UHGV virus genome: UHGV-1597594
Direction: 5' to 3' (one strand)
Source: a virus
Length of the DNA: 61,373 bases
The notes under the pieces are model-generated. The model ran no database searches. It was not told the origin of the DNA and saw nothing but the letters and a program-made list of their open reading frames with translations. This document shows positions 1 to 61,373 of this stretch, piece by piece (within the stretch, counting starts at the first letter, position 1; every line of letters starts with the position of its first letter). A program made the translations under genes and the position numbers.

Positions 1-132
1 TGATGCAAAGTACGATGTACACAACATGCATTGCATATTTGCAATGATGCAAAGTACGATGTACACAACATGCATTGCATATTTGCAATGATGCAAAGTA
101 CGATGTACACAACATGCATTGCATATTTGCAA
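1..132. repeat. 44-bp tandem direct repeat, 3 identical copies (array may continue upstream of the window)
   Basis: Unit tgatgcaaagtacgatgtacacaacatgcattgcatatttgcaa occurs at 1-44, 45-88 and 89-132; it contains the promoter-like tgtacacaaca box seen elsewhere in the window. Confidence 0.9.
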
Positions 133-166
133 TCATAAAAAGCTCAGCCAATTACGGCTGAGCTTT
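133..166 (-). terminator. intrinsic terminator hairpin downstream of CDS 214-1503
   Basis: Perfect 9-bp stem agctcagcc / ggctgagct (141-149, 156-164) with 6-nt loop; the A-run at 136-140 gives a T-run after the hairpin on the minus-strand transcript. Confidence 0.6.
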
Positions 167-213
167 CATTGAGATGCAACTTTTACGTTGACAGCAAACC
201 TAACTATGTTCGG

Positions 214-1503
214 TTATTCTTTTGGCAGAAGTTCAGCAATGCGTGACTGCAATTGCTCTTTCTGCTTCAAATAGCTGTCAAGAATTTGCTGATGAGCTGC
301 ATAGCCCTTTGATGTCGGGTCCATGCTCTGCATTGTTACTTGAACTGCAGCAATGTCTGATTCAACATTGTTGAGCACTGTCTGATATGCATCAACTTGT
401 GCAGATGCACGAATTGCTGCTTTCATTGCAGTGTCATAATGTTCGCGCCACATTGACTTGATGCATTCGATTTCTGGTGTGCTTACAGAAATTGACTGCA
501 ATGCTGCAATGAGTGCAACAATGCCGCCATATACTGTAATGATACCAGACTGAGTGTCAAGCATGTTGAAGTGATTGCCATCAACTGCGTATACAATGAT
601 AGGCGCAGATTGCAGCTTGACTGAATTGTCGAGAACTGCAAGCTTTGTGAACTGCTGCGTTACTGTAATGACTGCATTGCAAATTGCCTCTGCAGTCTCA
701 AATTCGCCTGCAACTTGCATGCTAACTTGATTGAGTTGCATATAAGTCTTGACTTTCTCAGCGAATTCAAGTGCAGTCATAACTTGCGAATCAAGCTCAA
801 CTGCATCTTGGCCAACAATGCGAACATGGCCGACAATTGTGTCAGCAAAGAATGCTTCAGTCTTTGGACAATACTGAACAAGAGACATCGCATCCATCAA
901 TGCAACAGATTCTGCAGATGGCTCAGATGCTGTAGCATACAGCAAATTGCCATCAGATACAGTGAACCACTTGCCAACTACAGGCAGACCCATGATGTCG
1001 CCTTCAATAATTGCAAGCACATGTGGACAATCACCTGTAGCAATGATGTGTTCAGGATTTGCTGCGTAATAGATGTCTTTTGCCTGCTTGATGAGCGACT
1101 TTACCTCAGGGTACATGTCATAATTGTCAAGCACGCCGTCAACTGCAATTGCTCGAATGATTGGCTCATCAGTTGATGCAACATCTACTGCATCTTCGAT
1201 TGCTGATGCAGCCTTTTGCATATTTGCAGAGCCATCACTCATCAAATCCTCCATGACAAGTGATGCTTTGAAGCCAAAGCCATCTGCGCCTATTGCAGCT
1301 TTTTGTGATTTTGCGAATGCACGTACAGCAGCATCTTTGCTATTTGCAGCGCTTTCCAAAATCATTGCAGCTTTTCGAAGAGTCAGACCAGACTTTTTGA
1401 TTTGTGCAAGTGACTCATTGACAAAGTTTGCACCGCCAAAAGTCAATGCTTTGATGCTTTTGATACCTTGAACAAATGCATCAATGTTTACAGTATGTTT
1501 CAT
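214..1503 (-). CDS. hypothetical protein
   Basis: Long minus-strand ORF; the ORF-track start at 1542 is a TTG, the first ATG (MKHTVNID...) is at 1503, which also removes the overlap with the upstream gene. No motif recognised. Confidence 0.6.
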   Translation of the reverse strand: MKHTVNIDAFVQGIKSIKALTFGGANFVNESLAQIKKSGLTLRKAAMILESAANSKDAAVRAFAKSQKAAIGADGFGFKASLVMEDLMSDGSANMQKAASAIEDAVDVASTDEPIIRAIAVDGVLDNYDMYPEVKSLIKQAKDIYYAANPEHIIATGDCPHVLAIIEGDIMGLPVVGKWFTVSDGNLLYATASEPSAESVALMDAMSLVQYCPKTEAFFADTIVGHVRIVGQDAVELDSQVMTALEFAEKVKTYMQLNQVSMQVAGEFETAEAICNAVITVTQQFTKLAVLDNSVKLQSAPIIVYAVDGNHFNMLDTQSGIITVYGGIVALIAALQSISVSTPEIECIKSMWREHYDTAMKAAIRASAQVDAYQTVLNNVESDIAAVQVTMQSMDPTSKGYAAHQQILDSYLKQKEQLQSRIAELLPKE

Positions 1504-1510
1504 AGTATAC

Positions 1511-3001
1511 TTATGCCTTTTTAGATTTGCGCTTTGCAGCAACTACGACTTCTGCTACGATAGCTTCTACAGTAGCTTCAGTTACAACAGACTTGTCTGC
1601 AACTTTTACAAGAGCTGCATGCAACTTGTAGTTGCCGACTTTGCTGAAAGTGCACATGAATTCTGTTGTTGCGTTGTATTCTGCAGGCACTGCAAAACCG
1701 CTGTCAGGACCCCATACACCAGTGTCTTCAAATGTCCAAGACTGTCCTTGTGAATCTGTTGCAGTAAATGTCGCATGACCATCTTCAGGCGCTTCTACGA
1801 TTTCATACTGCAGCTGAACGCCATCAACGCCAGCCTTGCCAACTACTTCAGTTGCAAGCGTTGCATTGATTGCTACTTCTGTTGCAGGCTGAATGCTTGC
1901 AGGGACATCTACAGAAATCTTGTATTCTGATACTTCAGGCTGAACTGGCTCAGCAACAACTACTGTAGACTCTGCTTCAACAACTACGCTGTCATCAGCA
2001 ACCTTGGCAAGAACTGCATGCAATTTGTACGTGCCAGCCTTGCTAAAGATTACAGTGAACTTTGTAGTTGCATTGTATTCTGCAGGAATGTCAAAGCCTG
2101 TTGCCGGCCCCCAAGTGCCATTGTCGACAAATGTATATTCCTTGCCAGCAGCGTCAGTAGCCTTGAATGTCACATGACCATCTTCAGGTGCTACGTCCAC
2201 GCCATAACGGAACTGAACCTTGTCAACGCCGACGTCGCCAACAGTCTTTGTTTTGAATGTCGCGTCAAGTTCAACTTCAGTGTTTTCGATGATTGTTTCA
2301 GGTGCAGACATTTCGAACTCATACTCAGACACTGTTTGTGCAGCTTGTTCAAGTTTGATGTTCTTTGTCTTGTTTGAAATCATAGTTTCACGACCAGCCT
2401 GGCTAACGTAGCCCTCTTTAGACACTTCCCAAACAATTTCTTCGCCTGACAAAACAGTCAACGAATTGCGAACTTCACCATTCATCTTGACAACTGCATC
2501 TGCAGGTTCTACATTGATTGTCAGTGTAGCTTTGCTGAGCTCAACAAGCTCCACTACTTGAATGACATCATGGTTTGTGAGCGTGATTGTGCCCTCCTGA
2601 GATTCATAACCCTCTTTCGACACTTCCCACTTAATTGGAATGCCTGCAGGCACGTTCTCAAGCATCTTTGTAGCCTCACCATTGATTTCTACGTAAGCAT
2701 CTTCAGGCACAGGCTGAATTGTGATGCTGAACTTATCTTTACCAGGTTCAGGGTCTGGTCCTGGTCCTGGGTCATCACCAGTAATTGCAGGGATAATTGT
2801 CTTTTCGATGACTTTCTGAGCTTCTGCAGTTGTGCCATAGAATTTGAGAGTTTTCTTGGCTTCTTCTACAGACATTTTCTCAAGATTGTCTGCAAGATAT
2901 GTCAGACCAGTGACTGCAGCAATTTTCTGCCGCATTTCTGGGCTAATGACTACACCAGTAGATTTGACCACTGGAGCAGCTTGTTTTTGCTTCTTTGCCA
3001 T
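1511..3001 (-). CDS. repeat-domain protein (Ig-like/PEGA-like repeats), possible virion surface or decoration protein
   Basis: ATG at 3001 (MAKKQKQ). Contains a Pro/Gly/Asp linker (GDDPGPGPDPEPG), two short repeats each containing WEVSKEGY, and two ~105-aa internally duplicated domains (..VAPEDGHVTFKATD..PAEYNATTKF.. / ..EAPEDGHATFTATD..PAEYNATTEF..). Function inferred from architecture only. Confidence 0.6.
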   Translation of the reverse strand: MAKKQKQAAPVVKSTGVVISPEMRQKIAAVTGLTYLADNLEKMSVEEAKKTLKFYGTTAEAQKVIEKTIIPAITGDDPGPGPDPEPGKDKFSITIQPVPEDAYVEINGEATKMLENVPAGIPIKWEVSKEGYESQEGTITLTNHDVIQVVELVELSKATLTINVEPADAVVKMNGEVRNSLTVLSGEEIVWEVSKEGYVSQAGRETMISNKTKNIKLEQAAQTVSEYEFEMSAPETIIENTEVELDATFKTKTVGDVGVDKVQFRYGVDVAPEDGHVTFKATDAAGKEYTFVDNGTWGPATGFDIPAEYNATTKFTVIFSKAGTYKLHAVLAKVADDSVVVEAESTVVVAEPVQPEVSEYKISVDVPASIQPATEVAINATLATEVVGKAGVDGVQLQYEIVEAPEDGHATFTATDSQGQSWTFEDTGVWGPDSGFAVPAEYNATTEFMCTFSKVGNYKLHAALVKVADKSVVTEATVEAIVAEVVVAAKRKSKKA

Positions 3002-3144
3002 AAGATATTGTGAATTTGGTTGTTATTCTTAACAAGATATGTACATACAGATGCAACAGATGATATGTCAGATGCACAAAACTGCATAAAATGACCAGAC
3101 TTGCAAATAAATTTAAGCAAGTCTGGTCATCAGTTTTGATTGCA

Positions 3145-4437
3145 CTACAACAATGACGGCACTCGTTGAGTTTCAAGTGGGTCACTGACATTGATGCCTG
3201 TGTATGCAACAAGTCGTTGTATTGGGCCAAGTACGAGTTTTTCGAACATGAGTCGTTTGTTCATTGGCGGCACATCTGGCATGTACTTCGGTGTCGGCAT
3301 TTCGCCTGGTGCAAAGCCAAATGCATCGCAATATTGACGAGAGCCAATTGGGATATTTGACAAATCTGACTTTGCTCTGTCAACAAAGTAGTAGAATACT
3401 CTACCGCCTTCAATCAATGGATATCGTGTTTCCAATCCATGAGCTTTTACAAGTGCATTATGGTATGCACAAGCCCTGTACTGAGGCAGTACACCTTTTG
3501 CTAACTGCCATTCACCGTCATAGCTTAGCACATAGTCATGATACTTGTTTGCATTGACATATGCGCAAAGTTTTTCCAAGTCTTGCTCAGCTTCAAAGCG
3601 TTTCCATAATTTCTGTATAAGCTTTGGATATGTCGCAGAAGTCAATTCGCCTCTGAACATTTTCTTAAATGCATAGTCAAGCATTTGTCTAACAAGCATT
3701 GATGAGCCTGTTTGAATAAGTTCGATGCCTTTGCCTTGAATGTGCTCAGTAGGGTCTTCGAATACTCGACCATCTACATATATTTGAGCCTTTAAGTACT
3801 TTTTCTTTTGGGCAAATAATGCAGTGTCAGAAATCGTTTCGAGGTCAAATAGCAAAATTGAATTGCCATGACGTTTTGCGAGGTATGCTGCATATGCCCC
3901 ATTGAATAATTCTTCCATACGATATTTGAATATCGCAAGAATCAAGTCATACCAATTTTTGCCTATGTAGCCAATTGATTTGACAGTTGGCTCAAAGTGA
4001 ATGTACAAAGAGTCTGTGTCAATATACAACACCTTGTCTTCATAGGGTTCGTGCTTTGGCGATACAGACAAATCAAAATTGTCCTTCAATTTGGGGTCAT
4101 TGCGCAGTTTTTCATGCAATTCATAATCACACCACCACTTGTTGTTAAGATAGTCATTTGCTACTCGTTCGCCAAAGTGAATGAAGTTACGCCCTTCAGC
4201 AGTAATTGATTCTGCAACTGCCATGTTAAAGAAGTGATAGAATCGATTACTTGTTGCACCATAGATTGAGTTTCGACAACATTTTGCTGAGACTTGCAGT
4301 CCTGCATGTTTTAGTGATTCTTGCATTGCAAAATCTCTCAATTCAAATAGACGTTCAGTAGACAACTGACTCAAATCACCAGTCAAATCTACCCCATCTA
4401 TTTCAATTTTTGACATATCTATCTGAGCTTCTGCCAT
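3145..4437 (-). CDS. family B DNA polymerase, C-terminal fragment (motifs B and C, KKKY motif)
   Basis: ATG at 4437. Translation contains KCCRNSIYG (motif B, KxxxNSxYG), YIDTDSLYI (motif C, YxDTDS) and QKKKYLK (KKRY-type motif). It lacks the exonuclease motifs and motif A, which are in CDS 7798-9303. Confidence 0.85.
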   Translation of the reverse strand: MAEAQIDMSKIEIDGVDLTGDLSQLSTERLFELRDFAMQESLKHAGLQVSAKCCRNSIYGATSNRFYHFFNMAVAESITAEGRNFIHFGERVANDYLNNKWWCDYELHEKLRNDPKLKDNFDLSVSPKHEPYEDKVLYIDTDSLYIHFEPTVKSIGYIGKNWYDLILAIFKYRMEELFNGAYAAYLAKRHGNSILLFDLETISDTALFAQKKKYLKAQIYVDGRVFEDPTEHIQGKGIELIQTGSSMLVRQMLDYAFKKMFRGELTSATYPKLIQKLWKRFEAEQDLEKLCAYVNANKYHDYVLSYDGEWQLAKGVLPQYRACAYHNALVKAHGLETRYPLIEGGRVFYYFVDRAKSDLSNIPIGSRQYCDAFGFAPGEMPTPKYMPDVPPMNKRLMFEKLVLGPIQRLVAYTGINVSDPLETQRVPSLL

Positions 4438-4459
4438 AAGTAGTTTATTTGTTTTGATT

Positions 4460-4617
4460 AAATTGTACTACATACATTGCAATTTTGCAATATGGGTTGT
4501 TAAAATGCACACATTGTACTACATGCAAAATGCTTTTGCATCATTTTGATACAACATGCAAAAACGAATTTGTACCGTTTTGATACAATGAATGCCAAGT
4601 TAAACTTTTGCATGACC
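4460..4617 (-). promoter_or_regulatory. cluster of 3-4 tandem promoter-like motifs upstream of the polymerase C-fragment gene
   Basis: aaattgtactacatacattgcaattttgcaa, acattgtactacatgcaaaatgcttttgcatc, ttttgatacaacatgca and ttttgatacaatgaatgcc...ttttgcat all resemble the recurrent tattgtacaaca-N12-ttgcac motif. Confidence 0.4.
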
Positions 4618-5562
4618 ACAGTCAAATACAGGATAAAATTGCCGTTGTATCATAGTATCTGCGTCAAAATTCTCATCAATGAGATGTTTATGCGTACGCC
4701 AATTATGCCAGTGTTTTTGAATTGTCTGCAAGTTATTTGATTTTTGCGGATTCAATGCAAAGTCTGTTGATAATACAGGTTCATTGTTCAAATGCGCTTG
4801 TATTGCTGCAATAACTGCTTCAACAGACATCCACTCAAATGCAGTCACACAAATAAAACCTGCACGCAATGCATCTTGAGTTTTGTAAAAGTGATATGTT
4901 GGATGAGTTGCTGCGCATTTTGATGCATTTTTGACAAGTGCATCAAAGCTTTTTGCGCTGTTATGCGACACTGTTGGATTGATTTCTACTACGACATTGT
5001 CATATCGCAAATCATACAACTTTAAGTCTATTCTGTAGTCATATTCAAAATTTATGCCAAGACGTTCAAATAGCAATGCATGCCAACGTTCATTAAGTTT
5101 TGACTGTATTTGACCAGATGCTGCTCTGCATTTTGCATGCATGCAAAAATACGGCACATCATATCGCTCTTCACATGTTTGACGCAACTTAGCAATGTTT
5201 GCAGGACCAAGCTTGCCAAAATGCTTAAGCTTAGTTGCATTTGCTTTGTCAGTATTGCTTGGACCTGCTTTGCCAAAATGTTCAAGCTTTGTCGCATTCG
5301 CTTTGTCAGTATTGCCTGGTCCAAGCTTGCCAAAATGTTTAAGCTTAGTCTGCTTGCATTGCTCTGTTACATGTGATAATTGCATATTGTGTTCTACACC
5401 ATATTTTCGTAACATTGCAATTCGCCTAATGTATTTTCTACGAATTTTGCTATGTGATGTCTTTCTTGACGCATATCTCACATATGGCGTACTTGCAATC
5501 AATGCATCTCGCTCGTTTTCAAGTTTAGCAATACGAGCATCAATCTCTTCTTTTGTCATCAT
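4600..5562 (-). CDS. homing-endonuclease-like protein (N-terminal coiled coil, 19-aa tandem repeats, PD-(D/E)xK/Vsr-like C-terminal region); paralog of 53489-54610
   Basis: ATG at 5562. Three repeats of TKL(K/E)HFGK(L/A)GPxNTDKANA; the C-terminal region YDLRYDNVVVEINPTVSHNS resembles the D..hhhE(I)xxxxxH core of Vsr/DUF559-type nucleases. Sits inside the split polymerase gene. Nuclease call is inference. Confidence 0.55.
   Translation of the reverse strand: MMTKEEIDARIAKLENERDALIASTPYVRYASRKTSHSKIRRKYIRRIAMLRKYGVEHNMQLSHVTEQCKQTKLKHFGKLGPGNTDKANATKLEHFGKAGPSNTDKANATKLKHFGKLGPANIAKLRQTCEERYDVPYFCMHAKCRAASGQIQSKLNERWHALLFERLGINFEYDYRIDLKLYDLRYDNVVVEINPTVSHNSAKSFDALVKNASKCAATHPTYHFYKTQDALRAGFICVTAFEWMSVEAVIAAIQAHLNNEPVLSTDFALNPQKSNNLQTIQKHWHNWRTHKHLIDENFDADTMIQRQFYPVFDCGHAKV
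5200..5360. repeat. ~57-bp tandem repeat (about 2.6 copies) inside CDS 4600-5562
   Basis: ccaagcttgccaaaatg(c/t)ttaagcttagt...tttgtcagtattgc(t/c)tgg recurs with a ~57-bp period; it encodes the 19-aa protein repeats. Confidence 0.8.
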
Positions 5563-5645
5563 AGCAATTCAAAAAATGCAGCAGCAGAACATCTGCTGCT
5601 GCATCGGCAGGTATCTTCACTTTTGTTTGAGTTGATTGCGATGTT

Positions 5646-6473
5646 TTAGAATGGCAGTTCACCATCGTCACCTGCGGCGTCAAATTCAGCTGCAATGTCA
5701 TATACCAGCGTCATTGCGATTCGCAAATCACGCTTCTTAGACTTCAGGCGCATGATATCATGACCAGAATTGTTTGTGATGACTGAACATTCAAACTCTT
5801 CATTGCCATCAATAAATGACAGCATTGATTTGTGAATTGTGATTGGCGACAAATCAGATGGGTAATTTGCGTCAATCACATATTCAAAGTTGTTGTTCTT
5901 GGCAATTAGTCCTCGTTCAGTCGTGCGAATCTCAATGCCAGGCAGCTCCTTGTCACCAGTGTTCAATGAGCCATACGATGACATGATGCCAAAGTGATTT
6001 GACGTCAAATCGAGCTTTCTCAGATTTGTTGTGCTATCAAACAACATTGACATATCATTATCAGACAGCTCAAAGTAGCCAAGTGATGGCATTGAACAAA
6101 CCTGATTGATTTTGAGCTGATTGTTTGAGATTACAATGAGCTCTGCAATTGTATCTGTGCCAATTTGTTTAACATAGATTTCAATCATTGCAGATGAGCC
6201 AAATGCAGCAAGTACTCGATTGTTGAATTGCGTGCCATTGTAAATAAACGCCTTGACTGTGACATCTTTGAGTGTAGACTCATAATGTTCACAAATGTCA
6301 AGCACATTAAGTGTCTGCGACTTTACAAAGCTACTATTGCCAGCATCAGTTCTGATTCGCTGGTCATTGAGTGAAAAGCTAAGCTTGCCATCGCATTTTA
6401 ATGATGATGCAAACAATGCTCGCAGCATATCAATGTTTGCATTGCGTAACGTAATTTTGTTCAGATTTTCCAT
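5646..6473 (-). CDS. hypothetical protein with acidic C-terminal tip DDGELPF (possible SSB-like or SSB-tip mimic)
   Basis: 275-aa ORF ending ..AAEFDAAGDDGELPF; the tip resembles the conserved bacterial SSB C-terminal D-D-D-I-P-F tip. No OB-fold could be verified by eye. Confidence 0.55.
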   Translation of the reverse strand: MENLNKITLRNANIDMLRALFASSLKCDGKLSFSLNDQRIRTDAGNSSFVKSQTLNVLDICEHYESTLKDVTVKAFIYNGTQFNNRVLAAFGSSAMIEIYVKQIGTDTIAELIVISNNQLKINQVCSMPSLGYFELSDNDMSMLFDSTTNLRKLDLTSNHFGIMSSYGSLNTGDKELPGIEIRTTERGLIAKNNNFEYVIDANYPSDLSPITIHKSMLSFIDGNEEFECSVITNNSGHDIMRLKSKKRDLRIAMTLVYDIAAEFDAAGDDGELPF

Positions 6474-6541
6474 CTTGTATCTATGTTGTTGATTTTCAAT
6501 TTAATATATTGAACAACATTTGTTGACATTTTGCAACATTG

Positions 6542-6916
6542 TCATCGATTGTCGCCTGACCCATGCAATACACCTCGCAATTTTCGAGACTGCAGTTTCT
6601 GAATGTTAAGCTGACAAATGTCAGTTAAGCTGTAGCCCAAATCATGTGCAAGAGTTGCAGCATACCACATGACATCGCTGAGCTCTTTTGCGATTTCATT
6701 GCGAATGTCTTCATTATCAAAATCACCATTCTTGTCTCGAATGACTTTTTTGACTTTGTCTGCAACTTCGCCTGCTTCACCCATTAAGCCAAGTGTTGGA
6801 TAGATAATTGCAGCTGATTTAGGATATACTGCGCTATCAAGCGCAGCAGTCTGATATTCATCAATAGTTGAAATCTGTGTGTGGTCGATTACGCCATGTG
6901 CATCTCGTTTAAGCAT
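6542..6916 (-). CDS. mazG: MazG-like nucleoside triphosphate pyrophosphohydrolase
   Basis: ATG at 6916. 124 aa with LMGEAGEVADKVKK and ELSDVMWY, the two glutamate-rich helices typical of the all-alpha MazG/NTP-PPase family. Confidence 0.75.
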   Translation of the reverse strand: MLKRDAHGVIDHTQISTIDEYQTAALDSAVYPKSAAIIYPTLGLMGEAGEVADKVKKVIRDKNGDFDNEDIRNEIAKELSDVMWYAATLAHDLGYSLTDICQLNIQKLQSRKLRGVLHGSGDNR

Positions 6917-6917
6917 A

Positions 6918-7409
6918 TCATTTACGTTTTTGTTTGACTCTCAATCGTTTTTGCATAAATGCTCTTGTAGCTTCACCAAAAGCCATCTCGTCTCGTTCGC
7001 CACCACAAAGCTTTGCAAGCTTATTGAATGTGTCTTGGTCAATCATTGTGTATGTTGAGTTGTTGACTACATGCAATGCGAACTGAATTAGCGGTGCGCC
7101 AGGCTGCAAGCAAAATGGCTCTTTGCCTGCATTGTACACTGCAAGATGAATCTCGCCATGATAGTCTGAATCTATAAACTCGCTTGTTTTGATAATGAGA
7201 TGATTTCGTGAAATGCCAGACTTATTGTAGGCAATCAATGCATGACCGGCAGGCACAAGTGCTTTAATGCCAGATGGAATTGCAATGCCCTCGCCAGGTT
7301 GCAGCATTGTTTGCACAAAATCATTGGGTATGCAAAAGTCCCATGCACCAGATTCTGCTGTTGACTTAAATGGACTTTCTACATTTCTGCATTTTGCAAA
7401 GAATAACAT
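6918..7409 (-). CDS. dut: dUTPase-family protein (dUTP/dCTP pyrophosphatase-like)
   Basis: ATG at 7409. EFIDSDYHGEI matches dUTPase motif III (IDxDYRGE); weaker matches to motif I (SGAWDF) and II (NKSGISR); motif V is degenerate. Confidence 0.7.
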   Translation of the reverse strand: MLFFAKCRNVESPFKSTAESGAWDFCIPNDFVQTMLQPGEGIAIPSGIKALVPAGHALIAYNKSGISRNHLIIKTSEFIDSDYHGEIHLAVYNAGKEPFCLQPGAPLIQFALHVVNNSTYTMIDQDTFNKLAKLCGGERDEMAFGEATRAFMQKRLRVKQKRK

Positions 7410-7432
7410 ATTAAGTATGTGTTTGTATGTTG

Positions 7433-7783
7433 TTAGTACATTTCTCGTTTAACAAGAGCTTTGCGTTTTGAGCGTAGCCCTGCCCTATTACGTAATTCTA
7501 CTGACCAATCACGAATCATTTGCCATGCAATCCCACCACGTTGAATACCACCGTGCTTGAACATTTCATTGCAAATACCTTGAATAAACACTGCATCAGA
7601 CTTTGTCAATGCATCAACAATTTGACCATGCGTATCTTCTGATTTGACATCATTGCAAAGCTTAAGCTCATCTACTGAAAGTTCGCCAAGCAGCTCATAG
7701 TAGTATATGAGAGCTTTGCGTGCGGCAATTGCTTTTCTTGAATTGCCAGAATAAGACAAAGTTACATGTTTGCTCATATTCAA
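7433..7783 (-). CDS. hypothetical protein
   Basis: 116-aa ORF tiling between dUTPase and polymerase N-fragment genes; no motif recognised. Confidence 0.5.
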   Translation of the reverse strand: MNMSKHVTLSYSGNSRKAIAARKALIYYYELLGELSVDELKLCNDVKSEDTHGQIVDALTKSDAVFIQGICNEMFKHGGIQRGGIAWQMIRDWSVELRNRAGLRSKRKALVKREMY

Positions 7784-7797
7784 TTATTGTTATGGTG

Positions 7798-9303
7798 TTA
7801 CAATTTGATTGCGCCTCTACGAGCAAGCTCTTCTTCAATCAATCGAACATGATTGTTAGCATACCAAAATTGCAATTTTTTGTGATAATTGCGAACGTTG
7901 CCAAGCTGTTCTTGAGTTTCTTTATACATTGAAGGCTCTCTGTTGTCATACAGACAATTGTTGACTGACACAAAGTAATTTGGGTCTGCTTTGTAATGCT
8001 CGATTTCATCAGGATTTGTTAAACGTCTAATAAAGTTGTCTGGTGAAATATTCGCCGAGCGCATACTTGACGGATACAACGAGTTTGCATCAACACAGAC
8101 AACCATACGAGCCCAATGGTTAAATGGTTGCTTAACAAAGCCGCCCTCAAATGAATGTACAACGTTCTCCGGCCCACCTTGAGCACATACAACTTTACCG
8201 CCATATTTGTTGTACAAATATGTCATCATGACGCCCTCAGATTGCTTAACTGGTCCTTGACAGTGATTCATGTCAATATTTGTCATATTTGACAATGACA
8301 TCACATTTGATATCAAGTCAGTTTTTGCAGCAATCATCGCATTGACCATCGTATCGACAGCATTATATGCAATGAATGTGCATGGATGATACAAATACAG
8401 CTCTTTAAGTGTGCAATCATAGGGTAGCTTACCTACACCAAACATGCGATGTGCAATATAGTCAAGTCGCAATGACTCTTTTTGCCACACTGAATAGTCG
8501 TATGTGTCCATGAGCTGCATGTAGTCATCAATGTACTTGTGGTATGGCATACCATTGCCCCAGACAGTTCTGCCAACTGGAGATGCCAATGCCAAATCAA
8601 TATTGTGCATTGCGCATCGATTTTTGACATAGATGTTATCGAAGCCATTGATGTTCCAGCCTGTCAATGCAGGAATGTTTTTGAAGAGCTTAGTCACCCA
8701 AAAATGCAACAATTCATGCTCATTTGCATGTTGAAAGATTTTGACAGTTGGATGTTCTTTCAAATACGCAGCAAAGCAATGTTGACCCATGTACTCTTGA
8801 ATGATGCCATTGACAAACTCAAATGCATCATCCAATGTTGGGTTTTGTTTGCCGCAGCTTTTGCGCAAATCATCATCATTCAACAAGTCAACAGTAGTCT
8901 GAATGACACAATTGCATTGTTCATCGCATGTACTTATTGCGTTGATAGGCATTTCAGCTTTGTCAGGCTTTGGAAAGCCATTGCCAATTTCAGTCTCAAT
9001 ATCGTAAAAGTACAACTTTGGTCTACGATAAGCAAACAATTCAGCTTTGTCAGCTTCAGGCAATTCAAATAAGAATTGCAGCAAGTCAAATTGATTGAAT
9101 CGTTTTGCTGTGACTCGAGTCACTGGCAATTTACGCCAATCTTGAATATCTGCATATTGAGGCTCTACGTGGTCTGATATTTGCCATACTGGAAATTGAT
9201 AAGGCTGTTCACAGACTGGGTATGTTTTGATGTCAATGCCACCTTGCTCATTAACATATGAGACTTCAATGCCATGTGACAAATATGCTACGTCAACAAT
9301 CAT
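7798..9303 (-). CDS. family B DNA polymerase, N-terminal fragment (3'-5' exonuclease domain + polymerase motif A)
   Basis: ATG at 9303. FYDIETE (Exo I), WNINGFD (Exo II), YNAVDTM (Exo III), VCVDANSLYPSS (motif A, DxxSLYPS). The ORF ends about 95 aa after motif A, without motifs B or C. Confidence 0.85.
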   Translation of the reverse strand: MIVDVAYLSHGIEVSYVNEQGGIDIKTYPVCEQPYQFPVWQISDHVEPQYADIQDWRKLPVTRVTAKRFNQFDLLQFLFELPEADKAELFAYRRPKLYFYDIETEIGNGFPKPDKAEMPINAISTCDEQCNCVIQTTVDLLNDDDLRKSCGKQNPTLDDAFEFVNGIIQEYMGQHCFAAYLKEHPTVKIFQHANEHELLHFWVTKLFKNIPALTGWNINGFDNIYVKNRCAMHNIDLALASPVGRTVWGNGMPYHKYIDDYMQLMDTYDYSVWQKESLRLDYIAHRMFGVGKLPYDCTLKELYLYHPCTFIAYNAVDTMVNAMIAAKTDLISNVMSLSNMTNIDMNHCQGPVKQSEGVMMTYLYNKYGGKVVCAQGGPENVVHSFEGGFVKQPFNHWARMVVCVDANSLYPSSMRSANISPDNFIRRLTNPDEIEHYKADPNYFVSVNNCLYDNREPSMYKETQEQLGNVRNYHKKLQFWYANNHVRLIEEELARRGAIKL

Positions 9304-9320
9304 ATATCATTATCTTTTTT

Positions 9321-9731
9321 TTAGAATAGAGATATTGTACAACAATTTGATTCAGGTTGCCATTCTACAATATGCGCATCAAAGTGTTTATTAAGCCAAT
9401 GTGCAAGTATGTGTCTATGACAAAATGCAGATGGCCTGCACCAGCATAACAATACAATATCTCTTTCGCCAGCAAGAATCTTTATGCGATGCAACATCAA
9501 ACTTATCTGTGACAATGCAGCGTCAAGTTTTGCAGTGTATTGTTCTGCATATTGTGCATTATCAAGCAAGCCTACTTTATGCAAACGAACAAGTGACATG
9601 TAATCAGGCATGACGTCAATCCATATAAAATCTGCTACGAAACCCTTGGGTTTTGTTGCAGACACTTGAACAAGAAATGCATTGTCAGGCAACTGTCTGC
9701 ATGCATAATATGAAGTCAAGATTCTTGTCAT
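9321..9731 (-). CDS. hypothetical protein
   Basis: ATG at 9731; 136 aa. Its last codons (NCCTIS) overlap the promoter-like box for the polymerase gene. Confidence 0.5.
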   Translation of the reverse strand: MTRILTSYYACRQLPDNAFLVQVSATKPKGFVADFIWIDVMPDYMSLVRLHKVGLLDNAQYAEQYTAKLDAALSQISLMLHRIKILAGERDIVLLCWCRPSAFCHRHILAHWLNKHFDAHIVEWQPESNCCTISLF

Positions 9732-10279
9732 TCTACAATAATTGTTGCAAGTTTGTTAATTGGCTGTATGAACACTTCAAAGCTTTTAACAGTCCCAAAC
9801 GCAGTTCGTTTTACTGCGTACAAAACTGTAGTATTCACATCATGCTTTGCATAACGAGTTTCAATGACTTGACTGATGTAGCCTTTGGAGTCTCGAATGT
9901 ATTCTACGCTTGTAGCAATTTTGTTTGCTTTGATAGAATTTACTGTTATCAATGCATCATTCTGACCATACGCATATTGCATTGTTGCTGTAGATGGCTT
10001 TGCAGCATTTACACTTAACTGCTGAATGACTTGCATTTTGCGACCATGCGAATCATAGTAATATGTGAATGTGCATGGAAACTTGCCAACCAAACTGTTC
10101 AAATGACGCAACTGCTCATAATGATAACTGAACTGCACTACACTACTATTAGATTCACAAATGCTGCTTGGTCTGTAGTAGCCATTGAAGTACTCATACT
10201 GAATTGTGTATGTTTCAAAATGACCTCTACGATACAAACTAAGCAAGCTAAGCATATTCGTGACTCCGTCGACATGCAA
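9728..10279 (-). CDS. hypothetical protein
   Basis: 183-aa ORF; the track start at 10279 is TTG, the first in-frame ATG is at 10255. Confidence 0.45.
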   Translation of the reverse strand: MHVDGVTNMLSLLSLYRRGHFETYTIQYEYFNGYYRPSSICESNSSVVQFSYHYEQLRHLNSLVGKFPCTFTYYYDSHGRKMQVIQQLSVNAAKPSTATMQYAYGQNDALITVNSIKANKIATSVEYIRDSKGYISQVIETRYAKHDVNTTVLYAVKRTAFGTVKSFEVFIQPINKLATIIVE

Positions 10280-10345
10280 GAACTTGATGTCTGCGCATGC
10301 ATTGCTCTTGGCATAATCAGCTGCATTCCACTTATCAACGACTTT

Positions 10346-10651
10346 TCAAGAGTAGCATTTGATGCTTTGATTGCGCTCATTGACAAAGTGTATGCCATTT
10401 GACTGCACCTTGACAATGTCATAGCAATTCAAATGCCCATTGCTGTCAATAAATTTCTGCAGCCAGTTTAAGGCCATGATATTTGTTGCAAATGTCTGTG
10501 CAAATGCAATTTGACCATCTGCAAATGCTGCTGTGTATGTCTTGTTCTTATCGTAGATTGGCAGTGTTGCATCTGCATATGATGATGCTACAAATGCATA
10601 CCCAATTACGTTATTCTCAGAACTTAAATTAGAGTGTCTCAACTGTTCCAT
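10346..10651 (-). CDS. hypothetical protein
   Basis: 101-aa ORF in the tiling path; no motif. Confidence 0.4.
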   Translation of the reverse strand: MEQLRHSNLSSENNVIGYAFVASSYADATLPIYDKNKTYTAAFADGQIAFAQTFATNIMALNWLQKFIDSNGHLNCYDIVKVQSNGIHFVNERNQSIKCYS

Positions 10652-10813
10652 GTGCCATTACGCTTACGACGTTCAATTTCTGCCTCAACATCATCAATGT
10701 CATGATTTATTTGAGCAAGACGAATGTCATTGTCATACTCTTTAAGTAGCTGTTCAAACAAATCTTCTTTGAACTGCTTCAAACGTTCATTTGAAAATGC
10801 TCTTACGTTCATA

Positions 10814-11383
10814 TCAAAGTCTACATTCTTTTTCAAGTTTCTTGTCATTGATGACAACATTCAACAAATAGTTGACATGTTTGCATGAATGACGATACAT
10901 AAAGCCTGGGCAATCACAATACGCTTGCATTGATTCAGGATATAACACAAGTACATGCGAGTTACCTCGTGAACCAAAGACTTTGTACTTGACTGGCATT
11001 GTTGGCAAGCCAAGCAAATTGTTAATGTCTTGTGAATGCCTGATGTTATGCAGTTGTTTAAGTGAAACCCAATGTTCTGCAGCTTCAGTAACAGACATCA
11101 AATCAATGCCAAATGCTTGCTTGTATTGCTGTTTGCAAAACAATTGCCATTTGTGCGCATATGAAGAGTTCTTTTGCAGCATCTCTTTATGCAACAAATA
11201 CTCTTCAATGTATCTTGGCTGCCAACGAGTAGACCATGACGCAAATTCAGGCACAAACTGAATGTCTTCAAGAGTTGTGCCTACTGGTACAGAATGCCAA
11301 GCATCACCTGTACATGCATAAGTGCCTGTTGTTGTTACAATTATTGCCGGGTTACATTTGCCAATGATTTGAATCTTGTCCAT
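10814..11383 (-). CDS. SWIM-type zinc-finger protein
   Basis: C-terminal YCDCPGFMYRHSCKHVNYL fits the SWIM CxCxnCxH zinc-finger pattern. Confidence 0.6.
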   Translation of the reverse strand: MDKIQIIGKCNPAIIVTTTGTYACTGDAWHSVPVGTTLEDIQFVPEFASWSTRWQPRYIEEYLLHKEMLQKNSSYAHKWQLFCKQQYKQAFGIDLMSVTEAAEHWVSLKQLHNIRHSQDINNLLGLPTMPVKYKVFGSRGNSHVLVLYPESMQAYCDCPGFMYRHSCKHVNYLLNVVINDKKLEKECRL

Positions 11384-11589
11384 CTTATTTATGATTTGAT
11401 GTCTTGTATTTATATTATATGTTGATATTGTACAACGCTAAGTGTCATTTTGCACTGTCGCCACCAATTTTTATTGATGGTGTTGCAAACAATGCAAGCA
11501 AACACCAGCCACTTTTAGTGACTGCACAAGCAACTGCTATTGCAGCAAAGAAGCTTGCATAAATGATTGCTGCAGCAAGCCAACTTGTT

Positions 11590-11886
11590 TTATCGCTGCA
11601 TTTGTTGTTCGATAAGTTCTCCATTGATAATGTCTTGTCTAATGTATACGCCCTTTAATGTTGGATGCTGCTTTATGAGTGTCATATGACCGATGACATG
11701 CACTTTGTGATTTTTAGACAACACAATGCCATGTTCAAATACAGCATGAGTATCTGTAAATCGCAGCAATTTTACTGCAGGCGCAATGCAATTGACAAAG
11801 TACAATTTACCAATTTGCGCATCTGCTGCTTTAATTTTGTCTTTCATTGTTATGCAATTTGAGTGCTGGCGTATTTTATGAGCCAA
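11590..11886 (-). CDS. hypothetical protein
   Basis: 98-aa ORF; no motif. Confidence 0.4.
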   Translation of the reverse strand: MAHKIRQHSNCITMKDKIKAADAQIGKLYFVNCIAPAVKLLRFTDTHAVFEHGIVLSKNHKVHVIGHMTLIKQHPTLKGVYIRQDIINGELIEQQMQR

Positions 11887-12134
11887 GCATACACGTCATA
11901 GTGAAAAATCTTCACATAATGCGGCATACTAAAGCATTCACCACAACTGCAATGAGCATCAATGTTGCCTGTAATGACATTATACGTTAGCCGAACAATT
12001 TCATATGACTCAGAGCCCATTTGACAATGCTGCTTAATGTCAATTGTTCTGCCAAATCGCTTACGAAACCATATCACAAGTTGTACATACAAATCATCAA
12101 TGTTTGATGTCATTGAGCAGTCTTTCATATGCAT
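11850..12134 (-). CDS. hypothetical protein (Cys-rich)
   Basis: 94-aa ORF with CSCGEC; no further assignment. Confidence 0.4.
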   Translation of the reverse strand: MHMKDCSMTSNIDDLYVQLVIWFRKRFGRTIDIKQHCQMGSESYEIVRLTYNVITGNIDAHCSCGECFSMPHYVKIFHYDVYAWLIKYASTQIA

Positions 12135-12600
12135 ACGGATAATCAGGATTTGTTAGCAAACGCTTAATAAACTGTTTGAGTGCAAATTTGCTATCAAATG
12201 ATTGAACTGCAGGCCTACCAACAAATTTGAGATATTTGATTGCTTCTTTAGCAAATTTGCCTGCAGCATTGTCATCGAGCATTATGTATGATGTCAAAGT
12301 GTCAATCATAAAAATGCTTCGCCAGCTTGGTGCGCCACAAACAACTTCTACTGCATTTCTGTTAGGAATGCGTCGTACACGCACATTAAGAATAGTCATC
12401 AAGTCATTCCAAGATGCATCTCTGCATGTACATGGCTGCAAATTCCACTGACGTGTCATATGACACCAATATAGAATCGTGTTTACAGGCAATTCTGCTC
12501 GTTCAGTCTTGCTAAGTCTATGACCATCTGCTGCATAGACAGCTTGTCTGCTAATTTGAACAGAGCTAAGCTTGCCTCGTTTGTGCGTAACTGCTACCAT
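12097..12600 (-). CDS. hypothetical protein
   Basis: 167-aa ORF; no motif. Confidence 0.5.
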   Translation of the reverse strand: MVAVTHKRGKLSSVQISRQAVYAADGHRLSKTERAELPVNTILYWCHMTRQWNLQPCTCRDASWNDLMTILNVRVRRIPNRNAVEVVCGAPSWRSIFMIDTLTSYIMLDDNAAGKFAKEAIKYLKFVGRPAVQSFDSKFALKQFIKRLLTNPDYPYAYERLLNDIKH

Positions 12601-12992
12601 GTCTTTGCGTAGTTAATGAGCTGCTTAATATCAAAGAATGCAGGATTGTCGTACGCAGACTTGTTGTAATCGAAGATGACACAAATGTTGTTGCCAAGCA
12701 ATCTGCAGTTGCCATAGATTTTTGCAATCTTTGTGTTACGTTTCTTGTCAACGCAAATATTGATTGCTCGTACTTTCATGACATCAAGCCACTGACCAGT
12801 GTATTCATTCTGAACTGCAGATGGTTCACAAGTTGGCAATGCAAGCACATATGTCTTACCACTGTCAAGTCGTTCAATAACTTCGCCATGATATCGAGGT
12901 TCAAGAATGTTGATGCCATTAACATCAGGATTTGCTGTTCGTAATGCAACTTTCAATTCTTCTGTAGTTGCGTTGTAGTTTATTCTTTGCAT
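12594..12992 (-). CDS. hypothetical protein
   Basis: 132-aa ORF; no motif. Confidence 0.5.
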   Translation of the reverse strand: MQRINYNATTEELKVALRTANPDVNGINILEPRYHGEVIERLDSGKTYVLALPTCEPSAVQNEYTGQWLDVMKVRAINICVDKKRNTKIAKIYGNCRLLGNNICVIFDYNKSAYDNPAFFDIKQLINYAKTW

Positions 12993-13007
12993 GTCGATTG
13001 ATATTTG

Positions 13008-13382
13008 CTATTCGAAATCTGCATCATCTACATTTTCATTAGGGTCATAGATAAGCCATACAAATGCTGCACAGCCAAGTATGAATAAGCCTCCGCCAAT
13101 GATTGTCGTAAAAACCGAACCAATCCAATGCTTCATAATATCACCGAGCGGATTCAATGTTTCATAGCCAATCATAAATGCGACAAATACAACTATTATT
13201 GCTGCTATTGCTTTGTTTGTGGTGTTTCGTTTTATTGTTGCCATTGTAGTAGAGGTTTGTTGTGTTCTGTATATTATGTTCGAATATATGAGGACATATA
13301 TTATATATAGATATATTATACAACAACAACACAATTTTTGCACACTTTTATAAACCAAAATTTCACAAAAATGCAAACACAA
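13008..13382 (-). CDS. small membrane protein (true start probably an internal Met near 13247)
   Basis: Hydrophobic stretches AIAAIIVVFVAFMIGY and IGGGLFILGCAAFVWLIY; the N-terminal 45 aa of the track ORF are low-complexity and overlap the plus-strand gene. Confidence 0.45.
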   Translation of the reverse strand: MCLHFCEILVYKSVQKLCCCCIIYLYIIYVLIYSNIIYRTQQTSTTMATIKRNTTNKAIAAIIVVFVAFMIGYETLNPLGDIMKHWIGSVFTTIIGGGLFILGCAAFVWLIYDPNENVDDADFE

Positions 13383-13679
13383 GAAGTTTTAACGGATGTC
13401 ATTGACATGTCACAATCAGCTCGCAATTATGCGCTTGGCACTGTATGTGACGCAGAAGAGCATGAAGATGCTGTTGAAGCAGTTATCGAAGATTACATGC
13501 AAGGCGCAAGAGAAATGTACGTCAAGCTGACTACATTTGTCAATGTCAATGATGCAGTGCCTGCAAATAACTACCCAGTCATTGCAAAGCTTGCAAATGA
13601 TTCATATGCAATTGCAACATTTGAAAATGACATGTGGTCAGTTGACCATATTGTTGCGTGGCGCAAGTTGCACATTTAA
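13338..13679 (+). CDS. hypothetical protein (plus-strand island)
   Basis: 113-aa plus-strand ORF ending 13 bp before a bidirectional terminator. Confidence 0.5.
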   Translation: MHTFINQNFTKMQTQEVLTDVIDMSQSARNYALGTVCDAEEHEDAVEAVIEDYMQGAREMYVKLTTFVNVNDAVPANNYPVIAKLANDSYAIATFENDMWSVDHIVAWRKLHI

Positions 13680-13691
13680 GATTACAGCACA

Positions 13692-13728
13692 ACAAAAAAA
13701 GTCCGAGCAATGCTCGGACTTTTTTTGT
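13692..13728. terminator. bidirectional intrinsic terminator between convergent genes
   Basis: aaaaaaagtccgagcaatgctcggacttttttt: 9-bp perfect stem agtccgagc/gctcggact, 3-nt loop, A-run on one side and T-run on the other. Confidence 0.75.
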
Positions 13729-13742
13729 TGTGCACTGATTGT

Positions 13743-16700
13743 CTATCGAACAATCGATGTAATTGATGCTACTGGTATCGTACCAATGATTGATGTAGTT
13801 GAGCGGAAGTCTGCATAGACTTTAATGTCAAATGTGAACTCCTTGCCACCAATGTAGCATATGAAATTCATTGTTTTTGTGTATGACAACTTGTTTTGCT
13901 GAGCATTGCTGTCAATATCAGATGAACCAACTGCATCAGTCATACGAGCCTGGAACAACAATGGTATCAACAATGCATTGTTTTCACCAGGCTTAACTAC
14001 ATAAGCTGCAGAATCAGTACTATTCGAAACTTGCATTTGATTGACTGCTGTCGGATTCAACAGTAAGAATGCGCCACGACTATTTGCGCCGACTGCATAG
14101 ACGTCGTTGTCTGTGAATGCACATTTAGGTGCGTTTTCTGCAGTAAGTTCGAGTGGCAGAATCTGCTGATACTTTGACTTGATAACAGAATTGAACTTAG
14201 CAAGCTCTGCAAATGCTGCAGTCAATGCTGATTTTGTTTGCTCATTCTTGTTTGCTGAGTATGCAATCCATGCTGGATGCTGAACAGATATCAGATTATA
14301 TGCGTCTGATGACACTGTAGACTTCAATGCAATTGCTTCATAATCATCGCCATTCTTATGAACGAACTTGCGATTTGCTGCTTGTGCAGAAGTGTCAATA
14401 TTTTGTGTTTCTACAGTAGACGATGATGGTGTTTCTGCAGCAACATACAGCTTTTCTGTGCCTGCTACGTTTTTCAAACCAGCATACAATGCTTGGCCCA
14501 TGTATTGACGAGTGCCATATGGTGCCAAGATGTCATTGCTGTCATATGCATCGCTGTTAAGCACTACAGGCACATCATAGACATCTGCAAAATCTTGTAG
14601 CTTGTCTGTAATATGCTGTGACAAGTCACCATGATATCGTGGGTACAATGAAATGTTTTCTGCACCAATGTTGTAGAACTTCAGCCAATATTGTCGAGTA
14701 AGCACTTTGCCATAGTTGTCTGCTGAAGTAATGTCAAACTTATCTGCATAAGTGCCAGCAAACAAAACATTGCTTGAGCCATTCAGAATTTCTGTTTGAT
14801 TGCCCTCATCATCTACAATTGCAACTCTAAGCATTGAGCCCTGATTCAGAATGATATCTTTGAGCTGTGCTACTTCATTGCTAAGTGAAAGCAGTTTTTC
14901 GTATGTCGTCACTTTTGCAAGCTCTGATGTAAAGAAGCCTGATGCAATGTTTTGAGCATTATGAGCATAGTAGATATTGTTTTCTGAGAATGCATCTGCA
15001 ATATGCTTGATAAGACCTTTGTTCTCAAGCATATTTTCAAGAGCTACATTTTGCTTGTCAATTGCAAGTTCATCTTTAAGTGTGACAAACATTGCAGAAG
15101 CTGCAAGACTTTCTGGGAATTGAATGCTAACAATATTCGACCACTCAGATTCATTGAGTACATTTGGATAGCCTGCTTCGCCAATCGCTTTAACACGGAA
15201 CTGAACAATCTCATTAGCAGAAATTGGAATTTCAAGCTGATTGCATGAGATTGCATCAATGGATTCTGAATTGATTGGTTCCCATTGAATGCTACCATCG
15301 ACAATGATTTTGCGACGAAGTGGCGTAAACACTTCATTCCATGTGCTAAATGCTGCTGTCGTAATTGTGCCTGCTGCGTTTTCGATGTCAAATGTGTCTG
15401 CCTTTGCTACTGTGCCATTCAATGATGCATATCTGTACTGCACCTTGAATTGCACAATGTTTTGTGCTGCAGTAAACCTACTGATTGCAGGGTCTTGTAC
15501 CGGTAAGAAGCCTCGAACTCTGAACTTTGGATTGTACAATGCGTCATATGCAGCACCATTGATATTCAGCATCTCATCAATGATATTTGTGAGTGTTTGC
15601 AGTCGTTCTGCTCTTTGCTGAGTCAATGTAACATATTGTGTAGATGCTTTTTGACGTTCAACGTCATTCTTGAAGTTATTTGTATTGAGCTTTGACATCA
15701 CAGATGCGATATCAGAGTCAAGCACAGACATTTCTTGCTGAACTGCTCGTTTTTGATTGTACAATGACAAAATTCGAGATTTGTCAGTGTTGTCAATTAA
15801 ATGCGTGTTAAGCTGAATGACTTTGAATGCTTCTGCAGACAATTGCAAACGATTTGGCTTAATTGCATATTGCGATGGCGCAAGCATATCAGTAGTCAAT
15901 GCGGCAATATAAGCGCCAATTGATACGTCGCCATGTGACAACATATACGAGTTTGCATTGACAAGCTCATTTGTTGCAGTACGAATTGTAAGTGTTGCAG
16001 TGTCAATCAAAACTGCTGGGCTGTACTGAGCTACTGTGTTGTACGCATCATGCACAGGTGACAAGAACAACACGAATTTTTCAGAATGTCGAAGTGGTAC
16101 TTCAACGACTTTTCGAACAATGGGCTCTACAAAGACGAGGTCAGTGACTTCTACATTCAATGCGTTCAAGCCTGCAGTACGTTGTAGTATGCATGTTTGC
16201 GACAGTTTGTCAATTGAGACAATTTGCAGTAATACTGAACCAGTCGGGTCTGATAACGTGTCACCGACTTTCAATGTCAGTGAACCAGCAACTTTTGCGT
16301 CAATTGCATCATATACAATGCTGTCAAGTTTGACAGCGATTGTGCCATTGTTCGCATTTTGCTTCTTGAGAATTTTGAAGCTGCCGCTTGATGTTGCTCG
16401 TCGTGGTCGCAAATTAACTGTGAAGTCTTCAAGAGTATAGTCATCATCAGTATGCCAGCCATGCGCATCAATTTCAGCAAGCAATGCAGCATGGCTCATT
16501 TCAATGCCTGTTTGTGCCACAATTTGCTGCAATGCAGCAAACATGGCATCTGAGCATATGTACTTTGTAACTTGACATTGTTTAAGATATGATGATGCTT
16601 GACCAGTCACATCAATTTGCACATGCATACCAAGCGCTGTTGTGCGTTCAAGCATATCATTGCCAAGTGCGACAACATTGTTATCTTCTGCTATCGTGCC

Positions 16701-17048
16701 CTGCAAAGTCTTCAATGTCTCAGGCTGATTCAGTAAGCTCATATGCACCATTGTACGCATATTGTTGTTTGCATCTACAAGTTGTGCATACAACTGCTCA
16801 CCATTATTTAAGCCTGTCAAGACTTTCATATTTTGCTCAATGACAGCCATGCGACGTTGAATTGACGCAAAGCTTGGCACAGTAATGCTTGTTGTGCTGC
16901 CATTGTCATTTGTCAATGTTATTGTGACTGTATCTTCTGATGATGATACTGCTGCTTGCAACACATCAAGATACTGCAGACTGTTATTGTACAGCTGCTT
17001 GATTTCTGTCAGCAATTGCTGCATTGCATTTGTTGAAACTTCTGACAT
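13743..17048 (-). CDS. large (about 1100 aa) hypothetical protein, probably virion structural
   Basis: Track start 17084 is TTG; the first ATG (MSEVSTN) is at 17048 and is preceded about 20 nt upstream by the promoter-like box (tgtttgtacatattc on the coding strand). Structural role is inferred from size and neighbourhood only. Confidence 0.7.
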   Translation of the reverse strand: MSEVSTNAMQQLLTEIKQLYNNSLQYLDVLQAAVSSSEDTVTITLTNDNGSTTSITVPSFASIQRRMAVIEQNMKVLTGLNNGEQLYAQLVDANNNMRTMVHMSLLNQPETLKTLQGTIAEDNNVVALGNDMLERTTALGMHVQIDVTGQASSYLKQCQVTKYICSDAMFAALQQIVAQTGIEMSHAALLAEIDAHGWHTDDDYTLEDFTVNLRPRRATSSGSFKILKKQNANNGTIAVKLDSIVYDAIDAKVAGSLTLKVGDTLSDPTGSVLLQIVSIDKLSQTCILQRTAGLNALNVEVTDLVFVEPIVRKVVEVPLRHSEKFVLFLSPVHDAYNTVAQYSPAVLIDTATLTIRTATNELVNANSYMLSHGDVSIGAYIAALTTDMLAPSQYAIKPNRLQLSAEAFKVIQLNTHLIDNTDKSRILSLYNQKRAVQQEMSVLDSDIASVMSKLNTNNFKNDVERQKASTQYVTLTQQRAERLQTLTNIIDEMLNINGAAYDALYNPKFRVRGFLPVQDPAISRFTAAQNIVQFKVQYRYASLNGTVAKADTFDIENAAGTITTAAFSTWNEVFTPLRRKIIVDGSIQWEPINSESIDAISCNQLEIPISANEIVQFRVKAIGEAGYPNVLNESEWSNIVSIQFPESLAASAMFVTLKDELAIDKQNVALENMLENKGLIKHIADAFSENNIYYAHNAQNIASGFFTSELAKVTTYEKLLSLSNEVAQLKDIILNQGSMLRVAIVDDEGNQTEILNGSSNVLFAGTYADKFDITSADNYGKVLTRQYWLKFYNIGAENISLYPRYHGDLSQHITDKLQDFADVYDVPVVLNSDAYDSNDILAPYGTRQYMGQALYAGLKNVAGTEKLYVAAETPSSSTVETQNIDTSAQAANRKFVHKNGDDYEAIALKSTVSSDAYNLISVQHPAWIAYSANKNEQTKSALTAAFAELAKFNSVIKSKYQQILPLELTAENAPKCAFTDNDVYAVGANSRGAFLLLNPTAVNQMQVSNSTDSAAYVVKPGENNALLIPLLFQARMTDAVGSSDIDSNAQQNKLSYTKTMNFICYIGGKEFTFDIKVYADFRSTTSIIGTIPVASITSIVR

Positions 17049-17081
17049 ATGCTTAAAATGTGATGTTTGAATATGTACAAA

Positions 17082-17116
17082 CAAAAAGACTGCTACAATA
17101 ATTTGCAGCAGTCTTT
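17082..17116 (-). terminator. intrinsic terminator downstream of CDS 17135-18028
   Basis: 8-bp stem agactgct/agcagtct with A-run 17082-17086, giving a T-run after the hairpin on the minus transcript. Confidence 0.5.
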
Positions 17117-17134
17117 GATAATTGTTTGTTTATG

Positions 17135-18028
17135 CTATGTCAATGCAATGAAGACGTCACCAGACTGTTCAGCTTCAAGCTCTTTTTCGACTTGTTGTTG
17201 CATTGTTTGACCTTTTGATGCAAGCCGGTCAAAGTTAATGCGAACATTGCCGGGCAACTTGAAGTCATATGTGCCAATGATATCTGCAAGCTCTTGCATG
17301 CATTGACCTGTGCAGTATCTCAAGAAACGTCTGTCTTCATACAATGATTGCAGCGGCACTCTTACCCAACACATCAACACCAAATCAGACCCTTCATTAT
17401 CACCAAGAACGTTCAGCTTATGACTAAATCTGTTGAAGTTATACGTGATTGTTCGTTGCAAAATGCTTTCATACGTGCCAATTTCATACATTGTCACCCA
17501 CAAGTCATCTGCAATTGATGCATTTTGAGAACCTGCAGGTCCAGCGTAGTTAAATGACACGCCATTCGCTTCACTATAAAAGTTAATTGAGTTGCTGAGC
17601 AGTCGTTCAAGATAAAAGTTTGCGCGCCGCATTGACAACTTATGTTGCGATTCAAGTAGTTGAACGTCTGATACAGCCCAAATTTGTGGCGGCAATTTGA
17701 CAATTTTGTTTGCGCCATCAGTCATGTCAATATTGCGAACAACAAACCAACGCTCTTCAAGAGCAGACTCAGAATGTTCAAAAAACCATTCTGCGCAAGT
17801 CTCAATGATTTGTGGCATACGAGTCTTCGGAATTGCAAATGGCAATGCGCAGCCTCGTGTGACTTCTTGTACAAGTCGCTCAATGAATCGCAAATCTACA
17901 CTGTAGTCATATCGAGAATTGATATTTTCGACTTCAGGCTTATTGCAATCATTTGTTGTTGCGCCTTCAACTTTCCAAGAAGTTGCGCCATCATTGAATT
18001 CTGCTTGTGGTTTGCGATTGACTTTCAT
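17135..18028 (-). CDS. hypothetical protein
   Basis: ATG at 18028; 297 aa; no motif. Confidence 0.6.
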   Translation of the reverse strand: MKVNRKPQAEFNDGATSWKVEGATTNDCNKPEVENINSRYDYSVDLRFIERLVQEVTRGCALPFAIPKTRMPQIIETCAEWFFEHSESALEERWFVVRNIDMTDGANKIVKLPPQIWAVSDVQLLESQHKLSMRRANFYLERLLSNSINFYSEANGVSFNYAGPAGSQNASIADDLWVTMYEIGTYESILQRTITYNFNRFSHKLNVLGDNEGSDLVLMCWVRVPLQSLYEDRRFLRYCTGQCMQELADIIGTYDFKLPGNVRINFDRLASKGQTMQQQVEKELEAEQSGDVFIALT

Positions 18029-18033
18029 AGAGT

Positions 18034-18513
18034 TTATCTTACAACAAGTTGAATGATCGGATTATTGTACACGTCCATTTTGAATAAGTCTTCGCCAGCT
18101 GTCATTAGCAATGCATCAAGAACCGCATTGCCAATGGGTGAATTCATAAACATTGACGTGCTATTAAGTGCCAATTCAGCCAAATACGTTGAAATGTCTA
18201 CATTGTCACCAGGTCGCATTTCCTGACGTATATAATAAGGATCGTTTGGATTATCCAAGTAATCATTCCAGCCAAAACCATCGGGCTGCTTAGTATAAGC
18301 AATATCAGTAAAACCAAGCTGTGCTCTATTATCATTGTCAAGTAACTTGTACCAAACTTGGCCATCAGCAGATACCATGTAGTTTGATGGCACAGTTAAG
18401 TTGTACTTTGATTTTGCTTGTGCAGCAGTTAATACGCCGCTTTCAAATGTGAAGCCAGCTGTTGCATGCATAGCATTTTGTGCTCTGTAATGTTCTTGAG
18501 TTACATGTGACAT
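18034..18513 (-). CDS. tail-fibre-like protein, paralog A (shared N-terminus MSxVTQ(E/D)HYRxQNA)
   Basis: ATG at 18513 gives MSHVTQEHYRAQNA..., matching the N-terminus of CDS 18582-19091; the C-terminal parts diverge. The tail-fibre role is inferred from the conserved-N/variable-C pattern and the neighbourhood. Confidence 0.6.
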   Translation of the reverse strand: MSHVTQEHYRAQNAMHATAGFTFESGVLTAAQAKSKYNLTVPSNYMVSADGQVWYKLLDNDNRAQLGFTDIAYTKQPDGFGWNDYLDNPNDPYYIRQEMRPGDNVDISTYLAELALNSTSMFMNSPIGNAVLDALLMTAGEDLFKMDVYNNPIIQLVVR

Positions 18514-18514
18514 A

Positions 18515-18570
18515 TATCTGAGTTTTTGAATGATTTGCAATAATTGACTTGCAAATCATTCAAAAACTCA
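18515..18570. promoter_or_regulatory. 56-bp perfect hairpin (24-bp arms, 8-nt loop) abutting the start codon of CDS 18034-18513
   Basis: tctgagtttttgaatgatttgcaa-taattgac-ttgcaaatcattcaaaaactcaga; the arms are exact reverse complements. Confidence 0.7.
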
Positions 18571-18581
18571 GATTTGCAAGC

Positions 18582-19091
18582 TTAATATGCGCATTGTATG
18601 CGATTAACTATTTCTGTATCGCCATCGCCAAAATACACATTGTGTTTAATGTTGTTTGTTATGTCTGTCAATACAGCTGTGCCATACCAGGTAATTTCTA
18701 CGTAGCGATTTAACGCTTCGTTAAGCAATGCATCGCTAAATTCCCAATTGTAAGCATTGCTAAATCTAAATGTGCAATCTTGAGAATAGCCTGGCACCAA
18801 TGTAATGGGCGCATTTGCAACGCATTTTAATGTGTTGCCTGCGGCAGATGTAAAAACAACTTCAAGTTGTACTTGAATGTTTTGCTTTGACTTATTTGTT
18901 AAACTTTGCACATCAATGTACAAAGATGATGCATTAACTGAAATGTTGTCATCAACTTTGTTATATGTGCAATTGCCAAAGTACATATCGCCATTTATCC
19001 AGCCTTCAGTCGTAATGGCATCTTCAGGCTTTATTACAGAACCCCCCCCCGCGTTTTGCGAACGATAGTGGTCTTGAGTTACACGTGACAT
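18582..19091 (-). CDS. tail-fibre-like protein, paralog B, with in-frame G9 tract near the N-terminus
   Basis: ATG at 19091 (MSRVTQDHYRSQNAGGGSV...); the GGG codons are a run of 9 G on the coding strand. Confidence 0.65.
   Translation of the reverse strand: MSRVTQDHYRSQNAGGGSVIKPEDAITTEGWINGDMYFGNCTYNKVDDNISVNASSLYIDVQSLTNKSKQNIQVQLEVVFTSAAGNTLKCVANAPITLVPGYSQDCTFRFSNAYNWEFSDALLNEALNRYVEITWYGTAVLTDITNNIKHNVYFGDGDTEIVNRIQCAY
19042..19050 (-). repeat. homopolymeric tract, C9 on plus strand = G9 on coding strand
   Basis: accccccccc at 19041-19050, inside codons 15-17 of CDS 18582-19091. Confidence 0.9.
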
Positions 19092-19117
19092 ATGAGTCTC
19101 ATTTTTATTGTATTTGT

Positions 19118-19162
19118 TTATCTATCAACTTGTGATTATCTCTATCTATCAACTTATGATTG
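19118..19162. repeat. two 19-bp direct repeats (tatctatcaactt(g/a)tgatt) in the upstream region of the tail-fibre-like gene
   Basis: Copies at 19118-19136 and 19144-19162, in non-coding sequence between 19091 and 19194. Confidence 0.7.
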
Positions 19163-19193
19163 TCTGTCTCTTATCAAAAGCTGCGCCATTGAC

Positions 19194-19805
19194 TTACGGT
19201 GCCACAATTGGTCCACCGCCAGGCAGACTTGAGCATGTTTGCATGTACAAGTACAACAAGTCGCCAATGTTCTGCATAATGTTTGCAAACATAAGTGCAA
19301 TGCCTCGCAAATCTGCTTCGCCTTCAAATGTGTTGATAAATGCTTGCTGAGCGCATGCAAACATTACTGGCACAGTCGATGCACTTGTCATTGCTATCAC
19401 AGGTCCGCCAGGCGACAAGGGCAACACCGGTGGCGATGCTGGCACAGTTAAGTTTGTCGGAATCCATGCTGCAACTGCTGCAGCATAAGGCTTAAAGCCG
19501 TTGCCAAACTTTATTGCAATGTTCTTTGGGTCTACTTCACCTTGAAATGTTTCTATAAGTGCTTGCCTGCCTGCTTCAAATAGAGAGCGCTCAAGTGTAG
19601 CAGTTGGACCTGCAATTATTGGACCACCGACAGGCAAACCTGCGCAAGTTGCAATGTAGCTTGCTACACCTGTAGCAAACAATTGACTGAATTTGTTGGC
19701 AAACTTTGTCGCAATTTGCGGTCTATCAAGCTCACCTTGAAAAGTTGCAGTGTATGCTTGATACGCAATGGGCTGCACAGCAGCTTGCAATGTAGCACCT
19801 GGCAT
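19194..19805 (-). CDS. hypothetical protein with three ~60-aa internal repeats
   Basis: Repeats containing TFQGE(L/V)D...IA(T/I)KF(A/G)N and LP(V/G)GGPI(I/V)A; start taken at an internal Met (MPGATLQ) to avoid overlap; start uncertain. Confidence 0.5.
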   Translation of the reverse strand: MPGATLQAAVQPIAYQAYTATFQGELDRPQIATKFANKFSQLFATGVASYIATCAGLPVGGPIIAGPTATLERSLFEAGRQALIETFQGEVDPKNIAIKFGNGFKPYAAAVAAWIPTNLTVPASPPVLPLSPGGPVIAMTSASTVPVMFACAQQAFINTFEGEADLRGIALMFANIMQNIGDLLYLYMQTCSSLPGGGPIVAP

Positions 19806-19806
19806 A

Positions 19807-20091
19807 TCAATCCAACAATTGAGCAGCAGCAATTGCGCCAAATGCTGCAGATATGAATGATTGTGCAATGTATGATAAACTCCAGCAGCGTTCTATTGCA
19901 TAGAGTTTTGACAAGCCACATGCAATAATGTCAAGTGTTACTGAAAGTAACGTAACTGCAAGCAAATGTGTTCGCAATGGCACTTCAATTGTGTCGTATG
20001 TCATTAGTGTTGTTGCAAATGCAATGAATGCGATTATTACGCAGTGCAGCAGTGCAAACATCAAGCGTTCAATGAAATGTTGATTGTTCAT
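19807..20091 (-). CDS. small membrane protein
   Basis: 94 aa, largely hydrophobic (IIAFIAFATTLMTY.., LLAVTLLSVTLDIIACGL). Confidence 0.45.
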   Translation of the reverse strand: MNNQHFIERLMFALLHCVIIAFIAFATTLMTYDTIEVPLRTHLLAVTLLSVTLDIIACGLSKLYAIERCWSLSYIAQSFISAAFGAIAAAQLLD

Positions 20092-20093
20092 AT

Positions 20094-20972
20094 TTAGTCT
20101 TGGCCTTTATCAATTGTGGCAATTTTTGACAGAGTCTCAGGCAAAAAGTCTGAGTCTTTTTTGTGTGTATTATTTGATGGTTGCTGCACTTTTGCAGGAT
20201 ACGTGCCAAATACAGGTGCAAGTGGGCTTGTGTATGGGTTGCCTTGTGCTGTTGTCTGGAGCTGCTTCATGACTTCTGCAAGATTATCTACAACTTCTTT
20301 CACATAGTCAAGAACATTTTGATGCGCAGTTTTGTTGTCATCTCCAACTACACAAGGCTGTTCTGATTTATCTGTGCTGCCAAAGCTCAAATGACCATCA
20401 GCAGTCATATGAATGACGCCATTTTTGTCAGCGTCAGTAGTCATATGAATTGACTTGTCCTTGCGCAAATTGATGTCTGTGCCATTGTAGTGAATATGCC
20501 AGCCTTGTTCAGGTGTCCACCATATGCCAAACTTGCCCTCAGTACCATATCGTTCAGCGTCATCGTAGACAACAATCTTTGCTTTGGCGTTTTCATCACC
20601 AATGATGTCTTTTGTGATATCTGAGCGAGAATCAAGATGCATCCAAGTCATATTGTAGACACCTCTACTCAAATCAAGCATGACCCAGTCGCCCACAATT
20701 GGCGCATCATACATGTTCATCATGCTGCTATCTGCATAGCACCATGGCAGCTTGTTTGTAGCAATTTCATTGTCAGCAAATCGAGTAAAGCCGTCAATTT
20801 GACAACGAATGCGACATTGCAACATGTCATCATCAACATCAACAACTTCACCAATGAGCTTAACTGGCATGCCCTCTGTCAAAGACCCAATTGATGACGC
20901 AGTTATTGATGCATTGTATGCTGATATCTTTTCAAACAGCTCTTCTTGAGTAACAAGCAACATATCAGACAT
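20094..20972 (-). CDS. hypothetical protein (structural block)
   Basis: ATG at 20972; 292 aa; no motif. Confidence 0.6.
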   Translation of the reverse strand: MSDMLLVTQEELFEKISAYNASITASSIGSLTEGMPVKLIGEVVDVDDDMLQCRIRCQIDGFTRFADNEIATNKLPWCYADSSMMNMYDAPIVGDWVMLDLSRGVYNMTWMHLDSRSDITKDIIGDENAKAKIVVYDDAERYGTEGKFGIWWTPEQGWHIHYNGTDINLRKDKSIHMTTDADKNGVIHMTADGHLSFGSTDKSEQPCVVGDDNKTAHQNVLDYVKEVVDNLAEVMKQLQTTAQGNPYTSPLAPVFGTYPAKVQQPSNNTHKKDSDFLPETLSKIATIDKGQD

Positions 20973-22402
20973 TACATTGAATCTTCATATACGTTGATAC
21001 GACCAAGCTTTGGCAGCTTGTTTTTGTCCGGTTCATACACAGGATTTGCAAACGCTTTCTGTGATAAGTTGTCATCATACTTTGCTACTGCAGACCCTTT
21101 GAGCAATTGCTTTGCTCTTGAATATGCGAATTGCGGATTTGTTAATGCAGCAATTTCAACAGCATTCAAGCCATAGACATTGCCAACAGTCTTGCCAACA
21201 AGTATTCGACTTGCTTGCATGTTAAGTTCAGTCAAAGCATTTGCTGCAGTAGACAATGCAAACTCTTTTGCGTACTCAAGTGCTTCTTTAGCAGCTTTGT
21301 TGACTGCATCTTTGAGCAGCTGTTTGACTGACTTGTCTTTCATAGTTGACACGACTTGTTGTGTAATCTTGCCGTACTTGCTGTCTTTTGCAAGCTTGAC
21401 AAATTGCTGACCATAAGTCTCTTTCTTTTTCTCAACTGTTTCTGATGTGTCAGTGTCGCTAAGTATTGTTTGAGACTGCACTACAAGCCCATTGTGACTG
21501 TCTTTCATTGCTGCAAATGCAGATGAAATTGACAATGTGCCATATGACACTTTGATGTTGTTTGTTGCCATTGTAGGCTCAGCAGTGTTGTCTATATCTT
21601 GCACAAAGTTTGCACCAGAATCAGGCATAAATGCGCATTGTCCAAAATTGAAGAGCACATACTGGCCGGCATTAATTACAACTGCAATGTCATCAGGTCT
21701 TGCCATTTGAGTTGATGATGACACACCTTCTATGCGTGCTTGCTGAATTGCTTTGATGTCTTCACCATAATTTGCAACTTCTGTTCTTGTGTCGCCAAAG
21801 CTGTGCTCTGACATGCCAAGCATTTGTTCGACTTCATTGTCAAGTTTTAACGACTTATCATCTGCAAGTTCTTCTTGGAATATGCGAACTTCTGTTACAT
21901 ACACAAACATGTTGAAGCGTTGCAAGTTCAGTGGTAGCACATAGACCATGCGGTCGTAGTCATATAACACTTGCTTGAGCAGCGTGTTAATTGTTGCAAA
22001 TCGCCAGTCAATGCTTTCTGTCACAGTAAGCCCAATGGTTTTGTCATTCAAAATGACTTCTTTCATTGTTCGCTTATATGCGTCAGCAAGTCCTTGAATG
22101 CCTGTAAAACAATGAAATGCAGAGTCCTGAATTGCTTGCAGCATCTTTATGACAATTTCAAGCTGTGCATATCGTGTTTCATCGCCAATTCGCTTCAAAT
22201 ACGCCAATGCGCTGTTCTTAAACTTAGCATCTGCAAGTAAACCCATTTCAGAGTCAAAGTTAAAGAACACTCTGAATGTCAAATACGTTGGGTCTTGATA
22301 TGCATTGCACAACACACCATTTATGACCTCTGGGTCAAGCGACATGAACTGGTATACACCATTGAACATGTCTATGCGTGAAGTTGCGTGATTTGATGGC
22401 AT
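20972..22402 (-). CDS. hypothetical protein (structural block)
   Basis: ATG at 22402; 476 aa; no motif. Confidence 0.65.
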   Translation of the reverse strand: MPSNHATSRIDMFNGVYQFMSLDPEVINGVLCNAYQDPTYLTFRVFFNFDSEMGLLADAKFKNSALAYLKRIGDETRYAQLEIVIKMLQAIQDSAFHCFTGIQGLADAYKRTMKEVILNDKTIGLTVTESIDWRFATINTLLKQVLYDYDRMVYVLPLNLQRFNMFVYVTEVRIFQEELADDKSLKLDNEVEQMLGMSEHSFGDTRTEVANYGEDIKAIQQARIEGVSSSTQMARPDDIAVVINAGQYVLFNFGQCAFMPDSGANFVQDIDNTAEPTMATNNIKVSYGTLSISSAFAAMKDSHNGLVVQSQTILSDTDTSETVEKKKETYGQQFVKLAKDSKYGKITQQVVSTMKDKSVKQLLKDAVNKAAKEALEYAKEFALSTAANALTELNMQASRILVGKTVGNVYGLNAVEIAALTNPQFAYSRAKQLLKGSAVAKYDDNLSQKAFANPVYEPDKNKLPKLGRINVYEDSM

Positions 22403-22508
22403 ATTGTGTGTAGTTTGCTTTCTTAATTTTTGGATATATACACATACTCAAACAGCACAAAAAACTTCGCATCAAGTTATTGATGCGAAGTGCACTCAAT
22501 GCAATATG

Positions 22509-24170
22509 CTAACGACCGTAGCTGTATGCATTCGCCTTATCAGCATTTGCTTTGCGTGCATTGTTTCGTTGAGTTTGACTACGAATTGCTTTCTTATTGC
22601 CAGACGCTTCAAGTGCAGCATTGTACTGCTTAACTGCTGCATTGAGCTCATTTACAAATTGCTGTGTATTGCATTGTTCAAGCAACAGCATGTCAGATGT
22701 CAATTGTGCTGACTCAGTATTATCATTGAGCTGCTCCAAATCACGACAATTGTAATATGTGGTGACGTCATCATCTGTAATGCTGACACAAGTTGATGCA
22801 AATGCCACTGTAGGCTTAGCAATGTTGCATTCATATTCATAGTATTTGACGTCTTGATAGTCATATCCACCACTCAAGCGCTTAACTTTGACATTATTGC
22901 GAACTTTTTCTACTTTCTGAATGTTTGCTATCTGTGCAAGCTGTGCATACTTAGACGCATCAATGGTTGCAACTCCAAGCGATTCAGATGTTTTAATGTC
23001 TTCAAGCAGTTCATAAATTGTTGCTGCAATATTTGACTTGATGCCTACATAATTTGCTGTTAGCTGCTGAGGCGTACGAGCTTGTTCAACAATCTTTACA
23101 TTTTGACGAAGCTTAGCAAAGTTGTCAGTGCTTGTTAGCAATGCATTGTAGAGCAAAGTGTCATTTGCAGGCTCACCACCGTATTTGGCGCATAATGCAT
23201 CATTGGGCTTGCCAAACACGTCTTCAATACGCTTTGCATAGATACCAGTTGGAATTCGTGCAGCACTTCTGTTTGTCACATAGATTTCATCACCAGATTC
23301 ATCGCAAATTGCCAAGTAACTGTTGTCTTCTGTGTACACTCTGCGAGTTTTGCCTTTGATGTTTTTGAGCTTATATTTGCGATTGTTGCTATCAAACCAC
23401 ACACTATCGCTTTTGATGACATTGCCATCGGTGTCATAGTTTGCAAACCACTGAAAAGACTTAGAATTAAAGCACTTAGACTGTACTGCATCATTCGGCA
23501 CCCATGTCGCGTTAGGCAGCTGCTGAGCATGTGTAGTCAGTTCATAGCGCCCATTGTCAGCATTCCATGCTTTGGTAATAATATGCGCTTTTGTTTTGTC
23601 AGTCCATACAGTACAAGTGCCATCAGATGTTCGCTCAGAATACATTTCACCAATAGGACTGATTTCCCAAAAGATGCTACCTGTTTTACCAGCAGTCTGC
23701 ATAAACTTGCGATTGTCTTCACCAGTAATTCTATCGATGCGGCCAACAAGTTCATATTTGCTTACAGTGTATTCATAGCCATTGTTGTCATATGCAATAG
23801 TATGTTTAAGTCTGCACTGATATTTGCCATTGTCGGTGTACAACTCCTGATAAACTTCACGACCTTTACTGTCATATGACCGCTTACATAATAGCTGGCC
23901 AAGTGAATTGTATTCAAGCCATGTGCCAGACTGCTTGCCATCATTGTCCCAAGTTCGAATCATCGCAAGTTGAGCGTTATCGAACCACTGTTCGTCTTTA
24001 ATGACGACACCTGCAGCATTCGTAGTAGTTCTACTACGCAAGCATTTGTCTACAAGACTTCCGTCTTTAAGTGTTTGCCAATGCGTCGTCGTGACTTTTT
24101 GTGCGTCTGCGTTTACATGCATAAGCACACTTACCGCTAATACAAGCAGCAACATTTTTAGTGTTTTCAT
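22509..24170 (-). CDS. secreted protein with cleavable signal peptide
   Basis: ATG at 24170; N-terminus MKTLKMLLLVLAVSVLMHVNADA is a typical signal peptide; the body has WxxxGxxxG/YD-like repeats. Confidence 0.7.
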   Translation of the reverse strand: MKTLKMLLLVLAVSVLMHVNADAQKVTTTHWQTLKDGSLVDKCLRSRTTTNAAGVVIKDEQWFDNAQLAMIRTWDNDGKQSGTWLEYNSLGQLLCKRSYDSKGREVYQELYTDNGKYQCRLKHTIAYDNNGYEYTVSKYELVGRIDRITGEDNRKFMQTAGKTGSIFWEISPIGEMYSERTSDGTCTVWTDKTKAHIITKAWNADNGRYELTTHAQQLPNATWVPNDAVQSKCFNSKSFQWFANYDTDGNVIKSDSVWFDSNNRKYKLKNIKGKTRRVYTEDNSYLAICDESGDEIYVTNRSAARIPTGIYAKRIEDVFGKPNDALCAKYGGEPANDTLLYNALLTSTDNFAKLRQNVKIVEQARTPQQLTANYVGIKSNIAATIYELLEDIKTSESLGVATIDASKYAQLAQIANIQKVEKVRNNVKVKRLSGGYDYQDVKYYEYECNIAKPTVAFASTCVSITDDDVTTYYNCRDLEQLNDNTESAQLTSDMLLLEQCNTQQFVNELNAAVKQYNAALEASGNKKAIRSQTQRNNARKANADKANAYSYGR

Positions 24171-24481
24171 TGTTTGTTGTTATTTGAGATGGTTTTGGAC
24201 AATTAGCAAAGAATGGATTGCATTTGTAGTTGTTCAGTCGCAAATCATCATACTGTGACTTGTCAATGTATTGCACTGTGACTTTGTTAAACGCTAGTTT
24301 AACGCCAAATCGAGCAGCGCATTGCGCATACAGCATATAACGACAATTAACATTCTTACGAGATATGCTGTTGTCCTTATTAAAGGATATTTTTCGTGTG
24401 CTTATGTATGCAAATGTAACATCGCCATCAAGACATGTAAACTTGCGTGCATACACATATACTCAAACAGTTTTCATAGCA

Positions 24482-25747
24482 TTACCGATATTTGATGTGC
24501 CATGGCCGCATAAATACGCATACATTGATGTAGTTTGCATACACATATCGAAGCATTGCAACTGCATTGCTGACATCACTTACTGCAGCAGGCTCATAAT
24601 TTGCATGGCCGCCAATCTTAGCATTCAAAGCATCACGAGTAATTGGTGCAAGACTCCCATTTCTGAGTTCAGGCCATAACTGCGCTGCAAGTGATGCATT
24701 GTTTACAATGGCTTGCTTATGAAAGATTGCATTTTCTCGTGCGTTCTTTTTGCAATTTGACTGCCACATGCCATACACAAAGTATGGCTGATGCATAACC
24801 ACACAATTGCCTGACAGCTGCAAAATTGCATGCACAAAGTCAATTGCGGTGTCTGCGTCAAGACCCTTTGTTTTGCAATCATTGTAATCGATATTGTACA
24901 GCTTCAGCCACTCTGCATCGAACAACTCATATGGGTCATTGATGTAAATGTGCTTGAACCATAGCAATTCTGCATCAGAAGACATCACTGCAATATCTAC
25001 TTGTGCAATACGCTGCCAATCATTGTCAAATATGCTGCTTGGGATGTTGTCATGCTTTGCGCCACTGTAGCATGTCATTGCTGCTGTGCAATGCAACATT
25101 GGCCAAACTTGAAGCCGCTTGCAACATTCAGCAAATACATCTGCGCATGCATTGACATCAGCAAGAGCATCATGAGCGGATTCAAAGTCATGACCGAACA
25201 AACCTCGATAAGCATCGACAAGTCTTGCAGACCCATTGCTCAAATGCTTTGCAAAGCCTTTGTACAGAAACTTTGTGTCAATGACAGAGTATTGAGTCAT
25301 GAAGTTTGCAGTTTTGCAACGCTGACATTCATAATCGAGAATCGTCAAGTCATATGGTGCATTGTGTGCAATAAGATGCGTTACACCAAAACGTTCCAAG
25401 TCAAGTCTGAACTGGTCAAGCACTTTTTGCATAGGCTCTCCATGTTCATACAACTGCTCCATAGTATGGCCATGCACTGCAAGAGCTTCTGCTGGCATAT
25501 CATCAAAACTGTTGTTGAATCTGCCAAGCGGCATTACAAGCATATTGTTTCGATGCAGTTCTATAATGTTGCCCGCATAATCAAGTCTGAAGATTTTGTA
25601 TGCAAGCTGAACTACAAATGACATCTCTCGCAAATCAATGACATCTTGCTTATGATAGTAGTCAACTGCTAAGCCTGTCGATTCAACGTCTATACATGCG
25701 CATACCAGCTCTGTGATATGCTCTTTGCTTTTATTGATATGCTCCAT
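24482..25747 (-). CDS. DnaQ-like DEDDh 3'-5' exonuclease domain protein
   Basis: ATG at 25747. CACIDVESTGL (Exo I), HNAPYDLTILD (Exo II), SAHDALADV (Exo III, HxxxxD). Confidence 0.7.
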   Translation of the reverse strand: MEHINKSKEHITELVCACIDVESTGLAVDYYHKQDVIDLREMSFVVQLAYKIFRLDYAGNIIELHRNNMLVMPLGRFNNSFDDMPAEALAVHGHTMEQLYEHGEPMQKVLDQFRLDLERFGVTHLIAHNAPYDLTILDYECQRCKTANFMTQYSVIDTKFLYKGFAKHLSNGSARLVDAYRGLFGHDFESAHDALADVNACADVFAECCKRLQVWPMLHCTAAMTCYSGAKHDNIPSSIFDNDWQRIAQVDIAVMSSDAELLWFKHIYINDPYELFDAEWLKLYNIDYNDCKTKGLDADTAIDFVHAILQLSGNCVVMHQPYFVYGMWQSNCKKNARENAIFHKQAIVNNASLAAQLWPELRNGSLAPITRDALNAKIGGHANYEPAAVSDVSNAVAMLRYVYANYINVCVFMRPWHIKYR

Positions 25748-25749
25748 GC

Positions 25750-26475
25750 TTATGAGAATTTTTCTGCAATAAAACCAGGTGTAAAGTCCGGATGGAACTG
25801 CAGAGGCCCATTATCAATGACATTGATTTCGAGGTGATTGCCATCGATGTCTATGACAGATGCTTTGTCAAAGCCTACAGGGCTATTGTAGATGTATGCA
25901 GTGCCTGATTTGTCAATGACAATGTCACCATGAACAAAGTACTCACGTTCAGTTACTGCAAAGCCTCCGCAAGTTGCAGCATTGTTTGAATCTTGTTTGA
26001 CATCGTAGTCAGCTTTCAATGCTTGTGCAAGCGTAATGACATCTTTGCTGTACTTTCTGCGGCCAATAGGTGTGTCAATCATATTGATGAGCGACACAAT
26101 CTTATCTTGCGGCGACATGTTCATAGCATCGTATTGCAATGCAGACACATAATACAACAATGTTTCAGTGCCATCATTGTCAATGCGAATTTGACAAATA
26201 TCGCCAATTGCGATGTCATCAATATTGATGCAGACAACATGTTTAACATTGAATGTTTCATTACGATGCATTGACTTGACTACAATTTTCGTAATTACAT
26301 TGTCATAATCTCTTTCGATATGTGCTACTGTACAAATGTGCATATCGTCATGCTCTGTAAAGTGATATTGTTTACTCATATGTGTAAGTGTGAAGTTGTT
26401 CAAAAAGGTCTTCAATCGAGTTTGTTTCAAATGCAAACTCATCTTTTGATATGCAAGTGACCATATAAATGTCAT
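25750..26475 (-). CDS. hypothetical protein
   Basis: 241-aa ORF; start uncertain; no motif. Confidence 0.5.
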   Translation of the reverse strand: MTFIWSLAYQKMSLHLKQTRLKTFLNNFTLTHMSKQYHFTEHDDMHICTVAHIERDYDNVITKIVVKSMHRNETFNVKHVVCINIDDIAIGDICQIRIDNDGTETLLYYVSALQYDAMNMSPQDKIVSLINMIDTPIGRRKYSKDVITLAQALKADYDVKQDSNNAATCGGFAVTEREYFVHGDIVIDKSGTAYIYNSPVGFDKASVIDIDGNHLEINVIDNGPLQFHPDFTPGFIAEKFS

Positions 26476-26597
26476 TAATGTTTACAATGCGGCAATCATG
26501 GCCATCTGGGCTGAACTTCTTGTCTTTGCACAAAATTTCAGCCATGATGAGTCGTTGGTTAAGCGTAAGTGGATTGCTATAGAATCGTTTCATATCA

Positions 26598-26819
26598 TTA
26601 AGCTTCTTTGAAATTCAAGCAATTGTCTGACCAGCATTCTTCTGCAATCGTAAGCTCCAGTTCAGAGCAGTTATTCTTGATGAAGTCAGTCGGGTCATAA
26701 TTGAAATACACATATTCACCTGAATAGTGAAAAGGCTGTTCCATAGCAATCAATGCGAACATTAAACGGTCGATGTCCTTTTTATTGCCGTATGCTACGT
26801 AAACTTTAATCTGTTTCAT
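26598..26819 (-). CDS. small hypothetical protein
   Basis: 73-aa ORF; promoter-like box and a 15-bp inverted repeat (caacagttgtgcaaa/tttgcacaactgttg) lie just upstream at 26848-26888. Confidence 0.4.
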   Translation of the reverse strand: MKQIKVYVAYGNKKDIDRLMFALIAMEQPFHYSGEYVYFNYDPTDFIKNNCSELELTIAEECWSDNCLNFKEA

Positions 26820-26909
26820 TGTTGTAGAGGTTTTATATTATATATGATTATATAATACAACAGTTGTGCAAATTTTGCACAACTGTTGTCAATAAAATGC
26901 AATTTTTGT

Positions 26910-27968
26910 TTATTGCTTCAAGCCTGTGAACAGTTCATACTTGAATGCCGGCGCTGCTGCGTAATCCTCAAAGTAGAAGTCACCAATGTTGATGCTAGCA
27001 ATAGCGTCATCGACTGCTTTCTTGTAGCCTACGCGTTCAATTGTCTGCTTATCGCATTTACGCCAATATGTGCTGTGCATCATAAGTGTGGGTGATGCAG
27101 CATAGTCTACTGCAAGCTGTTGTTTTGCAGTGTCAATGTGATGTTCATAGATGTGCACATCATTGCCAGTCCAAATGAACTCTCTTGCCACACAGTTAGT
27201 CAATGTTGCAACAATATGTGTAAGCAATGCATATGATGCGATATTGATGGGCACACCAAGACACATGTCACAGCTACGTTGAGTAAGCGCACAGTCAAGC
27301 CACATGCTTGGTACTTGAGCAGAATCAAGGCATTCTGCAGAGCCATCATGCACAAGCATGCTATCATTAGCAATCTGAATTCGTTCTTCAAGAGTCATTG
27401 GCTGACAATTGAACTGAAACAGCATATGACATGGCGGCAATGCCATCTGAGACATTTGCGCAGGATTCCATGCAGACACGACTTTGTAGCGGCCAGTTGG
27501 ATTGATGACAATGTCTTTAATGCAAGTTGCAAGTTGGTCAAATCCACTGTCATTGAAGTTGCGCCACTGATACCCATAGATAGGTCCGCAATCACCATAC
27601 TCAGGCTTGCTGAATTTTGTGTTATGCAGTTCTGTGCACCAAGTTTCAAAGTCGACATCTTCACCTGGATGCAGTTTACGCCAATGACGATATGCATCCT
27701 GATGCCAGAACTTTGTAATGCCAAGCGTGTCAAGCGTTTTTACATTTGTATCACCTGACATAAACCACAGAAGTTCTCCAATGACACCCTTGACAAACAT
27801 TCTCTTAGATGTTAACAGTGGAAAGCCTTTACGCAAATCAAATCGCATTGATTCTACGAACAGTGACTTTGTGCGAGGCATGTTTTCACGAGCAGGCTCC
27901 TTAAATCTGCCATGCTCAATAACATTGTTAAGTACTCTCAAGTACTCAGTGTCGTGTTTGATATTCAT
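26910..27968 (-). CDS. thyA: thymidylate synthase (ThyA family, uracil-type active site)
   Basis: ATG at 27968. ALPPCHMLFQF (catalytic Cys motif) and QRSCDMCLGVPINIASYALLTHIVA, retaining the Asn of PxNIAS that specifies dUMP in ThyA. 352 aa, with a ~40-aa insertion relative to bacterial ThyA. Confidence 0.8.
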   Translation of the reverse strand: MNIKHDTEYLRVLNNVIEHGRFKEPARENMPRTKSLFVESMRFDLRKGFPLLTSKRMFVKGVIGELLWFMSGDTNVKTLDTLGITKFWHQDAYRHWRKLHPGEDVDFETWCTELHNTKFSKPEYGDCGPIYGYQWRNFNDSGFDQLATCIKDIVINPTGRYKVVSAWNPAQMSQMALPPCHMLFQFNCQPMTLEERIQIANDSMLVHDGSAECLDSAQVPSMWLDCALTQRSCDMCLGVPINIASYALLTHIVATLTNCVAREFIWTGNDVHIYEHHIDTAKQQLAVDYAASPTLMMHSTYWRKCDKQTIERVGYKKAVDDAIASINIGDFYFEDYAAAPAFKYELFTGLKQ

Positions 27969-28629
27969 GAATGGGATGTTTATGAGTGTCTAATGATATG
28001 TCTGAGAATTCATATGCATACTTTGATATTGCAACACCATTTGCATCTTCAAATGCTTCTGTAAAGTTGCTATCAATCCATCGTTTGACAGACTTAACTC
28101 CGCCTAAATGACATGCTGCAAGCAATGATGCTTCGGTTATTATAAATGCGCTATCATTGTATGTCGCTTTACGCCCAATTGCGTCATAGCAATCGTAGTG
28201 CTGCAGCAATTCTTGTTGACGTTCAAGCAGCATATGCTGCACCGCAATCTGTTTTGTAGAATCTTTGGCAATTTCTTGCAGTGACCAAGTCAAGCCTTTG
28301 TATCGTACCAAGTCATCATGAGCAATCTTTGTTAGCTGCCATCGACCTGTTGCGCCAAATCGATTTGTGATATGCCAACGATTGCGAGATTCAAGATAGC
28401 CCAGCTTGTCTAAGTATTCTGCAAAGCTGCAAGTTTCTGGTTCAGTGACGTCTAACAAGACGTGTACATTTGACAAATTTGCTACTGGCGCATATGTGAC
28501 ATGTTTTGTTGCAGTGCAATCACATAATGTCGGCCATGCAATGATAAAAGCAACACCAATTTTGATGAGCGATTCACATAATCTTATCATTTGTTTGAAA
28601 TTAGTGAAGAGCACTTGCAGGCAGCTCAA
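27946..28629 (-). CDS. hypothetical protein
   Basis: 227-aa ORF; no motif. Confidence 0.5.
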   Translation of the reverse strand: MSCLQVLFTNFKQMIRLCESLIKIGVAFIIAWPTLCDCTATKHVTYAPVANLSNVHVLLDVTEPETCSFAEYLDKLGYLESRNRWHITNRFGATGRWQLTKIAHDDLVRYKGLTWSLQEIAKDSTKQIAVQHMLLERQQELLQHYDCYDAIGRKATYNDSAFIITEASLLAACHLGGVKSVKRWIDSNFTEAFEDANGVAISKYAYEFSDISLDTHKHPIHEYQTRH

Positions 28630-28655
28630 TCTCCTGACAGCACACTGTCATGCAA

Positions 28656-30533
28656 TCAAAAGCCTGCAAAGAAATCTGCATCAGCAGCATCTTGCTGCGG
28701 TGTTGACTCTTGTTCAATCACAAATCGACTGTGCAACTTTTGATTATGTTTTATGTATGGCATAATGCGCCGGATTGATTCGTCAATGACAAAAGTTTCA
28801 CACCAGTCATTTGCATGTCGAATGCCTCGACCAACTGACTGCACAAAGCTTTGATAACACTTATTGCGATACCAGCTTTCGTGATTTGCAGCCTTTGTTT
28901 TGACTACGATATCACCAAGTGACTGCCAAGGTAATTTTGCAACAATTTGACATCTACAACGATTGTCTGGTAAGTCAACGCCTTCAGTAATGCTAAAGCC
29001 TACAAGTACGTAGTTAGTGCCATCAGTAAGCATTGCAAGCTTATTTTGTTTGTCTTCAGCATTGACATATGTCAGCATTCTGCGTTTGTGCTTGCTGTTA
29101 TTGATGATATAGTTTGCAATGTCTCGTGTTGATGTATGTATGATGCAATTGCAGTCATGCGTGTCAAGAATGCTGTCAATTTTCTCGACAAGTCGAGGCA
29201 TATTTGCTGCTTTGTTTTTGTAACTCAATGACAATGCAGGTCTGCATAGTACAATGGGTGATTTGCTAAAATCCCAATCAGGCTCCATATAGAATGCCAC
29301 GTAGTTTTTGATGCCATTGAGTGTAGCAAATGTGTCAATATCACCAATTGTCGCTGACATCCACAATTGCGCATGCGTAGCATCACTATGATGCACCAGT
29401 GTATTTGCAAGAAGTTCGTCATTGACACATTTGAATTGCAAGCTGTTTGTTGCAGCATCAAGTACTACAAGCATGTCACCAGGTGATTGTTCAGTTGCAT
29501 CAAGCATTGTAATGATTGAATATGACAACGTATCACAGCTGGCAACAAAGCGAATGAACGCTTTCTCAAATTGACCAAGTTGTTTACCAGAATCCTGAAG
29601 TTCACTTAGCTTTTCATATGCAGTATGCAAAAAGTCTACAAGTTCTGACAACTGCTGTGCAAGCACTCTTGCTTCTGCTCGCATTGTTGCAATGTCATAT
29701 TGTGTTGTTGCAAGCTTAATGACTGCTTTGACTTGTGCAAACACATTGTTGCGAAGTTCTACATATTTGTTCTGATTTTCAAGAGTCATGATACCTGCAA
29801 TCAGTGACTCGGCCTTTGTGCAATTCTGAATGAATCGAGGACCAATTGACGTGTCAAGAAAGCCTGACAAAATGTCATCAATTTTATGACACTCATCGAA
29901 TATCGTCAATTCACGAGGCCCAAATAAGTTTTTGACGCAATTAACTTGTATCAGCCAGTATGCATAGTTAAGCACAGTGCAATTTGCTGCAGCAGCCTTT
30001 TGACGAGTCTGCAAATATGCGCATTTAGGTCCGCATGGCAATGCAAGAGCTTTCTTTGATGACAGACCATCTTGCTGACATTTACCCATGCTGAATGGCA
30101 GCCCATTGACATGACAAATGTAATTGTCTCGACCTTTGAGCATTACACAACTTCTGAATGCTGAAGTAGTTGTGTCTGCTTTAGCATTGTTGTCGTACAA
30201 ATATTGCTGAATGAACTTGTCATACTGGTCTTGCAGCAGTTTATCAGAAGTCAGCACGTATGACTTAAAGAACGTCGCGCAAAACATCGCAACCACAGAT
30301 TTTCCCGTTCCAGTCGCTCCCTGCAATATGACATTTTGCCCATTTGCAATTGCTCGAATAATGTCGATGATTAGATGACGCTGAGTTGCATCAAAACGCG
30401 CTTGGTCCCACTTGCATGTCTTTGATTGCGCAAGATATGCTGAGAATTTATCAATATGTGCTACAATAAGCTCATCAAGTTCTTGCTGAGATTGCTCTTC
30501 TGTCTTGTGTTCTACTGACGTTAGTCTACCCAT
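28656..30533 (-). CDS. DinG/Rad3-like superfamily-2 DNA helicase
   Basis: ATG at 30533. Walker A GATGTGKS, DECH box (LTIFDECHKID), four-Cys cluster between them (C..C..C..C) as in the Fe-S domain of DinG/XPD helicases. Confidence 0.8.
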   Translation of the reverse strand: MGRLTSVEHKTEEQSQQELDELIVAHIDKFSAYLAQSKTCKWDQARFDATQRHLIIDIIRAIANGQNVILQGATGTGKSVVAMFCATFFKSYVLTSDKLLQDQYDKFIQQYLYDNNAKADTTTSAFRSCVMLKGRDNYICHVNGLPFSMGKCQQDGLSSKKALALPCGPKCAYLQTRQKAAAANCTVLNYAYWLIQVNCVKNLFGPRELTIFDECHKIDDILSGFLDTSIGPRFIQNCTKAESLIAGIMTLENQNKYVELRNNVFAQVKAVIKLATTQYDIATMRAEARVLAQQLSELVDFLHTAYEKLSELQDSGKQLGQFEKAFIRFVASCDTLSYSIITMLDATEQSPGDMLVVLDAATNSLQFKCVNDELLANTLVHHSDATHAQLWMSATIGDIDTFATLNGIKNYVAFYMEPDWDFSKSPIVLCRPALSLSYKNKAANMPRLVEKIDSILDTHDCNCIIHTSTRDIANYIINNSKHKRRMLTYVNAEDKQNKLAMLTDGTNYVLVGFSITEGVDLPDNRCRCQIVAKLPWQSLGDIVVKTKAANHESWYRNKCYQSFVQSVGRGIRHANDWCETFVIDESIRRIMPYIKHNQKLHSRFVIEQESTPQQDAADADFFAGF

Positions 30534-30553
30534 TCTAAATGAGATTTAGATTA
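30534..30553 (-). promoter_or_regulatory. palindromic leader element abutting the helicase start codon (second copy at 37459-37477)
   Basis: tctaaatgagatttaga (7-bp arms, 3-nt loop) begins 1-3 nt from the ATG; the same 20-22 nt occur before the SbcCD-like gene. Confidence 0.5.
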
Positions 30554-30648
30554 TTTGTAAAGATATAATACTACAAACAGCACACATTTGCACTTTGACA
30601 TAACTGATTGAGTATCAATCAATTATGAGTTTATAAAAGTTTTTCAAA

Positions 30649-30735
30649 AGTAGGGTGTTGTTGTTTGAGTAGAGTGTTGTTGATGCTGTCAGCTGTCTTG
30701 TTTGCATTATCGATTGCTTGCAAACTGTCAGCTGT
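30649..30735. repeat. iteron-like direct repeats in the intergenic region upstream of the helicase gene
   Basis: agtagggtgttgttg / agtagagtgttgttg in tandem (30649-30685), and ctgtcagctgtc twice (30685-30696, 30724-30735). Confidence 0.5.
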
Positions 30736-30750
30736 CATAGAACATCACAA

Positions 30751-30784
30751 AAGCAAGCAGACTGCAATTGCAATCTGCTTGCTT
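30751..30784 (-). terminator. terminator hairpin downstream of CDS 30807-31163; near-identical copy at 47033-47060
   Basis: aagcaagcagactgca-at-tgcaatctgcttgctt (16-bp arms, one mismatch); T-rich run follows on the minus transcript. Confidence 0.5.
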
Positions 30785-30806
30785 TGACACATTTGTAGCA
30801 TACAGT

Positions 30807-31163
30807 CTATTTGCGCATAAATAATGCAGCAAGCCAATTAACTGGCTTGTCAATAAGCTGCTTCCATACATTCCAATTGTACATGCCATGCGCAAACATT
30901 GTAAGAGCAAACAGCAGCATACACATTGATACAAGCCAATCAGCAAATGGCATATTGCCCCATCGAATGTACTCGAAAATGCCAACTTTAACAAGCTGAG
31001 CAAACAAAATGAGCACTACAGCCATTGCAAGTCGCATCCAGACTACATAGTGCTGAGTCTTATCTACAAACTTTGCAATCAATGCTGGCACAATGTACAT
31101 AATGTATGCAAACAGCAACAAGCAAAAGCCTGCATACAGCAGATTAGAAATAAAAGCTCCCAT
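30807..31163 (-). CDS. small membrane protein
   Basis: ATG at 31163; 118 aa with three hydrophobic segments. Confidence 0.5.
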   Translation of the reverse strand: MGAFISNLLYAGFCLLLFAYIMYIVPALIAKFVDKTQHYVVWMRLAMAVVLILFAQLVKVGIFEYIRWGNMPFADWLVSMCMLLFALTMFAHGMYNWNVWKQLIDKPVNWLAALFMRK

Positions 31164-31166
31164 ATT

Positions 31167-32048
31167 CTATCGTTTGAATTTGATGAAGTGTTCAGCATCA
31201 AGGCCCTCGAATACATACGGGTCAAGAGTTTCCCAGAAGTTTGAGTATGTCGTTGTCTTTGCAATGCTTGTTTGCTTTGACAAGTTCATATTTGGGTAGC
31301 CAAGCATTGCATAGTGTCGCTCATATATGTGCATTGACGTCGCATTATGCACATATGCGCCAAGCTTAAGACCAAGTTCATTTGCGACAAGTTCTTGCAA
31401 CAAAGTGAATGCAAACTGGTCGTTACAGAAGCCCCAAATGACATCATTGCTTCGCATGTATGTTGTCAAGTACAGCTTATCACCACGAACATTAAAGACA
31501 AGATTCAATGTGCATGGCATGTCTTTGCCAGTGTAGTTTGCATATTGTGGCTCATAAATGCTAATAACTGCTCGTCTTGTGCATTCATGATTTCGCAAAC
31601 GTTCAATGACATCTGCAATCTGCTTATGCCAAATTGCACCATACTGCGAATTGACATTGACATCATCATCACTGAACTGCTTCCAGCGAGGCAAATAACG
31701 TTCAATGCATTCAACTGCAGGATTGGCTGTCATGTACCATGCAAATTCTGCTGCAGCATTGAGCTTTTTCCATGGTCGTACATCAATCTTGATTTGTCGC
31801 TGTGAAGGGTCCTGAATAACTACAGACACATTCAGCAATTCTTTTGTTCGAGTCACTGTTTGTGCATTGTTGCCCTTTGATTCTACAAACTCACCTCTAC
31901 AATGAAGTTCATACAAAATTGAGCGAAATGCTTCTGTTGCAGTGTTTTCAATGATTGTCGTCTGTTGATAACATAAATTTGACGACAATGATTCAGCATC
32001 ATTGTACTTTATGCTGTCATTGTTATAAGGTGAATTTTTTGTGTGCAT
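31167..32048 (-). CDS. ThyA-family pyrimidine hydroxymethylase-like enzyme (candidate dCMP hydroxymethylase)
   Basis: ATG at 32048. MPCTLNLVF (catalytic Cys region) and YMRSNDVIWGFCNDQFAFTLL align gap-free with ThyA RSCDVFLGLPFNIASYALL; Asp replaces the specificity Asn. Confidence 0.7.
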   Translation of the reverse strand: MHTKNSPYNNDSIKYNDAESLSSNLCYQQTTIIENTATEAFRSILYELHCRGEFVESKGNNAQTVTRTKELLNVSVVIQDPSQRQIKIDVRPWKKLNAAAEFAWYMTANPAVECIERYLPRWKQFSDDDVNVNSQYGAIWHKQIADVIERLRNHECTRRAVISIYEPQYANYTGKDMPCTLNLVFNVRGDKLYLTTYMRSNDVIWGFCNDQFAFTLLQELVANELGLKLGAYVHNATSMHIYERHYAMLGYPNMNLSKQTSIAKTTTYSNFWETLDPYVFEGLDAEHFIKFKR

Positions 32049-32069
32049 ATTTTGGGATGTTTGTTTTTG

Positions 32070-33167
32070 TTATCGTACAACGACAGTATCTCGTTTGCAA
32101 TCTGTTCTGTCAAATATCGAGCAACAATATGATGCAGATTGCTCTTTGATTGCAAGAGCTTCGTCATTGTCAAGTGATGAAATGCCATCTATGTATGCTT
32201 TTGCATTACCAGCAATATCATCATTTGTTAACAACGCTGCACGACGTTCAGCACCAAAGAAGCCAAAGCACAATTGACGCTGCAATGCTTCACGAGAAGT
32301 CTTGTCATCAAACTCGGATTTCATGTGTTGCATAAATTCGACAATGTCATCAATGTCACATTGAGTAAAGTCAATGTACAATTTATGCATATACTTGAAT
32401 CGTTTGTAGTCTGTTGCAAGAATTTCTGGATGTGCAATGAACAGCGTCTTTTTGCTATCTATTGGATTTGCAATGACTGACGCTTGAACATAATCAACAA
32501 GCATGCCAGATTTATGAAGCTGTTCAACTGTTTTGCCAAATACATGACCAAGTGTGTCATCAAACCACTTCAAGTACATTTCGCTGTCTTCATCTTTTGA
32601 TGCGCCAACAATGTAAATCTCATTGACTCCAAGTGCTTTGAGACGAATATCAGACAACATAGTGTTCAACTGATGCTGCACATATAGCATTGGGCTACTA
32701 TGCAAAACTGTCTTGACAATCTCACAAGCAATGTCCATATATGCATAGTCAAGCTTTGCAGATTTTGATACATATGCTGCACGTTGTTGCAATGGCTCAA
32801 TTGCAGAACATGTGGTCACAAAGTTGCCCACACATTCTGCTACTGCAATGTCATGCAAGTCATCTGCAATGTACACAATACTTGACAAATCATCAAATGT
32901 CTGTACAAGCTGCTGAAGCTTCGTTTTGTAATTGCAGAGCATCAATGACTTGATGTTGCAATTGCCAAGCATTGTCTTGATGAGTCGTTGACCTGCTTCA
33001 GTGCTATCACCAGAAATGACATGTACGTCGCAGTCAAACCAGTTCAGCATGTCAATTGCATGTCGAACACCATATTGCATTTGCTTTGCAAACTTACCAG
33101 ATTCATTGAACAGCATTTCACCTGACATAATGCCGTCAAAGTCACATACGATTTGAAGTCTGTCCAT
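32070..33167 (-). CDS. HAD-superfamily phosphatase (KdsC-like N-terminal domain) with an uncharacterised C-terminal domain
   Basis: ATG at 33167. VCDFDGI (HAD motif I), ISGDS, YIADDLHD (motif IV-like) in the first ~170 aa; about 190 further aa without a recognised motif. Confidence 0.6.
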   Translation of the reverse strand: MDRLQIVCDFDGIMSGEMLFNESGKFAKQMQYGVRHAIDMLNWFDCDVHVISGDSTEAGQRLIKTMLGNCNIKSLMLCNYKTKLQQLVQTFDDLSSIVYIADDLHDIAVAECVGNFVTTCSAIEPLQQRAAYVSKSAKLDYAYMDIACEIVKTVLHSSPMLYVQHQLNTMLSDIRLKALGVNEIYIVGASKDEDSEMYLKWFDDTLGHVFGKTVEQLHKSGMLVDYVQASVIANPIDSKKTLFIAHPEILATDYKRFKYMHKLYIDFTQCDIDDIVEFMQHMKSEFDDKTSREALQRQLCFGFFGAERRAALLTNDDIAGNAKAYIDGISSLDNDEALAIKEQSASYCCSIFDRTDCKRDTVVVR

Positions 33168-33171
33168 GCTG

Positions 33172-33504
33172 CTACAATTTTGAAGTTAAGTCAATTCGAA
33201 TTTTGTCTGCGTTACTTTGGTCAACAAATCTGTCATCAAAGAAGCATTCAACTACGACAAGCTTCTTTGAATTCACAAATTCGATTAGCGATTTTTGCAT
33301 TGCATCAAGTTGCTTCATGCATTTACAAAAGCTGCTGTATGACATGATTTGCTTTGGTGACATATCAAATGCGTCTGCGATTCGCTGATGCGCAATCTTT
33401 TTTGATGTTGCAATAATGACATCTGCTTTGTTGTCATTTGCATGATTGCCAAATATCGCAATATGGTAAACTTTCATTGTATGAGTGATTTTGCTGTTAT
33501 ACAT
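33172..33504 (-). CDS. hypothetical protein
   Basis: 110-aa ORF; no motif. Confidence 0.45.
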   Translation of the reverse strand: MYNSKITHTMKVYHIAIFGNHANDNKADVIIATSKKIAHQRIADAFDMSPKQIMSYSSFCKCMKQLDAMQKSLIEFVNSKKLVVVECFFDDRFVDQSNADKIRIDLTSKL

Positions 33505-33531
33505 TTATGTTATATATGCACATTGTGCCAG

Positions 33532-36500
33532 TTAACAAATTGATGACGTGCCATCAGTATTTGCTACAACTGTCAATGCACTATCAAACTCATCTTGTTG
33601 CAATACATGGTCAACTATGAGTGTTTTGCGAATTGCAGAAAGTTTGGTAAGCAATTGCATCAGCACTTGCTGATAATTGATATTGTTGACATCATGCTCA
33701 GCGCCAACAATCTGCCCATTGCTAAGCTTGCCACTGATTTCATCAATGAGCAAGATGTTGCCAACTTTGTTTAAGCGTTGAGTCAAAATGAGATGCACGA
33801 TTGCAAGACCTGCGAAAGTCCCTTCCATGCCAGACATTTGACTTACGCTTCTAATTGACTTCGAACCCATCAAGTCAATCATCTTCAGCACATTGTTGTC
33901 ATTGATGTCAAAGAACACTCGGTAGTTCAATGAATCCAGCAAATCATTGAGCTGTACATTCAATGATGTTGCAATTGCTGCAAAGACATATGAAACTAAG
34001 CCTCGTTTGCTTGTGCACTGCTTATATGCATTGTACACCAAGTTTGCAATGTTCCACTTTTTAGAAGCTTGCAAATCTTTCTTGAGAGCTTCAATTCGCA
34101 CATTGTTTGCTGACAAGTCTGCTTGCATTGTTGCAATTTCTGCATTGATGCTTAGCAGTTTTGAGTTTGCTTCAGTTTCATGCTGCTTAGCATCATCAAT
34201 GTCGACTTGCAATGCAGCATTTGCTGCAATATGCTGCTGAGTTTGCTGCGCATGTTCAAGTGCAAATGCTGCAGCAGTCTTATCAATCTCAAGTTGTTTA
34301 AGCGCAGACTCATATGTCGCTTTCTTGTCATACTCTATTTGAGCAATTTCAAGTTCAGCATTTATTGCAGCCAGTTCTGATTCTACTGCAGATTTTGATT
34401 GCAATACATCTTGCTTTGCTTGTTCAGCTTTACGTTTGATGTCTGCAAGTTGATTTGTGATATCTGCAATTTGTGTTTTGACTGCTTCGACTTCAAGCAA
34501 TGTTGCTGCAGTAGCTATTGGTTGTGCAATGAATGCGTCTAAGTCTCTTTGCGCATTGACTACAGTTCTCTGCAAATCATTGAGCTTTTCTGCATGCATA
34601 TCATATGCAGCTTTATGTGCTGGATTCAGCGCAGCAATAATTGCATTTGAATCTGTGACATCAATGACTGTTGCTTGCAATTGCTCAATTTCATACTTCA
34701 AATTGCCAATTTTGACAACATTCTCATTGAATTGCTCTGTTTTTTGTGCACATTCTTGACGCAACTTAGCAAGCTCAGTTGACAGCCACAGCTTGTATGC
34801 TTGTCCTGTGCCAGATGTCAAGTCATTTGTACATACAGGGCATTTGTCGTTTTCAAGTTGCTTTTGCTTGTCTATAACATTGTCGATGTTTGTTTTTGCA
34901 GCAGATACTTCTGTTCTAAGCGCATTTTGAACAGTGTTGATGTCTTCAATTTGCTTTTGCAAAGCATCTATTTTTGCCCGAGTGTTTGCATTGTACGACT
35001 TGCCAAGATTTATCAGCACAGAATCAATGTGCTGCTTTGCTGCATCATATGCAAGCTTTGATTCATCAAGCTTTGTTCTGTACAATAACTCTGCATGCGC
35101 AACTTCTTTCTGCACTTTTGCAGATAGCTCATTCTGTTTTGTAAGCAGCTCAGCATATGTATTGTGCAGCTGTGAGCCAGATGCTATGACATTTGTGTAT
35201 GCTGCATTAGCTTCATTGTCAATATTAGTGAGTTGTTGCTCAATCTGCGCTTTTACTGTTTGCAATTTAGACATGTCTTGCAATGCAAGTGCAGCAATGT
35301 CAAGCTCAACTTTGCGAATCTTTGCAACGATGCTATCGATATTTGCTGTTGCATCTTCTACAGTTAAAATATCTGCAGAAATTTGATGCAGTCTTTTTGA
35401 GAGCTCTTCTACTTTTGCACGTGCTTTTGTAAGTTTTGCAGACCACTCTTTTTGATTATCTTGTCGTAACTGCAAAGAGTCATTGAGTTCATTGCAAGTT
35501 GTATTGAGAGACTCAAGTTCTGCTTTTATTGCGACATCAGTCAACGCAGGTTTGCTAAGACCATCAAACAATGCAGCTTTTGCAGCATCATTAGAATTGC
35601 CGAGCTGCACAAATGTATTGATGCCAAGAGTATCAAGCAACCAGTCATTCAATGAATTTGAGTCCATTGCAATGATTTGGTCAAGCAATGTCTGATTGAT
35701 GCATACATATCGCGACAATTCCCATATAGAGCCAAAGATTGCATATAGTGTGTCTTTGATTTCATGCTGCGGCACTGCATAGTCATCTGACAATCGCACA
35801 AGTTGCACAGTCTCATTAACTGTTGACACATTGTCTCGCCATGAGCCATCTGCATTTATTCGAGAACCTCGTTTGAATTTGCGCTCAAGTGTTCGAGTCA
35901 ATTTGTAATGCACATTTTGACCCGCAACTACATGCACAAACACACAAGAAGCTTCAAGCTTGTCATATGACTCATTGTCAATCAACTTGTCATTGAAGTA
36001 CGTCAAAGCATTCTGCTTTGTTGCTGCAGAAGACTGTCCAGCGTCAATGAAGCCAGTCAATAGCCATTTAATAAGCCTAAAGATTGTTGTCTTGCCATTG
36101 CCATTGTTGCCTCTAACTTGTGTAAGTTGCGCAAGATTGTCAAAGCTAACATCAACATCTTTCAATGCCATGAACTGATTTGCTTTAACATTTTGAATGA
36201 CATATTTTGCAACTTCAGTGTCAAAAGACAATTTATCAATTTGTTCATCAATCAATGACTTGAACATGTCAACAAACTGCTGAGCGTCTTCAGTAGCAAC
36301 TATAGCATTGCGTTCAATGTACGCATTGACCCAGTCAAGTGCAGCATCTTTAAGCCATTCAGCAGTTTGAACTTTTTGCAGCAAATTGTCGCCATTTGCA
36401 TCTACAGCATTGATTGAATCAATGACAGCAGAATCATACAGAATGTCAATTGCGGCAACAACGTATGAACTTACAAGATTCTGTGCAATGCGCTCAACAA

Positions 36501-37458
36501 TACCAGACAGTTCGGGCTTTGTGACCTTTGACTTGATTTTGATTTTGTTGATGCGACCAGGATTGATGAGTGCAATCTTATCTGTTTTGATGTCATTGTC
36601 AATTGTGATTGTATGATAATGCACAAGCTGCTCAAGTGGATGCCACTCTGCACCAATTCGCTTGTTGTCAATATCGATGTCAAGCAAGTTGTAGCCATGT
36701 TCTGCAGTGCCCTGTTGCATTGCAGTGTCATTCAACAAATAGTCGCCTTCACCAAAATCTCTGACAATTGGCGAGCCGCAGTATGTTAATGTCTTGGTGC
36801 CAGAAGTCCATATTGCATGTTTGTGAATATCACCCATTGCAACAAAGTTGCTGTGAAACTGTGTTGCATCTATACGACTGTCATTGTCACCACGAACAAT
36901 ACAATCATCAAAGTTGACACAATTCTTTACTGGGTCATGGAACAGCTCAATGACACACATTGATGACAATGCTGCAATCTGCGATTCATCAAGTGATGCC
37001 CAAGGCGAATATGTGCCACCAGACCACTTCTCATTTTGAGCCCACACAGCAGCAGCAAAACCAGGTGCAAGCAATTCAACTCTTGAGCTATTGATGTATT
37101 TGATTCGCTTATCATCAATTGCAGTCACAAGCTTATCAATACTGTCTGTCCACTGCATTTGTGAGCCATCACCAGCATCAAATGTGTTATCACGTTGCTT
37201 CAAATCATGATTGCCTGCAGTGATAACGATTTGAAGCTTGTCATTGACTTCAAGCATGCCTTTGAGCAACTTAACAAACAGCGACTCTTCAAGTGAATTG
37301 CTGTTCCAATGCTCAAACACATCACCAACAATAAACACTAGCTCAACTGACTTTGCTTTGTCAATCAGTTGTTTGTTGATATACTCGTATTCTACAAAAC
37401 GTCGTAAATGCCCTTGTCGAACATTATATTGAATGTCTGCTATGTGAAGTGCTTTCAT
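33532..37458 (-). CDS. fused SbcD/Mre11-like phosphoesterase and SbcC/Rad50-like ATPase (single 1308-aa polypeptide)
   Basis: ATG at 37458. N-terminal HIADIQYN, VGDVFEHW, ITAGNHD (calcineurin-like phosphoesterase motifs); then Walker A GNNGNGKTT, a long coiled-coil region and C-terminal ILLIDEISGKL (Walker B/D-loop). Confidence 0.8.
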   Translation of the reverse strand: MKALHIADIQYNVRQGHLRRFVEYEYINKQLIDKAKSVELVFIVGDVFEHWNSNSLEESLFVKLLKGMLEVNDKLQIVITAGNHDLKQRDNTFDAGDGSQMQWTDSIDKLVTAIDDKRIKYINSSRVELLAPGFAAAVWAQNEKWSGGTYSPWASLDESQIAALSSMCVIELFHDPVKNCVNFDDCIVRGDNDSRIDATQFHSNFVAMGDIHKHAIWTSGTKTLTYCGSPIVRDFGEGDYLLNDTAMQQGTAEHGYNLLDIDIDNKRIGAEWHPLEQLVHYHTITIDNDIKTDKIALINPGRINKIKIKSKVTKPELSGIVERIAQNLVSSYVVAAIDILYDSAVIDSINAVDANGDNLLQKVQTAEWLKDAALDWVNAYIERNAIVATEDAQQFVDMFKSLIDEQIDKLSFDTEVAKYVIQNVKANQFMALKDVDVSFDNLAQLTQVRGNNGNGKTTIFRLIKWLLTGFIDAGQSSAATKQNALTYFNDKLIDNESYDKLEASCVFVHVVAGQNVHYKLTRTLERKFKRGSRINADGSWRDNVSTVNETVQLVRLSDDYAVPQHEIKDTLYAIFGSIWELSRYVCINQTLLDQIIAMDSNSLNDWLLDTLGINTFVQLGNSNDAAKAALFDGLSKPALTDVAIKAELESLNTTCNELNDSLQLRQDNQKEWSAKLTKARAKVEELSKRLHQISADILTVEDATANIDSIVAKIRKVELDIAALALQDMSKLQTVKAQIEQQLTNIDNEANAAYTNVIASGSQLHNTYAELLTKQNELSAKVQKEVAHAELLYRTKLDESKLAYDAAKQHIDSVLINLGKSYNANTRAKIDALQKQIEDINTVQNALRTEVSAAKTNIDNVIDKQKQLENDKCPVCTNDLTSGTGQAYKLWLSTELAKLRQECAQKTEQFNENVVKIGNLKYEIEQLQATVIDVTDSNAIIAALNPAHKAAYDMHAEKLNDLQRTVVNAQRDLDAFIAQPIATAATLLEVEAVKTQIADITNQLADIKRKAEQAKQDVLQSKSAVESELAAINAELEIAQIEYDKKATYESALKQLEIDKTAAAFALEHAQQTQQHIAANAALQVDIDDAKQHETEANSKLLSINAEIATMQADLSANNVRIEALKKDLQASKKWNIANLVYNAYKQCTSKRGLVSYVFAAIATSLNVQLNDLLDSLNYRVFFDINDNNVLKMIDLMGSKSIRSVSQMSGMEGTFAGLAIVHLILTQRLNKVGNILLIDEISGKLSNGQIVGAEHDVNNINYQQVLMQLLTKLSAIRKTLIVDHVLQQDEFDSALTVVANTDGTSSIC

Positions 37459-37480
37459 ATTCTAAATGAGATTTAGATTA

Positions 37481-37550
37481 TATGTTGATATTGTACAACA
37501 TGCAAAATGCACTTGCATTTTGATGCAAAGTACAGTGTACACAACATGCA
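37481..37550 (-). promoter_or_regulatory. two tandem promoter-like motifs upstream of the SbcCD-like gene; the second is a diverged copy of the 44-bp repeat unit at 1-132
   Basis: tatatgttgatattgtacaacatgcaaaatgcac and tgatgcaaagtacagtgtacacaacatgca (28/30 identical to positions 1-30 of the repeat unit). Confidence 0.45.
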
Positions 37551-37555
37551 AAATG

Positions 37556-37903
37556 TCATTTTGCAAGCATTTTGCTGATTGCATCTATCACAGTTTCACT
37601 GAGCAAGTAGTAGACAACGCTTATCAGCAATGATATCAGTACTGCAGCTGTGATAAATTGCAACGCATTCATAATTGCACGCACAAATGTTATTTGCGTG
37701 TTGTATGCAAGCACTATGCAGCATAACATAATGATGATACACCACACTACAATTGCATATGCAGGCAGCAATGAATTTGTCCATATGCAGTACAATGCAG
37801 TAGTTAGCATCAAAAATGCTATTGCTCTGATGACTGACACAATGATGTCTATGTAGGGCTTCATTGCACGTAAATGAACTCTTGGCTTATGCGGTTTCAT
37901 CAT
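37556..37903 (-). CDS. small membrane protein
   Basis: 115-aa ORF, mostly hydrophobic. Confidence 0.5.
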   Translation of the reverse strand: MMKPHKPRVHLRAMKPYIDIIVSVIRAIAFLMLTTALYCIWTNSLLPAYAIVVWCIIIMLCCIVLAYNTQITFVRAIMNALQFITAAVLISLLISVVYYLLSETVIDAISKMLAK

Positions 37904-39132
37904 GACTTTATGTACAATTCTGCAAGTTGTCTGGTGTACAGTCGTGGATTATGATATGCTTTCCAATATGCAGTAGACTTTATTGCAGCAAGAATCTCAT
38001 CATAATGTTTGACTGCTTCTGCTACAACTTCATCAAGCACGCTCAAATCTTCTACACTGACAAGCAACCATTTTTCTACAATATCAATGAACTCCTGATT
38101 GCAATTGAAGCCATACTTGTAGTTGCAAGTGTCAAGTACAAGTGGAATGCAATCATTTGTCAATGCTTCAAAAAATCTACGAAGACTGAAACAATTCTCA
38201 TCATATGATGGAATGCTTAATGTAAACTTGGCAGTCTTGATGAGTTGCAAATACTCTTCATATGGAATCAGAGGACCATTGTGCTTCCACTGATTGTTAT
38301 GTCGTCTTGTTGTGTACTTGAACAAAAACTTTGAACTGTCAAGCTCACAAAGATGGTCCATGCGTAAAATGTAGTTATAGCGGTCTCTTCTATCAGGCCA
38401 ACTGTCAGTCATTGCAAACACAAAGTCTCTTTGCTTGTCACATTTTGCTGACATGCCTCTATGCTGACACATGCAATACCAATATTGCTGTGATGGACTG
38501 AACTCGAATTTTGAGTGATGTTCGCTTCCATCTTTGCATTGTTGAACGTAAATATTGTCAGGCACAAAGTGAAAATAGAAGTGTCGAATTTGCAAGCCGT
38601 CAATGTAGTCAAGCTTATGCTGCAATGGGTCTTCACAGAAATTGTAACATTGAATGTGCTTTACTGCTGCATACTCAGCAACTATGAATGTGCACATCCA
38701 TTGCAATGCAATATCTTCACTTTTCAAAAAGTCTACAAGCGGTTCGTTTGGATGCGCTTTGCATTCATTGAACATTTTGTACCACTTGCACTGCTCCATA
38801 TCGTACTTTGAGACTGTATTGCCATTAAAGAATGACACAGTGTCAATTTTGAATGCATCAAGCTGTTTATGCACAATGTCAAGTGCTTGTGCATATGTGA
38901 TTGTCTCATCAGACATTATCTGCGCAAACTTGATTGGATATGCATGCAAATTTGCGATAGTGTCTGCTGACATTTTACGCTGTGTATGATAATCGACATA
39001 CAAAAACTGACATTTATCTGTAAGCAATTCAAGCATTGCTACAGATTTCCATCGAATTGCTTGAAAGAAATTGAAGTGCGCAGTTTGAAAAATGAGATGC
39101 GTAGGCTTGTCAGAATGAGTCAAAGTTTGCAT
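37900..39132 (-). CDS. GT-B-fold glycosyltransferase-like protein (paralog X1)
   Basis: ATG at 39132 (track start 39138 is TTG). C-terminal PSYDENCFSLRRFFEALTNDCIPLV fits the GT-B/GT4 signature PSxxExxxxxxxxEAxxxGxPxV; EDPLQHKLDYIDG and SPSQQYWY are shared with CDS 42133-43689. Confidence 0.6.
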   Translation of the reverse strand: MQTLTHSDKPTHLIFQTAHFNFFQAIRWKSVAMLELLTDKCQFLYVDYHTQRKMSADTIANLHAYPIKFAQIMSDETITYAQALDIVHKQLDAFKIDTVSFFNGNTVSKYDMEQCKWYKMFNECKAHPNEPLVDFLKSEDIALQWMCTFIVAEYAAVKHIQCYNFCEDPLQHKLDYIDGLQIRHFYFHFVPDNIYVQQCKDGSEHHSKFEFSPSQQYWYCMCQHRGMSAKCDKQRDFVFAMTDSWPDRRDRYNYILRMDHLCELDSSKFLFKYTTRRHNNQWKHNGPLIPYEEYLQLIKTAKFTLSIPSYDENCFSLRRFFEALTNDCIPLVLDTCNYKYGFNCNQEFIDIVEKWLLVSVEDLSVLDEVVAEAVKHYDEILAAIKSTAYWKAYHNPRLYTRQLAELYIKS

Positions 39133-40295
39133 GGACAAATGTCGCAGTTATGTTGATGTTTGTGTTTATTTATGAAGTCATATGTCACTGCAAAAAAGTG
39201 CTTTGCAATGTCATATCGAGTTTTCAAATATGACGCTTGGCGTTCACAAAACGCTGCATAAATGTCTGGGTGTTGTTTGAATGCAGCAATGCGTTGCTGT
39301 ACTTGTTCTGCAGAATGTACATATGACACTTTGCTCAAATATGCATCATCTGCAAATAATCGTCTGTCTTTGTCAACTGCGCAATCAACAAAAGTTGCAA
39401 TTCGTGCAACAATGGCTTCACCAACACGATTTGGCATCAACCCATATTGCTCATATTGTTGGTCACCAATAGCAATGTGTGCTGCTGCATATGACATTGC
39501 ATATGGCACACTATAAAATGGCACGCTAAAATCAAATGAGCAATTTGACTGTAGTAGTTGCGCTTGTGCATCAGACAATCTACTTGTCAAGTTGCCTGTA
39601 TGTTTGTGCTCACCAAGAAAACTTGAGCGACAACCTGAATCTACATAGTATCGAATGACTTTGTTTATGCGACTGTCAGATAGCATATGCCAATCTCTTG
39701 TAGCATATATCAAGTCTACTGTTTTTGCACCAATATGACGAGGCTCTATCGCAACATTGCTGTACGTTGGTAGCATGAACAATGGCAGCCATTTGACATT
39801 GTTGAACACTGAATGCTCATTTGACAAATTCATGCACTGGCTAAGTTCAAGTACTGGCTCATCATACACGCCATGTAGCTCAACTCTGCCTGCATGCACA
39901 AAGTTGACACGCTTAAATGGGAATCGCATGTCAGTACAAATTGTCATTCTTGCTGCAGTAGACATTCGCCACATAGCATGCAGCTTAACAACTGCTTCTG
40001 CTTGAGGTCGAGGCAACATATTTAGCAAATCAATCCAGCCACCCCACAAAATCCAAACATCATTTGAACAGATGTTGAATTGCAAACTCAATATGTCTTC
40101 TACTGTTGCAGCAATGATGTCATGCCCATTGATGCTTGCAAGGTGCTTTCGTTGATTTGCAATAAGAATGACTTGGCTGAATGGAGACTCTGGAAATGAC
40201 ACAAGCGCTTTTGCAAACAACACGGGTTCTTGCGACACCAAGTTGTTTGAGTATGGGTCGATTATGCAATCAAGCTTGTGTATGAAGAGTCTCAT
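39120..40295 (-). CDS. hypothetical protein (paralog Y1 of 43686-44855)
   Basis: 391 aa; shares AHIAIGDQQYEQYGLMPNRVGEAIV with LVVGDSLYVQAGLLPNRWVEGVL of CDS 43686-44855. Confidence 0.55.
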   Translation of the reverse strand: MRLFIHKLDCIIDPYSNNLVSQEPVLFAKALVSFPESPFSQVILIANQRKHLASINGHDIIAATVEDILSLQFNICSNDVWILWGGWIDLLNMLPRPQAEAVVKLHAMWRMSTAARMTICTDMRFPFKRVNFVHAGRVELHGVYDEPVLELSQCMNLSNEHSVFNNVKWLPLFMLPTYSNVAIEPRHIGAKTVDLIYATRDWHMLSDSRINKVIRYYVDSGCRSSFLGEHKHTGNLTSRLSDAQAQLLQSNCSFDFSVPFYSVPYAMSYAAAHIAIGDQQYEQYGLMPNRVGEAIVARIATFVDCAVDKDRRLFADDAYLSKVSYVHSAEQVQQRIAAFKQHPDIYAAFCERQASYLKTRYDIAKHFFAVTYDFINKHKHQHNCDICPCKL

Positions 40296-41026
40296 TTTGC
40301 AGATGATTCAAAAAATTTGTAGACATCGCAGTTAGCAATGTGGTCATTCCAAGCATCTTCAGAGTCTGCAACAAAGCCACAATGACAGCGTTTTGGTTGC
40401 CAAACTGGTTCAACTACTGCAGGCATTGCTTCTTCAATAGTGTTTGCAGGTTCATTATCTGCTGGCAATACTTCAACGTCTTCAACTTGTGCTGCATCTT
40501 GTTGTGTACGCTGCTCAATGACATTGCCCTCAAAGTCAAACTGAATGCCAGCTTGTTCTGCTTTTGTACGATTGTTACGAGCTACGAACAAATACGCAAA
40601 GATGAATTCGACAAGCGCTATAGCAAGTGACTTCAATGCATTGACAAGAAGCATGATGCCAGTTGATAAGTGACCATCAAAGCTCAAAAATACGAACACA
40701 CATGTAAAGCATGACATAAACACTGCAATCAGTGGAATGTTCTTGTATTTTGGCAACAAATCAGAGTTGACTGACGTAAGCAACACAACGAATTGATAGC
40801 CTATCGCAAGCCAATGGTCGCCAAACACTGCATAGATATGCGTAGTGATGCCAATAAGAAATGTGATAGTCACAATCATAATGAGCAACACACTTGTCAG
40901 AAAGTCTGCAATAGAATTGCTGAGCTTGTCATACCAGTGTTTGTTGACAATTGATGTGTTGGCTACGCGCACTTTACTAAGTGCATCTATGCCGCTTTTG
41001 ATATTTGATTGTGCTTTCATACACAT
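40292..41026 (-). CDS. polytopic membrane protein
   Basis: 244 aa with at least four hydrophobic segments and a Cys/His-containing C-terminal tail. Confidence 0.55.
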   Translation of the reverse strand: MCMKAQSNIKSGIDALSKVRVANTSIVNKHWYDKLSNSIADFLTSVLLIMIVTITFLIGITTHIYAVFGDHWLAIGYQFVVLLTSVNSDLLPKYKNIPLIAVFMSCFTCVFVFLSFDGHLSTGIMLLVNALKSLAIALVEFIFAYLFVARNNRTKAEQAGIQFDFEGNVIEQRTQQDAAQVEDVEVLPADNEPANTIEEAMPAVVEPVWQPKRCHCGFVADSEDAWNDHIANCDVYKFFESSAK

Positions 41027-41514
41027 ATAACGTTATATCATATCTACACACAAAGCAAATGCTACTGCAAGTGCAGCCATAATTGCATATATGACTATTG
41101 ATGCAGTATAATCTGATTCAGGATTCCACTTATCAGGTGTGTTAAGCTTGTGATACTTGTCTCGTCTCATCTTGAGTCAAAAAATGATGGCTGCTGCTAC
41201 ATTTTGTGAAATCATGTGCAGCAGCCATCTGGCAGGTTTCTTGCTTTGTAAAGCTTGGATAGAGGATGGATTTTATATGTTGATATTGTACAACATATAT
41301 TGTCATTTTGCACAGTCTGATGCAATCAAATCTTTGTCAAAACATTCATCTATAATGTCTTCAATAAGATACGCTTCGACATTGTTAAGCTTCAAGATAT
41401 CTACGAGTTTTGCTTTGATATCGCAAGCTAATGCAGATTCAACTGTATGCAATATGACTGATGATGCGACATGCTTGTCTGTCATCATTTGTAATTGCTG
41501 TGGTGTTACTCTAC

Positions 41515-42087
41515 TCATGCACCAAGTTCAGCTAAGCATTTCAACACATTGTCTTGCAGACTTACATTATTGTCGATTTCGACAATATGCAATGGTGAGT
41601 TCTTTCGCCACTCATCATATGCAGCAATCATTTCATTGCGTTTGCTGACATCAATGTTGACATTACCACAAAAGTTATCGACAAAATCTGGTGCGACATC
41701 ACGCTTGCATAAGAACACTACATGCGGCAATGTTGCAAGCTTCTTTTCATATGCTTCAAAGAATGCTTGATGCTTATCAGTGTGCAACTCTTTGTAAAGC
41801 GTTGTGTTGAAGATTTGATGTGTGATGAACGAACGGTCACACAAAAATGTTGCTTTGTCAAAGCCTTGAGAGTCATTTCCAATGAACTCTAAGAAGAAGC
41901 GCCAATCATAAAAGAACGCTTCATTGAGGTCCCAAGGTTCGGGCATTGGGTCATCACCTGACTCATGCTGTTGCCACCAAGAACGAGATGTTCGTTTGCA
42001 ATTGATAAACCATGGGCGCCACTTCATCAATTCATTGATGAGTGTTGTTTTGCCTGAAGCTTCTACACCTTCAAATATTGCTATCAT
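41515..42087 (-). CDS. thymidylate-kinase-like P-loop dNMP kinase
   Basis: ATG at 42087. N-terminus MIAIFEGVEASGKTT matches the Tmk P-loop (IxxEGxxGxGKTT). Confidence 0.7.
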   Translation of the reverse strand: MIAIFEGVEASGKTTLINELMKWRPWFINCKRTSRSWWQQHESGDDPMPEPWDLNEAFFYDWRFFLEFIGNDSQGFDKATFLCDRSFITHQIFNTTLYKELHTDKHQAFFEAYEKKLATLPHVVFLCKRDVAPDFVDNFCGNVNIDVSKRNEMIAAYDEWRKNSPLHIVEIDNNVSLQDNVLKCLAELGA

Positions 42088-42132
42088 TGTGTATTATGTT
42101 TGATTTTTGATTACAGTACAACGTAGTTATGC

Positions 42133-43689
42133 TCATTGCACTTCTACGAATGGCTCTTTCAACACAAAGCTGTCACCATTGCAACATGCGGCTGAGCAAT
42201 CGTCTGCATCAAGTGCACATGACATATCAGACTTACAGAACTTGCAATATGAACATGACCATGCATGACTCATAAAGTCGTTTGCTTCACAAATTACACA
42301 GCGCTCATGTGAAAGTGTATTGTCGCAATTGTCACAAGACTTTTTGATTGGCACATCTTTATTGATATATGCAAGATGCAATGCAATATCATACACAAAG
42401 TCGCCCGTATATTGCTGAATGAAATCAGTGTGCCACAGTTCTTTCAATAATTGCGCATGTCTGTATGGCTGAACAATGTCTTCAAGATGCTGCAAGTCAT
42501 CATCGCTAACCATGAGCTTCTTAATGACAAACTGTTTGAACTGTGGCCATCTGTCAAACATATAGAGTTTGCATGAGTTGTGCACAAGTGGAACACAGCC
42601 AAGCACAATGCTTTCACAGAATCTACGCAAACTAAAACAGTTTGCATCATATGACGGCACAATCAATGTGAATCTGCTATGCTTGATGAGTTCAAGGTAT
42701 GTGTCATATGGCAGTAGCTTATCTGACAATTGCTGTTGTTGTTTGTCTCTGCTGAAAAATCTGAACACAATGCCTTTGTCAATTGCATCTTGATTGTGTA
42801 GATGCATGAGTTTGCTGATGAGTTCTGTGCGTTCAGTTTTGTCTCGCCAAGTATTCGTCAATGCAAATGCAAAATTTAGTCGCTTGTCATCAAATGTCGC
42901 TTCAATGTCATTCCAAGTTTTGCCATGCAAATACCAGTATTGCTGTGATGGACACCATCCATAGTATGCGACAGCATCTTGTTCTGCTGTAACGTCGTAC
43001 ACATATGCAGAATTGTATTCAAGACCAAGCTTTTTGACATTGTTGCAGTCATGAAAATACCAATGCTGCACTTTGAATATCTTTGATGCACTGAATGCGC
43101 TTTCATATGGCCCTGAATAGCGATAGTCAATGTAATTGAGCTTGTGCTGCAATGGGTCTTCGACAAAGTTGTTTATGACTGTGCCTTGTTGTTTGTCCTT
43201 AGTCTTGCGAGCATTCAATGCAACATTGTATTGCATGATGACTGACAGCATCTCATACACTACATACATGAGTGCTTTGTAGACTGAGCCTGCTGCGTCA
43301 ATTAGTGGCAAATCACGTTTGACTGATGTAGCACCAAATGTCTTGCAATATGCAGAAAATGTGTCAAGTTCTGCTTGCTGAAATGAATTGCATGCACCAT
43401 TGAATATGTTGAATGTTGCAATGTAGCTCATATTGCAAGACGTCATTGACATATCAAGACGCTTCATAATGTCGACAATGCGACATTGAGCAAAATCTGA
43501 CACATCAACATATTTGACATGATGGCATGATGTAGTCAAGCCATCTGCGACATCTTTCATCTGTGGCACAAAGCCTATAACAATGAACAAGTCATCTTTG
43601 TTTGCTCGTTCAAACATTGCTGCACTTTTCCAAGTCAATGAATTGAAAAAGTCTATGTAGCCAGTTTGAGTGATGATATGTGTTCTCAT
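42133..43689 (-). CDS. GT-B-fold glycosyltransferase-like protein (paralog X2) with Cys-rich C-terminal extension
   Basis: ATG at 43689. PSYDANCFSLRRFCESIVLGCVPLV signature; about 80 extra C-terminal residues with 14 Cys. Confidence 0.6.
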   Translation of the reverse strand: MRTHIITQTGYIDFFNSLTWKSAAMFERANKDDLFIVIGFVPQMKDVADGLTTSCHHVKYVDVSDFAQCRIVDIMKRLDMSMTSCNMSYIATFNIFNGACNSFQQAELDTFSAYCKTFGATSVKRDLPLIDAAGSVYKALMYVVYEMLSVIMQYNVALNARKTKDKQQGTVINNFVEDPLQHKLNYIDYRYSGPYESAFSASKIFKVQHWYFHDCNNVKKLGLEYNSAYVYDVTAEQDAVAYYGWCPSQQYWYLHGKTWNDIEATFDDKRLNFAFALTNTWRDKTERTELISKLMHLHNQDAIDKGIVFRFFSRDKQQQQLSDKLLPYDTYLELIKHSRFTLIVPSYDANCFSLRRFCESIVLGCVPLVHNSCKLYMFDRWPQFKQFVIKKLMVSDDDLQHLEDIVQPYRHAQLLKELWHTDFIQQYTGDFVYDIALHLAYINKDVPIKKSCDNCDNTLSHERCVICEANDFMSHAWSCSYCKFCKSDMSCALDADDCSAACCNGDSFVLKEPFVEVQ

Positions 43690-44855
43690 GATTTGAATGT
43701 TTGTTCAAGAATAGTGTAACACTGCACAATCATTGCTGCAAGAGCTTTTTGCTGTGCTTGTTTGCAATCATCAAAATTTGTGGGCGCGGTGCGTACGCGT
43801 GTTTTGCTATTAAGTGTTGCAAATGTCGCGTAGTCATTGAAGTCTACGATATCAGCAAATATGGCGCTTGGCTCATAATCTACAAGTATATTGCAGCAAT
43901 TTGCAAGTACGCCTTCAACCCATCGATTTGGCAGCAAGCCTGCTTGCACATACAATGAATCACCAACTACAAGATTGTACGCGGACCTCGACATTACATG
44001 AGGCATTGCATCATATGCGACTTTGTATTTAAGTGTAAAGTTTGGCGCTGCTGATTTAACCGCAGACAAAATTGTGTCATCAAGATATGATGTTATGAGA
44101 CATGTGTCGCACATATGTATGACAAATTGTTCAATCACACTTCTACGATACTCGTCAAGATATGTGAAACCTGCACAACTTGCACAGCATGCATATTGCT
44201 GCTTTATGTCAGCAAAGCTAAGCACATGAGCTTCAATTGCATTTTGCATCGTTGCTTGTCGTTTGAGCAATCTTGGCTCTTTAATGCATTGAAGCTTCAA
44301 TGCATTGACTGCTGCAATGATTTGCAATGGCACAAACACGCATTGAGACTCATCAAGCCAAGCATACTTGAGATTTTTATGTTGACACAGATGCGTAATG
44401 TAGTCTTTTTGCGATTCTAAGTACTCTTTGTAATTGTGCAATCGCTTTGTCAATGTGCACTCTTTACCAAAATCAAATCGCAAATCAGTTGTTAGCGTAA
44501 ATTTGCGAACATTTGACAAACACCATGCTTTGAACGCATTCCACAGAACATCTTGCTGAAATTCTGAGCAATGCTCAAGAGCAGCCTTTGAGCCCTGCCA
44601 GAATATTGCGCAATCATCTGATTTTGCACACTTCAGCATATCTTGCCATGCATGTATGTTATTGATAATATGCACGTTATCATAATACACAAGCTCTTCA
44701 AGTATTGCATGCTTGTTCTCAGGGTCGCCAAACACGTACACTGCATCAAACATTGTTTGAACAAACCCTGCAAATGCAATGGGTTCTGTATGTTTAAGAT
44801 GCTGTATGTCTGAACGCACACATGTGTCAAATTTCAAAATGAAGAGTTTGCTCAT
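43686..44855 (-). CDS. hypothetical protein (paralog Y2)
   Basis: ATG at 44855, preceded by the promoter-like box at 44875-44895; homologous to CDS 39120-40295. Confidence 0.55.
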   Translation of the reverse strand: MSKLFILKFDTCVRSDIQHLKHTEPIAFAGFVQTMFDAVYVFGDPENKHAILEELVYYDNVHIINNIHAWQDMLKCAKSDDCAIFWQGSKAALEHCSEFQQDVLWNAFKAWCLSNVRKFTLTTDLRFDFGKECTLTKRLHNYKEYLESQKDYITHLCQHKNLKYAWLDESQCVFVPLQIIAAVNALKLQCIKEPRLLKRQATMQNAIEAHVLSFADIKQQYACCASCAGFTYLDEYRRSVIEQFVIHMCDTCLITSYLDDTILSAVKSAAPNFTLKYKVAYDAMPHVMSRSAYNLVVGDSLYVQAGLLPNRWVEGVLANCCNILVDYEPSAIFADIVDFNDYATFATLNSKTRVRTAPTNFDDCKQAQQKALAAMIVQCYTILEQTFKS

Positions 44856-45552
44856 ATGCTTTGCAATTATCTATTACATGTTGATATTGTACTTCATCTA
44901 TGATGTGATTTGCAATGACACCATATGAAGTGTCATACATTGGCATCTTCTCATATGACAATGCTGCATCAAGATTGCATATCACATAATTGCAATGCAC
45001 AATGTCATCTACATTGTCACTAACTGCTACGATATTGACACACTTTGCAAGAAATGCATCATCAAAGTCTACTTGATTGCATGCAACCTCATAATCTGCA
45101 GCGCTTCTTGGGTACCAATATAACTCAATGCCTGCACTGCTAAGTAGTCGCAAGCCATCTATGTGATGATACAAGTCAATAAAATGCACTTGCTTAACAC
45201 CTGCTTGCAAAATAAGCTTTGCGCAATCAATGCATGGACTATATGTTACATACAACACAGCATCGTTTGCAGTCGCATTGCCATATTTGCACAGCTTCAT
45301 CAATGCATTTGATTCTGCATGCAAAACTTCTTTGTTGGTTTTGATGCCAGCTGAAGTATCATGTTCGCAACAATTTGACATACCAGTTGGCATGCCATTG
45401 TAGCCATCTGAAATTATGCGGCTGTCTTTTACAAGCAATGCGCCAACTTTTGCTCTCTGAGCATGTGAATTCAATGACCAAAGCTCAGCCATTTTAAGAT
45501 ATATGAGATTTCGTTGAAACCACTTCGTTTCAGACCAAGTCAGCCATTTCAT
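44827..45552 (-). CDS. dCMP deaminase (cytidine/deoxycytidylate deaminase zinc-binding family)
   Basis: ATG at 45552. HAESNAL (H-A-E) and YSPCIDCAKLI (PCxxC) zinc-ligand motifs. Confidence 0.8.
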   Translation of the reverse strand: MKWLTWSETKWFQRNLIYLKMAELWSLNSHAQRAKVGALLVKDSRIISDGYNGMPTGMSNCCEHDTSAGIKTNKEVLHAESNALMKLCKYGNATANDAVLYVTYSPCIDCAKLILQAGVKQVHFIDLYHHIDGLRLLSSAGIELYWYPRSAADYEVACNQVDFDDAFLAKCVNIVAVSDNVDDIVHCNYVICNLDAALSYEKMPMYDTSYGVIANHIIDEVQYQHVIDNCKAYEQTLHFEI

Positions 45553-45556
45553 GTGT

Positions 45557-46945
45557 TTACAGTGAATTTATGATTTTAATGAAGTCAGCTATAATGTTTG
45601 AATGCAGCTCAATGAGATAGTTGTCTTGTAATGTCATAAGCTCATCAAGTTCATCTACACTTAATGACTTGAAGACTTCTGCACAATGCTTGGCATTTTT
45701 GATGTGTGCGACTTTATGATACTTGATAAAGTCAGGACACACACAATTATTCACGTACATACAAGGCAAGCCTGCAAGCATTGATTCAGTTGCTCTGAAT
45801 GTAATTGCGTTGCATTGTTTCATATTCTCTTCACACACAATGTATGCAAAGTCGAACTGCGACAAGTATGTTAACATGTCAAAATACTTGATTGTGCCAT
45901 CATAGACATGTGGCATATCAATGTCGATATTGCCGACAACATGAGTTTCGATGTCTGCGCAGCCAAGCAAATCAATGACTTCTTGTTTGCGTTCAGCACA
46001 CATGTCATTCCAAGCAACCATCGGCATTGCAGTAGTCAACTTGCCTGATTGCAATTTTGCTAAACGTTTTTCGTTATGTGATGCATACAATGGAATGCCT
46101 TCAAGTCTTGCATGCTGAATTGTGTTGACATTGATTTCTGTCAGCATTGACAACGCATTATGCATGTTCTGTGCTTGTGTGACAACTGTCATCTTTTTGC
46201 AGCGCAATCTAAAGTTTGCAATGTGTGGCACGAGTCGTAAATCATACCATAGCCATACAATGTCGCCCTTCCATGATTCAATGAGTTGCTTGTGCTGTTT
46301 GTAGATGACTGACTGACTCATCGAGTCATTCATTGCTGAGCATACAATGTACAACACACCATATTTGTCAATTGAGTGCTGCACATAGTCAACTGAGCAG
46401 CATAGCACATCTTTGTCGAAAAGTTTTGGGTCATGCACTTCTGCATCATCTACAATAAGATGCGCCTTGTATTGATGCTGCTTTGTTGCGTCAATGATGC
46501 GAGCAATTGCAAAGCATTCTCTACTTTGAATGTCTGTCTTATCTTGTCGCAGCTGGTCTTGTGTTCGTACAGGATATGCAGGCTTAAGTATTACAGGCAC
46601 AAAATGCGTTTTTGCAGAATATGGCACATCTACTGCAGCAAACTCCGCGTTGCATCGTTGTGAATGCAGATGTCGTGCATATGATTGCAACAATGCATGA
46701 ATCATTGTAATGTACTCTTCCAATTCAAACACCTCGTGTTCAGTTGTGTTTGTTATGTCGACCACGGCATTTTGTCGCACAATTGGATATACACAAATAG
46801 CGTAGTCATTATATGGCAGCGGAATGCCTATAAATGTTGAGTATCTGTTTCGAAGCCATGCAATGCAATCAACATCAAACACAATGTCATATTGCTGCTG
46901 CAAAGCATTTAATTGCGCTATAATCAAATCATTGTGCATATTCAT
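45557..46945 (-). CDS. glycosyltransferase-like protein (GT-B C-terminal signature)
   Basis: ATG at 46945. YIVCEENMKQCNAITFRATESMLAGLPCMYV resembles the GT-B Ex7E...E(A/S)MxxGxPxx signature. Weaker than the X1/X2 match. Confidence 0.5.
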   Translation of the reverse strand: MNMHNDLIIAQLNALQQQYDIVFDVDCIAWLRNRYSTFIGIPLPYNDYAICVYPIVRQNAVVDITNTTEHEVFELEEYITMIHALLQSYARHLHSQRCNAEFAAVDVPYSAKTHFVPVILKPAYPVRTQDQLRQDKTDIQSRECFAIARIIDATKQHQYKAHLIVDDAEVHDPKLFDKDVLCCSVDYVQHSIDKYGVLYIVCSAMNDSMSQSVIYKQHKQLIESWKGDIVWLWYDLRLVPHIANFRLRCKKMTVVTQAQNMHNALSMLTEINVNTIQHARLEGIPLYASHNEKRLAKLQSGKLTTAMPMVAWNDMCAERKQEVIDLLGCADIETHVVGNIDIDMPHVYDGTIKYFDMLTYLSQFDFAYIVCEENMKQCNAITFRATESMLAGLPCMYVNNCVCPDFIKYHKVAHIKNAKHCAEVFKSLSVDELDELMTLQDNYLIELHSNIIADFIKIINSL

Positions 46946-47032
46946 ATTGTTTTATCATATATGAATATATTGTACAACATAAAGCGCATACTTGCACTTT
47001 GTGTTGCTAAAAATATCGTCATTGTACACAAA

Positions 47033-47060
47033 ACAAGCAGGCTGCAATTGCAGTCTGCTT
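47033..47060 (-). terminator. terminator hairpin downstream of CDS 47107-47652 (copy of the 30751-30784 element)
   Basis: caagcaggctgca-at-tgcagtctgcttg; followed on the minus strand by the promoter-like box and the start of the gene at 46945. Confidence 0.5.
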
Positions 47061-47106
47061 GCACTTTACTAACCCTTAAAATCAATGACACTATGTCAAT
47101 GTCATT

Positions 47107-47652
47107 TTACTTTGCCGCTGTTTCCTGTGATTCAACTTCAGCAGTGTTTTCTGCAAGTTCGGCTTGCTTACGCTTGTCAATTTCCTGCAAACATGCGTCA
47201 AGTGCAGTAGCATTTTCACGATACTGCTCATCGAACTTCTGTACTTCTGCTGCAGGTGCCTCAAGCAGATTGTTAAGTGAATCAAGTGCTGCAGCAACCT
47301 GAGCTCCCTTGAACTTCGTTGTAGATACTGCACGAACAATGTACTTGAACTCGAAGATGCCCATGGTGCTTCGTCCTTTTGCAGCGTCCGTAGCCCATGC
47401 AGCAAATGCGACAACATCACGCATAAGTCGCATATCAAACTCAAGCTGCGGCAAAACAAGTTCGCACACATTACGTGCAACAGACTTGAGCAATTCGCCA
47501 TCAGTCGTGACAATCATCTGCATTGACTGCGATTTGTCTTCGAGTTCTTTTCGAGCTTCACTGAGCGACTTTTTGAGTGCTTCCAGCTGCTCCATTGTCA
47601 TGTCTTTGAGTTCAGTTGCAGGCTTTGCTGCAACAGCATTTTTCTTTGCCAT
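47107..47652 (-). CDS. hypothetical protein (helical, Ala/Glu/Lys-rich)
   Basis: 181-aa ORF; no motif. Confidence 0.55.
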   Translation of the reverse strand: MAKKNAVAAKPATELKDMTMEQLEALKKSLSEARKELEDKSQSMQMIVTTDGELLKSVARNVCELVLPQLEFDMRLMRDVVAFAAWATDAAKGRSTMGIFEFKYIVRAVSTTKFKGAQVAAALDSLNNLLEAPAAEVQKFDEQYRENATALDACLQEIDKRKQAELAENTAEVESQETAAK

Positions 47653-47665
47653 ATGAATAAATGTG

Positions 47666-48226
47666 TTATGAGATGATTTTGATGATTGTTAATGCTAATG
47701 CTGCTAAGCACAATGCACTTAACAGAATCTTCCATATTGTAGCAGAACATCTTAACAATCGTAAGGGCTGCTCTTCTGCATATGCAAGATATTCGAGTTC
47801 AGCAACATTTGACATCACTGTTCTAATGATGCCATTGCCAGTGTAGTTATGTCGAAGCGTTACGATATCAAGCAGATTGTTTTGCACAAGTTGATTGAAG
47901 ACAGGTTCCATGCGTTCATGCATGATGTGCTCAACAATTGCAACTGAGTCAAGTGCTTCAAATTCTGTACCTTGTATTGTTGCAATGACTTCAGCAGGGA
48001 GCTGCGTATGCACAATGAGACATCGTTGTTCATTGAACAATGCAAATCCACTGTTCTTCAAAAATGTCAAAAAGTACTCATGCTCAGGGTCATTAAGATA
48101 GTCAAGCAAATATTGATGCCACTTATTAGCTTCTGCATCAAGCTTGTTTAGACATCGAATGACGCCAAATGGCCATAAAGCCAATTTGATATTGTGGAGG
48201 ATGGTTTTATATTTCATACACATCAA
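47666..48226 (-). CDS. hypothetical protein
   Basis: 186-aa ORF; no motif. Confidence 0.5.
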   Translation of the reverse strand: MMCMKYKTILHNIKLALWPFGVIRCLNKLDAEANKWHQYLLDYLNDPEHEYFLTFLKNSGFALFNEQRCLIVHTQLPAEVIATIQGTEFEALDSVAIVEHIMHERMEPVFNQLVQNNLLDIVTLRHNYTGNGIIRTVMSNVAELEYLAYAEEQPLRLLRCSATIWKILLSALCLAALALTIIKIIS

Positions 48227-49221
48227 TGTTCAAGATGACATGCGCCATTTTGACAGTCAACATTGCTATCTGACATGCTTGCAAGATTTGCATTGCTGCC
48301 ACTACCAGCAGCTTTGCCAGCATTACCAGATGAACCGACAATGCTTATGAGTCTACTGTCAGACATTGCAGAGCCCGCATTAGCCGAACCTGATTTGCTT
48401 GGCAATGATATTCTGGCTTCATCATAGTTGCCACCAAAGGTGATGTTCAAGTCAAGTGTAGAATCATCACCATCAATATCAATGTTGTGCTCGTAGTCTG
48501 TGATGATGTCATCGCCAGCCCATATGTTATCACCAGAATTGATTGCAGGATATTGCAAGTGCAGTGTCAATGGAAGCTTGATGACTGCATCAATATCTTC
48601 TTTGCCATGCACAATTGCATGCTGAGCATCCATAGAAGACACATCGAATTCATATGATGCGCCATGCATAGTGCCTGCCCAGACAAAACCATACATATTC
48701 AACTGATACAGCTTGCTAAGCAAATACTCGTAAGTCTCAAGCGCAGTTAGCCAATCTGTTGAAAACACTTGAACATTGATTGCAAAATCTACTGGTATTC
48801 GTCTCATTGTGCTATACAATGCAACAGGCACGCTGTCAATTGTGGCAATCAAACGAATCTGCGTATCTTGCATGCCAAGTGCTTGCTTATTGATTCGAGG
48901 CGACTCTACTTCAACAACACATCGTGGCACAGTTTGAACAAAGTTCTTCGCGTCAACAAATGTATTTTCAAGTGAATTTGTTGGTGTATTGCCAACTGGA
49001 CTTGAGCCTTTGCCAACAAGTTCGCCCGACCAATATCGTTGGTCGCCAGTGCTCAGCATGTATGTCGGCATATTCAGACGAGCATACAAATCAGACAGCA
49101 GACCAATAAATGCATTACGAAAGAAGTGCTGAAATGTCACGTCTTTTGCATTGACTTGCTGTTTGATTGTAGCTTGAGCTGATTTCAGCTCAGCTGAGCC
49201 TCTGTTCAGTGAATCTTTCAT
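48223..49221 (-). CDS. hypothetical protein
   Basis: 332-aa ORF with a Gly/Ser/Ala-rich C-terminal region. Confidence 0.55.
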   Translation of the reverse strand: MKDSLNRGSAELKSAQATIKQQVNAKDVTFQHFFRNAFIGLLSDLYARLNMPTYMLSTGDQRYWSGELVGKGSSPVGNTPTNSLENTFVDAKNFVQTVPRCVVEVESPRINKQALGMQDTQIRLIATIDSVPVALYSTMRRIPVDFAINVQVFSTDWLTALETYEYLLSKLYQLNMYGFVWAGTMHGASYEFDVSSMDAQHAIVHGKEDIDAVIKLPLTLHLQYPAINSGDNIWAGDDIITDYEHNIDIDGDDSTLDLNITFGGNYDEARISLPSKSGSANAGSAMSDSRLISIVGSSGNAGKAAGSGSNANLASMSDSNVDCQNGACHLEH

Positions 49222-49652
49222 TGGTCAAGCATATCATTAGCAGCTTTTTGCTGCATAACGAGTTTTAGCAAAGCGTCATTGCCCTGTGATTCAAGCATGT
49301 CTTTAGCTATGATGAGCTTGTTTGTGTATGACAACTGGTCCCAACAAAGCTTTGTGTCAAGCTCATAATATGTGTTGATTGCATCAAACACATCAATAAG
49401 CTGCAAAGCACTTTTTGTTAACGCAGCGCATTTTGCGATGCACTCATTGTACTTTGTTGGCTCAATGAACTTGTATTTGCGAAGTCTTATTCTAATGTAC
49501 CTGTGATACGAAGACTTTTGCAAAAACTGTTCTATTGTAGATGTTGCTGATGCTACTACAGTGTCGTCATTGATTGAAAGCTTGTCGTATTTGATTTCAA
49601 ACCGCTCAAGTTCCATAGATAGCCATTCATTGTCAAATATCGACTTGCCCAT
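49218..49652 (-). CDS. hypothetical protein
   Basis: 144-aa ORF; no motif. Confidence 0.5.
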   Translation of the reverse strand: MGKSIFDNEWLSMELERFEIKYDKLSINDDTVVASATSTIEQFLQKSSYHRYIRIRLRKYKFIEPTKYNECIAKCAALTKSALQLIDVFDAINTYYELDTKLCWDQLSYTNKLIIAKDMLESQGNDALLKLVMQQKAANDMLDQ

Positions 49653-49676
49653 AGCATATGAACTGCTTGTAGTGTG

Positions 49677-49994
49677 TTATTGCATATTGTCGACAATCAG
49701 CTGTTCAAGTGCAATAGCTGACAATGCACCAGTAGCACGACCAACTTCAATGCAATCATGAAAGACAATTGTCGTTGGTACTGAACGAACATTATGAGTG
49801 CTATCAAGCTCATCGCACTCTTCAACATTCACTTCAGCAAATGTCACCTTGCCATTAAATTTCTTTTCAGTTGACTCGAAAATTGGCGCATAGCCTTGAC
49901 AAGGCACGCACCATGGCGCACTGAACTTCACTACAACGAGCGGATTGTTTGCAAGTGCTCGAGCCATTTCAGCTTTATGTTTGAGTTGCAACAT
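49677..49994 (-). CDS. trx: thioredoxin
   Basis: ATG at 49994. 105 aa with active-site WCVPC (canonical WCGPC) at the expected position. Confidence 0.75.
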   Translation of the reverse strand: MLQLKHKAEMARALANNPLVVVKFSAPWCVPCQGYAPIFESTEKKFNGKVTFAEVNVEECDELDSTHNVRSVPTTIVFHDCIEVGRATGALSAIALEQLIVDNMQ

Positions 49995-50036
49995 ATCTTT
50001 TTATGTTTGTTTGTTGACAATATATGTATATTTGCA

Positions 50037-50477
50037 TTACGCATCGTCTTCTACAGCAAGAACAGCTTCAAGCAATCTTGCGGTGTCTTTGCTGATGTTC
50101 TTGTCTTTGACGTTGGTGAGCTTTTTAAGGTCATACTGCATGATGCGCTCAAGCTTCTTTGCAGACTTGACTATGTCAGCATCTTTAGCACGCATTGCTT
50201 TTGCAATTTGTGCAGCAAAGATGCGCTTGTAGATATCAAGTTCTACGAAATCTACTGCTTTGATACCCTGTTCTTTGTACAGCTCAGTCAATGCTAAGCC
50301 AAACTGATTTGACGCTCTGTCAAAATCAACTTTTGTTGCAGGCTGTTGTGTTGCATTTGCTACAGCTTGAATTCGCTTTGTGACAAGCAAATAAGTGTCA
50401 AACACGCCTTTGAGGTCTTGCTGCTCAACTATAGGCTGCAGCATTGCTTTGATTTCAGTAGAAGTGTATGGTTGCAT
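50037..50477 (-). CDS. hypothetical protein
   Basis: 146-aa ORF; no motif. Confidence 0.5.
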   Translation of the reverse strand: MQPYTSTEIKAMLQPIVEQQDLKGVFDTYLLVTKRIQAVANATQQPATKVDFDRASNQFGLALTELYKEQGIKAVDFVELDIYKRIFAAQIAKAMRAKDADIVKSAKKLERIMQYDLKKLTNVKDKNISKDTARLLEAVLAVEDDA

Positions 50478-50529
50478 ATTGTTTTGTTATATGATTAATG
50501 TACTACGTAGCATCAACTTTTGCACAATG

Positions 50530-52125
50530 TCAAAGCTTGAATTTTTGCACATTTGTATCTACTGGCATCTTTTCAGCGTCATATATTCGTTTTCGAGCAG
50601 CAAAATGCTGCATGTCATAATTGCAGTAGCAGTAGCCTTTGCGAAGCTTGACAAGCATATCACTGTGAATTGTAAGCTTATGCGCAATATCAATAATGAT
50701 TGCTTTCTGCTTAAGTGGATGCTTACGCAACAGTCGCCCAATTGACTGCAATGTTACGTTGTCAGATTTGCCAATCATCAAGAATGCAGCGTAAAACCAA
50801 GCATGCACAGATACACCTGTAGACAAGGTGCCAGTAGTTGCAATCATGATGTGTCTGTCAGGCTCTGCTTCCATCATTGCTAGCATATCTTTGCGTTCAT
50901 GCAAGGGTACATCACCTCTAATGATGTGAACAACCTTGTCAACACCAGACTGCTGTATGAATGTTTGGCAAGCGTCATAGATGTTCTGCACATGGTCTCG
51001 TCGTTTGCAAAGCACAAGAGCATTTTTGTCAAGCGAACAAATGATTTTTGCAATGAGCTTGTTAGCATCGACGTAGTTCATGCAATGATGTTGTTCTGCT
51101 GGAAGCAGTCTTGCAGTGTTATCAAACACTTCAGGATGCTCTTCAAGATACTGCACAAATGGCGCATCATATTCTGCTGAATGCTCAATGACTACTCGTT
51201 TGATTTCAAAGTCAGACACGATGTTCTTTTCGAGTGCTTGAGCTACACCAAATGTACCCAATATTGGTCCAATGTATGATTCAATTGTCAAACGAGCTGC
51301 AGTATGCTCAAGTGGCAATGAACCAGATACGCCAAGACGATAATGTGCTTTTGTACAATGACTGAAGATTTCACGAATTGACGCTGCAGGCGCACCATGA
51401 GCTTCATCAGTTACAATGAAGTCGAACTGTTCGAAAAAGTCTGCTGGCATGTTGACAAGACTTTGATATGTGCCAACAACCATATCTGCATCTTGCATTT
51501 TGTATTCATTGCGAACACCTGAATGGATTTTGTAGAGTTTGTAATTCTTGTTTGCTAAATCTGACTCATTTTGTTGATAGCTGACAACAATATCGTCAAA
51601 CGCTTGTGACACGAGATGCACCGAGGGCACAATCATAAGTGTCTTGCCATTGATTCTCTTGCTGTCTTTTAAGAAGCGACTAATTACATAAACAAGAGCT
51701 GTTTTGCCATAAGAAGTCGCAAGGCGCAAACAACATTTCTTGAATTTGCAAGCAGTCAAAATAAACTTGAGCTGGTCGTCACGCATATCAAATGGCATAT
51801 CAAGGCATTCTGACCATTGCTCAAGCTCTTCAAGCGACACAATGCGATCAAAGTTGTCAATGAGGCCTTCAATCTTGACTTCGTATGGAATTGGCTTACG
51901 CAATTGCAAGTCCCAGATACGCTTCCATAAGCCAAATGGCAAATACACACCATTGAACACATAGCAAATTTGCCCATTCCAATCTGTTTTGCGCCCTTTG
52001 CGCTTATTGACTGCTGCTGCAACAAAGTTCGGTACTTCTGCAGTAGCTTCAGCGTATAATTGCTTGACTTCCAAATCATTTGCTTCGACAATTTGAAGCA
52101 AATCACCTATGACTTTGAGTCTCAT
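50530..52125 (-). CDS. superfamily-2 DEAH-box helicase
   Basis: Track start 52161 is TTG inside the terminator hairpin; the first ATG (MRLKVIGD) is at 52125. Walker A LATSYGKTA, DEAH box FIVTDEAHGAP, motif VI-like ATTGTLSTGVSV. Confidence 0.75.
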   Translation of the reverse strand: MRLKVIGDLLQIVEANDLEVKQLYAEATAEVPNFVAAAVNKRKGRKTDWNGQICYVFNGVYLPFGLWKRIWDLQLRKPIPYEVKIEGLIDNFDRIVSLEELEQWSECLDMPFDMRDDQLKFILTACKFKKCCLRLATSYGKTALVYVISRFLKDSKRINGKTLMIVPSVHLVSQAFDDIVVSYQQNESDLANKNYKLYKIHSGVRNEYKMQDADMVVGTYQSLVNMPADFFEQFDFIVTDEAHGAPAASIREIFSHCTKAHYRLGVSGSLPLEHTAARLTIESYIGPILGTFGVAQALEKNIVSDFEIKRVVIEHSAEYDAPFVQYLEEHPEVFDNTARLLPAEQHHCMNYVDANKLIAKIICSLDKNALVLCKRRDHVQNIYDACQTFIQQSGVDKVVHIIRGDVPLHERKDMLAMMEAEPDRHIMIATTGTLSTGVSVHAWFYAAFLMIGKSDNVTLQSIGRLLRKHPLKQKAIIIDIAHKLTIHSDMLVKLRKGYCYCNYDMQHFAARKRIYDAEKMPVDTNVQKFKL

Positions 52126-52142
52126 GACATGACTTGTTAAAT

Positions 52143-52181
52143 GAAAAAGAGGCTCAGACAAACAATGTCTGTCTGAGCCTC
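52143..52181 (-). terminator. intrinsic terminator downstream of CDS 52207-53337
   Basis: Perfect 12-bp stem gaggctcagaca/tgtctgagcctc with 9-nt loop; A-run 52143-52148 gives a T-run on the minus transcript. Confidence 0.65.
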
Positions 52182-52206
52182 GAGCATCTTTGATGTGCTT
52201 GTACTA

Positions 52207-53337
52207 CTACTTGAGCCCGTTGATGAATGCTTCAGTTTCAGCATCCATCGTTGCTGCTGCAGGTGCTGCTGCCGGAGCTGCTGCAGGTGCAGGCTCTGCT
52301 GCAGGCGCTGAAGCTGCTGCAAACGGGTCAATGGCTGTCTGAGCTGCTGGTGCAGTAGCAGGCGCAGCTGCCTGAGCTGTTGCAGGTGCAGGCTGAGTAG
52401 TCTGTGCCTGCTGAGCTGCTGACGGATTGATGACAATGTCAGGCCAGATATCCGACGCATCCTTGTAGTTAGCAAGGCGCATCTTAACCTGACGCTTAAT
52501 GTCATCAGAAGCTTCATGGTAACCCCACTCCTTTTCGACATTCGGGTACTCCTTGAGCATGTCGACAATCTGCTGCATGATTTGCTGCTTGTATGCAGGG
52601 TCAGTGTCATACTTCGCCTGATCAACAAGGGTGCCATCTGCAAGCAGCATCGACGATACGTTGGGCGAAATCGTCGAAGTCTCGTAGTCACGCATTTCAA
52701 CGCCATTGACGTCTTTCAGCGTAATCTTCAAGAGAATGTCGTGGCCCTTAACGGGATGGAACATGTCCATAGGCTGAGCGCCCATCTGGATGTCTTCGTC
52801 GGTTGGCTTCATTGCAGACATGCAACGCTTGTAGATGGCTGCAGGGAGTCGATATGGAAGTACTTTCCCAACGTTCTCAGTGTGCACTGAATCAGCTTTG
52901 ATTTGAACGAGGCAAGTGTACTGACTCTGCATACTGAACTCTCGCTTTGCAAGCGCTTCCTGCTGAGCATCCTTGGTATTGATGAGTTCCCAGTAGAATG
53001 CTGAAATGGGACACCATCCATAGGGTTTCATCAAATTTTCCGGATTTTCAGGATGCGGATTCGGTGAGCTCGGCGAATTGTAGCGGAAGCCCTGATTAGC
53101 GCCAGTCCCAAACCAGTAGTAACGGACGATTGAAATCGGCACCGCGGGGTCATTCAAGTTCGGCAGAATTCGAATGACTGCTCGATAGATTCGGTCCTTA
53201 CTTTCGGAAGGCTTAGGATTAAAAAACTCAGGTCCTGCAGAACGTTCCGGCTTAGCAAAGCTTGCTACATTGTCCGGCTGGACATCAAAGATTGACAGCG
53301 GCTGATTACCGGTCTGTCCATTTTCAATTTGTGACAT
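52207..53337 (-). CDS. hypothetical protein with Ala/Pro-rich low-complexity C-terminal region
   Basis: ATG at 53337. C-terminal ~70 aa are (A/P/T/Q)-rich (..PAPATAQAAAPATAPAAQ..APAAAPAAAPAAA..). Confidence 0.6.
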   Translation of the reverse strand: MSQIENGQTGNQPLSIFDVQPDNVASFAKPERSAGPEFFNPKPSESKDRIYRAVIRILPNLNDPAVPISIVRYYWFGTGANQGFRYNSPSSPNPHPENPENLMKPYGWCPISAFYWELINTKDAQQEALAKREFSMQSQYTCLVQIKADSVHTENVGKVLPYRLPAAIYKRCMSAMKPTDEDIQMGAQPMDMFHPVKGHDILLKITLKDVNGVEMRDYETSTISPNVSSMLLADGTLVDQAKYDTDPAYKQQIMQQIVDMLKEYPNVEKEWGYHEASDDIKRQVKMRLANYKDASDIWPDIVINPSAAQQAQTTQPAPATAQAAAPATAPAAQTAIDPFAAASAPAAEPAPAAAPAAAPAAATMDAETEAFINGLK

Positions 53338-53488
53338 CGCAATAAAATTTTAGAAAGTTTAACAAAAAGTTTGAAATGAACTCTTCAGAAAATCTTCAGA
53401 AGTTTATTTGTTATTTGTATATGTATTGTGCAACATGCATATTCATATTGTATATGAATATGATACAACATGCTAATATCATTTGCAC

Positions 53489-54610
53489 TTATCTTGCATG
53501 ACCGCAATCGTACACTGCAACATAACCAGCATCAATCATCTCTTGCTCATCTTGTCCGCAGTCTTCAATATGCTCTTTTGTCTTCAAATGACACCAGTGT
53601 TTGCGAATTGTTGACATGTCATCTGACAACTGTGGATTGAGTGCGAAGTCTGTTGAGTTTATTGATAGCTTTGCTAAATGCATGCCAACAATTGACACAA
53701 CGTCGTTTAAGTTATACCAGTCAAAAATTGTTATGCATATGTAGCCATGTTTGAGAGCAAGTTGAGTCTTATCAAAATGATAATGCATATGCATTGGCAC
53801 ATTATTATGTGTTCTATTATTTAGATATGCAAAACTGTACGTGCTATTGTGCGATATTGTTGGGCTAATTTCTATAACTATGTCATTATATCGCAAATCA
53901 TACAATCTGCCACCTATTAAATGCGAATATTCAAAGTTAATGCCAAGAGCATGTAATATCTTATCATGCACAAATAACTCAAGCTTTGAACATGGCTTTG
54001 ACTTTGAGCGCACGCTAAAATGGCATACAGCGCCATACAAGTCTGCTAAACGTTCACGAATCAAAGTCAAATTGCCAAACGCGTTGCCCCATCGTGCACG
54101 TTTAGTTTTACACATTTTAGCAACATTGCCATTTGCATAACCATAACGTTCTAAATTTGTTGCACAGATTTTTGAGCGGTCACCCCATGCATTGCCATAT
54201 TTACGTTTTTTGGTATCAATTGCCTTTGCTTTGTTGCCATAGCCATTGCCAAATCGCTGTACTTTAGTTGCAGTAATTTTTTCTACATTGCCATTTGCGT
54301 GGCCATAACGTTTTAAGTTTGTTGCTTGCATTTTTGCAATCATTGCATCAACGTCATTATTTGCACGTCTGGTATTGATTGCTTGATTTTTTAGCGCAGT
54401 GCATTTCATCGCATTTTCAAACCCATACTTTCTTAAGCACCCAATTTTGTAGTTGTACTTTCGTGCAATTTCACTATGAGCTGTCTTATGTTTGCCTAAT
54501 CTAACATTCTCTGTTGCCCTTAACAATTCATCTCTTTCAGCTTCAAGTTCTGCAATTCTTTTCTCAATAGCTGCGCCAGTTAATGGCGTATCTTGCTTGT
54601 AGCGACTCAT
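53489..54610 (-). CDS. homing-endonuclease-like protein, paralog of 4600-5562
   Basis: ATG at 54610. N-terminal coiled coil (IEKRIAELEAERDELL), five ~18-aa repeats (ATNLKRYGHANGNVEKI and variants), C-terminal YDLRYNDIVIEISPTISHNS...FALNPQ...KHW...YDCGHA shared with CDS 4600-5562. Confidence 0.6.
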   Translation of the reverse strand: MSRYKQDTPLTGAAIEKRIAELEAERDELLRATENVRLGKHKTAHSEIARKYNYKIGCLRKYGFENAMKCTALKNQAINTRRANNDVDAMIAKMQATNLKRYGHANGNVEKITATKVQRFGNGYGNKAKAIDTKKRKYGNAWGDRSKICATNLERYGYANGNVAKMCKTKRARWGNAFGNLTLIRERLADLYGAVCHFSVRSKSKPCSKLELFVHDKILHALGINFEYSHLIGGRLYDLRYNDIVIEISPTISHNSTYSFAYLNNRTHNNVPMHMHYHFDKTQLALKHGYICITIFDWYNLNDVVSIVGMHLAKLSINSTDFALNPQLSDDMSTIRKHWCHLKTKEHIEDCGQDEQEMIDAGYVAVYDCGHAR

Positions 54611-54629
54611 GCATATAAACTTACAACTG

Positions 54630-55385
54630 TCATTTCACTTCAGGTTTTGCTTGCTTGGCCAACTCAGCTTCGGCATTGAACTCTTTGCCCTCAGCTTTCA
54701 TTGTTTCAGCATAAGTCTTTTCGTCAGTGTAACGTTCTACGTCATTACCAAGCAGTTTTGCGACTTCGTCATCTGCTTCAAACAATGGCTGTGGATTGTC
54801 ATCATTATCATCTTTGAGTTGCTCAAATGCGCCGTTGTGTTTTTCTGCAATTTTGATAAGGTCTACGATTGAACGAGTTACGAGTTCACCATTGATGCCT
54901 GACTGCTGTTCAGATTGACCAGAGCCTTGTTGCAATTCTGCTTGAGTTGCTCGAACATTATTATTGAGTGACGCAACTATATTGGGAAGAGTTCGACAAT
55001 ACGCTATATATTGCTGAACCAACGACATTGCGTCATTCTGCAGTTTGATGAGAAATGCAAACTCACCCATGCCACCGCCTTGTGCATCAATGCGCTCGAA
55101 CACTGAATCAAGTGCATGCATTGCATAAAACACTTGTTTGCAAAGCAAATTGATGTTTGTCTTCTCCATCTCAATTGATGCATCGATAAATGGCGACTTA
55201 ACATCTGCTGCTATGCACAATTTGCGAACTTCATCAACGTATTTTGAACACTTGTCAAGTGTCTTGTCAAGTTTGCTTCGGTCAAACTGCTTGTAAACTT
55301 CTAACGCATCGCTTACTTCTGCAGCATCCAATATTGCATTTGCTGCAGCCAATTCTGATTCTCTGCTCATCTCAAAATGGTCCAA
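54630..55385 (-). CDS. hypothetical acidic protein
   Basis: 251-aa ORF; no motif. Confidence 0.55.
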   Translation of the reverse strand: MDHFEMSRESELAAANAILDAAEVSDALEVYKQFDRSKLDKTLDKCSKYVDEVRKLCIAADVKSPFIDASIEMEKTNINLLCKQVFYAMHALDSVFERIDAQGGGMGEFAFLIKLQNDAMSLVQQYIAYCRTLPNIVASLNNNVRATQAELQQGSGQSEQQSGINGELVTRSIVDLIKIAEKHNGAFEQLKDDNDDNPQPLFEADDEVAKLLGNDVERYTDEKTYAETMKAEGKEFNAEAELAKQAKPEVK

Positions 55386-55981
55386 GCTTCAATGATTGCT
55401 GAAAAATCTTCAAAGGGCATTGTAGTGTAGCCGGAATCACCCCAAGATATGCCCCAGCTATTCTTGATGATGAATGAGTCTTTTGTATAGCCGACAATTG
55501 ACACTGCATGGCCACCAAAATTGCCATCGCCTTTCCAAAAATGCTCAGCTTCAATGTCTTTTACGAGCATGCCAACAAATACAGGCCCATTTGCCACAAC
55601 AGCAGATTTGACTTCATCAATTGTGTAACAACGTCTGTATGCAGTTATTGGCAATTGTTCTGTGCCCTTTGACATCTTAATTGGCTGTGCTTTGAGCAGC
55701 TTAAAGACGTCACGTGGAATCATGCCCTCTTGAGGCGCATTTGAACGACGCTCATACAATGCTTTGATGTCAAGTTTGCCTTGCATAGACAACACAGAAG
55801 ACCACCAGTCAATCATTGTTGCAGCTGTGTAAGCTGCACACATTGATGTGCTGCCTTGGTCTTCTACTTGAAGTTGAGCCAACTTGTACACAAGTGGCAA
55901 ATCAGTTTTTGCATCAAAACGCAAGTCTCTGTCATCTTTAGGTGACTGGATGTAGCCCAGTCCATATGTTGTATGTTTCAT
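55367..55981 (-). CDS. papain-like (C1-family-like) cysteine peptidase, candidate endolysin/peptidase
   Basis: ATG at 55981. QGSTSMCAAYTAA (Cys nucleophile region), GGHAVSIVGY (His region) and KNSWGISWGDSGY (Asn/Trp region) are in the order typical of papain-family peptidases. Confidence 0.65.
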   Translation of the reverse strand: MKHTTYGLGYIQSPKDDRDLRFDAKTDLPLVYKLAQLQVEDQGSTSMCAAYTAATMIDWWSSVLSMQGKLDIKALYERRSNAPQEGMIPRDVFKLLKAQPIKMSKGTEQLPITAYRRCYTIDEVKSAVVANGPVFVGMLVKDIEAEHFWKGDGNFGGHAVSIVGYTKDSFIIKNSWGISWGDSGYTTMPFEDFSAIIEAWTILR

Positions 55982-55996
55982 ATCAGATAATGTATC

Positions 55997-56269
55997 TCAT
56001 TGCTCATGCCAGTGCCTTGTCAAGTCAAACATTGCTTCACGTTGCACCTTTGTGCATTTCGTAGTGCCTGCCACAGCTGTAATATTGAATGTAGCATAAT
56101 TGCTCAAGTTTTGCAACTGGGTCATACGCAAGACTAATTGGCATATTGTATGCGTCAACAACTCTGGTTTGAGCTTTTGCAACAATATGTCAGCAGTTTT
56201 GCTATGTTCAGCAAAGTCACAGTAGGTGACTTGGCCTGATGGACTTAACCAGCAAGATTGCATTGTCAT
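55997..56269 (-). CDS. small hypothetical protein
   Basis: 90-aa ORF; no motif. Confidence 0.4.
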   Translation of the reverse strand: MTMQSCWLSPSGQVTYCDFAEHSKTADILLQKLKPELLTHTICQLVLRMTQLQNLSNYATFNITAVAGTTKCTKVQREAMFDLTRHWHEQ

Positions 56270-56628
56270 TCATTTGGTTGAGGCTCAATTCGCATAACTA
56301 CACGCACAGAATCTCTGTAAGGATACACTGATGCGACAATCAAATACCAACGTTTGTTGTCAACTTTGCCATTTGACTTAATGTATGGCGCTGAAGTAGT
56401 AATGTATCGAGCATGTTTGAATGTCGTATCTACTCTTGCAACAAGACAAGTAGAATCAGTCGCTTGAGCATGCCACACATCAATTTCAGGCAAATGCGTA
56501 TTATGTGCATTGCATACACTATCAACAAATTCTCGTGGTTGCAAAGTGACAGTTGACACATATGTTGGCTTAACTGCGGCACATGCAATGCATGCAATTG
56601 CAATGAACAACAATGTAAATCGTTTCAT
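56266..56628 (-). CDS. putative lipoprotein (signal peptide with Cys lipobox-like site)
   Basis: N-terminus MKRFTLLFIAIACIACAAV; 120 aa. Confidence 0.55.
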   Translation of the reverse strand: MKRFTLLFIAIACIACAAVKPTYVSTVTLQPREFVDSVCNAHNTHLPEIDVWHAQATDSTCLVARVDTTFKHARYITTSAPYIKSNGKVDNKRWYLIVASVYPYRDSVRVVMRIEPQPNE

Positions 56629-56632
56629 ATTC

Positions 56633-56902
56633 TTAGACGTTTTGTAGTTCTACAATATCATATCGCTTATGCAATTCAGACCAGTCACGAACATAGCCAG
56701 TCATAAAGACATGCAACATGTATGGCTTGCTGTCAGCATACTTGACTGCACATGTAGCATCTTTGATTTGCTTGGCAGTTAGCCAAACTTCTGCGTTGTT
56801 ACTTGTGTATACGCAATGATACACAGGCTCTGACAATTCAGTCACTGTGATTTTATTGCCATTGCGCAATATGCATCGTACTTGTTTGTCCATTGCTTGC
56901 AA
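56633..56902 (-). CDS. small hypothetical protein (paralog of 57217-57513)
   Basis: Shares ITEL..PV..C...........L(T)..........Y(M/A)LHV...GYVR.W(S/T)EL with CDS 57217-57513. Confidence 0.45.
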   Translation of the reverse strand: MQAMDKQVRCILRNGNKITVTELSEPVYHCVYTSNNAEVWLTAKQIKDATCAVKYADSKPYMLHVFMTGYVRDWSELHKRYDIVELQNV

Positions 56903-56923
56903 TTTATGATATTGTTAAGATAT

Positions 56924-57226
56924 CTACAAAAAGCAATGCACCATAAAACCCAAGAACATAATTATTGCAGGCTGCATGATGCAATACATAAAGAACTGCG
57001 CAGCAATCGGCAATTCACTGAACTTGTTGACTGTGTCATAATTCTTGAACAATGCCAGTACAAATGATATCCCAATTGCATGCTTAAGCGATAACGCAGT
57101 CAACGCGGGCCACACAGGCATCACAAACCACTCCCAGAAGTTCATAATAATGTAGCCATTCAGAATGTAGCCTAACAGCATGAACATAATGCATGCAACA
57201 GTTGTCAGAAAGTTTTTCATATACAC
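56924..57226 (-). CDS. small membrane protein (holin-like by size and hydrophobicity)
   Basis: 100 aa with three hydrophobic segments. Confidence 0.45.
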   Translation of the reverse strand: MYMKNFLTTVACIMFMLLGYILNGYIIMNFWEWFVMPVWPALTALSLKHAIGISFVLALFKNYDTVNKFSELPIAAQFFMYCIMQPAIIMFLGFMVHCFL

Positions 57227-57513
57227 TCAAGTTTTATGATGTCAGTTCTTAATGATTTGTATGCGGCAAATAATTCAGTCCAGCCTCGTACATAACCAAC
57301 ACCACTGACATGTAATGCATGTGCATCTGGTATTGCATGACAATGTCTTGCATGAGGCTGCTGTTCAAGTTCTGCTTGTGTAAGATAGGCCTTTGATGTG
57401 TCATCATACACAAAGCATGGAAATACTGGCTGTGCAAGTTCTGTTATATCAATGTCTTGACCATTAGATAGCTTTGCAAGATATACTGTATTGGATTGCA
57501 TATTAGCTTGCAT
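57217..57513 (-). CDS. small hypothetical protein (paralog of 56633-56902)
   Basis: See 56633-56902. Confidence 0.45.
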   Translation of the reverse strand: MQANMQSNTVYLAKLSNGQDIDITELAQPVFPCFVYDDTSKAYLTQAELEQQPHARHCHAIPDAHALHVSGVGYVRGWTELFAAYKSLRTDIIKLECI

Positions 57514-57514
57514 A

Positions 57515-58471
57515 TTACATTGAGATGTTAAGAATTCGCTTGACTACAGAATCGATATCATTGTTTGCTGCATTGCCCAATTCCATACGAACATTAGAAT
57601 CAATGAACAAGTCATGAAACGTTGACGCAGCTTGAACAAGATGACACCAGATTGCTCGTCTACACATTGCAAGTTCTCTGTCAGCTTTGCTGCATTGCAT
57701 GAGATACGAGTTTGCTCTATCACTGTAATATGACTGAGCATACTTGCATCGACGTTCAGCGTCATTTACAATGTATGTGTATGGAGTCTTGACGTCAAAG
57801 TAAATTTTGCAATACAATGACTCGTCATCAATTGCAAAGTCATCAATATTGACAGTCAAATCTGTCATTGCATACGTCAAACCTCTGTCATGCAAATATG
57901 CAAACATTGCAGTATAGCATTGATGCAATGTAGCAATCAATGCACATTTGTCAGTTGACTGAACAACTTTGTATGCTGCTTTGATTGCCTTTGCATATAT
58001 GAGCTGCAAACATAGTTCTTTACGACGTAATGCTTTGCGTTCAAATTGTCGCTCATATTTAATGTGCTTACATCTGCGTTTGCGTTCTGTAAGCAACTTC
58101 AACAAGTCAATACGAATGTATTTTGATACATTTGTAACAGCGGTGCCAATACTGCGCCACTGTTCAATGTTGTCAATGTCAAGTTCATGCGCAAGTGAAT
58201 GTGACAATCTGCCGTACATGTATAAGACTTTGCAGTTGTCATCGCATAATGCATACATACAGCATGATGACAGTTCAATGTCATGCTCAAATGTAGCAAC
58301 ATCAACTTCTACTGCAATGTCTGCATTTGCGCGCATACACATTTGAATATCGATATCACTCAAGTACCACTTGAAAAATGAATCAACTTCTGCAGAATGT
58401 TGACTTATGATGCGCTTGAACAGTTTGTTCGATTTCATGCTCGTACGAGTTTGATGACACAATGCCGACAA
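57515..58471 (-). CDS. hypothetical protein
   Basis: 318-aa ORF; no motif. Confidence 0.55.
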   Translation of the reverse strand: MSALCHQTRTSMKSNKLFKRIISQHSAEVDSFFKWYLSDIDIQMCMRANADIAVEVDVATFEHDIELSSCCMYALCDDNCKVLYMYGRLSHSLAHELDIDNIEQWRSIGTAVTNVSKYIRIDLLKLLTERKRRCKHIKYERQFERKALRRKELCLQLIYAKAIKAAYKVVQSTDKCALIATLHQCYTAMFAYLHDRGLTYAMTDLTVNIDDFAIDDESLYCKIYFDVKTPYTYIVNDAERRCKYAQSYYSDRANSYLMQCSKADRELAMCRRAIWCHLVQAASTFHDLFIDSNVRMELGNAANNDIDSVVKRILNISM

Positions 58472-58737
58472 GCTGCAAAAGTACTCAATATTGTTTCTAC
58501 TTTGACACTGTACTGCACGTCAATAATGCGATATGCACCGCATAATGCCGACATTTCTTGACGACGTTCTGCAGGAACATTAACGCTATCTGTCAAATTG
58601 ATGATTGCGCCAATCTGCATAGATGACATGACTGCAAATTGTTCTGGACCTACTTCTGCTTTGCGATATGCGACTTGTTTGTTGTTTTCGCAAATACTGA
58701 ATGCTACTGTATAATCTGGTGTCATGATAGTCGCGTT

Positions 58738-59217
58738 TTATTCATTATCGTCATCATATCCCATGCAATCTTCAAGACTTGCAAAGTCATCATCAAAGTC
58801 ATCGAATTCAGGCTCTTTATTGCACCATTTGTAAGGTGGATTGTTGAGCAATTCAAGCTCTATTGCATTTGACTGTGCAGAAATCGGAACATATTCGAAT
58901 GCTTCGACTGACATGTCAAATTTGATGCAATGCAGCCACGGAAACATATCAGTGTCTTCATGCACAATTGGCTGACGAACATAGTCTTTCATTGCAATGA
59001 ACTTGCTGCCGTTGTCCCAGTCTTTTACAGGAATTTCAAATTGCGATATGACAGTATGACAGCTTTCAAAGAAATTGCAGGATACACCTACAATAACATG
59101 AGAGTCTGTACGTTGGCGTTCTATTGCAAGAAAGTCATGTTTCTTGGAAAGACGAACTTCTCCATGTTTCTCTAAGAAGATTTTAAGAAGTTCTTTGTTA
59201 ATGTCGTTGATGTTCAT
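58738..59217 (-). CDS. hypothetical protein
   Basis: 159-aa ORF, preceded upstream by the promoter-like box at 59250-59288. Confidence 0.5.
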   Translation of the reverse strand: MNINDINKELLKIFLEKHGEVRLSKKHDFLAIERQRTDSHVIVGVSCNFFESCHTVISQFEIPVKDWDNGSKFIAMKDYVRQPIVHEDTDMFPWLHCIKFDMSVEAFEYVPISAQSNAIELELLNNPPYKWCNKEPEFDDFDDDFASLEDCMGYDDDNE

Positions 59218-59382
59218 TGTTGTAGAGATTTTTGTGTACTATATTGATATATGATAATTGTACTACAAAAATCACAAATTTGCACTGATTTGATATATAA
59301 TATGTCAATAAATTTCACATACAAAAGTCTTTTCGCTTATGAAAACTACTCAACTCTGGTTTGAACGCCAGCAGTCAATCGC

Positions 59383-59389
59383 GGGGGGG
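59383..59389 (+). repeat. G7 homopolymeric tract between an upstream ATG (59339) and the downstream ORF
   Basis: gcgggggggc at 59381-59390. Confidence 0.9.
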
Positions 59390-59463
59390 CTCTTCGTGAC
59401 ACTATTATTAGCGGTACTATCAACAAAGCAGATGGTTCACTACTTGAAGCTGCATATGCAACT

Positions 59464-60117
59464 ATGCAAGAAGTCGAATGCTATGATGCTGACACTGGTG
59501 AATTCTTAGCAGGCTCACCTATCACAGTGCAGCCAAATGGCATGCCAACATATAAGTTGACAATTCCTGCAAACAGGCTTGGTGCAGGTGCATTGTCAAT
59601 TTGTTCAGTGTATCTTGATAATGTCAGTGTAAATGACTGTCTACGTTATGGCACTGGCTCCACTTTATATTGCTATGCAGGTCAAGGTGAGACGCTTGAT
59701 AATGTCAATTTGACATGTGGTGATACACTTGCATGCTTACCCTGGATTCACGAAATTCATAGAGGCGATTCAGAGACAAATGAACAACGCATAGCAATTG
59801 TGCTTGATGGCATTGAACATTTTTGCACTGATGAAGACATTCAGCTACTTGCATCGACATTGTCACACCCATTAGAATCATTTGGAGATGACAAAGTGTT
59901 TGCAGGCAAGCCTACGTACTATGACAATTGCTTTGCTGAATGGCTAATGCTCAATGATTTTCAAGCAGGCAACATGGTCGATACGTCTGTCACTGACTGC
60001 ATTTTGCTTATTGCAAATGACCCAGTAGTTGGCAATGACATCTTGATTACTCTTGAGCACATCACATCAGCGTTCAACTTCAATATGTATGACATGACAA
60101 ACTGGAATATGCTGTAA
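59464..60117 (+). CDS. hypothetical protein; full-length form probably starts at ATG 59339 in the +1 frame across the G7 tract
   Basis: ORF-track ORF starts at an internal Met; reading from ATG 59339 with one extra G in the tract gives a stop-free, in-frame extension (MKTTQLWFERQQSIAGGALRDTIISGTINKADGSLLEAAYAT-MQEVE...). Confidence 0.6.
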   Translation: MQEVECYDADTGEFLAGSPITVQPNGMPTYKLTIPANRLGAGALSICSVYLDNVSVNDCLRYGTGSTLYCYAGQGETLDNVNLTCGDTLACLPWIHEIHRGDSETNEQRIAIVLDGIEHFCTDEDIQLLASTLSHPLESFGDDKVFAGKPTYYDNCFAEWLMLNDFQAGNMVDTSVTDCILLIANDPVVGNDILITLEHITSAFNFNMYDMTNWNML

Positions 60118-60130
60118 TGAACTGCAAATG

Positions 60131-60166
60131 CACAAAAAGACTCAGCAATATTGCTGAGTCTTTTTG
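60131..60166. terminator. bidirectional intrinsic terminator
   Basis: aaaaagactcagcaatattgctgagtcttttt: 11-bp perfect stem, 2-nt loop, flanking A5 and T5. Confidence 0.75.
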
Positions 60167-60237
60167 TGTGCACTGTGACGCGCTTAATTGATACAGTCTA
60201 AGTGTAACATAGTCTGAAATGTTTACAAATTTACTTA

Positions 60238-60702
60238 TCAAATACCAATGTATATTGCGTATTCTGATGTTTTGATATCATCAGCGTCAAATTCAATTTC
60301 ACCATAGTTTTCATCACCTTGTGTTGCTATGATATGTGTAGCAAGCTTAACTTCATCATAGTACAAATCATAGAACACTTGCGTGCCTTTGTAAATTGTG
60401 ATAGCTGTGTTATTATCATACAACACTGGCGTCACTGTTTTAACAGGACCAACTTCTTGTGGCAAGGCCCTATCAAGAAATGTCAGTCTAATTGGTGTAG
60501 TGTACCGAGTATAAATATGCACGGTGAACTGCTTTAACAGCTTTCTTTGTTGGAGGGCTTGTTGTGCCCCCCCCCCAGTTACGAGGGATTTGCATATGAA
60601 TTGAGTTTTTGAAGTGAGTTGAGTTTTGATGCAAGATGCAAAACAACTAAGATGTTGTTTTGATATGTACATATGGGCAGTCAAAATATATAAAACAAAC
60701 AA
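60238..60702 (-). CDS. hypothetical protein with G10 tract near the 5' end; N-terminal boundary unreliable
   Basis: GGG codons (VTGGGAQQ) are the 10-nt homopolymer at 60567-60576; the 42 aa upstream look non-protein-like; an ATG (atgcaaatccctcgtaactgg) just upstream of the tract is out of frame by one. Confidence 0.4.
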   Translation of the reverse strand: MFVLYILTAHMYISKQHLSCFASCIKTQLTSKTQFICKSLVTGGGAQQALQQRKLLKQFTVHIYTRYTTPIRLTFLDRALPQEVGPVKTVTPVLYDNNTAITIYKGTQVFYDLYYDEVKLATHIIATQGDENYGEIEFDADDIKTSEYAIYIGI

Positions 60703-60760
60703 TTTAATAATTTGAAAAACTCATAAGCTTTATGACATTCAAATTGAACTGGGGGGGGGG
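60567..60760. repeat. 14-bp inverted repeat with homopolymers (C10-agtt ... aact-G10) flanking a ~170-bp AT-rich segment
   Basis: ccccccccccagtt at 60567-60580 and aactgggggggggg at 60747-60760 are exact reverse complements. Confidence 0.85.
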
Positions 60761-60869
60761 TCACATATCTGGCTCAATCTCTTGTTGTAACGTAGGTGAC
60801 ATTGCATTCGATGAAAAGTTTGCAGTGTTGCTTTCATGTCACATTGCATAACTTAAAACATCGAAACAT

Positions 60870-61277
60870 ATGGCAGTTCAAACACGTTCGGTACTCAAGA
60901 CATATTTTGAAACCGGAGATAAACCCACCTCAGCACAATTTGGCGACCTCATTGATAGTGCGTTGATGGCGAAAGCAACGCTTGAATCTGCGTCATTTAA
61001 TGCAGTCGCAAACACAGTGCATAATATAACGACATCGTCAGCAATAACATGCACATTGTCAAACTTAACATATGGCGAATCATGTGTTATTAATCGAGTA
61101 GGCAATGCGACAGTTTGCAATGCGACAACAACATTTGCATTCAATAATGGGCCATTGTACTATGCAGCGGGCTACTCAGATGTATCAGCAGATGCTACGG
61201 GTGCAATGTCATATGCAATTCTTATTGCAGGTAACACAACTCGTTGGGTGTTAATCAATCGCGCTTTCTACAAATAG
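60870..61277 (+). CDS. hypothetical protein (N-terminus MAVQTR shared with the next gene)
   Basis: ATG at 60870; 135 aa. Confidence 0.55.
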   Translation: MAVQTRSVLKTYFETGDKPTSAQFGDLIDSALMAKATLESASFNAVANTVHNITTSSAITCTLSNLTYGESCVINRVGNATVCNATTTFAFNNGPLYYAAGYSDVSADATGAMSYAILIAGNTTRWVLINRAFYK

Positions 61278-61354
61278 CAGACATACTTGAATGAAATTGT
61301 TCGAGCTTGTCTGCAATACAAATAACAGACAAACTTCAAACAATTTCTCATACT

Positions 61355-61373
61355 ATGGCTGTACAAACAAGAA
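61355..61373 (+). CDS. partial CDS, 5' end only; begins MAVQTR like CDS 60870-61277
   Basis: atggctgtacaaacaaga at 61355 encodes MAVQTR; truncated by the window end. Confidence 0.35.

Follow-up and report, generated by a model that had tools for sequence, protein, structure and literature searches.

Phages of gut Bacteroidota are abundant and hard to culture, and the diversification of their virion surface is largely obscure. In the genome UHGV-1597594, analysed over its whole length of 61,373 nt (the window), two neighbouring genes are separated by a long palindrome that ends directly in front of the second start codon. This raises the question of what such an element does between two genes. 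The hairpin is maintained by evolution and hides the site at which ribosomes would land on the second gene, most likely to silence this gene or to permit one product at a time.

Structure and position of the hairpin

A repeat search returned two arms of 25 nt each (18516-18540 and 18549-18573) which are 100% complementary and lie 8 nt apart. They form the longest inverted repeat of the 61-kb window. In the order of the mRNA, the hairpin consists of the following parts:

18516 to 18573, minus strand: main hairpin with 25 perfect pairs and an 8-nt loop, 58 bp in total
18573 to 18549, minus strand: 5' arm
18548 to 18541, minus strand: loop
18540 to 18516, minus strand: 3' arm

The original prediction had described arms of 24 bp and a total of 56 bp at 18515-18570. 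The hairpin itself was confirmed, but these values were off by 1-3 nt. It had also been called perfect, which is true for the window genome only, as most relatives carry 1-3 imperfections. On the gene strand, 8 nt separate the TAA of the upstream gene A (18582-18584) from the hairpin and 2 nt separate the hairpin from the ATG of the downstream gene B (18513-18511), so the stem does adjoin the second start codon as predicted. The 3' arm is identical with positions -27 to -3 of the gene B leader. The AUG of gene B is unpaired in the window; in the version found in locus L002, the AUG is paired.

The region has a G+C content of about 28% and the stem is AT-rich. Folded alone, the hairpin reached -35.6 kcal/mol. 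The minus-strand RNA of the hairpin region folded with -41 kcal/mol (z = -8.4), which was equalled by none of 200 shuffles; chance is thus ruled out as the origin of the palindrome, in line with the earlier expectation. An open reading frame on the plus strand (18549-18713) was rejected as a mirror artefact of the palindrome.

The flanking genes and their common N-terminal tag

Genes A and B are flanked by a baseplate-hub-like gene on one side and a T4 gp13-like neck gene on the other. The relevant features are:

18582 to 19091, minus strand: cassette gene A, 169 aa, first position, N-terminal tag MSRVTQDHYRSQNA
18034 to 18513, minus strand: cassette gene B, 159 aa, ATG at 18513, second position, N-terminal tag MSHVTQEHYRAQNA
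19050 to 19091, minus strand: tag direct repeat, copy 1, codons 1-14 of A
18472 to 18513, minus strand: tag direct repeat, copy 2, codons 1-14 of B
19042 to 19050, minus strand: poly-G run (G9) directly 3' of the gene A tag

Homologues of gene A with 81-90% identity were found at the same locus in other metagenomes, and those of gene B showed 59-96% identity. The two genes had been regarded as tail-fibre-like paralogs. This could not be upheld: their similarity is confined to residues 1-14, of which 11 are identical, and the remainder is without similarity. The label tail-fibre-like found no support either, as neither product matched Pfam, PHROGs, NCBIfam or PDB-sequence profiles. AlphaFold2 models based on 8-sequence alignments had pLDDT values of 29 (A) and 40 (B) and were unusable.

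A pattern search found exactly two copies of the tag repeat in the window. The copies differ mostly by synonymous changes, which indicates conservation at the protein level. In a full HMMER scan, the tag was restricted to about seven clusters, and no tagged cassettes were found beside the neck genes of Sphingomonas phage PAU and Tenacibaculum phage pT24. The G9 run is one of four G/C runs of at least 6 nt in the window, and GGG is the rarest Gly codon of the phage (39 of 699). Among the relatives, the run occurs as G9, as G6, in interrupted form and as an out-of-frame G7 (L017 and L018).

Three ways of joining or extending the two products were considered and rejected. Read-through of A would add 26 residues and end inside the tag of B, out of the B frame. 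The in-frame TTG at 18540 could extend B at its N-terminus but is not conserved, and L017 has a stop in that frame. Translational bypassing of the T4 gene 60 type or an A-B fusion would need a conserved match of take-off and landing codons; the window has UAU-UAA and UAU-AUG, but the codons are mismatched in L017 (CCA and AAU) and L002 (AAC and GAU). The frame offsets between the two genes also differ, with 68 nt in the window, 67 nt in L017 and 47 nt in L002.

The hairpin occurs at cassette-cassette junctions

The window was compared with 20 related metagenomic loci of one phage species, most of which were collected by exact-protein look-ups. Blastn against 50,697 phage records gave no match. 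IMG/VR contained two contigs of this phage and the JGI metagenomes two short contigs, and a word-indexed protein search with the tag profile returned almost no matches.

Across the loci, the flanking genes are 96-99% identical. Between them, the cassette site holds one or two interchangeable tag-bearing genes in four array types. A hairpin is present at the junction between the cassettes in all 13 two-cassette loci, i.e. in the window and at the corresponding junction of 12 others. They represent three junction types and two unrelated hairpin sequences: A followed by B in ten loci (the window/L010, L007, L008, L009, L013, L014, L015, L019, L020 and L021), D' followed by B' in L017 and L018, and C followed by D in L002, whose hairpin is unrelated in sequence to that of the window. 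No hairpin was found in the four single-cassette loci (L001, L016, L022 and L023), nor at any junction before a first or after a last cassette. Gene B is the sole cassette in L001 and L016, both of which lack the hairpin. The spacing is kept as well, with 2, 2 and 1 nt between stem and ATG and 8, 9 and 8 nt between the upstream stop and the stem in the window, L017 and L002, respectively.

The spacer coincides precisely with the cassette boundary. Between the window and L017, homology sets in again at the stop codon, and because it begins right after this codon, the spacer goes with the downstream cassette B/B' and not with the upstream A or D'. In L016 and L001, the tag is chimeric (A-type to nt 8 and B-type from nt 21) and stands behind an A-type leader. 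The palindrome had also been proposed as a recombination site for exchange between the two genes, but these single-cassette relatives fit a crossover in the 14-codon tag and not in the hairpin. L002 carries a duplicated 5' end of gp13.

Gene B is disrupted in four of the ten A-B loci, namely by a split in L008, an ACG start and a frameshift in L009, an ATT start in L019 and a frameshift in L021. Judged from these sequences, gene B appears to be under relaxed selection when it stands behind A. In L017 and L018, the first cassette is frameshifted at the G-run and B' is intact, and L014 has a truncated A and an intact B. None of the loci has both cassettes broken.

The hairpin buries the initiation region of gene B

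The nearest cultured relatives of the phage infect Bacteroidota. In this phylum, mRNA structure and upstream adenines tune translation initiation (PMC6847099). The window agrees with such a setting: a Shine-Dalgarno-like motif precedes just 1 of 69 genes, and the leaders consist of 42% A. The gene B leader stands apart from them. Of the 20 nt upstream of its ATG, 18 are paired and the probability of being unpaired is 0.10. Over positions -20 to -1, the mean of this probability was 0.10-0.31 for second-position cassettes versus 0.63-0.96 for first-position cassettes. Gene B is extreme among the 69 genes of the window (minimum free energy -36.6 versus a mean of -11.5) and has the sole occluded leader.

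Sequestration of the start, one of the roles originally suggested for the palindrome, is thus favoured by the comparison with open, A-rich leaders without Shine-Dalgarno sites elsewhere. It is further supported by the position next to the ATG, which three junction types and two unrelated hairpin sequences have in common. In the best reading, which we hold with moderate confidence, a hairpin in the mRNA keeps ribosomes from initiating on the second cassette. The palindrome would act as RNA, on the minus strand, within a polycistronic message of structural genes, and its 3' arm would comprise the ribosome landing region (-27 to -3) of B. Given a host group with Shine-Dalgarno-independent initiation and open A-rich leaders, a buried leader should strongly cut de novo initiation of B; this repression is predicted from the folding energy. 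Transcription of B and of the downstream neck gene would be left intact. The first cassette A would then be the protein normally made, and the second would be low or silent.

Against this reading, the AUG itself is unpaired in the window, and permanent silencing would be hard to maintain with B intact in six of the ten A-B loci, so some route to B expression must exist. Two routes can be proposed. The relatives suggest that recombination between the tag repeats may delete A together with the spacer and place B behind the open leader of A. More speculatively, when no ribosome arrives at the A stop, the 10 nt following it might capture the top of the 5' arm by pairing and so release the B leader. 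In its minimal form, the blocked-initiation reading describes a natural case, backed by comparative genomics, of structure-based translational control in bacteria without Shine-Dalgarno signals. In such a host group, translation is governed by leader structure.

The stem is kept through sequence divergence

The spacers of the window and L017 share 71% identity, compared with 91-95% (DNA) for their flanking genes. As L017 was out of register in MAFFT and covariance-model alignments, its pairs were aligned directly. Of the 25 pairs, 17 were unchanged, three had changed on both sides and still paired, two had become G-U and one was co-deleted. The covariance model scored L017 with 47.9 bits in sense and 17.4 bits in antisense orientation. 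The number of stem pairs is 25 for the window, 21-24 for the homologous versions and 14, with an internal loop, for L002.

As read from the alignments, the compensatory evidence comes from one diverged lineage, L017/L018. In the close relatives (L007, L008/L019, L013/L014, L015 and L020), each stem change is single and disruptive. The single transitions produced four G-U pairs and four C-A mismatches in the sense RNA, and at these numbers wobble pairs do not tell which strand is functional. L009 and L021 retain a perfect hairpin next to an already broken gene B, and the element may therefore serve something other than B.

A further point against the RNA reading is that template-switch mutation can make the two arms of a DNA palindrome alike even if the RNA is not under selection.

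An alternative pairing next to the upstream stop

A second partner for the 5' arm is located between the stop codon of gene A and the stem:

18571 to 18580, minus strand: segment 1, CUUGCAAAUC, nt 2-11 after the gene A stop

Segment 1 can form 10 bp with the top of the 5' arm (18557-18548, GAUUUGCAAG) in place of the 3' arm, and the two pairings are mutually exclusive. Each of the three hairpin versions has a non-random alternative pairing of this kind. The nascent folds reached -13.9 kcal/mol in the window and -18.3 and -15.9 kcal/mol in the other two versions in the fold-and-barrier run (L002 gave -14.4 kcal/mol with the shorter flank used for shuffles). They were rarer than expected from random upstream sequence, with p = 0.006 for the window and p = 0.002 and 0.0065 for the others. 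Estimated refolding barriers were 12.7-15.8 kcal/mol. Across all A-B loci, there is no variation in segment 1 or at the top of the 5' arm; the top of the 3' arm varies. In L017, the pairing is changed on both sides: position 19 of the 5' arm changed from T to G, and both of its partners changed too, from A to C in the 3' arm and from A to U in segment 1. L002 has an analogue of the segment.

These observations would fit a ribosome-sensing either/or switch, an unlikely, stronger form of the best reading, in which segment 1, the 5' arm (2) and the B leader (3) form a three-strand device. With segment 1 covered by a ribosome that terminates at the A stop, 2:3 would form and keep B off. Should translation fail to reach the end of A, e.g. 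after a poly-G frameshift, 1:2 would form first and trap the 5' arm, leaving the B leader free. The phage would thus make either A or B. The footprint geometry of a terminating ribosome is established, and segment 1, at nt 2-11, at nt 3-12 or overlapping the stop, falls within its cover in every version. The disruption pattern agrees with such a choice, with an intact B' behind the frameshifted first cassette of L017/L018, an intact B behind the truncated A of L014 and never a break in both. Precedent comes from the poly-G switching of receptor-binding genes reported for Campylobacter phages (Sorensen et al. 2021, cited in PMC10877375).

The far higher stability of the main window hairpin (-35.6 versus -13.9 kcal/mol) speaks against the switch. 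B would be off at equilibrium either way, and a switch therefore needs a kinetic trap. A third pairing partner is also easier to obtain by chance, as the self-complementary TTGCAA is common in the genome (168 copies). The association of an uninterrupted G-run with an intact B (4/4 versus 2/5 loci) is not significant (Fisher p ~0.12), and the loci are non-independent. It is likewise doubtful, though conceivable, that the locus is a two-state display of unrelated, tag-sharing proteins in which a hypermutable G-run, by being in or out of frame, sets the second gene silent or translated.

If the hairpin did sense translation of the first gene, this would be a new logic, an inverse translational coupling tied to homopolymer slippage. 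It would provide a heritable, reversible and exclusive choice of two virion-associated proteins without an invertase or a reverse transcriptase, and a simple portable part for either/or expression in Bacteroidota.

RNA processing and DNA-level explanations

The hairpin could instead be an element of RNA processing or stability, i.e. an RNase III cleavage site, as had been suggested, or a block to 3' exonucleases, which separates the fates of the two halves of the message. RNase III usually needs about two helical turns, i.e. about 20 bp or more, of near-continuous double-stranded RNA. The stems with 21-25 near-perfect pairs reach this length, but the L002 version with 14 pairs and an internal loop is short for the enzyme. 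The intercistronic place recalls the R sites of T7 and the N-leader and sib sites of lambda, and the perfect stems of L009 and L021 fit a role that is not tied to B. Processing gives no reason for the gap of 1-2 nt to the ATG in every version, nor for the absence of hairpins after cassettes in last position, and the spacer accompanies the downstream cassette B/B' instead of the upstream A or D'. We consider this explanation improbable. Cleavage by RNase III that removes the stem might even activate B.

A DNA-level element without an RNA role, as a by-product or facilitator of cassette exchange, is decidedly improbable. Variants of it would be the scar of an inverted duplication of the leader at cassette insertion, or a replication pause that promotes deletion between the tag repeats. 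The locus is a recombination hotspot with four array types inside nearly identical flanks; L001 and L016 carry the chimeric tag and L002 the duplicated gp13 5' end. As the 3' arm looks like a normal first-position leader, the 5' arm could have arisen from it by inverted copying, and the wobble counts (4:4) are without strand bias. Moreover, template-switch repair can mimic compensatory changes, as is known from quasi-palindrome mutagenesis. On the other hand, the inferred breakpoints are in the tag repeat and at the stop codon and not in the palindrome. Hairpins of two unrelated sequences stand at this place, with equal spacing to the stop and start codons. The relatives tolerate mismatches and bulges that would weaken a cruciform and yet keep the register to the ATG, and the significant third pairing partner has no rationale at the DNA level.

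Transcription across the hairpin

Two features downstream of gene B bear on the reading of the palindrome as a transcription signal:

17135 to 18028, minus strand: gp13-like neck gene, which begins 5 nt past B
17085 to 17116, minus strand: canonical intrinsic terminator with a 14-bp stem and a T-run

The neck gene product belongs to Pfam PF26809 (Phage_T4_gp13), as assigned to identical products, and is 96-99% identical across loci. Its transcription must cross the hairpin. The terminator at 17085-17116 likely marks the end of the unit that holds both cassettes, the hairpin and the neck gene. Neither a terminator nor a promoter consensus was found between the terminator-like hairpin of the 22403-22508 spacer and the terminator at 17116-17085. 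A promoter motif of the phage itself was derived in this analysis (TGCAAA-N12-GTTGTACAAT, 13 copies). It has no copy between 26852 and 13342 and hence none in the spacer, and a scan for sigma70-type promoters stayed at chance level across 17000-20200. An internal promoter as in T4 gene e was rejected on the grounds that the spacer lacks the phage motif, though a late promoter of another type may exist.

The hairpin had been judged not to be a canonical terminator, and this holds: no T-run follows it on either strand and the terminator scan did not call it. An intrinsic terminator or attenuator that reduces B transcription is highly improbable even though the stem is very stable and lies directly after a stop codon, as it is AT-rich and without a U-run, the true terminators of the phage have GC-rich stems and T-runs and lie 20-35 nt before the next ATG, and the essential gp13-like gene 5 nt past B leaves no room for a promoter, with no copy of the promoter motif upstream.

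Comparison with known systems

The closest counterparts are the hairpins of T4 e, soc, 49, I-TevI and segB and of Aeh1 mobE, which cover the initiation regions and silence these genes on read-through transcripts (PMC3014915, PMC2988022). As in these systems, a stable hairpin buries the initiation region of one gene on what is probably a read-through message of a large myovirus; transcription would go on and translation of that gene alone would be held down. The T4-type hairpins hide a Shine-Dalgarno site, and a late promoter within or adjacent to the 5' strand bypasses them. The present locus has no Shine-Dalgarno site, and the scans for the phage motif and for sigma70-type promoters revealed no internal promoter, within or close to the hairpin, for a shorter transcript without the 5' strand. 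The gene predicted to be regulated stands second in a pair of cassettes with a common tag, and a further partner of the 5' arm lies by the upstream stop.

In translational attenuation of the ermC or cat leader type, a ribosome stalled in the frame of a short leader peptide turns the gene on. The exclusive pairings are similar here, and the position of a ribosome in the upstream frame would decide on access to downstream initiation. The upstream frame is a full-length structural gene in our case, a terminating ribosome is proposed to turn the downstream gene off, and three segments are involved instead of four.

In T4-type phages, about 50 PeSLs are scattered over each genome; they join a sigma70-like early promoter to a terminator stem, and recombination takes place between them (PMC2839356, PMC4122927). 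Like them, the hairpin is an intergenic stem-loop bordering gene insertions, deletions and replacements between close relatives. It differs from them as it is single-copy and has neither the repeated composite of promoter and stem-loop nor a terminator tail, and exchange runs via the repeated N-terminal tag.

Unrelated, quickly exchanged genes with a common module, short, conserved and either N-terminal or upstream, are found at the T4 internal-protein locus, with its N-terminal capsid-targeting sequence, and in the tail-gene cassettes of the podoviruses K1-5, K1E and SP6. Besides providing homology for recombination, the module targets the product to the virion or attaches it there. The tag sequence of the present locus is different from these, and we know of no hairpin abutting a start codon at those loci. 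The locus may be seen as a compact way of carrying spare genes, with a common N-terminal tag, swappable bodies and a hairpin that quiets the second copy.

The hypermutable poly-G tracts reported for receptor-binding genes of Campylobacter phages (Sorensen et al. 2021, cited in PMC10877375) are likewise G runs in virion-associated genes that vary in length between genomes and can break the frame. The present run stands directly after the common tag in the first of two alternative cassettes and may be wired to an RNA switch.

Copy number and related families

No second copy of the hairpin was found in the window at up to 3 mismatches, and the covariance model found no other copy in 138 kb. A search with a 23-nt arm sequence yielded no exact hit in IMG/VR or among 185,579 species genomes. 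A dispersed palindromic repeat or MITE was rejected on account of this lack of further copies. TTGCAA was rejected as a special motif, as it is merely 1.6-fold enriched genome-wide. Nothing in Rfam 15 reached the gathering threshold; sub-threshold matches were confined to microRNA-precursor models and were equal on both strands, which is the signature of a generic long hairpin.

A perfect hairpin between two tag-bearing genes

The longest inverted repeat of the window lies between two genes, A and B, both encoded on the minus strand, which carries 66 of the 69 long ORFs in the window.

Features of the hairpin region
19091-18582, minus strand: gene A, ORF of 169 aa
19050-19091, minus strand: tag-coding copy in gene A
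18549-18573 and 18516-18540, minus-strand RNA: inverted repeat, arms of 25 nt each, 100% complementary, 8 nt between them
18513-18034, minus strand: gene B, ORF of 159 aa, ATG at 18513
18472-18513, minus strand: tag-coding copy in gene B

The original prediction had described this inverted repeat (18515-18570, arms of 24 bp) between two paralogous tail-fibre-like genes. The hairpin is real and as described, but its coordinates and arm length were a few bases off. On the minus strand, it starts 8 nt past the TAA of gene A and ends 2 nt short of the ATG of gene B, and positions -27 to -3 of the gene B leader are paired in a hairpin of -36 kcal/mol. With its flanks, the minus-strand RNA folds at -41 kcal/mol (z = -8.4); of 200 dinucleotide shuffles, not one reached this. 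No further copy of either arm was found in the window with up to three mismatches allowed.

The description of the two genes did not hold. BLASTP aligned A and B over residues 1-14 alone (MSRVTQDHYRSQNA vs MSHVTQEHYRAQNA, 11/14 identical), which argues against paralogy. Neither had a match in profile libraries or PDB sequences and their AlphaFold models were unusable, so that the term 'tail-fibre-like' is without support. Several codons of the shared N-terminal peptide, termed the tag, differ synonymously (CAC/CAT, TAT/TAC, CGT/AGA, AAC/AAT and GCG/GCT); therefore, the peptide and not the DNA is conserved. Upstream lies a baseplate/hub-like gene (phrog_37871). Directly downstream, starting 5 nt after B, lies a gene whose product matches the neck protein family Phage_T4_gp13 (Pfam).

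Interchangeable cassettes at a hypervariable site

Twenty related loci of the same phage species, gathered mostly via exact-protein look-ups, were compared. The neck protein is 96-99% identical (six loci aligned), and the variable content lies between an upstream gene for a 203-aa protein and the neck gene. Here, in a phage that is otherwise 96-99% identical, five or more unrelated small proteins (A to E, the cassettes) are interchanged. They show no relatedness beyond the N-terminal tag MSxVTQDHYRSQN of 13-14 residues. When 1.84 billion representative proteins were scanned in full with HMMER, the tag turned up in just about seven clusters, every one a cassette type seen here.

Cassette arrays in the window and related loci (D' and B', versions of D and B)
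A, B: window (identical to L010), L007, L008, L009, L013, L014, L015, L019, L020, L021
B alone: L001, L016, L022
E alone: L023
C, D: L002
D', B': L017, L018

Genomes with B alone carry a leader of A's type. In L016 the tag is chimeric, A-type at nt 8 and B-type from nt 21, and the same chimera was read from the L001 sequence. A crossover inside the repeated tag, deleting A and the spacer, would be expected to produce exactly this combination. In L001 (4001-4045), codon 7 of the B tag is an in-frame TAA instead of GAA, and the next ATG follows at codon 15; gene B may be either inactivated or made without its tag. In L002 (4990-5050), a second copy of the opening 16 nt of the gp13-like gene (CATGAAAGTTCAACGT) stands just behind the last cassette; it resembles a scar left by short-homology recombination at the downstream border of the site. 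First-cassette leaders are of at least three unrelated types among the relatives and thus the leader is exchanged, too. The site is hypervariable, in a gut myovirus of the Bacteroidota type.

The 203-aa protein (19194-19805, minus strand), encoded just upstream of the cassettes, consists of three internal repeats of ~70 residues, each ending in a P-G-G-P/PGGGPI-like motif. It had no family match and could be a docking partner of the tagged proteins. The leader region of gene A (19100-19165, minus strand) holds two copies of the direct repeat AAGTTGATAGATA.

The hairpin is tied to cassette-cassette junctions

A strong hairpin was present directly 5' of the second ATG in all 13 two-cassette loci and in none of the four single-cassette loci. 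None was found before first or after last cassettes in the loci examined. The mean probability of being unpaired at positions -20 to -1 was 0.10-0.31 for second-position cassettes vs 0.63-0.96 for first-position ones. B has the hairpin in second position but an open leader in first; likewise, D carries one in second position (L002), while D' in first position (L017) does not. The L002 hairpin occupies the same place with an unrelated sequence (14 pairs, -17.8 kcal/mol). From stop codon to stem base there are 8, 9 and 8 nt in the window, L017 and L002, and from stem base to ATG 2, 2 and 1 nt, respectively. Homology between the window and L017 resumes directly behind the stop codon, so that the spacer moves together with the cassette downstream of it.

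Maintenance of the stem

Single stem-weakening changes, among them mismatches, one bulge and one deleted A, separate the close relatives from the window; their stems still have 22-25 pairs with -24 to -36 kcal/mol. These relatives provided no covariation. More divergent versions were found in L017 and L018, two independent samples, whose spacer is homologous to that of the window with 71% identity; the flanking genes share 91-95% DNA identity and B and B' 66%. In a pair-by-pair alignment of L017 over the 25 window pairs, 17 are unchanged, three changed on both sides and still pair (A-T to T-A, G-C to T-A and T-A to G-C), two went from G-C to G-U, one was lost by deletion of both partners and two were lost at the stem top. 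Under a covariance model of the close relatives, L017 scored 47.9 bits in sense and 17.4 bits in antisense, and a search of 138 kb gave no match beyond L017. Single transitions gave four C-A mismatches and four G-U pairs in sense and are therefore uninformative as to which strand is functional; template switching, moreover, can co-correct the two arms of a palindrome. Overall, the hairpin is real and specific, and evolution has maintained it.

Probable host and translation starts

The locus identical to the window was found on a 108-kb human-gut metagenome scaffold, and the close relatives are IMG/VR contigs of ~175 kb. No sequenced phage matched at the DNA level. By protein, the nearest cultured phages are the large Bacteroidota myoviruses MA9V (Chryseobacterium), pT24 and PTm1 (Tenacibaculum) and MaF61 (Flavobacterium), together with Sphingomonas phage PAU and Prevotella megaphages. 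A Shine-Dalgarno-like motif precedes only one of the 69 window genes, and the 20 nt upstream of the start codons contain 42% A and 11% G. In Bacteroidota, ribosomes ignore Shine-Dalgarno sequences, and mRNA structure and upstream adenines tune initiation (PMC6847099, PMC7797042). The leaders of the phage follow this pattern. Combined with the remote protein similarity to phages of Chryseobacterium, Tenacibaculum, Flavobacterium and Prevotella, it suggests a host within Bacteroidota.

A probable translational gate before the second cassette

The favoured reading of the hairpin is that of a gate that controls translation of the second gene in a pair of interchangeable, tag-bearing genes. In a system without Shine-Dalgarno sequences, an open A-rich leader is the landing site of the ribosome, and a hairpin of -36 kcal/mol over positions -27 to -3 would obstruct it without stopping transcription. 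On balance, it probably blocks de novo initiation at B while transcription continues. The travel of the spacer with the downstream cassette fits such a block, as does the decay of B in four of the ten loci with A and B (L008, L009, L019 and L021).

The same logic is known from T4-type hairpins covering the initiation regions of e, soc, 49, I-TevI, segB and mobE (PMC3014915, PMC2988022). Those of e, soc and I-TevI are relieved by an internal promoter, but none was found for the window hairpin: the phage promoter motif is absent nearby and a sigma70-type scan was at chance. This promoter-like motif, derived from the phage itself, is intergenic and of fixed length (TGCAAA-N12-GTTGTACAAT, i.e. TGCAAA-N12-GT(T/A)GTAYAAT), with 13 copies in the window, all on the minus strand.

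Examples of promoter-motif sites, all minus strand
59284-59257
46996-46969
37517-37490
26879-26852
13342-13315
4489-4462

The interval from 26852 to 13342 has no copy, so that the structural genes near the hairpin may belong to a single long unit or depend on promoters of another type. In this reading the hairpin is a new version of the T4 type, and a ribosome-sensing extension of it is plausible but unproven.

A possible ribosome-sensing switch

In all three hairpin versions, 9-10 nt following or overlapping the upstream stop offer the top of the 5' arm an alternative pairing partner (18580-18571 with 18557-18548 in the window). Before the 3' arm exists, the nascent RNA folds at -13.9 kcal/mol in the window (p = 0.006 vs random upstream sequence), -18.3 in L017 (p = 0.002) and -15.9 in L002 (-14.4 with the shorter flank of the p test; p = 0.0065). 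To refold into the main hairpin, the RNA would have to cross estimated barriers of 12.7-15.8 kcal/mol, which would give the nascent fold a lifetime of at least minutes. By the known geometry of its footprint, a terminating ribosome covers the stop-proximal strand.

Gene A also carries a G9 run at codons 14-17, directly after the tag (19042-19050, minus strand); GGG is the rarest glycine codon of the genome (39/699). Relatives have G9, G6 or a run broken up by T/A/C, and in L017/L018 one surplus G puts it out of frame. The tract is a candidate for slipped-strand phase variation. Only three other G/C runs of at least 6 nt occur in the window, and they cluster in and beside a 1-kb non-coding stretch (59218-60237).

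Other long G/C runs
59383-59389: G7
60567-60576: C10
60751-60760: G10

Together, the alternative pairing and the variable G-run suggest an either/or device: translation of A to its stop would let the long hairpin form and keep B off, while a frameshift in A would favour the alternative hairpin and turn B on. The non-random alternative pairing in the window, L017 and L002, a T-to-G change at stem position 19 of L017 that is matched in both pairing partners, and the absence of any locus with both cassettes broken speak for it. Against it stand the far greater stability of the main hairpin in the window (-35.6 vs -13.9 kcal/mol), the self-complementary and common TTGCAA motif and the small, non-independent numbers, and the device is considered tentative and rather doubtful.

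Other readings

A role in RNase III processing or stability is unlikely. A role at the DNA level alone, or a recombination scar, is judged a poor prospect as well. An intrinsic terminator is highly improbable, and the original prediction had already held that the hairpin is no canonical one: the stem is AT-rich and lacks a T-run, and no promoter is available for the neck gene, called essential, 5 nt past B. The real terminators of the phage have GC-rich stems and T-runs, then 20-35 nt of free leader.

A PeSL-type cassette (PMC2839356) was ruled out because the hairpin is single-copy and without a promoter. The hairpin matches no known RNA family, and a dispersed repeat was rejected as no additional copies were found. 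The UAU before the UAA of A (18582-18587) matches the UAU directly before the AUG of B (18511-18516) like a take-off/landing pair. A bypass or fusion signal was discarded, since the match is not conserved in L017 or L002 and the frames differ; it is judged coincidental. Elsewhere in the window, two near-identical palindromes (CAAGCAGNCTGCAATTGCAGNCTGCTTG; 30750-30785 and 47034-47061) each precede a T-run and resemble intrinsic terminators that are related in sequence.

Follow-up and report, generated by a model that had tools for sequence, protein, structure and literature searches.

The run of nine guanines close to the start of a minus-strand gene in the window (the whole 61,373-nt stretch of viral DNA analysed here) is probably one of a set of slipped-strand poly-G contingency loci, carried by a phage which is about 175-180 kb long and distantly related to jumbo phages of Bacteroidota. 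The runs vary in length between otherwise identical genomes and are therefore very likely slippage-driven on/off switches. In-silico translation of tract lengths from G5 to G13 showed that a change of one unit separates a full-length from a truncated product at three of the four tracts of the window (T1, T2, and T3), of which T1 is ON while T2 and T3 are OFF, each one base out of frame. The modules that are OFF in the consensus are under purifying selection (dN/dS 0.13-0.37) and are not pseudogenes. The earlier note on this DNA had proposed a slippage ON/OFF switch on one of two alternative tail-fibre-like proteins. Comparative tract-length variation and purifying selection on the OFF modules speak for the switch, whereas the tail-fibre identity and the alternative pair did not hold up equally well.

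Long G/C Runs in the Window

The window contains four G/C runs, C9 at 19042-19050 (T1), G7 at 59383-59389 (T2), C10 at 60567-60576 (T3), and G10 at 60751-60760 (T4). Order-1 and order-3 Markov simulations of the window gave an expectation of 0.0-0.08 for runs of at least seven bases, against four observed, and of about zero (at most 0.02) for runs of at least nine bases, against three observed. The earlier note had estimated a run of nine identical bases at well under one per 61 kb, and the count of long G/C runs in the window is far above the composition-based expectation of the null model. The four runs of 7-10 nt are real, but they do not all belong to genes with the MSxVTQ N-terminus, a correction to the earlier note, which placed them all in or beside such genes; three of them lack it and carry leaders A or B instead.

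The run-length spectrum is bimodal, G runs stopping at four and C runs at five before a jump to 7-10, unlike that of A/T runs, which decays smoothly with length. The codon GGG makes up only 6% of the glycine codons, GGG-GGG codon pairs are found exclusively in the tracts, and Gly-Gly-Gly outside the tracts is encoded by GGC GGT GGC or GGC GGT GGA. The sense strand carries poly-G in all four window tracts, 19-44 nt past the ATG, and this placement extends to 19-54 nt past the ATG, again as sense-strand poly-G, when related contigs are included (about 170 kb with the window, partly overlapping). Like contingency loci, which are recognized as uninterrupted homopolymers of about 7 nt or more within an ORF and in excess over composition, the window tracts show both features.

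Tract Length Variation at T2

The T2 gene (59339..60117, plus strand) consists of leader A (MKTTQLWFERQQSIAGG) and a module, and its G7 tract lies at 59383..59389 on the same strand. In-silico translation showed that G7 is an OFF state with a 56-aa product and that G8 gives a protein of 259 aa. Comparison of the window with contig k119_20060, from a different sample, showed 10,671 nt identical except for the T2 tract, which is G7 in the window and G6 in the contig. The tract is G6 in L013 and L014, G7 in L010 and L017, and either G6 or G7 across six independent contigs. While the DNA shows G6 and G7, we infer the G8 state from a natural database protein (P0024, 259 aa) that equals the predicted T2 G8 (ON) product.

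The dN/dS of the T2 module is 0.13-0.22, and in the 75 nt that lead from the tract to the first internal ATG (59464) about seven synonymous changes stand against one nonsynonymous change in the ON frame. Inspection of the paralog leaders showed that they, too, differ mostly by synonymous codons; this bias, together with that in the 75 nt after the T2 tract, indicates that the leader frame is translated.

The leader, the tract, about 48 nt upstream, and 19 nt after the tract form a leader-A repeat unit (59291..59408, plus strand) that is common to different modules and has inverted copies in relatives. A chimeric join of the window at 59291 was considered and rejected, as the independent contig L017 has the same arrangement. 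A self-inverted BLAST match revealed a palindromic hairpin at 60131..60168, between the convergent T2 and T3 genes, which is likely to be a bidirectional terminator.

T3, T4, and Adjoining Genes

The T3 gene (60238..60595, minus strand) joins leader B (MQIPRNWGG) to a module with a dN/dS of 0.37. Its G10 tract (60567..60576, minus strand) is OFF and gives 35 aa on in-silico translation, while G9 gives 118 aa; this G9 (ON) allele is present in the IMG/VR contig UViG_3300045988_152288, against G10 in the window.

The T4 tract, G10 at 60751..60760 on the plus strand, lies in a short ORF of 39 aa (MTFKLNWGGGHIS..., 60732..60851, plus strand) with a leader-B-like start, and no tract length tried in silico produced a long ORF. 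T4 is G7 in L010, which leaves the reading frame unchanged, and G10 in L014. The next gene begins 18 nt after the end of this ORF. It encodes 135 aa beginning MAVQTRSVLKTYFETGDKPTSAQFGDLIDS (60870..61277, plus strand), and another such gene begins at 61356; the first 31 residues of the 60870..61277 product match N-terminal sequences from a crAss-like phage protein and a Flavobacterium phage 'structural protein'.

The T1 Gene and its Tract-Less Paralog

The T1 gene (18582..19091, minus strand) encodes 169 aa beginning MSRVTQDHYRSQNAGGGSVIK and is made up of leader C (MSRVTQDHYRSQNA), three glycines, and a variable C-terminal module. The sequence and a frame test place its G9 tract (19042..19050, minus strand) in frame, that is, ON. 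The run begins with the last base of codon 14 (GCG), takes up codons 15 and 16 (GGG GGG), and ends with the second base of codon 17 (GGT), and codons 15-17 therefore encode Gly-Gly-Gly, as the earlier note stated, though not as a literal GGG-GGG-GGG. The tract-less paralog (18034..18513, minus strand, 159 aa) carries leader C (MSHVTQEHYRAQNA) followed by an unrelated module. Two further statements of that note were confirmed, the 14-aa N-terminus MSxVTQ(D/E)HYR(S/A)QNA being common to both paralogs with the run in the T1 gene only, and a one-base slippage truncating the T1 protein: in-silico translation from G5 to G13 gave 168-170 aa at G6, G9, and G12 and truncated products of 17-23 aa.

The orthologous alleles of T1 include G9, G6, G6TGG, GGTGGTGGGGCG, GGGAGGGGGGCG, G7CG, and GTGGTG; at least eight alleles were found, with changes confined to the tract and conserved flanks. 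A search of IMG/VR with an exact-flank pattern for T1 gave no match, the flanks differing among relatives. All of the alleles reached via protein searches are in frame, partly because such searches favor in-frame alleles, and many relatives have interrupted tracts, which should be stable. The dN/dS of the T1 module is 0.9-1.4, against 0.02-0.13 in neighboring genes; a value of about 1 could be due to relaxed constraint instead of diversifying selection.

The two paralogs had been described as alternative proteins. This was contradicted by their arrangement, as each has its own start codon and they are not mutually exclusive, and by the paralog being disrupted independently in several relatives, by a 14-bp deletion in L003, by ATG>ACG plus A4>A5 in L004, by a stop at codon 7 in L008, and by ATG>ATT in L024. 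A hairpin with a 23-bp stem (18518..18571, minus strand) separates the T1 stop from the start of the paralog; it includes TTCAAAAACTCA, a motif also located 5' of several cassette genes. The shorter AAAACTC, with 14 occurrences where about 12 are expected, was rejected as a general motif of upstream regions, and of the two the longer TTCAAAAACTCA alone recurs in front of cassette genes.

Proposed Switching Mechanism and the Skew of Leader A

Each locus comprises a short conserved leader peptide, a G run encoding two or three glycines, and a variable C-terminal module. During replication of the phage DNA the run would gain or lose a base through slipped-strand mispairing, and the change in length would shift the module into or out of the reading frame of the leader. 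Each gene would in this way switch its output between the full-length protein and a peptide of about 20-56 aa, in a heritable and reversible manner. The length changes presumably arise by replication slippage at high frequency and would be reversible within a population, and the products may be accessory virion-surface or fibre proteins whose mix alters the recognition of hosts or surfaces.

The leaders fall into three families, A (MKTTQLWFERQQSIAGG), B (MxxxxNWGG), and C (MSxVTQ type). All 12 leader-A tracts found in DNA are OFF, and leader-A ON forms are represented by two proteins only. A search with a chimeric 62-aa query of three leaders recovered two proteins, one of them (P0045) a leader-A protein in the ON form. 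A G8 tract offset by an extra A five bases upstream would account for the protein variant 'SQKRGGGS' (P0027), and P0028, a 134-aa gene call truncated at its N-terminus, probably represents an OFF allele. A freely flipping switch would predict a less extreme proportion than 12 out of 12, and expression from leader-A genes could come from rare slippage products or from recoding.

If recoding were general, the tracts would be sites of transcriptional slippage or ribosomal frameshifting at which OFF genomes make a fixed small fraction of full-length protein, and the tract would determine the dose, perhaps a few copies per virion, rather than act as a heritable switch. We consider this unlikely, even though all 12 leader-A DNA tracts are out of frame with modules still under purifying selection, and inspection showed that leader A at G7 forms a formal G_GGG_GGG heptamer from which a -1 slip reaches the module frame. 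For leader A' at G7, however, the module frame is reached with G6 or G9, and for T3 at G10 with G9 or G12, so that both require a +1 or -2 shift, at odds with a -1 heptamer. Leader A and leaders A'/T3 need opposite shifts, and therefore no single frameshift direction works. No stable RNA structure was found downstream of the tracts (z = +0.23, +0.14, -0.75, and -1.2 against shuffles), and no Rfam family matched at them. Moreover, runs of 6-7 G are short for RNA polymerase slippage, and length variants exist at the DNA level, true ON alleles included. Heritable switching by changes in tract length is the reading that we prefer.

Identity of the Leader-Tagged Proteins

A 'tail-fibre-like' identity of the T1 product, as given in the earlier note, is weakly suggested by its sequence and setting. 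Residues 48-132 show weak similarity (29% identity) to repeats of about 90 aa in a giant protein with the Pfam annotation 'Phage tail repeat like', and the T1 cluster lies among gp13-like neck and baseplate-like genes; the gene directly downstream (17135..18028, minus strand) encodes a neck protein like gp13 of phage T4 (Pfam PF26809; PHROG head-tail adaptor Ad2). On the other side, searches of Pfam and PHROGs gave zero matches for T1, its paralog, the T2 and T3 modules, and four other cassette proteins. AlphaFold2 models of T1 (pLDDT 29.5, 8 sequences) and of the T2 module (pLDDT 46.4, 3 sequences) were both unusable. The surroundings of the other cluster include a weak gp14-like match, BACON-domain proteins, and structural-type MAVQTR genes. 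The leader A and B tract genes sit beside these MAVQTR... genes.

The leader-tagged proteins might instead be packaged in the virion and injected, for example as anti-defence effectors, rather than being fibres. The leader would then act like the capsid-targeting sequence of phage T4 internal proteins (MKTYQEFIAE, cleaved by the prohead protease), which leader A (MKTTQLWFE...) appears to resemble, and phase variation would spread the risk that host defences detect the effectors. Compatible as it is with slippage, we give this function only a small chance. An N-terminal leader of 7-17 aa is common to many unrelated small modules, these modules have no matches to structural protein families, and the genes are dispensable and frequently lost, all of which would suit injected proteins; opposed to this are the weak similarity between T1 and phage tail repeat units and the structural neighborhoods around both clusters. 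Accessory virion-surface or fibre proteins stay our preferred interpretation of the switched products.

Exchange of Modules between Leaders

Comparison of related contigs showed that two genomes carry the module SKLVYLQL... (154 of 156 aa identical) behind leader A' and a third carries it behind leader B, with the breakpoint exactly at the tract, and that cassettes between leader copies are deleted or replaced among relatives. In L010, inverted repeats of about 110 nt (6460-6570 and 9485-9593, 97% complementary) surround a multi-cassette segment of 2.9 kb, and both orientations of this segment are present, in different assemblies. The order '159 aa, leader A, T2 module' is that of the window and L017, and the order 'BACON, leader A, T2 module' that of L005, L013, L014, and L015. 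The precomputed Pfam annotations of genes within about 10 kb of the segment include no invertase or recombinase family. Scans for sigma-70 promoters and terminators gave counts equal to the shuffled expectation; the host probably uses promoters of other types.

The same exchanges would be expected if the tract were a by-product, either a glycine linker or a microhomology joint of leader-module recombination, which is mutable but has no selected role in switching. The breakpoint of the SKLVYLQL... module, the deletion and replacement of cassettes, and the decayed tracts in T1 relatives all agree with such an origin, which we nevertheless judge slightly less probable than recoding. A linker needs no GGG codons in a genome that avoids them, and long uninterrupted runs are retained in several independent leader families and lineages, while the distant relative phage MA9V-1 has no runs in the 43 kb of its corresponding region; furthermore, OFF alleles persist with modules under purifying selection. 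An origin of the runs, or of their lengths, in sequencing or assembly errors is extremely improbable, for although homopolymers are error-prone and some contigs have low coverage (e.g. L013, cov 3.6), the tracts recur at identical codon positions across studies and assemblers (ENA, JGI/IMG-VR, Logan), identical lengths are found in independent samples, and poly-G artefacts occur at read ends, not inside conserved ORF starts.

Selected switching by slippage, our favored reading, may be combined with these exchanges in a two-tier diversity generator of a jumbo-type phage of the human gut, which we put forward tentatively. In the first tier, slippage would toggle at least 4-7 genes for leader-tagged accessory virion proteins, each independently, with most of them OFF in the consensus yet retained by selection. 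In the second tier, the leader with its embedded tract would serve as a portable site of recombination or inversion at which modules are swapped between leaders and a multi-cassette segment is flipped, so that the tract would be both switch and joint. Virion surfaces would then vary combinatorially, possibly as a match for the phase-variable capsules of Bacteroidales hosts.

Relation to Known Contingency Loci

The phage has a GC content of 40% and carries family-B-type polymerase genes, and its relatives infect Bacteroidota. A megablast of 12 kb around T1 against annotated phages gave no match, and neither did a tblastn of T1 and the T2 ON product against 50,697 phage records, in which homology to the poly-G proteins of Fletchervirus was also absent. 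In Fletchervirus, whose GC content is roughly 26%, the tracts reportedly lie within ORFs and are said to have been proposed to serve bet-hedging in host recognition. The phage studied here is similar in having several in-ORF poly-G tracts whose change in length shifts the frame. It differs in belonging to another lineage of higher GC content with no sequence relationship, in the position of its tracts 19-54 nt past the ATG, after conserved leaders joined to swappable modules, and in having most loci OFF in the consensus. Poly-G tracts of Campylobacter Fletchervirus create ON/OFF subpopulations, according to Sorensen et al. (2021, Cell Rep 35:109214) as cited in PMC10877375.

Contingency loci with reversible repeat frameshifts via polymerase slippage, acting in bet-hedging, have also been described in T2/T4 and other coliphages, in a survey that counted repeats of at least six bases by gene class and saw them under-represented among infection genes, including those for tail fibres (Gomez, Barrick and Waters, bioRxiv 10.1101/2025.10.21.683753). 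Unlike those loci, the runs found here are few and long (G7-G10), in a genome that otherwise avoids G/C runs, and are concentrated in a single category of accessory genes, those tagged with a leader.

Poly-G/poly-C contingency loci are known from surface-structure genes of Campylobacter, Neisseria, and Haemophilus. The phage tracts resemble them in the location of a homopolymer near the 5' end of an ORF, in frameshift ON/OFF control, in interrupted tracts as locked alleles, and in several independent loci per genome that give combinatorial phenotypes; however, the carrier is viral, replication is by the phage's own polymerase, and the phenotype would appear in virions rather than in cells. With the Mu G and P1 C segments and the shufflons they have in common a constant N-terminal part with alternative C-terminal modules, inverted repeats, and both orientations. 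In contrast to Mu G and P1 C, the repeats are coding leaders, there is a leader at both ends, and no invertase was found within about 10 kb. The combination of a leader, a poly-G tract, and swappable C-terminal modules would be a new form of the known contingency-locus mechanism.

Gut Bacteroidales evade phages by phase-varying capsules and surface proteins, and the counter-means known from gut phages are diversity-generating retroelements and inversions. In the literature searchable here, slippage-driven switches have been demonstrated only in Campylobacter and T-even phages, the experimental poly-G contingency loci in phages are from Campylobacter phages, and a 2025 Nature paper on gut phages mentions poly-G tracts merely as a possibility. 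If the switching is true, slippage-based bet-hedging would reach a large, uncultured lineage of gut phages, which would offer a natural system in which several genes are mostly OFF yet under purifying selection. The succession of leader, poly-G, and module would then be a searchable signature for accessory host-interaction genes that lack homologs. Consensus assemblies would also routinely mis-annotate such genes, with truncated ORFs or a wrong start; one tract-bearing gene is called variously as 217, 251, or 259 aa.

Long G/C runs and their tracts

Exactly four G/C runs of at least seven nucleotides were found in the window (GC 40.2%), namely C9 at 19042, G7 at 59383, C10 at 60567 and G10 at 60751; the remaining G runs do not exceed four nucleotides, the remaining C runs do not exceed five, and A/T run lengths fall off smoothly. 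Order-1 and order-3 Markov simulations of the window gave 0.0-0.08 runs of at least seven against the four observed, and about 0 (at most 0.02) runs of at least nine, which bears out the earlier note in its claim that such runs exceed the expectation from composition. GGG makes up 6% of the glycine codons, GGG-GGG pairs are confined to the tracts, and Gly-Gly-Gly elsewhere is encoded by GGC GGT GGC or GGC GGT GGA. The excess is real and belongs to the DNA, not to the protein. MA9V-1, a distant relative, has no G/C run above five in the equivalent 43 kb.

All four tracts (T1 to T4) are poly-G in the sense orientation, shortly after the ATG, between a conserved N-terminal leader and a variable C-terminal module that is either in the leader frame (ON) or out of it (OFF). 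The T1 tract (19042-19050, C9 on the + strand and G9 on the coding - strand) lies within the 169-aa ORF 18582..19091 (N-terminus MSRVTQDHYRSQNAGGGSVIK; leader C, MSRVTQDHYRSQNA). Its frame, GC[G GGG GGG GG]T, gives Gly-Gly-Gly at residues 15-17 and leaves the gene ON, as had been claimed, and only this member of the paralog pair carries the run: the 159-aa ORF 18034..18513 (- strand, N-terminus MSHVTQEHYRAQNA), which shares leader C, is without it. In-silico variation of the tract gave products of 168-170 aa at G6, G9 and G12 and of 17-23 aa at all other lengths, so that the truncation proposed for a one-base slippage holds in silico.

Comparison of T1 orthologues showed the alleles G9, G6, G6TGG, GGTGGTGGGGCG, GGGAGGGGGGCG, G7CG and GTGGTG between conserved flanks, and two further modules with leader C have tracts of G6 and G7. 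From their protein sequences, the database protein P0027 ('SQKRGGGS') is compatible with a G8 tract that has a compensating extra A five bases upstream, and P0028 (134 aa, internal Met start, 3 contigs) with an OFF allele.

T2 (ATG 59339; leader A, MKTTQLWFERQQSIAGG) is G7 and OFF in the window (56 aa), and G8 would join it to ORF 59464..60117 to give 259 aa. Across the 10,671 nt at window positions 48738-59408, contig k119_20060 departs from the window by a single G, in T2 (G7 in the window vs G6); the tract is G6 in contigs L013 and L014 and G7 in L005, L010 and L017. Gene calls in the 90% protein cluster of the T2 module come in three lengths, 217, 251 and 259 aa. The 217-aa calls start at an internal ATG and the 251-aa calls at a TTG ('MNASSQSRGALRD'), the tract being G6 in both contigs of the latter kind whose DNA was read (L013 and L014); the single 259-aa call, P0024 ('MKTTQLWFERQQSIAGGALRDTII...'), is exactly the predicted ON product. 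T3 (ATG 60595, - strand; leader B, MQIPRNWGG) is G10 and OFF in the window (35 aa) vs G9 and ON (118 aa) in UViG_152288. T4 (ATG 60732; leader B-like, MTFKLNWGGG) is G10 with a 39-aa ORF, opens a long ORF at no tract length, and measures G10, G10 and G7 across genomes; gene 60870, with the N-terminus MAVQTRSVLKTYFETGDKPTSAQFGDLIDS, starts 18 nt past the end of this ORF.

A 34-nt tandem repeat (TTTTGATGCAAGATGCAAAACAACTAAGATGTTG) occupies the divergent T3/T4 intergenic region (window ~60618-60665; L014 11160-11282), with 3.6 copies in UViG_152288 vs about one in the window, and is thus a second length-variable element between these poly-G genes. A fourth 5' poly-G context in this phage species is a G8 run straight behind the lipobox cysteine of a lipoprotein-like 333-aa gene with YGNGKFV-type repeats (MIKKMICIAVCAWMCASCEKNDGGGFDEP...; L011 202-1203, IMG/VR UViG_3300045988_152288).

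Selection on leaders and modules

Paralogous leaders differ, by sequence, mainly at synonymous codons (for leader C, CAC/CAT, TAT/TAC, CGT/AGA, AAC/AAT and GCG/GCT; for leader A, GAA/GAG, CGC/CGT and CAG/CAA). In the ON frame, the stretch from the T2 tract to the first internal ATG carries ~7 synonymous changes and a single nonsynonymous one across five contigs, and dN/dS is 0.13-0.22 for the T2 module and 0.37 for that of T3. Leader-A tracts in DNA were out of frame in 12 of 12 cases, their ON forms being two proteins only, P0024 and P0045. Judged from these substitution patterns, the functional product is the leader-module fusion, and the OFF genes are not dead.

The T1 module (18582-19037) has a dN/dS of 0.9-1.4 and an unusually low dS of 0.04-0.07, compared with 0.02-0.13 and 0.1-0.3, respectively, for the flanking genes, and despite this dN/dS its ORF is open in dozens of cluster members. 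This combination suggests diversifying or relaxed/intermittent selection on the cassette, together with recent (horizontal) exchange. The paralog is independently disrupted in four relatives (L003, L004, L008 and L024), each time by a different mutation (a 14-bp deletion, ATG>ACG plus A4>A5, a stop at codon 7, and ATG>ATT), and is therefore dispensable; when its leader is broken, gene callers choose the Met codon directly behind it (MHATAGF). A hairpin with a perfect 23-bp stem (18518-18571) separates the T1 stop from the paralog start, and the TTCAAAAACTCA motif in its 3' arm recurs ahead of T3 (60609) and T4 (60716), 6-9 nt before the respective ATG.

Proposed slippage and alternative readings

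The best reading of these alleles is an ON/OFF switch in which replication slippage at the G run would toggle the frame between leader and module. Each tract would then serve as a contingency locus, and a set of them acting independently could yield combinatorial virion variants. For this switch, proposed in the earlier note, the tract-length differences among related genomes provide comparative evidence at the level of consensus sequences. Because OFF alleles predominate, the main rival is recoding, in which transcriptional slippage or ribosomal frameshifting at the tracts would restore the frame; however, opposite shifts would be required at different loci, neither a downstream structure nor an Rfam match was found at the tracts, and genuine ON alleles exist in DNA. 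Were the tract purely a linker or a recombination scar, the retention of GGG runs in a genome that avoids them would be left unexplained. An artefact was excluded, since different studies and assemblers yielded the same tracts.

Campylobacter Fletchervirus phages are known to phase-vary through poly-G tracts (cited in PMC10877375), and for T2 and T4 there are broader reports of contingency loci (bioRxiv 10.1101/2025.10.21.683753). The present system would work similarly but, by tblastn of T1 and the T2 ON product against 50,697 phage records, shares no homology with these, and it belongs to a different phage lineage. It also differs in that the tract has a fixed position behind conserved leader peptides, modules are exchanged at leader or tract, the consensus is mostly OFF with modules under purifying selection, and the tracts are linked to a cassette segment flanked by inverted repeats.

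Cassette exchange and a candidate invertible segment

Leader C is found ahead of no fewer than four unrelated modules (169, 159, 123 and 185 aa); one relative lacks T1, consistent with deletion between two leader copies, and another has two different cassettes at its place. The SKLVYLQL module (154/156 aa identical) follows leader A', a variant of leader A, in two genomes (G7, OFF) and leader B in a third (G7, ON), with the breakpoint exactly at the tract.

Leader-A units (~110 nt; window 59291-59408) form inverted repeats, 97% complementary, around a 2.9-kb multi-cassette segment (arms at L010 6460-6570 and 9485-9593), which occurs in both orientations among assemblies. The order '159 aa / leader A / T2 module' was found in the window and L017, and 'BACON / leader A / T2 module' in other assemblies. 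Among the latter, ERZ28658723 scaffold_281 is 100% identical to the window over 2,083 nt; the window, with the opposite junction, matches scaffold_133 from the same sample. The segment may be invertible; no invertase gene was seen in precomputed Pfam annotation of the flanking ~10 kb.

Protein relationships and gene neighbourhoods

Megablast of 12 kb around T1 gave no nucleotide match in 50,697 phage records. Near-identical or 94-97% identical metagenome contigs are ENA ERZ28658723 scaffold_133, ERZ27260843 k119_20060 (181 kb), IMG/VR UViG_3300045988_149023 (175.6 kb) and UViG_3300045988_152288 (174.6 kb), and several Logan contigs. The 1113-aa protein beside the T1 locus shares 23-31% identity with proteins of Chryseobacterium phages MA9V-1 and MA9V-2, Sphingomonas phage PAU and, further, Tenacibaculum phages PTm1, PTm5 and pT24 and the Lak phages of Prevotella. 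Sample names, BACON-domain genes and a match to a crAss-like phage from human faeces lead us to infer a human-gut origin.

A full HMMER scan of the T1 protein against 1.84 billion representative proteins matched, beyond close homologues, giant repeat proteins only. In P0042 (1784 aa; Pfam 'Phage tail repeat like'), ~90-aa repeats could be aligned to T1 residues 48-132 with 29% of positions identical (YLDWTNTTNKPDPNIQVTL vs YIDVQSLTNKSKQNIQVQL), and the remaining giant proteins carry DUF7507/DUF11 Ig-like repeats. T1 is flanked by a baseplate-like gene (PHROG 37871) on one side and the gene for a T4 gp13-like neck protein (PF26809) on the other; the T2-T4 cluster has Ig-repeat-rich proteins with BACON domains beside it, along with a weak gp14-like match. 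From this repeat similarity and the gene context, the leader-tagged proteins most likely serve as accessory fibres or surface decoration; they could conceivably be internal or injected, with the leader as a targeting signal. The label 'tail-fibre' used earlier is weakly supported overall, by the weak likeness to phage tail repeats and the structural genes nearby.

Directly upstream of the leader-A cassette, L005 (2676-8347) and L010 (686-6358) encode three consecutive proteins of 1442, 199 and 204 aa with the common, BACON-type N-terminus MAKP(T/A/I)W...SP.SG.GN...HTGR, the largest with many Ig-like repeats; these are likely virion-surface glycan binders. A small-gene array with the MAVQTRSVLKTYFETGDKPTSAQFGDLIDS N-terminus (window 60870-61277 and 61356-end; L005 10486-10944), whose first 31 residues match the N-termini of proteins from crAss-like phage cr127_1 and of Flavobacterium phage 'structural protein', looks like a further conserved-leader, variable-module family without a tract.

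The window also encodes split family-B-type DNA polymerase genes, helicases and an SbcC-like gene. The polymerase similarity falls on two ORFs (3145-4437 and 7798-9303; PHROG 1918/262 and 2062/262) ~3.4 kb apart with ORFs between them, and a separate gene at 24482-25747 resembles an exonuclease subunit. A GTCCGAGCAATGCTCGGAC hairpin between A7 and T7 runs (13694-13726) looks like a bidirectional terminator and closely follows the 1113-aa gene on its downstream side.

Follow-up and report, generated by a model that had tools for sequence, protein, structure and literature searches.

A predicted T4-type pathway for sugar-decorated 5-hydroxymethylcytosine in a relative of the Bacteroidota jumbo phages

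Our analysis of a 61,373-nucleotide stretch of the virus genome UHGV-1597594 (the window) indicates that this phage probably encodes a pre-replicative pathway of the T4 type, in which cytosine would be converted to 5-hydroxymethylcytosine (5hmC) and then glycosylated. Judged from sequence, the most likely prediction is that the phage DNA contains sugar-decorated 5hmC made by the T4 route. The T4 pathway comprises gp42, the gp1 dNMP kinase, the gp56 dCTPase/dUTPase, cd, td and the alpha- and beta-glucosyltransferases; the same set of activities is predicted here, and as in T4 a canonical thymidylate synthase (TS) and a dCMP deaminase are retained alongside the hydroxymethylase. The phage, an uncultured one from the gut, is related to Bacteroidota jumbo phages, not to the Straboviridae, and its host is probably a member of the Bacteroidota. 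Shine-Dalgarno motifs are seen at 3 of 68 genes against a background of 4.5%, so the absence of these motifs reported in a preliminary description of this DNA holds. The modification module is syntenic in relatives of the phage, at 51-73% identity.

Two proteins of the TS superfamily, both matching the PF00303 profile, are encoded by intact open reading frames on the minus strand, at the positions first reported for them. We took a canonical ThyA (EC 2.1.1.45) to be a protein that scores above the NCBIfam equivalog cut-off and carries L143, H147, D169 and N177 (E. coli numbering); by its sequence, TS1 (26910-27968, 352 amino acids) is a canonical thymidylate synthase on both counts, predicted to convert dUMP to dTMP. 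It matches PF00303 above the gathering score (E 1.1e-76, Pfam search), passes the TIGR03284 TS equivalog cut-off with 239 versus 108 bits (NCBIfam) and has its best PDB matches among bacterial ThyA proteins (E 1e-54). The motifs PPCH, QRSCD and ...PINIASY are present, and alignment places L143, C146, H147, Q165-R-S-C-D169 and N177 in the expected columns; the earlier reading of TS1 as a canonical enzyme with Asn at the specificity position is upheld. TS1 is kept in the relatives L012 (62%) and L098 (51%). The second protein, TS2 (31167-32048, 293 amino acids), gives a partial PF00303 match that is also above the gathering score (E 1.3e-24, Pfam search) and fails all TS equivalog cut-offs in NCBIfam, the best score being 79 versus 175 bits. 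The two had been described as paralogs; because they align with each other over just 47 residues (E 0.003), on sequence this is true at the superfamily level and not beyond it.

The signatures of T4 gp42, MilA and RB69 gp48, transferred to TS2, predict that it is most likely a cytosine-specific dCMP hydroxymethylase, which would convert dCMP, methylene-tetrahydrofolate and water to 5-hydroxymethyl-dCMP. The catalytic Cys of T4 dCH is C148, and an Asp at the N177 position (D179 in T4) specifies cytosine. In TS2 this column holds D210, an assignment reached by four independent checks: an ungapped HMMER alignment with L. casei TS ('RSNDVIWGFCND' versus 'RSADIFLGVPFN'), MAFFT alignments with characterised enzymes, an ungapped BLASTP alignment to T4-like gp42, and an alignment with MilA. 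Across 51 aligned members of the family this residue does not vary, and 120 of 120 retrieved homologs have it too; it is the Asp that the preliminary description had placed here. At L143/H147/D169/N177, TS2 reads D/T/D/D. Its wider signature (E. coli numbering in brackets) consists of E101 (E58), S134-x-Y136 (Y94), R158/R159 (R126/127), D176 (L143), C179 (C146), T180 (H147), M198-R-S-N-D202 (D169), W205, D210 (N177), H240 and Y242, with the local strings GKD176MPC179 and NS134QY136G. Every listed position has the residue of T4-like gp42, with which the hydroxymethylase signature is identical (D143, C146, T147, MRSND, G173, ND177 and S-x-Y). C179, D202 and D210 are invariant in the family, the D169 equivalent is kept in all 120 homologs, and the discriminator residues together are invariant or nearly so across the 51 members and the 120 homologs.

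These residues can be read against published rules. The dCMP hydroxymethylase signature is an Asp or Glu at Cys-3 together with Ser/Thr-x-Tyr (T4 D145, S94 and Y96), which activate water, and the D145N form of T4 dCH is inactive (PMC6400193). A folate-type active site keeps Asp169 (D171 in T4), and in TS2 W122 and W205 align with the aromatic folate PABA contacts W82 and F174 of T4 dCH. According to MetaGPA, D177/T147 versus N177/H147 are the two positions that best discriminate cytosine-modified from unmodified phage contigs. In MilA, S167 is replaced by Ala and R126 by Lys, which confers a preference for ribose (PMC5175136); TS2, unlike MilA, has the deoxyribose type, Ser200 (S167) and Arg158 (R126). 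The TS2 sequence thus contains all the discriminators published for folate-dependent dCMP hydroxymethylases, and the proposal of a cytosine-specific hydroxymethylase in a T4-like 5-hydroxymethyl-dCMP pathway gains support from L143D, Ser-x-Tyr, D169 and Ser167/Arg126.

The AF2 model of TS2 (pLDDT 90.6) matches TS-fold structures with a probability of 1.00. Its best fold match is MilA, the mildiomycin CMP 5-hydroxymethylase (PDB 5jnh, 5b6d; E 8e-20, TM 0.70), which also ranks first by sequence (E 1e-21) and has D177, D143 and D169 in common with TS2. MilA differs in that its Ala176/Lys133 favor CMP, whereas TS2 has Ser200/Arg158, a pair that turns the preference of MilA to dCMP (PMC5175136), and in that it serves antibiotic biosynthesis whereas TS2 is placed in phage DNA metabolism. 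A CMP hydroxymethylase of the MilA/BcmA type, which requires the Ala/Lys pair, was rejected for TS2. T4-like dCH is 30% identical to TS2 (BLASTP, E 4e-21), but in a Neighbor-Joining tree TS2 groups with MA9V2_146 and BF486P2_32, in a clade without any characterised member, and T4-like dCH branches elsewhere. Because of this separate clade, and despite the gp42-like active site, we do not file TS2 as a gp42 ortholog, and descent within the gp42 clade was rejected.

Other products of TS2 have to be weighed against 5-hydroxymethyl-dCMP. A flavin-dependent 5-hydroxy-dCMP route was published in 2026, and TS2 might be a flavin- and O2-dependent synthase of the RB69 gp48/HY126 AfhB type, with the glycosyltransferases (GTs) attaching sugars to 5-hydroxycytosine by an ether bond, as happens in RB69, DLP3 and RL38J1; having tested this, we consider it unlikely. 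The gene set does resemble the published clusters (RB69, DLP3, HY126, RL38J1) for glycosylated 5-hydroxycytosine (5hoC), with their cytosine-specific TS homolog, Tmk-like kinase, several GT-B enzymes and HAD phosphatase (PMC13326640), and the TS2 model matches AfhB (E 2e-15). The loosely related phage PAU, moreover, has a D169N-type TS adjoining relatives of the GTb gene described below, and the GTs alone therefore do not separate 5hmC from 5hoC. The enzymes of those clusters, however, are D169N and use flavin and O2 (PMC13326640); Asn stands here in every verified 5-hydroxy-dCMP synthase, whereas TS2 and 120 of 120 homologs have Asp. The TS2 string MRSND...GFxND is that of T4-like gp42, where RB69 reads MRSQN...VMQLD, and the same alignments give MRSNN for PAU gp182. 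TS2 is also nearer to T4-like dCH than to RB69 gp48 (E 2e-16), and the aromatics at the folate PABA contacts are kept. The D169N rule was demonstrated for the hydroxylases, and a D169 enzyme need not on that account be a hydroxymethylase.

It is very improbable that TS2 is a dCMP methyltransferase, either of the Xp12 type or resembling the N177D mutant of TS, giving DNA with 5-methylcytosine. N177D alone is reported to turn TS into a dCMP methylase, and TS2 keeps the folate-binding Asp169; yet its Cys-3 residue is Asp, not the water-excluding hydrophobic Leu that correlates with methyl products, the Ser-x-Tyr water-binding pair is present, and the beta-glucosyltransferase-like enzymes need a hydroxyl acceptor. 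Scarcely any weight can be given to a dUMP hydroxymethylase of the SPO1 gp29 type, with 5-hydroxymethyluracil or a derivative in the DNA, which the preliminary description had offered as an alternative. All three dUMP references (Goe9 gp29, a ViI-like enzyme and MP1412) carry the required N177 together with N147/N165, in contrast to D177/T147/M165 in TS2, T4 dCH and MilA, and a supply of dTMP by TS1 and the dCMP deaminase would be at odds with thymine replacement. TS2 nonetheless has the L143D hydroxymethylase feature in common with these enzymes, and phage families carrying the dUMP hydroxymethylase annotation give scores with it. Some close homologs are so annotated, such as AB434P2_00007, an annotation that is doubtful since the AB434P2 protein itself has D177.

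Four GT-like genes and a conserved HAD partner of TS2, which like the 5-hydroxy-dCMP alternative are additions to the preliminary description, extend our prediction from 5hmC to glycosylated 5hmC. All four GT-like genes are on the minus strand and form two duplicated pairs, each BGT-like paralog being paired with one GT47-like paralog; in T4, by comparison, the second type is an alpha-GT and not GT47-like. GTb (39120-40295) resembles T4 DNA beta-glucosyltransferase (BGT) and is predicted to transfer the first sugar to 5hmC in DNA, and its paralog GTb2 (43686-44855) would be a second such enzyme. Searched against the whole PDB, the GTb family profile (A3) matches only T4 BGT (1bgt/1nzd, E 1.5e-5), and phrog_7922 is matched at E 3e-8. 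GTb2 is 24% identical to GTb over 331 residues (E 1e-13) and retains the motifs T-D-L-R-F and P-N-R-W-V-E. The T4 BGT catalytic D100 and UDP-binding Y261, R269 and E272 are kept in both proteins, while R191 is not conserved in their alignment; the structural model of GTb is poor (pLDDT 58). By sequence both are members of the T4 BGT family (GT63-like), with transfer to 5hmC in DNA as their predicted activity.

GTa (37900-39132) is a GT47/exostosin-like putative glycosyltransferase with a predicted role in glycan extension, and GTc (42133-43689), a second putative GT47-like enzyme, is its paralog (30% identity over 444 residues, E 3e-47). In Pfam, neither of the two GTa matches reaches the gathering score (Exostosin_GT47, E 1.6e-4; Glyco_trans_1_2, E 2.5e-4), and GTc matches GT47 at E 4.5e-6. 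Homologs of GTa keep its position in L012 (71%) and L096 (41%) and also match GT47; the PF03016 scores of GTa (21.6), GTc (26.6) and the L096 homolog (28.0) all lie below the 33.4-bit cut-off, and a PDB search with the GT47-like family profile found nothing. It is rather unlikely that TS2 makes 5hmC nucleotides while the GTs act elsewhere, on host envelope glycans or virion proteins, leaving DNA with bare 5hmC or a non-sugar derivative. The weak GT47-like assignment would fit such a role, as these enzymes normally build polysaccharides, as would two membrane proteins in the gene block and a KdsC family that normally serves LPS synthesis. Yet GTb and GTb2 have just one relative of solved structure, which is specific for DNA and whose catalytic residues they keep; the GT genes are located in the module for replication and nucleotide metabolism, flanked there by the dCMP deaminase, the kinase and SbcCD; and a GT47-like gene, a weak GTc homolog, directly follows a D177-type TS gene in the unrelated Agathobaculum phage AB434P2.

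The immediate upstream partner of TS2 encodes a KdsC-like HAD fusion (32070-33167, minus strand), with the HAD domain at residues 6-140 and a C-terminal domain of about 220 residues. This constant neighbor, a difference from T4, adjoins TS2 in L012, L096 and L098 (36-59% identity) and is 32% identical to a protein near the TS2-like gene of Chryseobacterium phage MA9V-2. It scores 35 bits against TIGR01670 (E 1e-8; NCBIfam cut-off 107), matches 2p9j/3ij5 in the PDB (E ~1e-3) and conserves D9, D11, D54, D102/D103 and D106 in the motifs DxDG, SGD and DDxxD; we suspect that it is a sugar-phosphate phosphatase. Neither an arabinose-5-P isomerase nor a nucleotidyltransferase-kinase was detected in the window. 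Directly downstream of TS2 lies a gene for a predicted small membrane protein (30807-31163, minus strand) of hydrophobic sequence, which gave no matches in family searches. At this position L012 encodes a homolog with 67% identity, and L098 has there a 120-residue gene in which homology to this protein was not detected; whether the protein belongs to the modification pathway is uncertain.

The remaining nucleotide-metabolism genes, all on the minus strand, proved to be real, as previously suggested. The dCMP deaminase (44827-45552; PF00383 E 3e-21, phrog_174 E 3e-45) would convert dCMP to dUMP and so feed TS1. The Tmk-like P-loop kinase (41515-42087), predicted to convert 5hm-dCMP to 5hm-dCDP, matches Tmk models weakly (phrog_761 thymidylate kinase, E 1.7e-5) and shares 36% identity (E 4e-27) with the 'thymidylate kinase' that adjoins the TS2-like gene of MA9V-2; the T4 kinase is gp1 and not of this type. 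Both remaining proteins score above their Pfam cut-offs. The MazG-family pyrophosphohydrolase (6542-6916; PF03819 E 9.5e-9, 35.9 versus 22 bits) has its best PDB matches in small MazG-like proteins (2q73/2q5z, E 5e-3) and is a candidate dCTPase, a small MazG that would take the part of T4 gp56. The dUTPase (6918-7409; PF00692 E 2e-11, 44 versus 22 bits), which would convert dUTP to dUMP, contains the motif IDSDYHGE and also matches PF22769 DCD (31 versus 27 bits). Since no nuclease degrading cytosine-containing DNA was identified, full replacement of cytosine is not assured.

Our data suggest a model for the T4-type pathway. The MazG-type enzyme, if dCTP is its substrate, would hydrolyze dCTP to dCMP while the dUTPase produces dUMP. 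By residue identity with T4 gp42, Cys179 of TS2 would attack C6 of dCMP, with the cytosine selected and protonated by Asp210 and the one-carbon unit supplied by methylene-tetrahydrofolate. Water activated by Asp176 with Ser134 and Tyr136 would trap the exocyclic methylene, so that the product would be 5-hydroxymethyl-dCMP and not 5-methyl-dCMP. The Tmk-like kinase and host NDP kinase may then yield the 5hm triphosphate, for incorporation by the family-B polymerase of the phage, while the dCMP deaminase and TS1, whose family assignments are strong profile matches, would supply dTMP in parallel. After replication, GTb and GTb2 would transfer sugar onto the 5hmC hydroxyl in DNA, the GT47-like pair would probably extend the glycan, and the HAD fusion would probably help to provide the sugar donor.

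Pathways joining TS(D177) to GT-B enzymes have already been documented in uncultured phages, where they are common. Metagenome mining found T4-BGT-like GT-B enzymes preferentially associated with TS pathways, to which GT-B contigs were often tied, and described 5hmC hypermodification clusters that resemble ours in combining T4-BGT-like GTs with helpers including HAD-like proteins, some with adjacent GT pairs of which one primes and the other extends (bioRxiv 10.1101/2023.12.21.572611). Those clusters are post-replicative, with a methyltransferase and TET, whereas here modification by TS2 is predicted to be pre-replicative; GT47-like partners and a KdsC-type HAD find no mention in that report (a text search for GT47 or exostosin gave 0 hits). 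We tentatively raise the possibility that the 5hmC of this phage carries either an oligosaccharide or a sugar of an unusual kind, perhaps an ulosonic acid (Kdo, for example), built by the two duplicated BGT-like/GT47-like pairs and fed by the KdsC-type HAD fusion. Glycosylated 5hmC would be expected to protect the phage against the restriction and CRISPR nucleases of its host, a known anti-restriction strategy that would here appear in a new phage lineage. If the unusual glycan is real, its type and the enzyme combination would be new for pre-replicative, TS-based cytosine modification, and this would be the first worked-out case in the lineage to which the cultured jumbo phages MA9V (Chryseobacterium) and PTm1 (Tenacibaculum) belong.

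The window encodes two members of the thymidylate synthase (TS) family, both on the minus strand, at the positions assigned to them in the preliminary description. TS1 (26910-27968, 352 aa) is a canonical thymidylate synthase: it matches Pfam Thymidylat_synt with an E-value of 1e-76, lies above the NCBIfam thymidylate-synthase equivalog cut-off (239 bits vs 108), and its closest solved relatives are bacterial ThyA proteins (E 1e-54). It has an insertion of ~31 aa directly behind the PPCH catalytic loop (about residues 190-222) and a Tyr where E. coli has Arg127, the remainder being canonical and equivalog-passing; TS1 homologs of comparable length are found in L012 and L098, two loci from relatives with a syntenic module. 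TS2 (31167-32048, 293 aa) matches part of the same Pfam domain (E 1e-24) and falls below all NCBIfam TS equivalog cut-offs. The two proteins align over 47 residues only, with an E-value of 0.003; they are ancient superfamily relatives and do not stem from a recent duplication.

The placement of Asp at the Asn177-equivalent position of TS2 (E. coli ThyA numbering) is borne out by sequence alignments. In an ungapped HMMER alignment, TS2 'RSNDVIWGFCND' is paired with L. casei TS 'RSADIFLGVPFN', setting Asp on Asn229, the counterpart of E. coli Asn177; MAFFT alignments with characterised enzymes, including ThyA, a T4-like dCMP hydroxymethylase (dCH) and dUMP hydroxymethylases, give the same placement. 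Asp is present at this column in 51/51 aligned family members and 120/120 retrieved homologs of TS2, as well as in the T4-like dCH of CkP1, in MilA and in homologs from Bacteroides, Chryseobacterium and Agathobaculum phages. TS1 and E. coli ThyA carry Asn, as do the three dUMP hydroxymethylases (SPO1-like Goe9 gp29, a ViI-like enzyme and that of MP1412), and the 5-hydroxymethyl-dUMP pathway that had been offered as an alternative is rejected on this ground.

The nature of the C5 addition is not told by Asp177 alone, and further discriminators were therefore applied. Asp or Glu at Cys-3, together with Ser/Thr-x-Tyr, activates the water that leads to a hydroxymethyl instead of a methyl group, and the D145N mutant of T4 dCH is inactive (PMC6400193); the Cys-3 rule has also been stated as L143D/E (PMC13326640). 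TS2 carries 'GKD176MPC179' and 'NS134QY136G', hydroxymethyl-type residues that make 5-methylcytosine an unlikely product. Synthesis of 5-hydroxycytosine (5hoC) is likewise unlikely: D169N is the mark of the recently discovered flavin- and O2-dependent 5-hydroxy-dCMP synthases, every D169N homolog tested having given 5hoC (PMC13326640), whereas TS2 retains Asp202 at the 169 column, in the same alignment in which the verified RB69 gp48 reads 'MRSQN'. The CMP preference of MilA comes from Ala176/Lys133, and Ser/Arg at these positions restore dCMP preference (PMC5175136); TS2 has Ser200/Arg158 there. In the MetaGPA study, positions 177 and 147 best split the TS homologs of cytosine-modified and unmodified phage contigs (PMC8670742), and these read D/T in TS2 and N/H in TS1. 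Across positions 143-177, TS2 (D..CT, MRSND, G, ND) equals T4-like gp42, and its W122 and W205 align with W82 and F174, the folate PABA contacts of T4 dCH (PMC6400193), so that the aromatics are kept.

The AF2 model of TS2 is of high confidence (pLDDT 90.6) and matches, in order, MilA (E 8e-20, TM 0.70), canonical TS, the HY126 dCMP hydroxylase AfhB (E 2e-15) and T4 dCH (E 8e-15). TS2 shares 30% identity with T4-like dCH (E 4e-21) and 26% with RB69 gp48 (E 2e-16). In a neighbour-joining tree it does not group with T4 gp42 but falls in a clade of uncharacterised proteins from metagenomes and Bacteroidota phages. We conclude that TS2 is a predicted dCMP hydroxymethylase by function and, because of its separate clade, assign it a gp42-like function without filing it as a gp42 ortholog. 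These residue discriminators support the earlier proposal of a cytosine-specific TS homolog in a T4-like 5-hydroxymethyl-dCMP route.

The nucleotide-supply genes named in the same proposal are largely upheld. Strong profile matches identify a dCMP deaminase (44827-45552), a dUTPase (6918-7409) and an adjoining MazG-family pyrophosphohydrolase (6542-6916), for which dCTP is a candidate substrate by analogy with T4 gp56. A reading of 6918-7409 as a bifunctional dCTP deaminase-dUTPase was dropped on account of its motif 'IDSDYHGE', which we take to be of the dUTPase type. The dUTPase, the MazG gene and two others lie in the ~3.4 kb between the parts of an apparently split family-B DNA polymerase (3145-4437 and 7798-9303; exonuclease part 501 aa, polymerase part 430 aa), itself a strong profile match. 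The kinase at 41515-42087 is present, but its described likeness to Tmk is weak: it has no PDB match, resembles RB69p045 only in its P-loop, and shares 36% identity (E 4e-27) with the Chryseobacterium phage MA9V-2 kinase encoded beside the TS2-like gene. By analogy with T4 gp1, its candidate substrate would be 5-hydroxymethyl-dCMP.

Glycosyltransferases (GTs) were absent from the preliminary gene list, and local BLAST reveals two duplicated pairs of such genes flanking this kinase. GTb (39120-40295), which resembles T4 DNA beta-glucosyltransferase (BGT), is paralogous to GTb2 (43686-44855; 24% identity, E 1e-13), and a second paralogous pair is formed by the GT47-like GTa (37900-39132) and GTc (42133-43689), which share 30% identity (E 3e-47). 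Across 37900-44855 a cassette of one BGT-like and one GT47-like gene has been duplicated in tandem; the two copies are separated by the kinase, a 71-aa ORF and a 244-aa membrane/zinc-ribbon-like protein (40292-41026). GTb matches the PHROG beta-glucosyltransferase family (E 3e-8). A single-sequence search of the PDB with GTb gave no match; the family profile alone succeeded, and retrieved from the entire PDB only T4 BGT (E 1.5e-5, 240 residues). In this profile alignment D122, Y281, R290 and E293 of GTb correspond to D100, Y261, R269 and E272 of T4 BGT, the role of D100 having been confirmed previously (bioRxiv 10.1101/2023.12.21.572611). The AF2 model of GTb, built from 7 sequences, is poor. 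The GTa/GTc family gives repeated Pfam GT47 matches, all below threshold; its profile finds no match in the PDB and no significant hhalign match to the BGT-like profile. In Agathobaculum phage AB434P2 a weak homolog follows the D177-type TS gene directly. Because one enzyme of adjacent phage GT pairs is known to prime 5-hydroxymethylcytosine (5hmC) and the other to extend the glycan, GTa and GTc are probably glycan-extending enzymes. Searches of Pfam, PHROG, NCBIfam and the PDB assigned no family to a 462-aa protein (45557-46945), which, with an hhalign E-value of 0.12 to the BGT-like profile, is not counted as a GT.

Immediately upstream of TS2, the gene at 32070-33167 encodes an N-terminal HAD domain of the KdsC type, its Asp motifs intact, fused to an unassigned C-terminal domain of ~220 aa. 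A HAD gene adjoins TS2 in relatives whose TS2 proteins are 73%, 53% and 51% identical, and the HAD domain shares 32% identity with a protein encoded near the MA9V-2 TS2-like gene. A word-indexed search found 2 homologs and an exhaustive one 38, mostly of the HAD domain alone; a Pfam scan of these relatives returned HAD families only and no informative fusion partner. The HAD phosphatase AfhF of RB69-type phages helps to make a sugar donor (PMC13326640), in a published cluster a HAD-APH fusion serves the addition of heptose to 5hmC, and transfer of Kdo to 5hmC by a T4-BGT-like enzyme is on record; a role in sugar supply is therefore plausible for 32070-33167 by analogy. Neither a nucleotidyltransferase nor an isomerase was detected in the window. 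Directly downstream of TS2, 30807-31163 encodes a small, strongly hydrophobic protein whose position is conserved in L012; at the equivalent position L098 has a 120-aa gene with no detected homology. The membrane protein Imm (superinfection immunity) adjoins gene 42 in the T4-like phage CkP1, and the similar placement here may be coincidence.

The features by which the phage had been set apart from T4 are confirmed. SbcCD is a single 1308-aa protein (33532-37458) joining an SbcD-like metallophosphatase to an SbcC-like ATPase (phrog_35725, E 1e-113), 70 of the window's 73 long ORFs lie on the minus strand, and Shine-Dalgarno-like motifs precede 3 of 68 genes, the background frequency (4.5%). 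The early/replication region also encodes a papain-family cysteine protease domain (55367-55981; PF00112, E 6e-10) and a thioredoxin (49677-49994; phrog_22, PF00085). A near-identity DNA search of GenBank phages found no match to the window and no annotated twin. The fused SbcCD and module genes point to distant cultured relatives: Chryseobacterium phages MA9V-1/2, Tenacibaculum phages PTm1/5 and Sphingomonas phage PAU. Jumbo phages of Chryseobacterium and Tenacibaculum are the only GenBank phages that match the SbcCD fusion over its full length, PAU matching in the C-terminal ~180 residues only, and the fusion is a useful marker for the TS2 phage lineage. MA9V-1 and MA9V-2 share the trio of TS2-like, kinase and HAD genes; the publication on MA9V-1 names two TS genes and describes no test for DNA modification. 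MA9V-2 gp146 (L007:7701-9044, 447 aa) has the D143/D169/D177 signature of TS2 and ~194 residues past HxY without a TS2 counterpart; it adjoins the kinase and a helicase, with a KdsC-like protein a few genes off, and is a good experimental proxy for TS2.

PAU gp182 (L099:11177-11884, NC_019521.1), a short 'thymidylate synthase', has Glu at Cys-3, 'MRSNN' (D169N) and D177, the published 5-hydroxy-dCMP synthase type, and is surrounded (L099:7613-16258) by the T4-BGT-like paralogs gp179/gp180 and RmlA/B/C-like genes (dTDP-rhamnose). From this signature and these neighbours we predict that PAU DNA would carry glycosylated, possibly rhamnosylated, 5hoC; PAU is absent from the NAR 2026 paper on 5-hydroxy-dCMP synthases. 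AB434P2_00007 (L008:3838-4500), labelled 'deoxyuridylate hydroxymethyltransferase', is more likely cytosine-specific and its annotation probably wrong, because it has D177, T147 and D143; the gene after it (4497-5582) is the weakly GT47-like one. The 53-kb Bacteroides phage BF486P2 has two D177-type TS homologs (L006:9165-9926 and L006:11998-12678) and no canonical TS in the region. Its copy _27, in which Leu replaces Glu58 and Gly173 in the alignment, may be inactive or of different function; copy _32 shares the 'GFCNDQ' motif with TS2.

The broader TS2 family spans at least 592 IMG/VR contigs. None of 80 sampled IMG/VR loci with TS2-family genes at ~40% identity has GT, HAD or kinase genes, and this set is therefore uninformative on module linkage; against these 80 loci, the GT-rich module appears specific to the TS2 phage lineage. 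The searched literature held nothing specific on a crAss or Bacteroides phage with dCMP hydroxymethylase or 5hmC, and no report of DNA modification in this lineage. The wide occurrence of TS-based cytosine modification (PMC8670742) and of T4-BGT-like GT-B enzymes (bioRxiv 10.1101/2023.12.21.572611) among uncultured phages is already established.

The final product predicted from sequence is most likely DNA with glycosylated 5hmC, and the route to it would be T4-like, combining an independently evolved hydroxymethylase clade with an expanded GT set. The culture of MA9V-1 and MA9V-2, which carry the same trio, makes this prediction directly testable. Since the TS2 clade is large and none of its members has been characterised, a single biochemical assignment would annotate many sequences, some of which now bear the label 'thymidylate synthase' or 'dUMP hydroxymethylase'. 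Together with the KdsC-like partner, the four GT-like genes offer leads to new DNA glycans and to new DNA glycosyltransferases that could serve as tools. If true, T4-style cytosine replacement followed by DNA glycosylation would occur in large human-gut phages related to Bacteroidota phages. Their DNA would be resistant to many restriction enzymes and possibly under-represented or mis-called in sequencing libraries, its innate immune sensing may change, and the modification would bear on the engineering or use of phages of the TS2 lineage.
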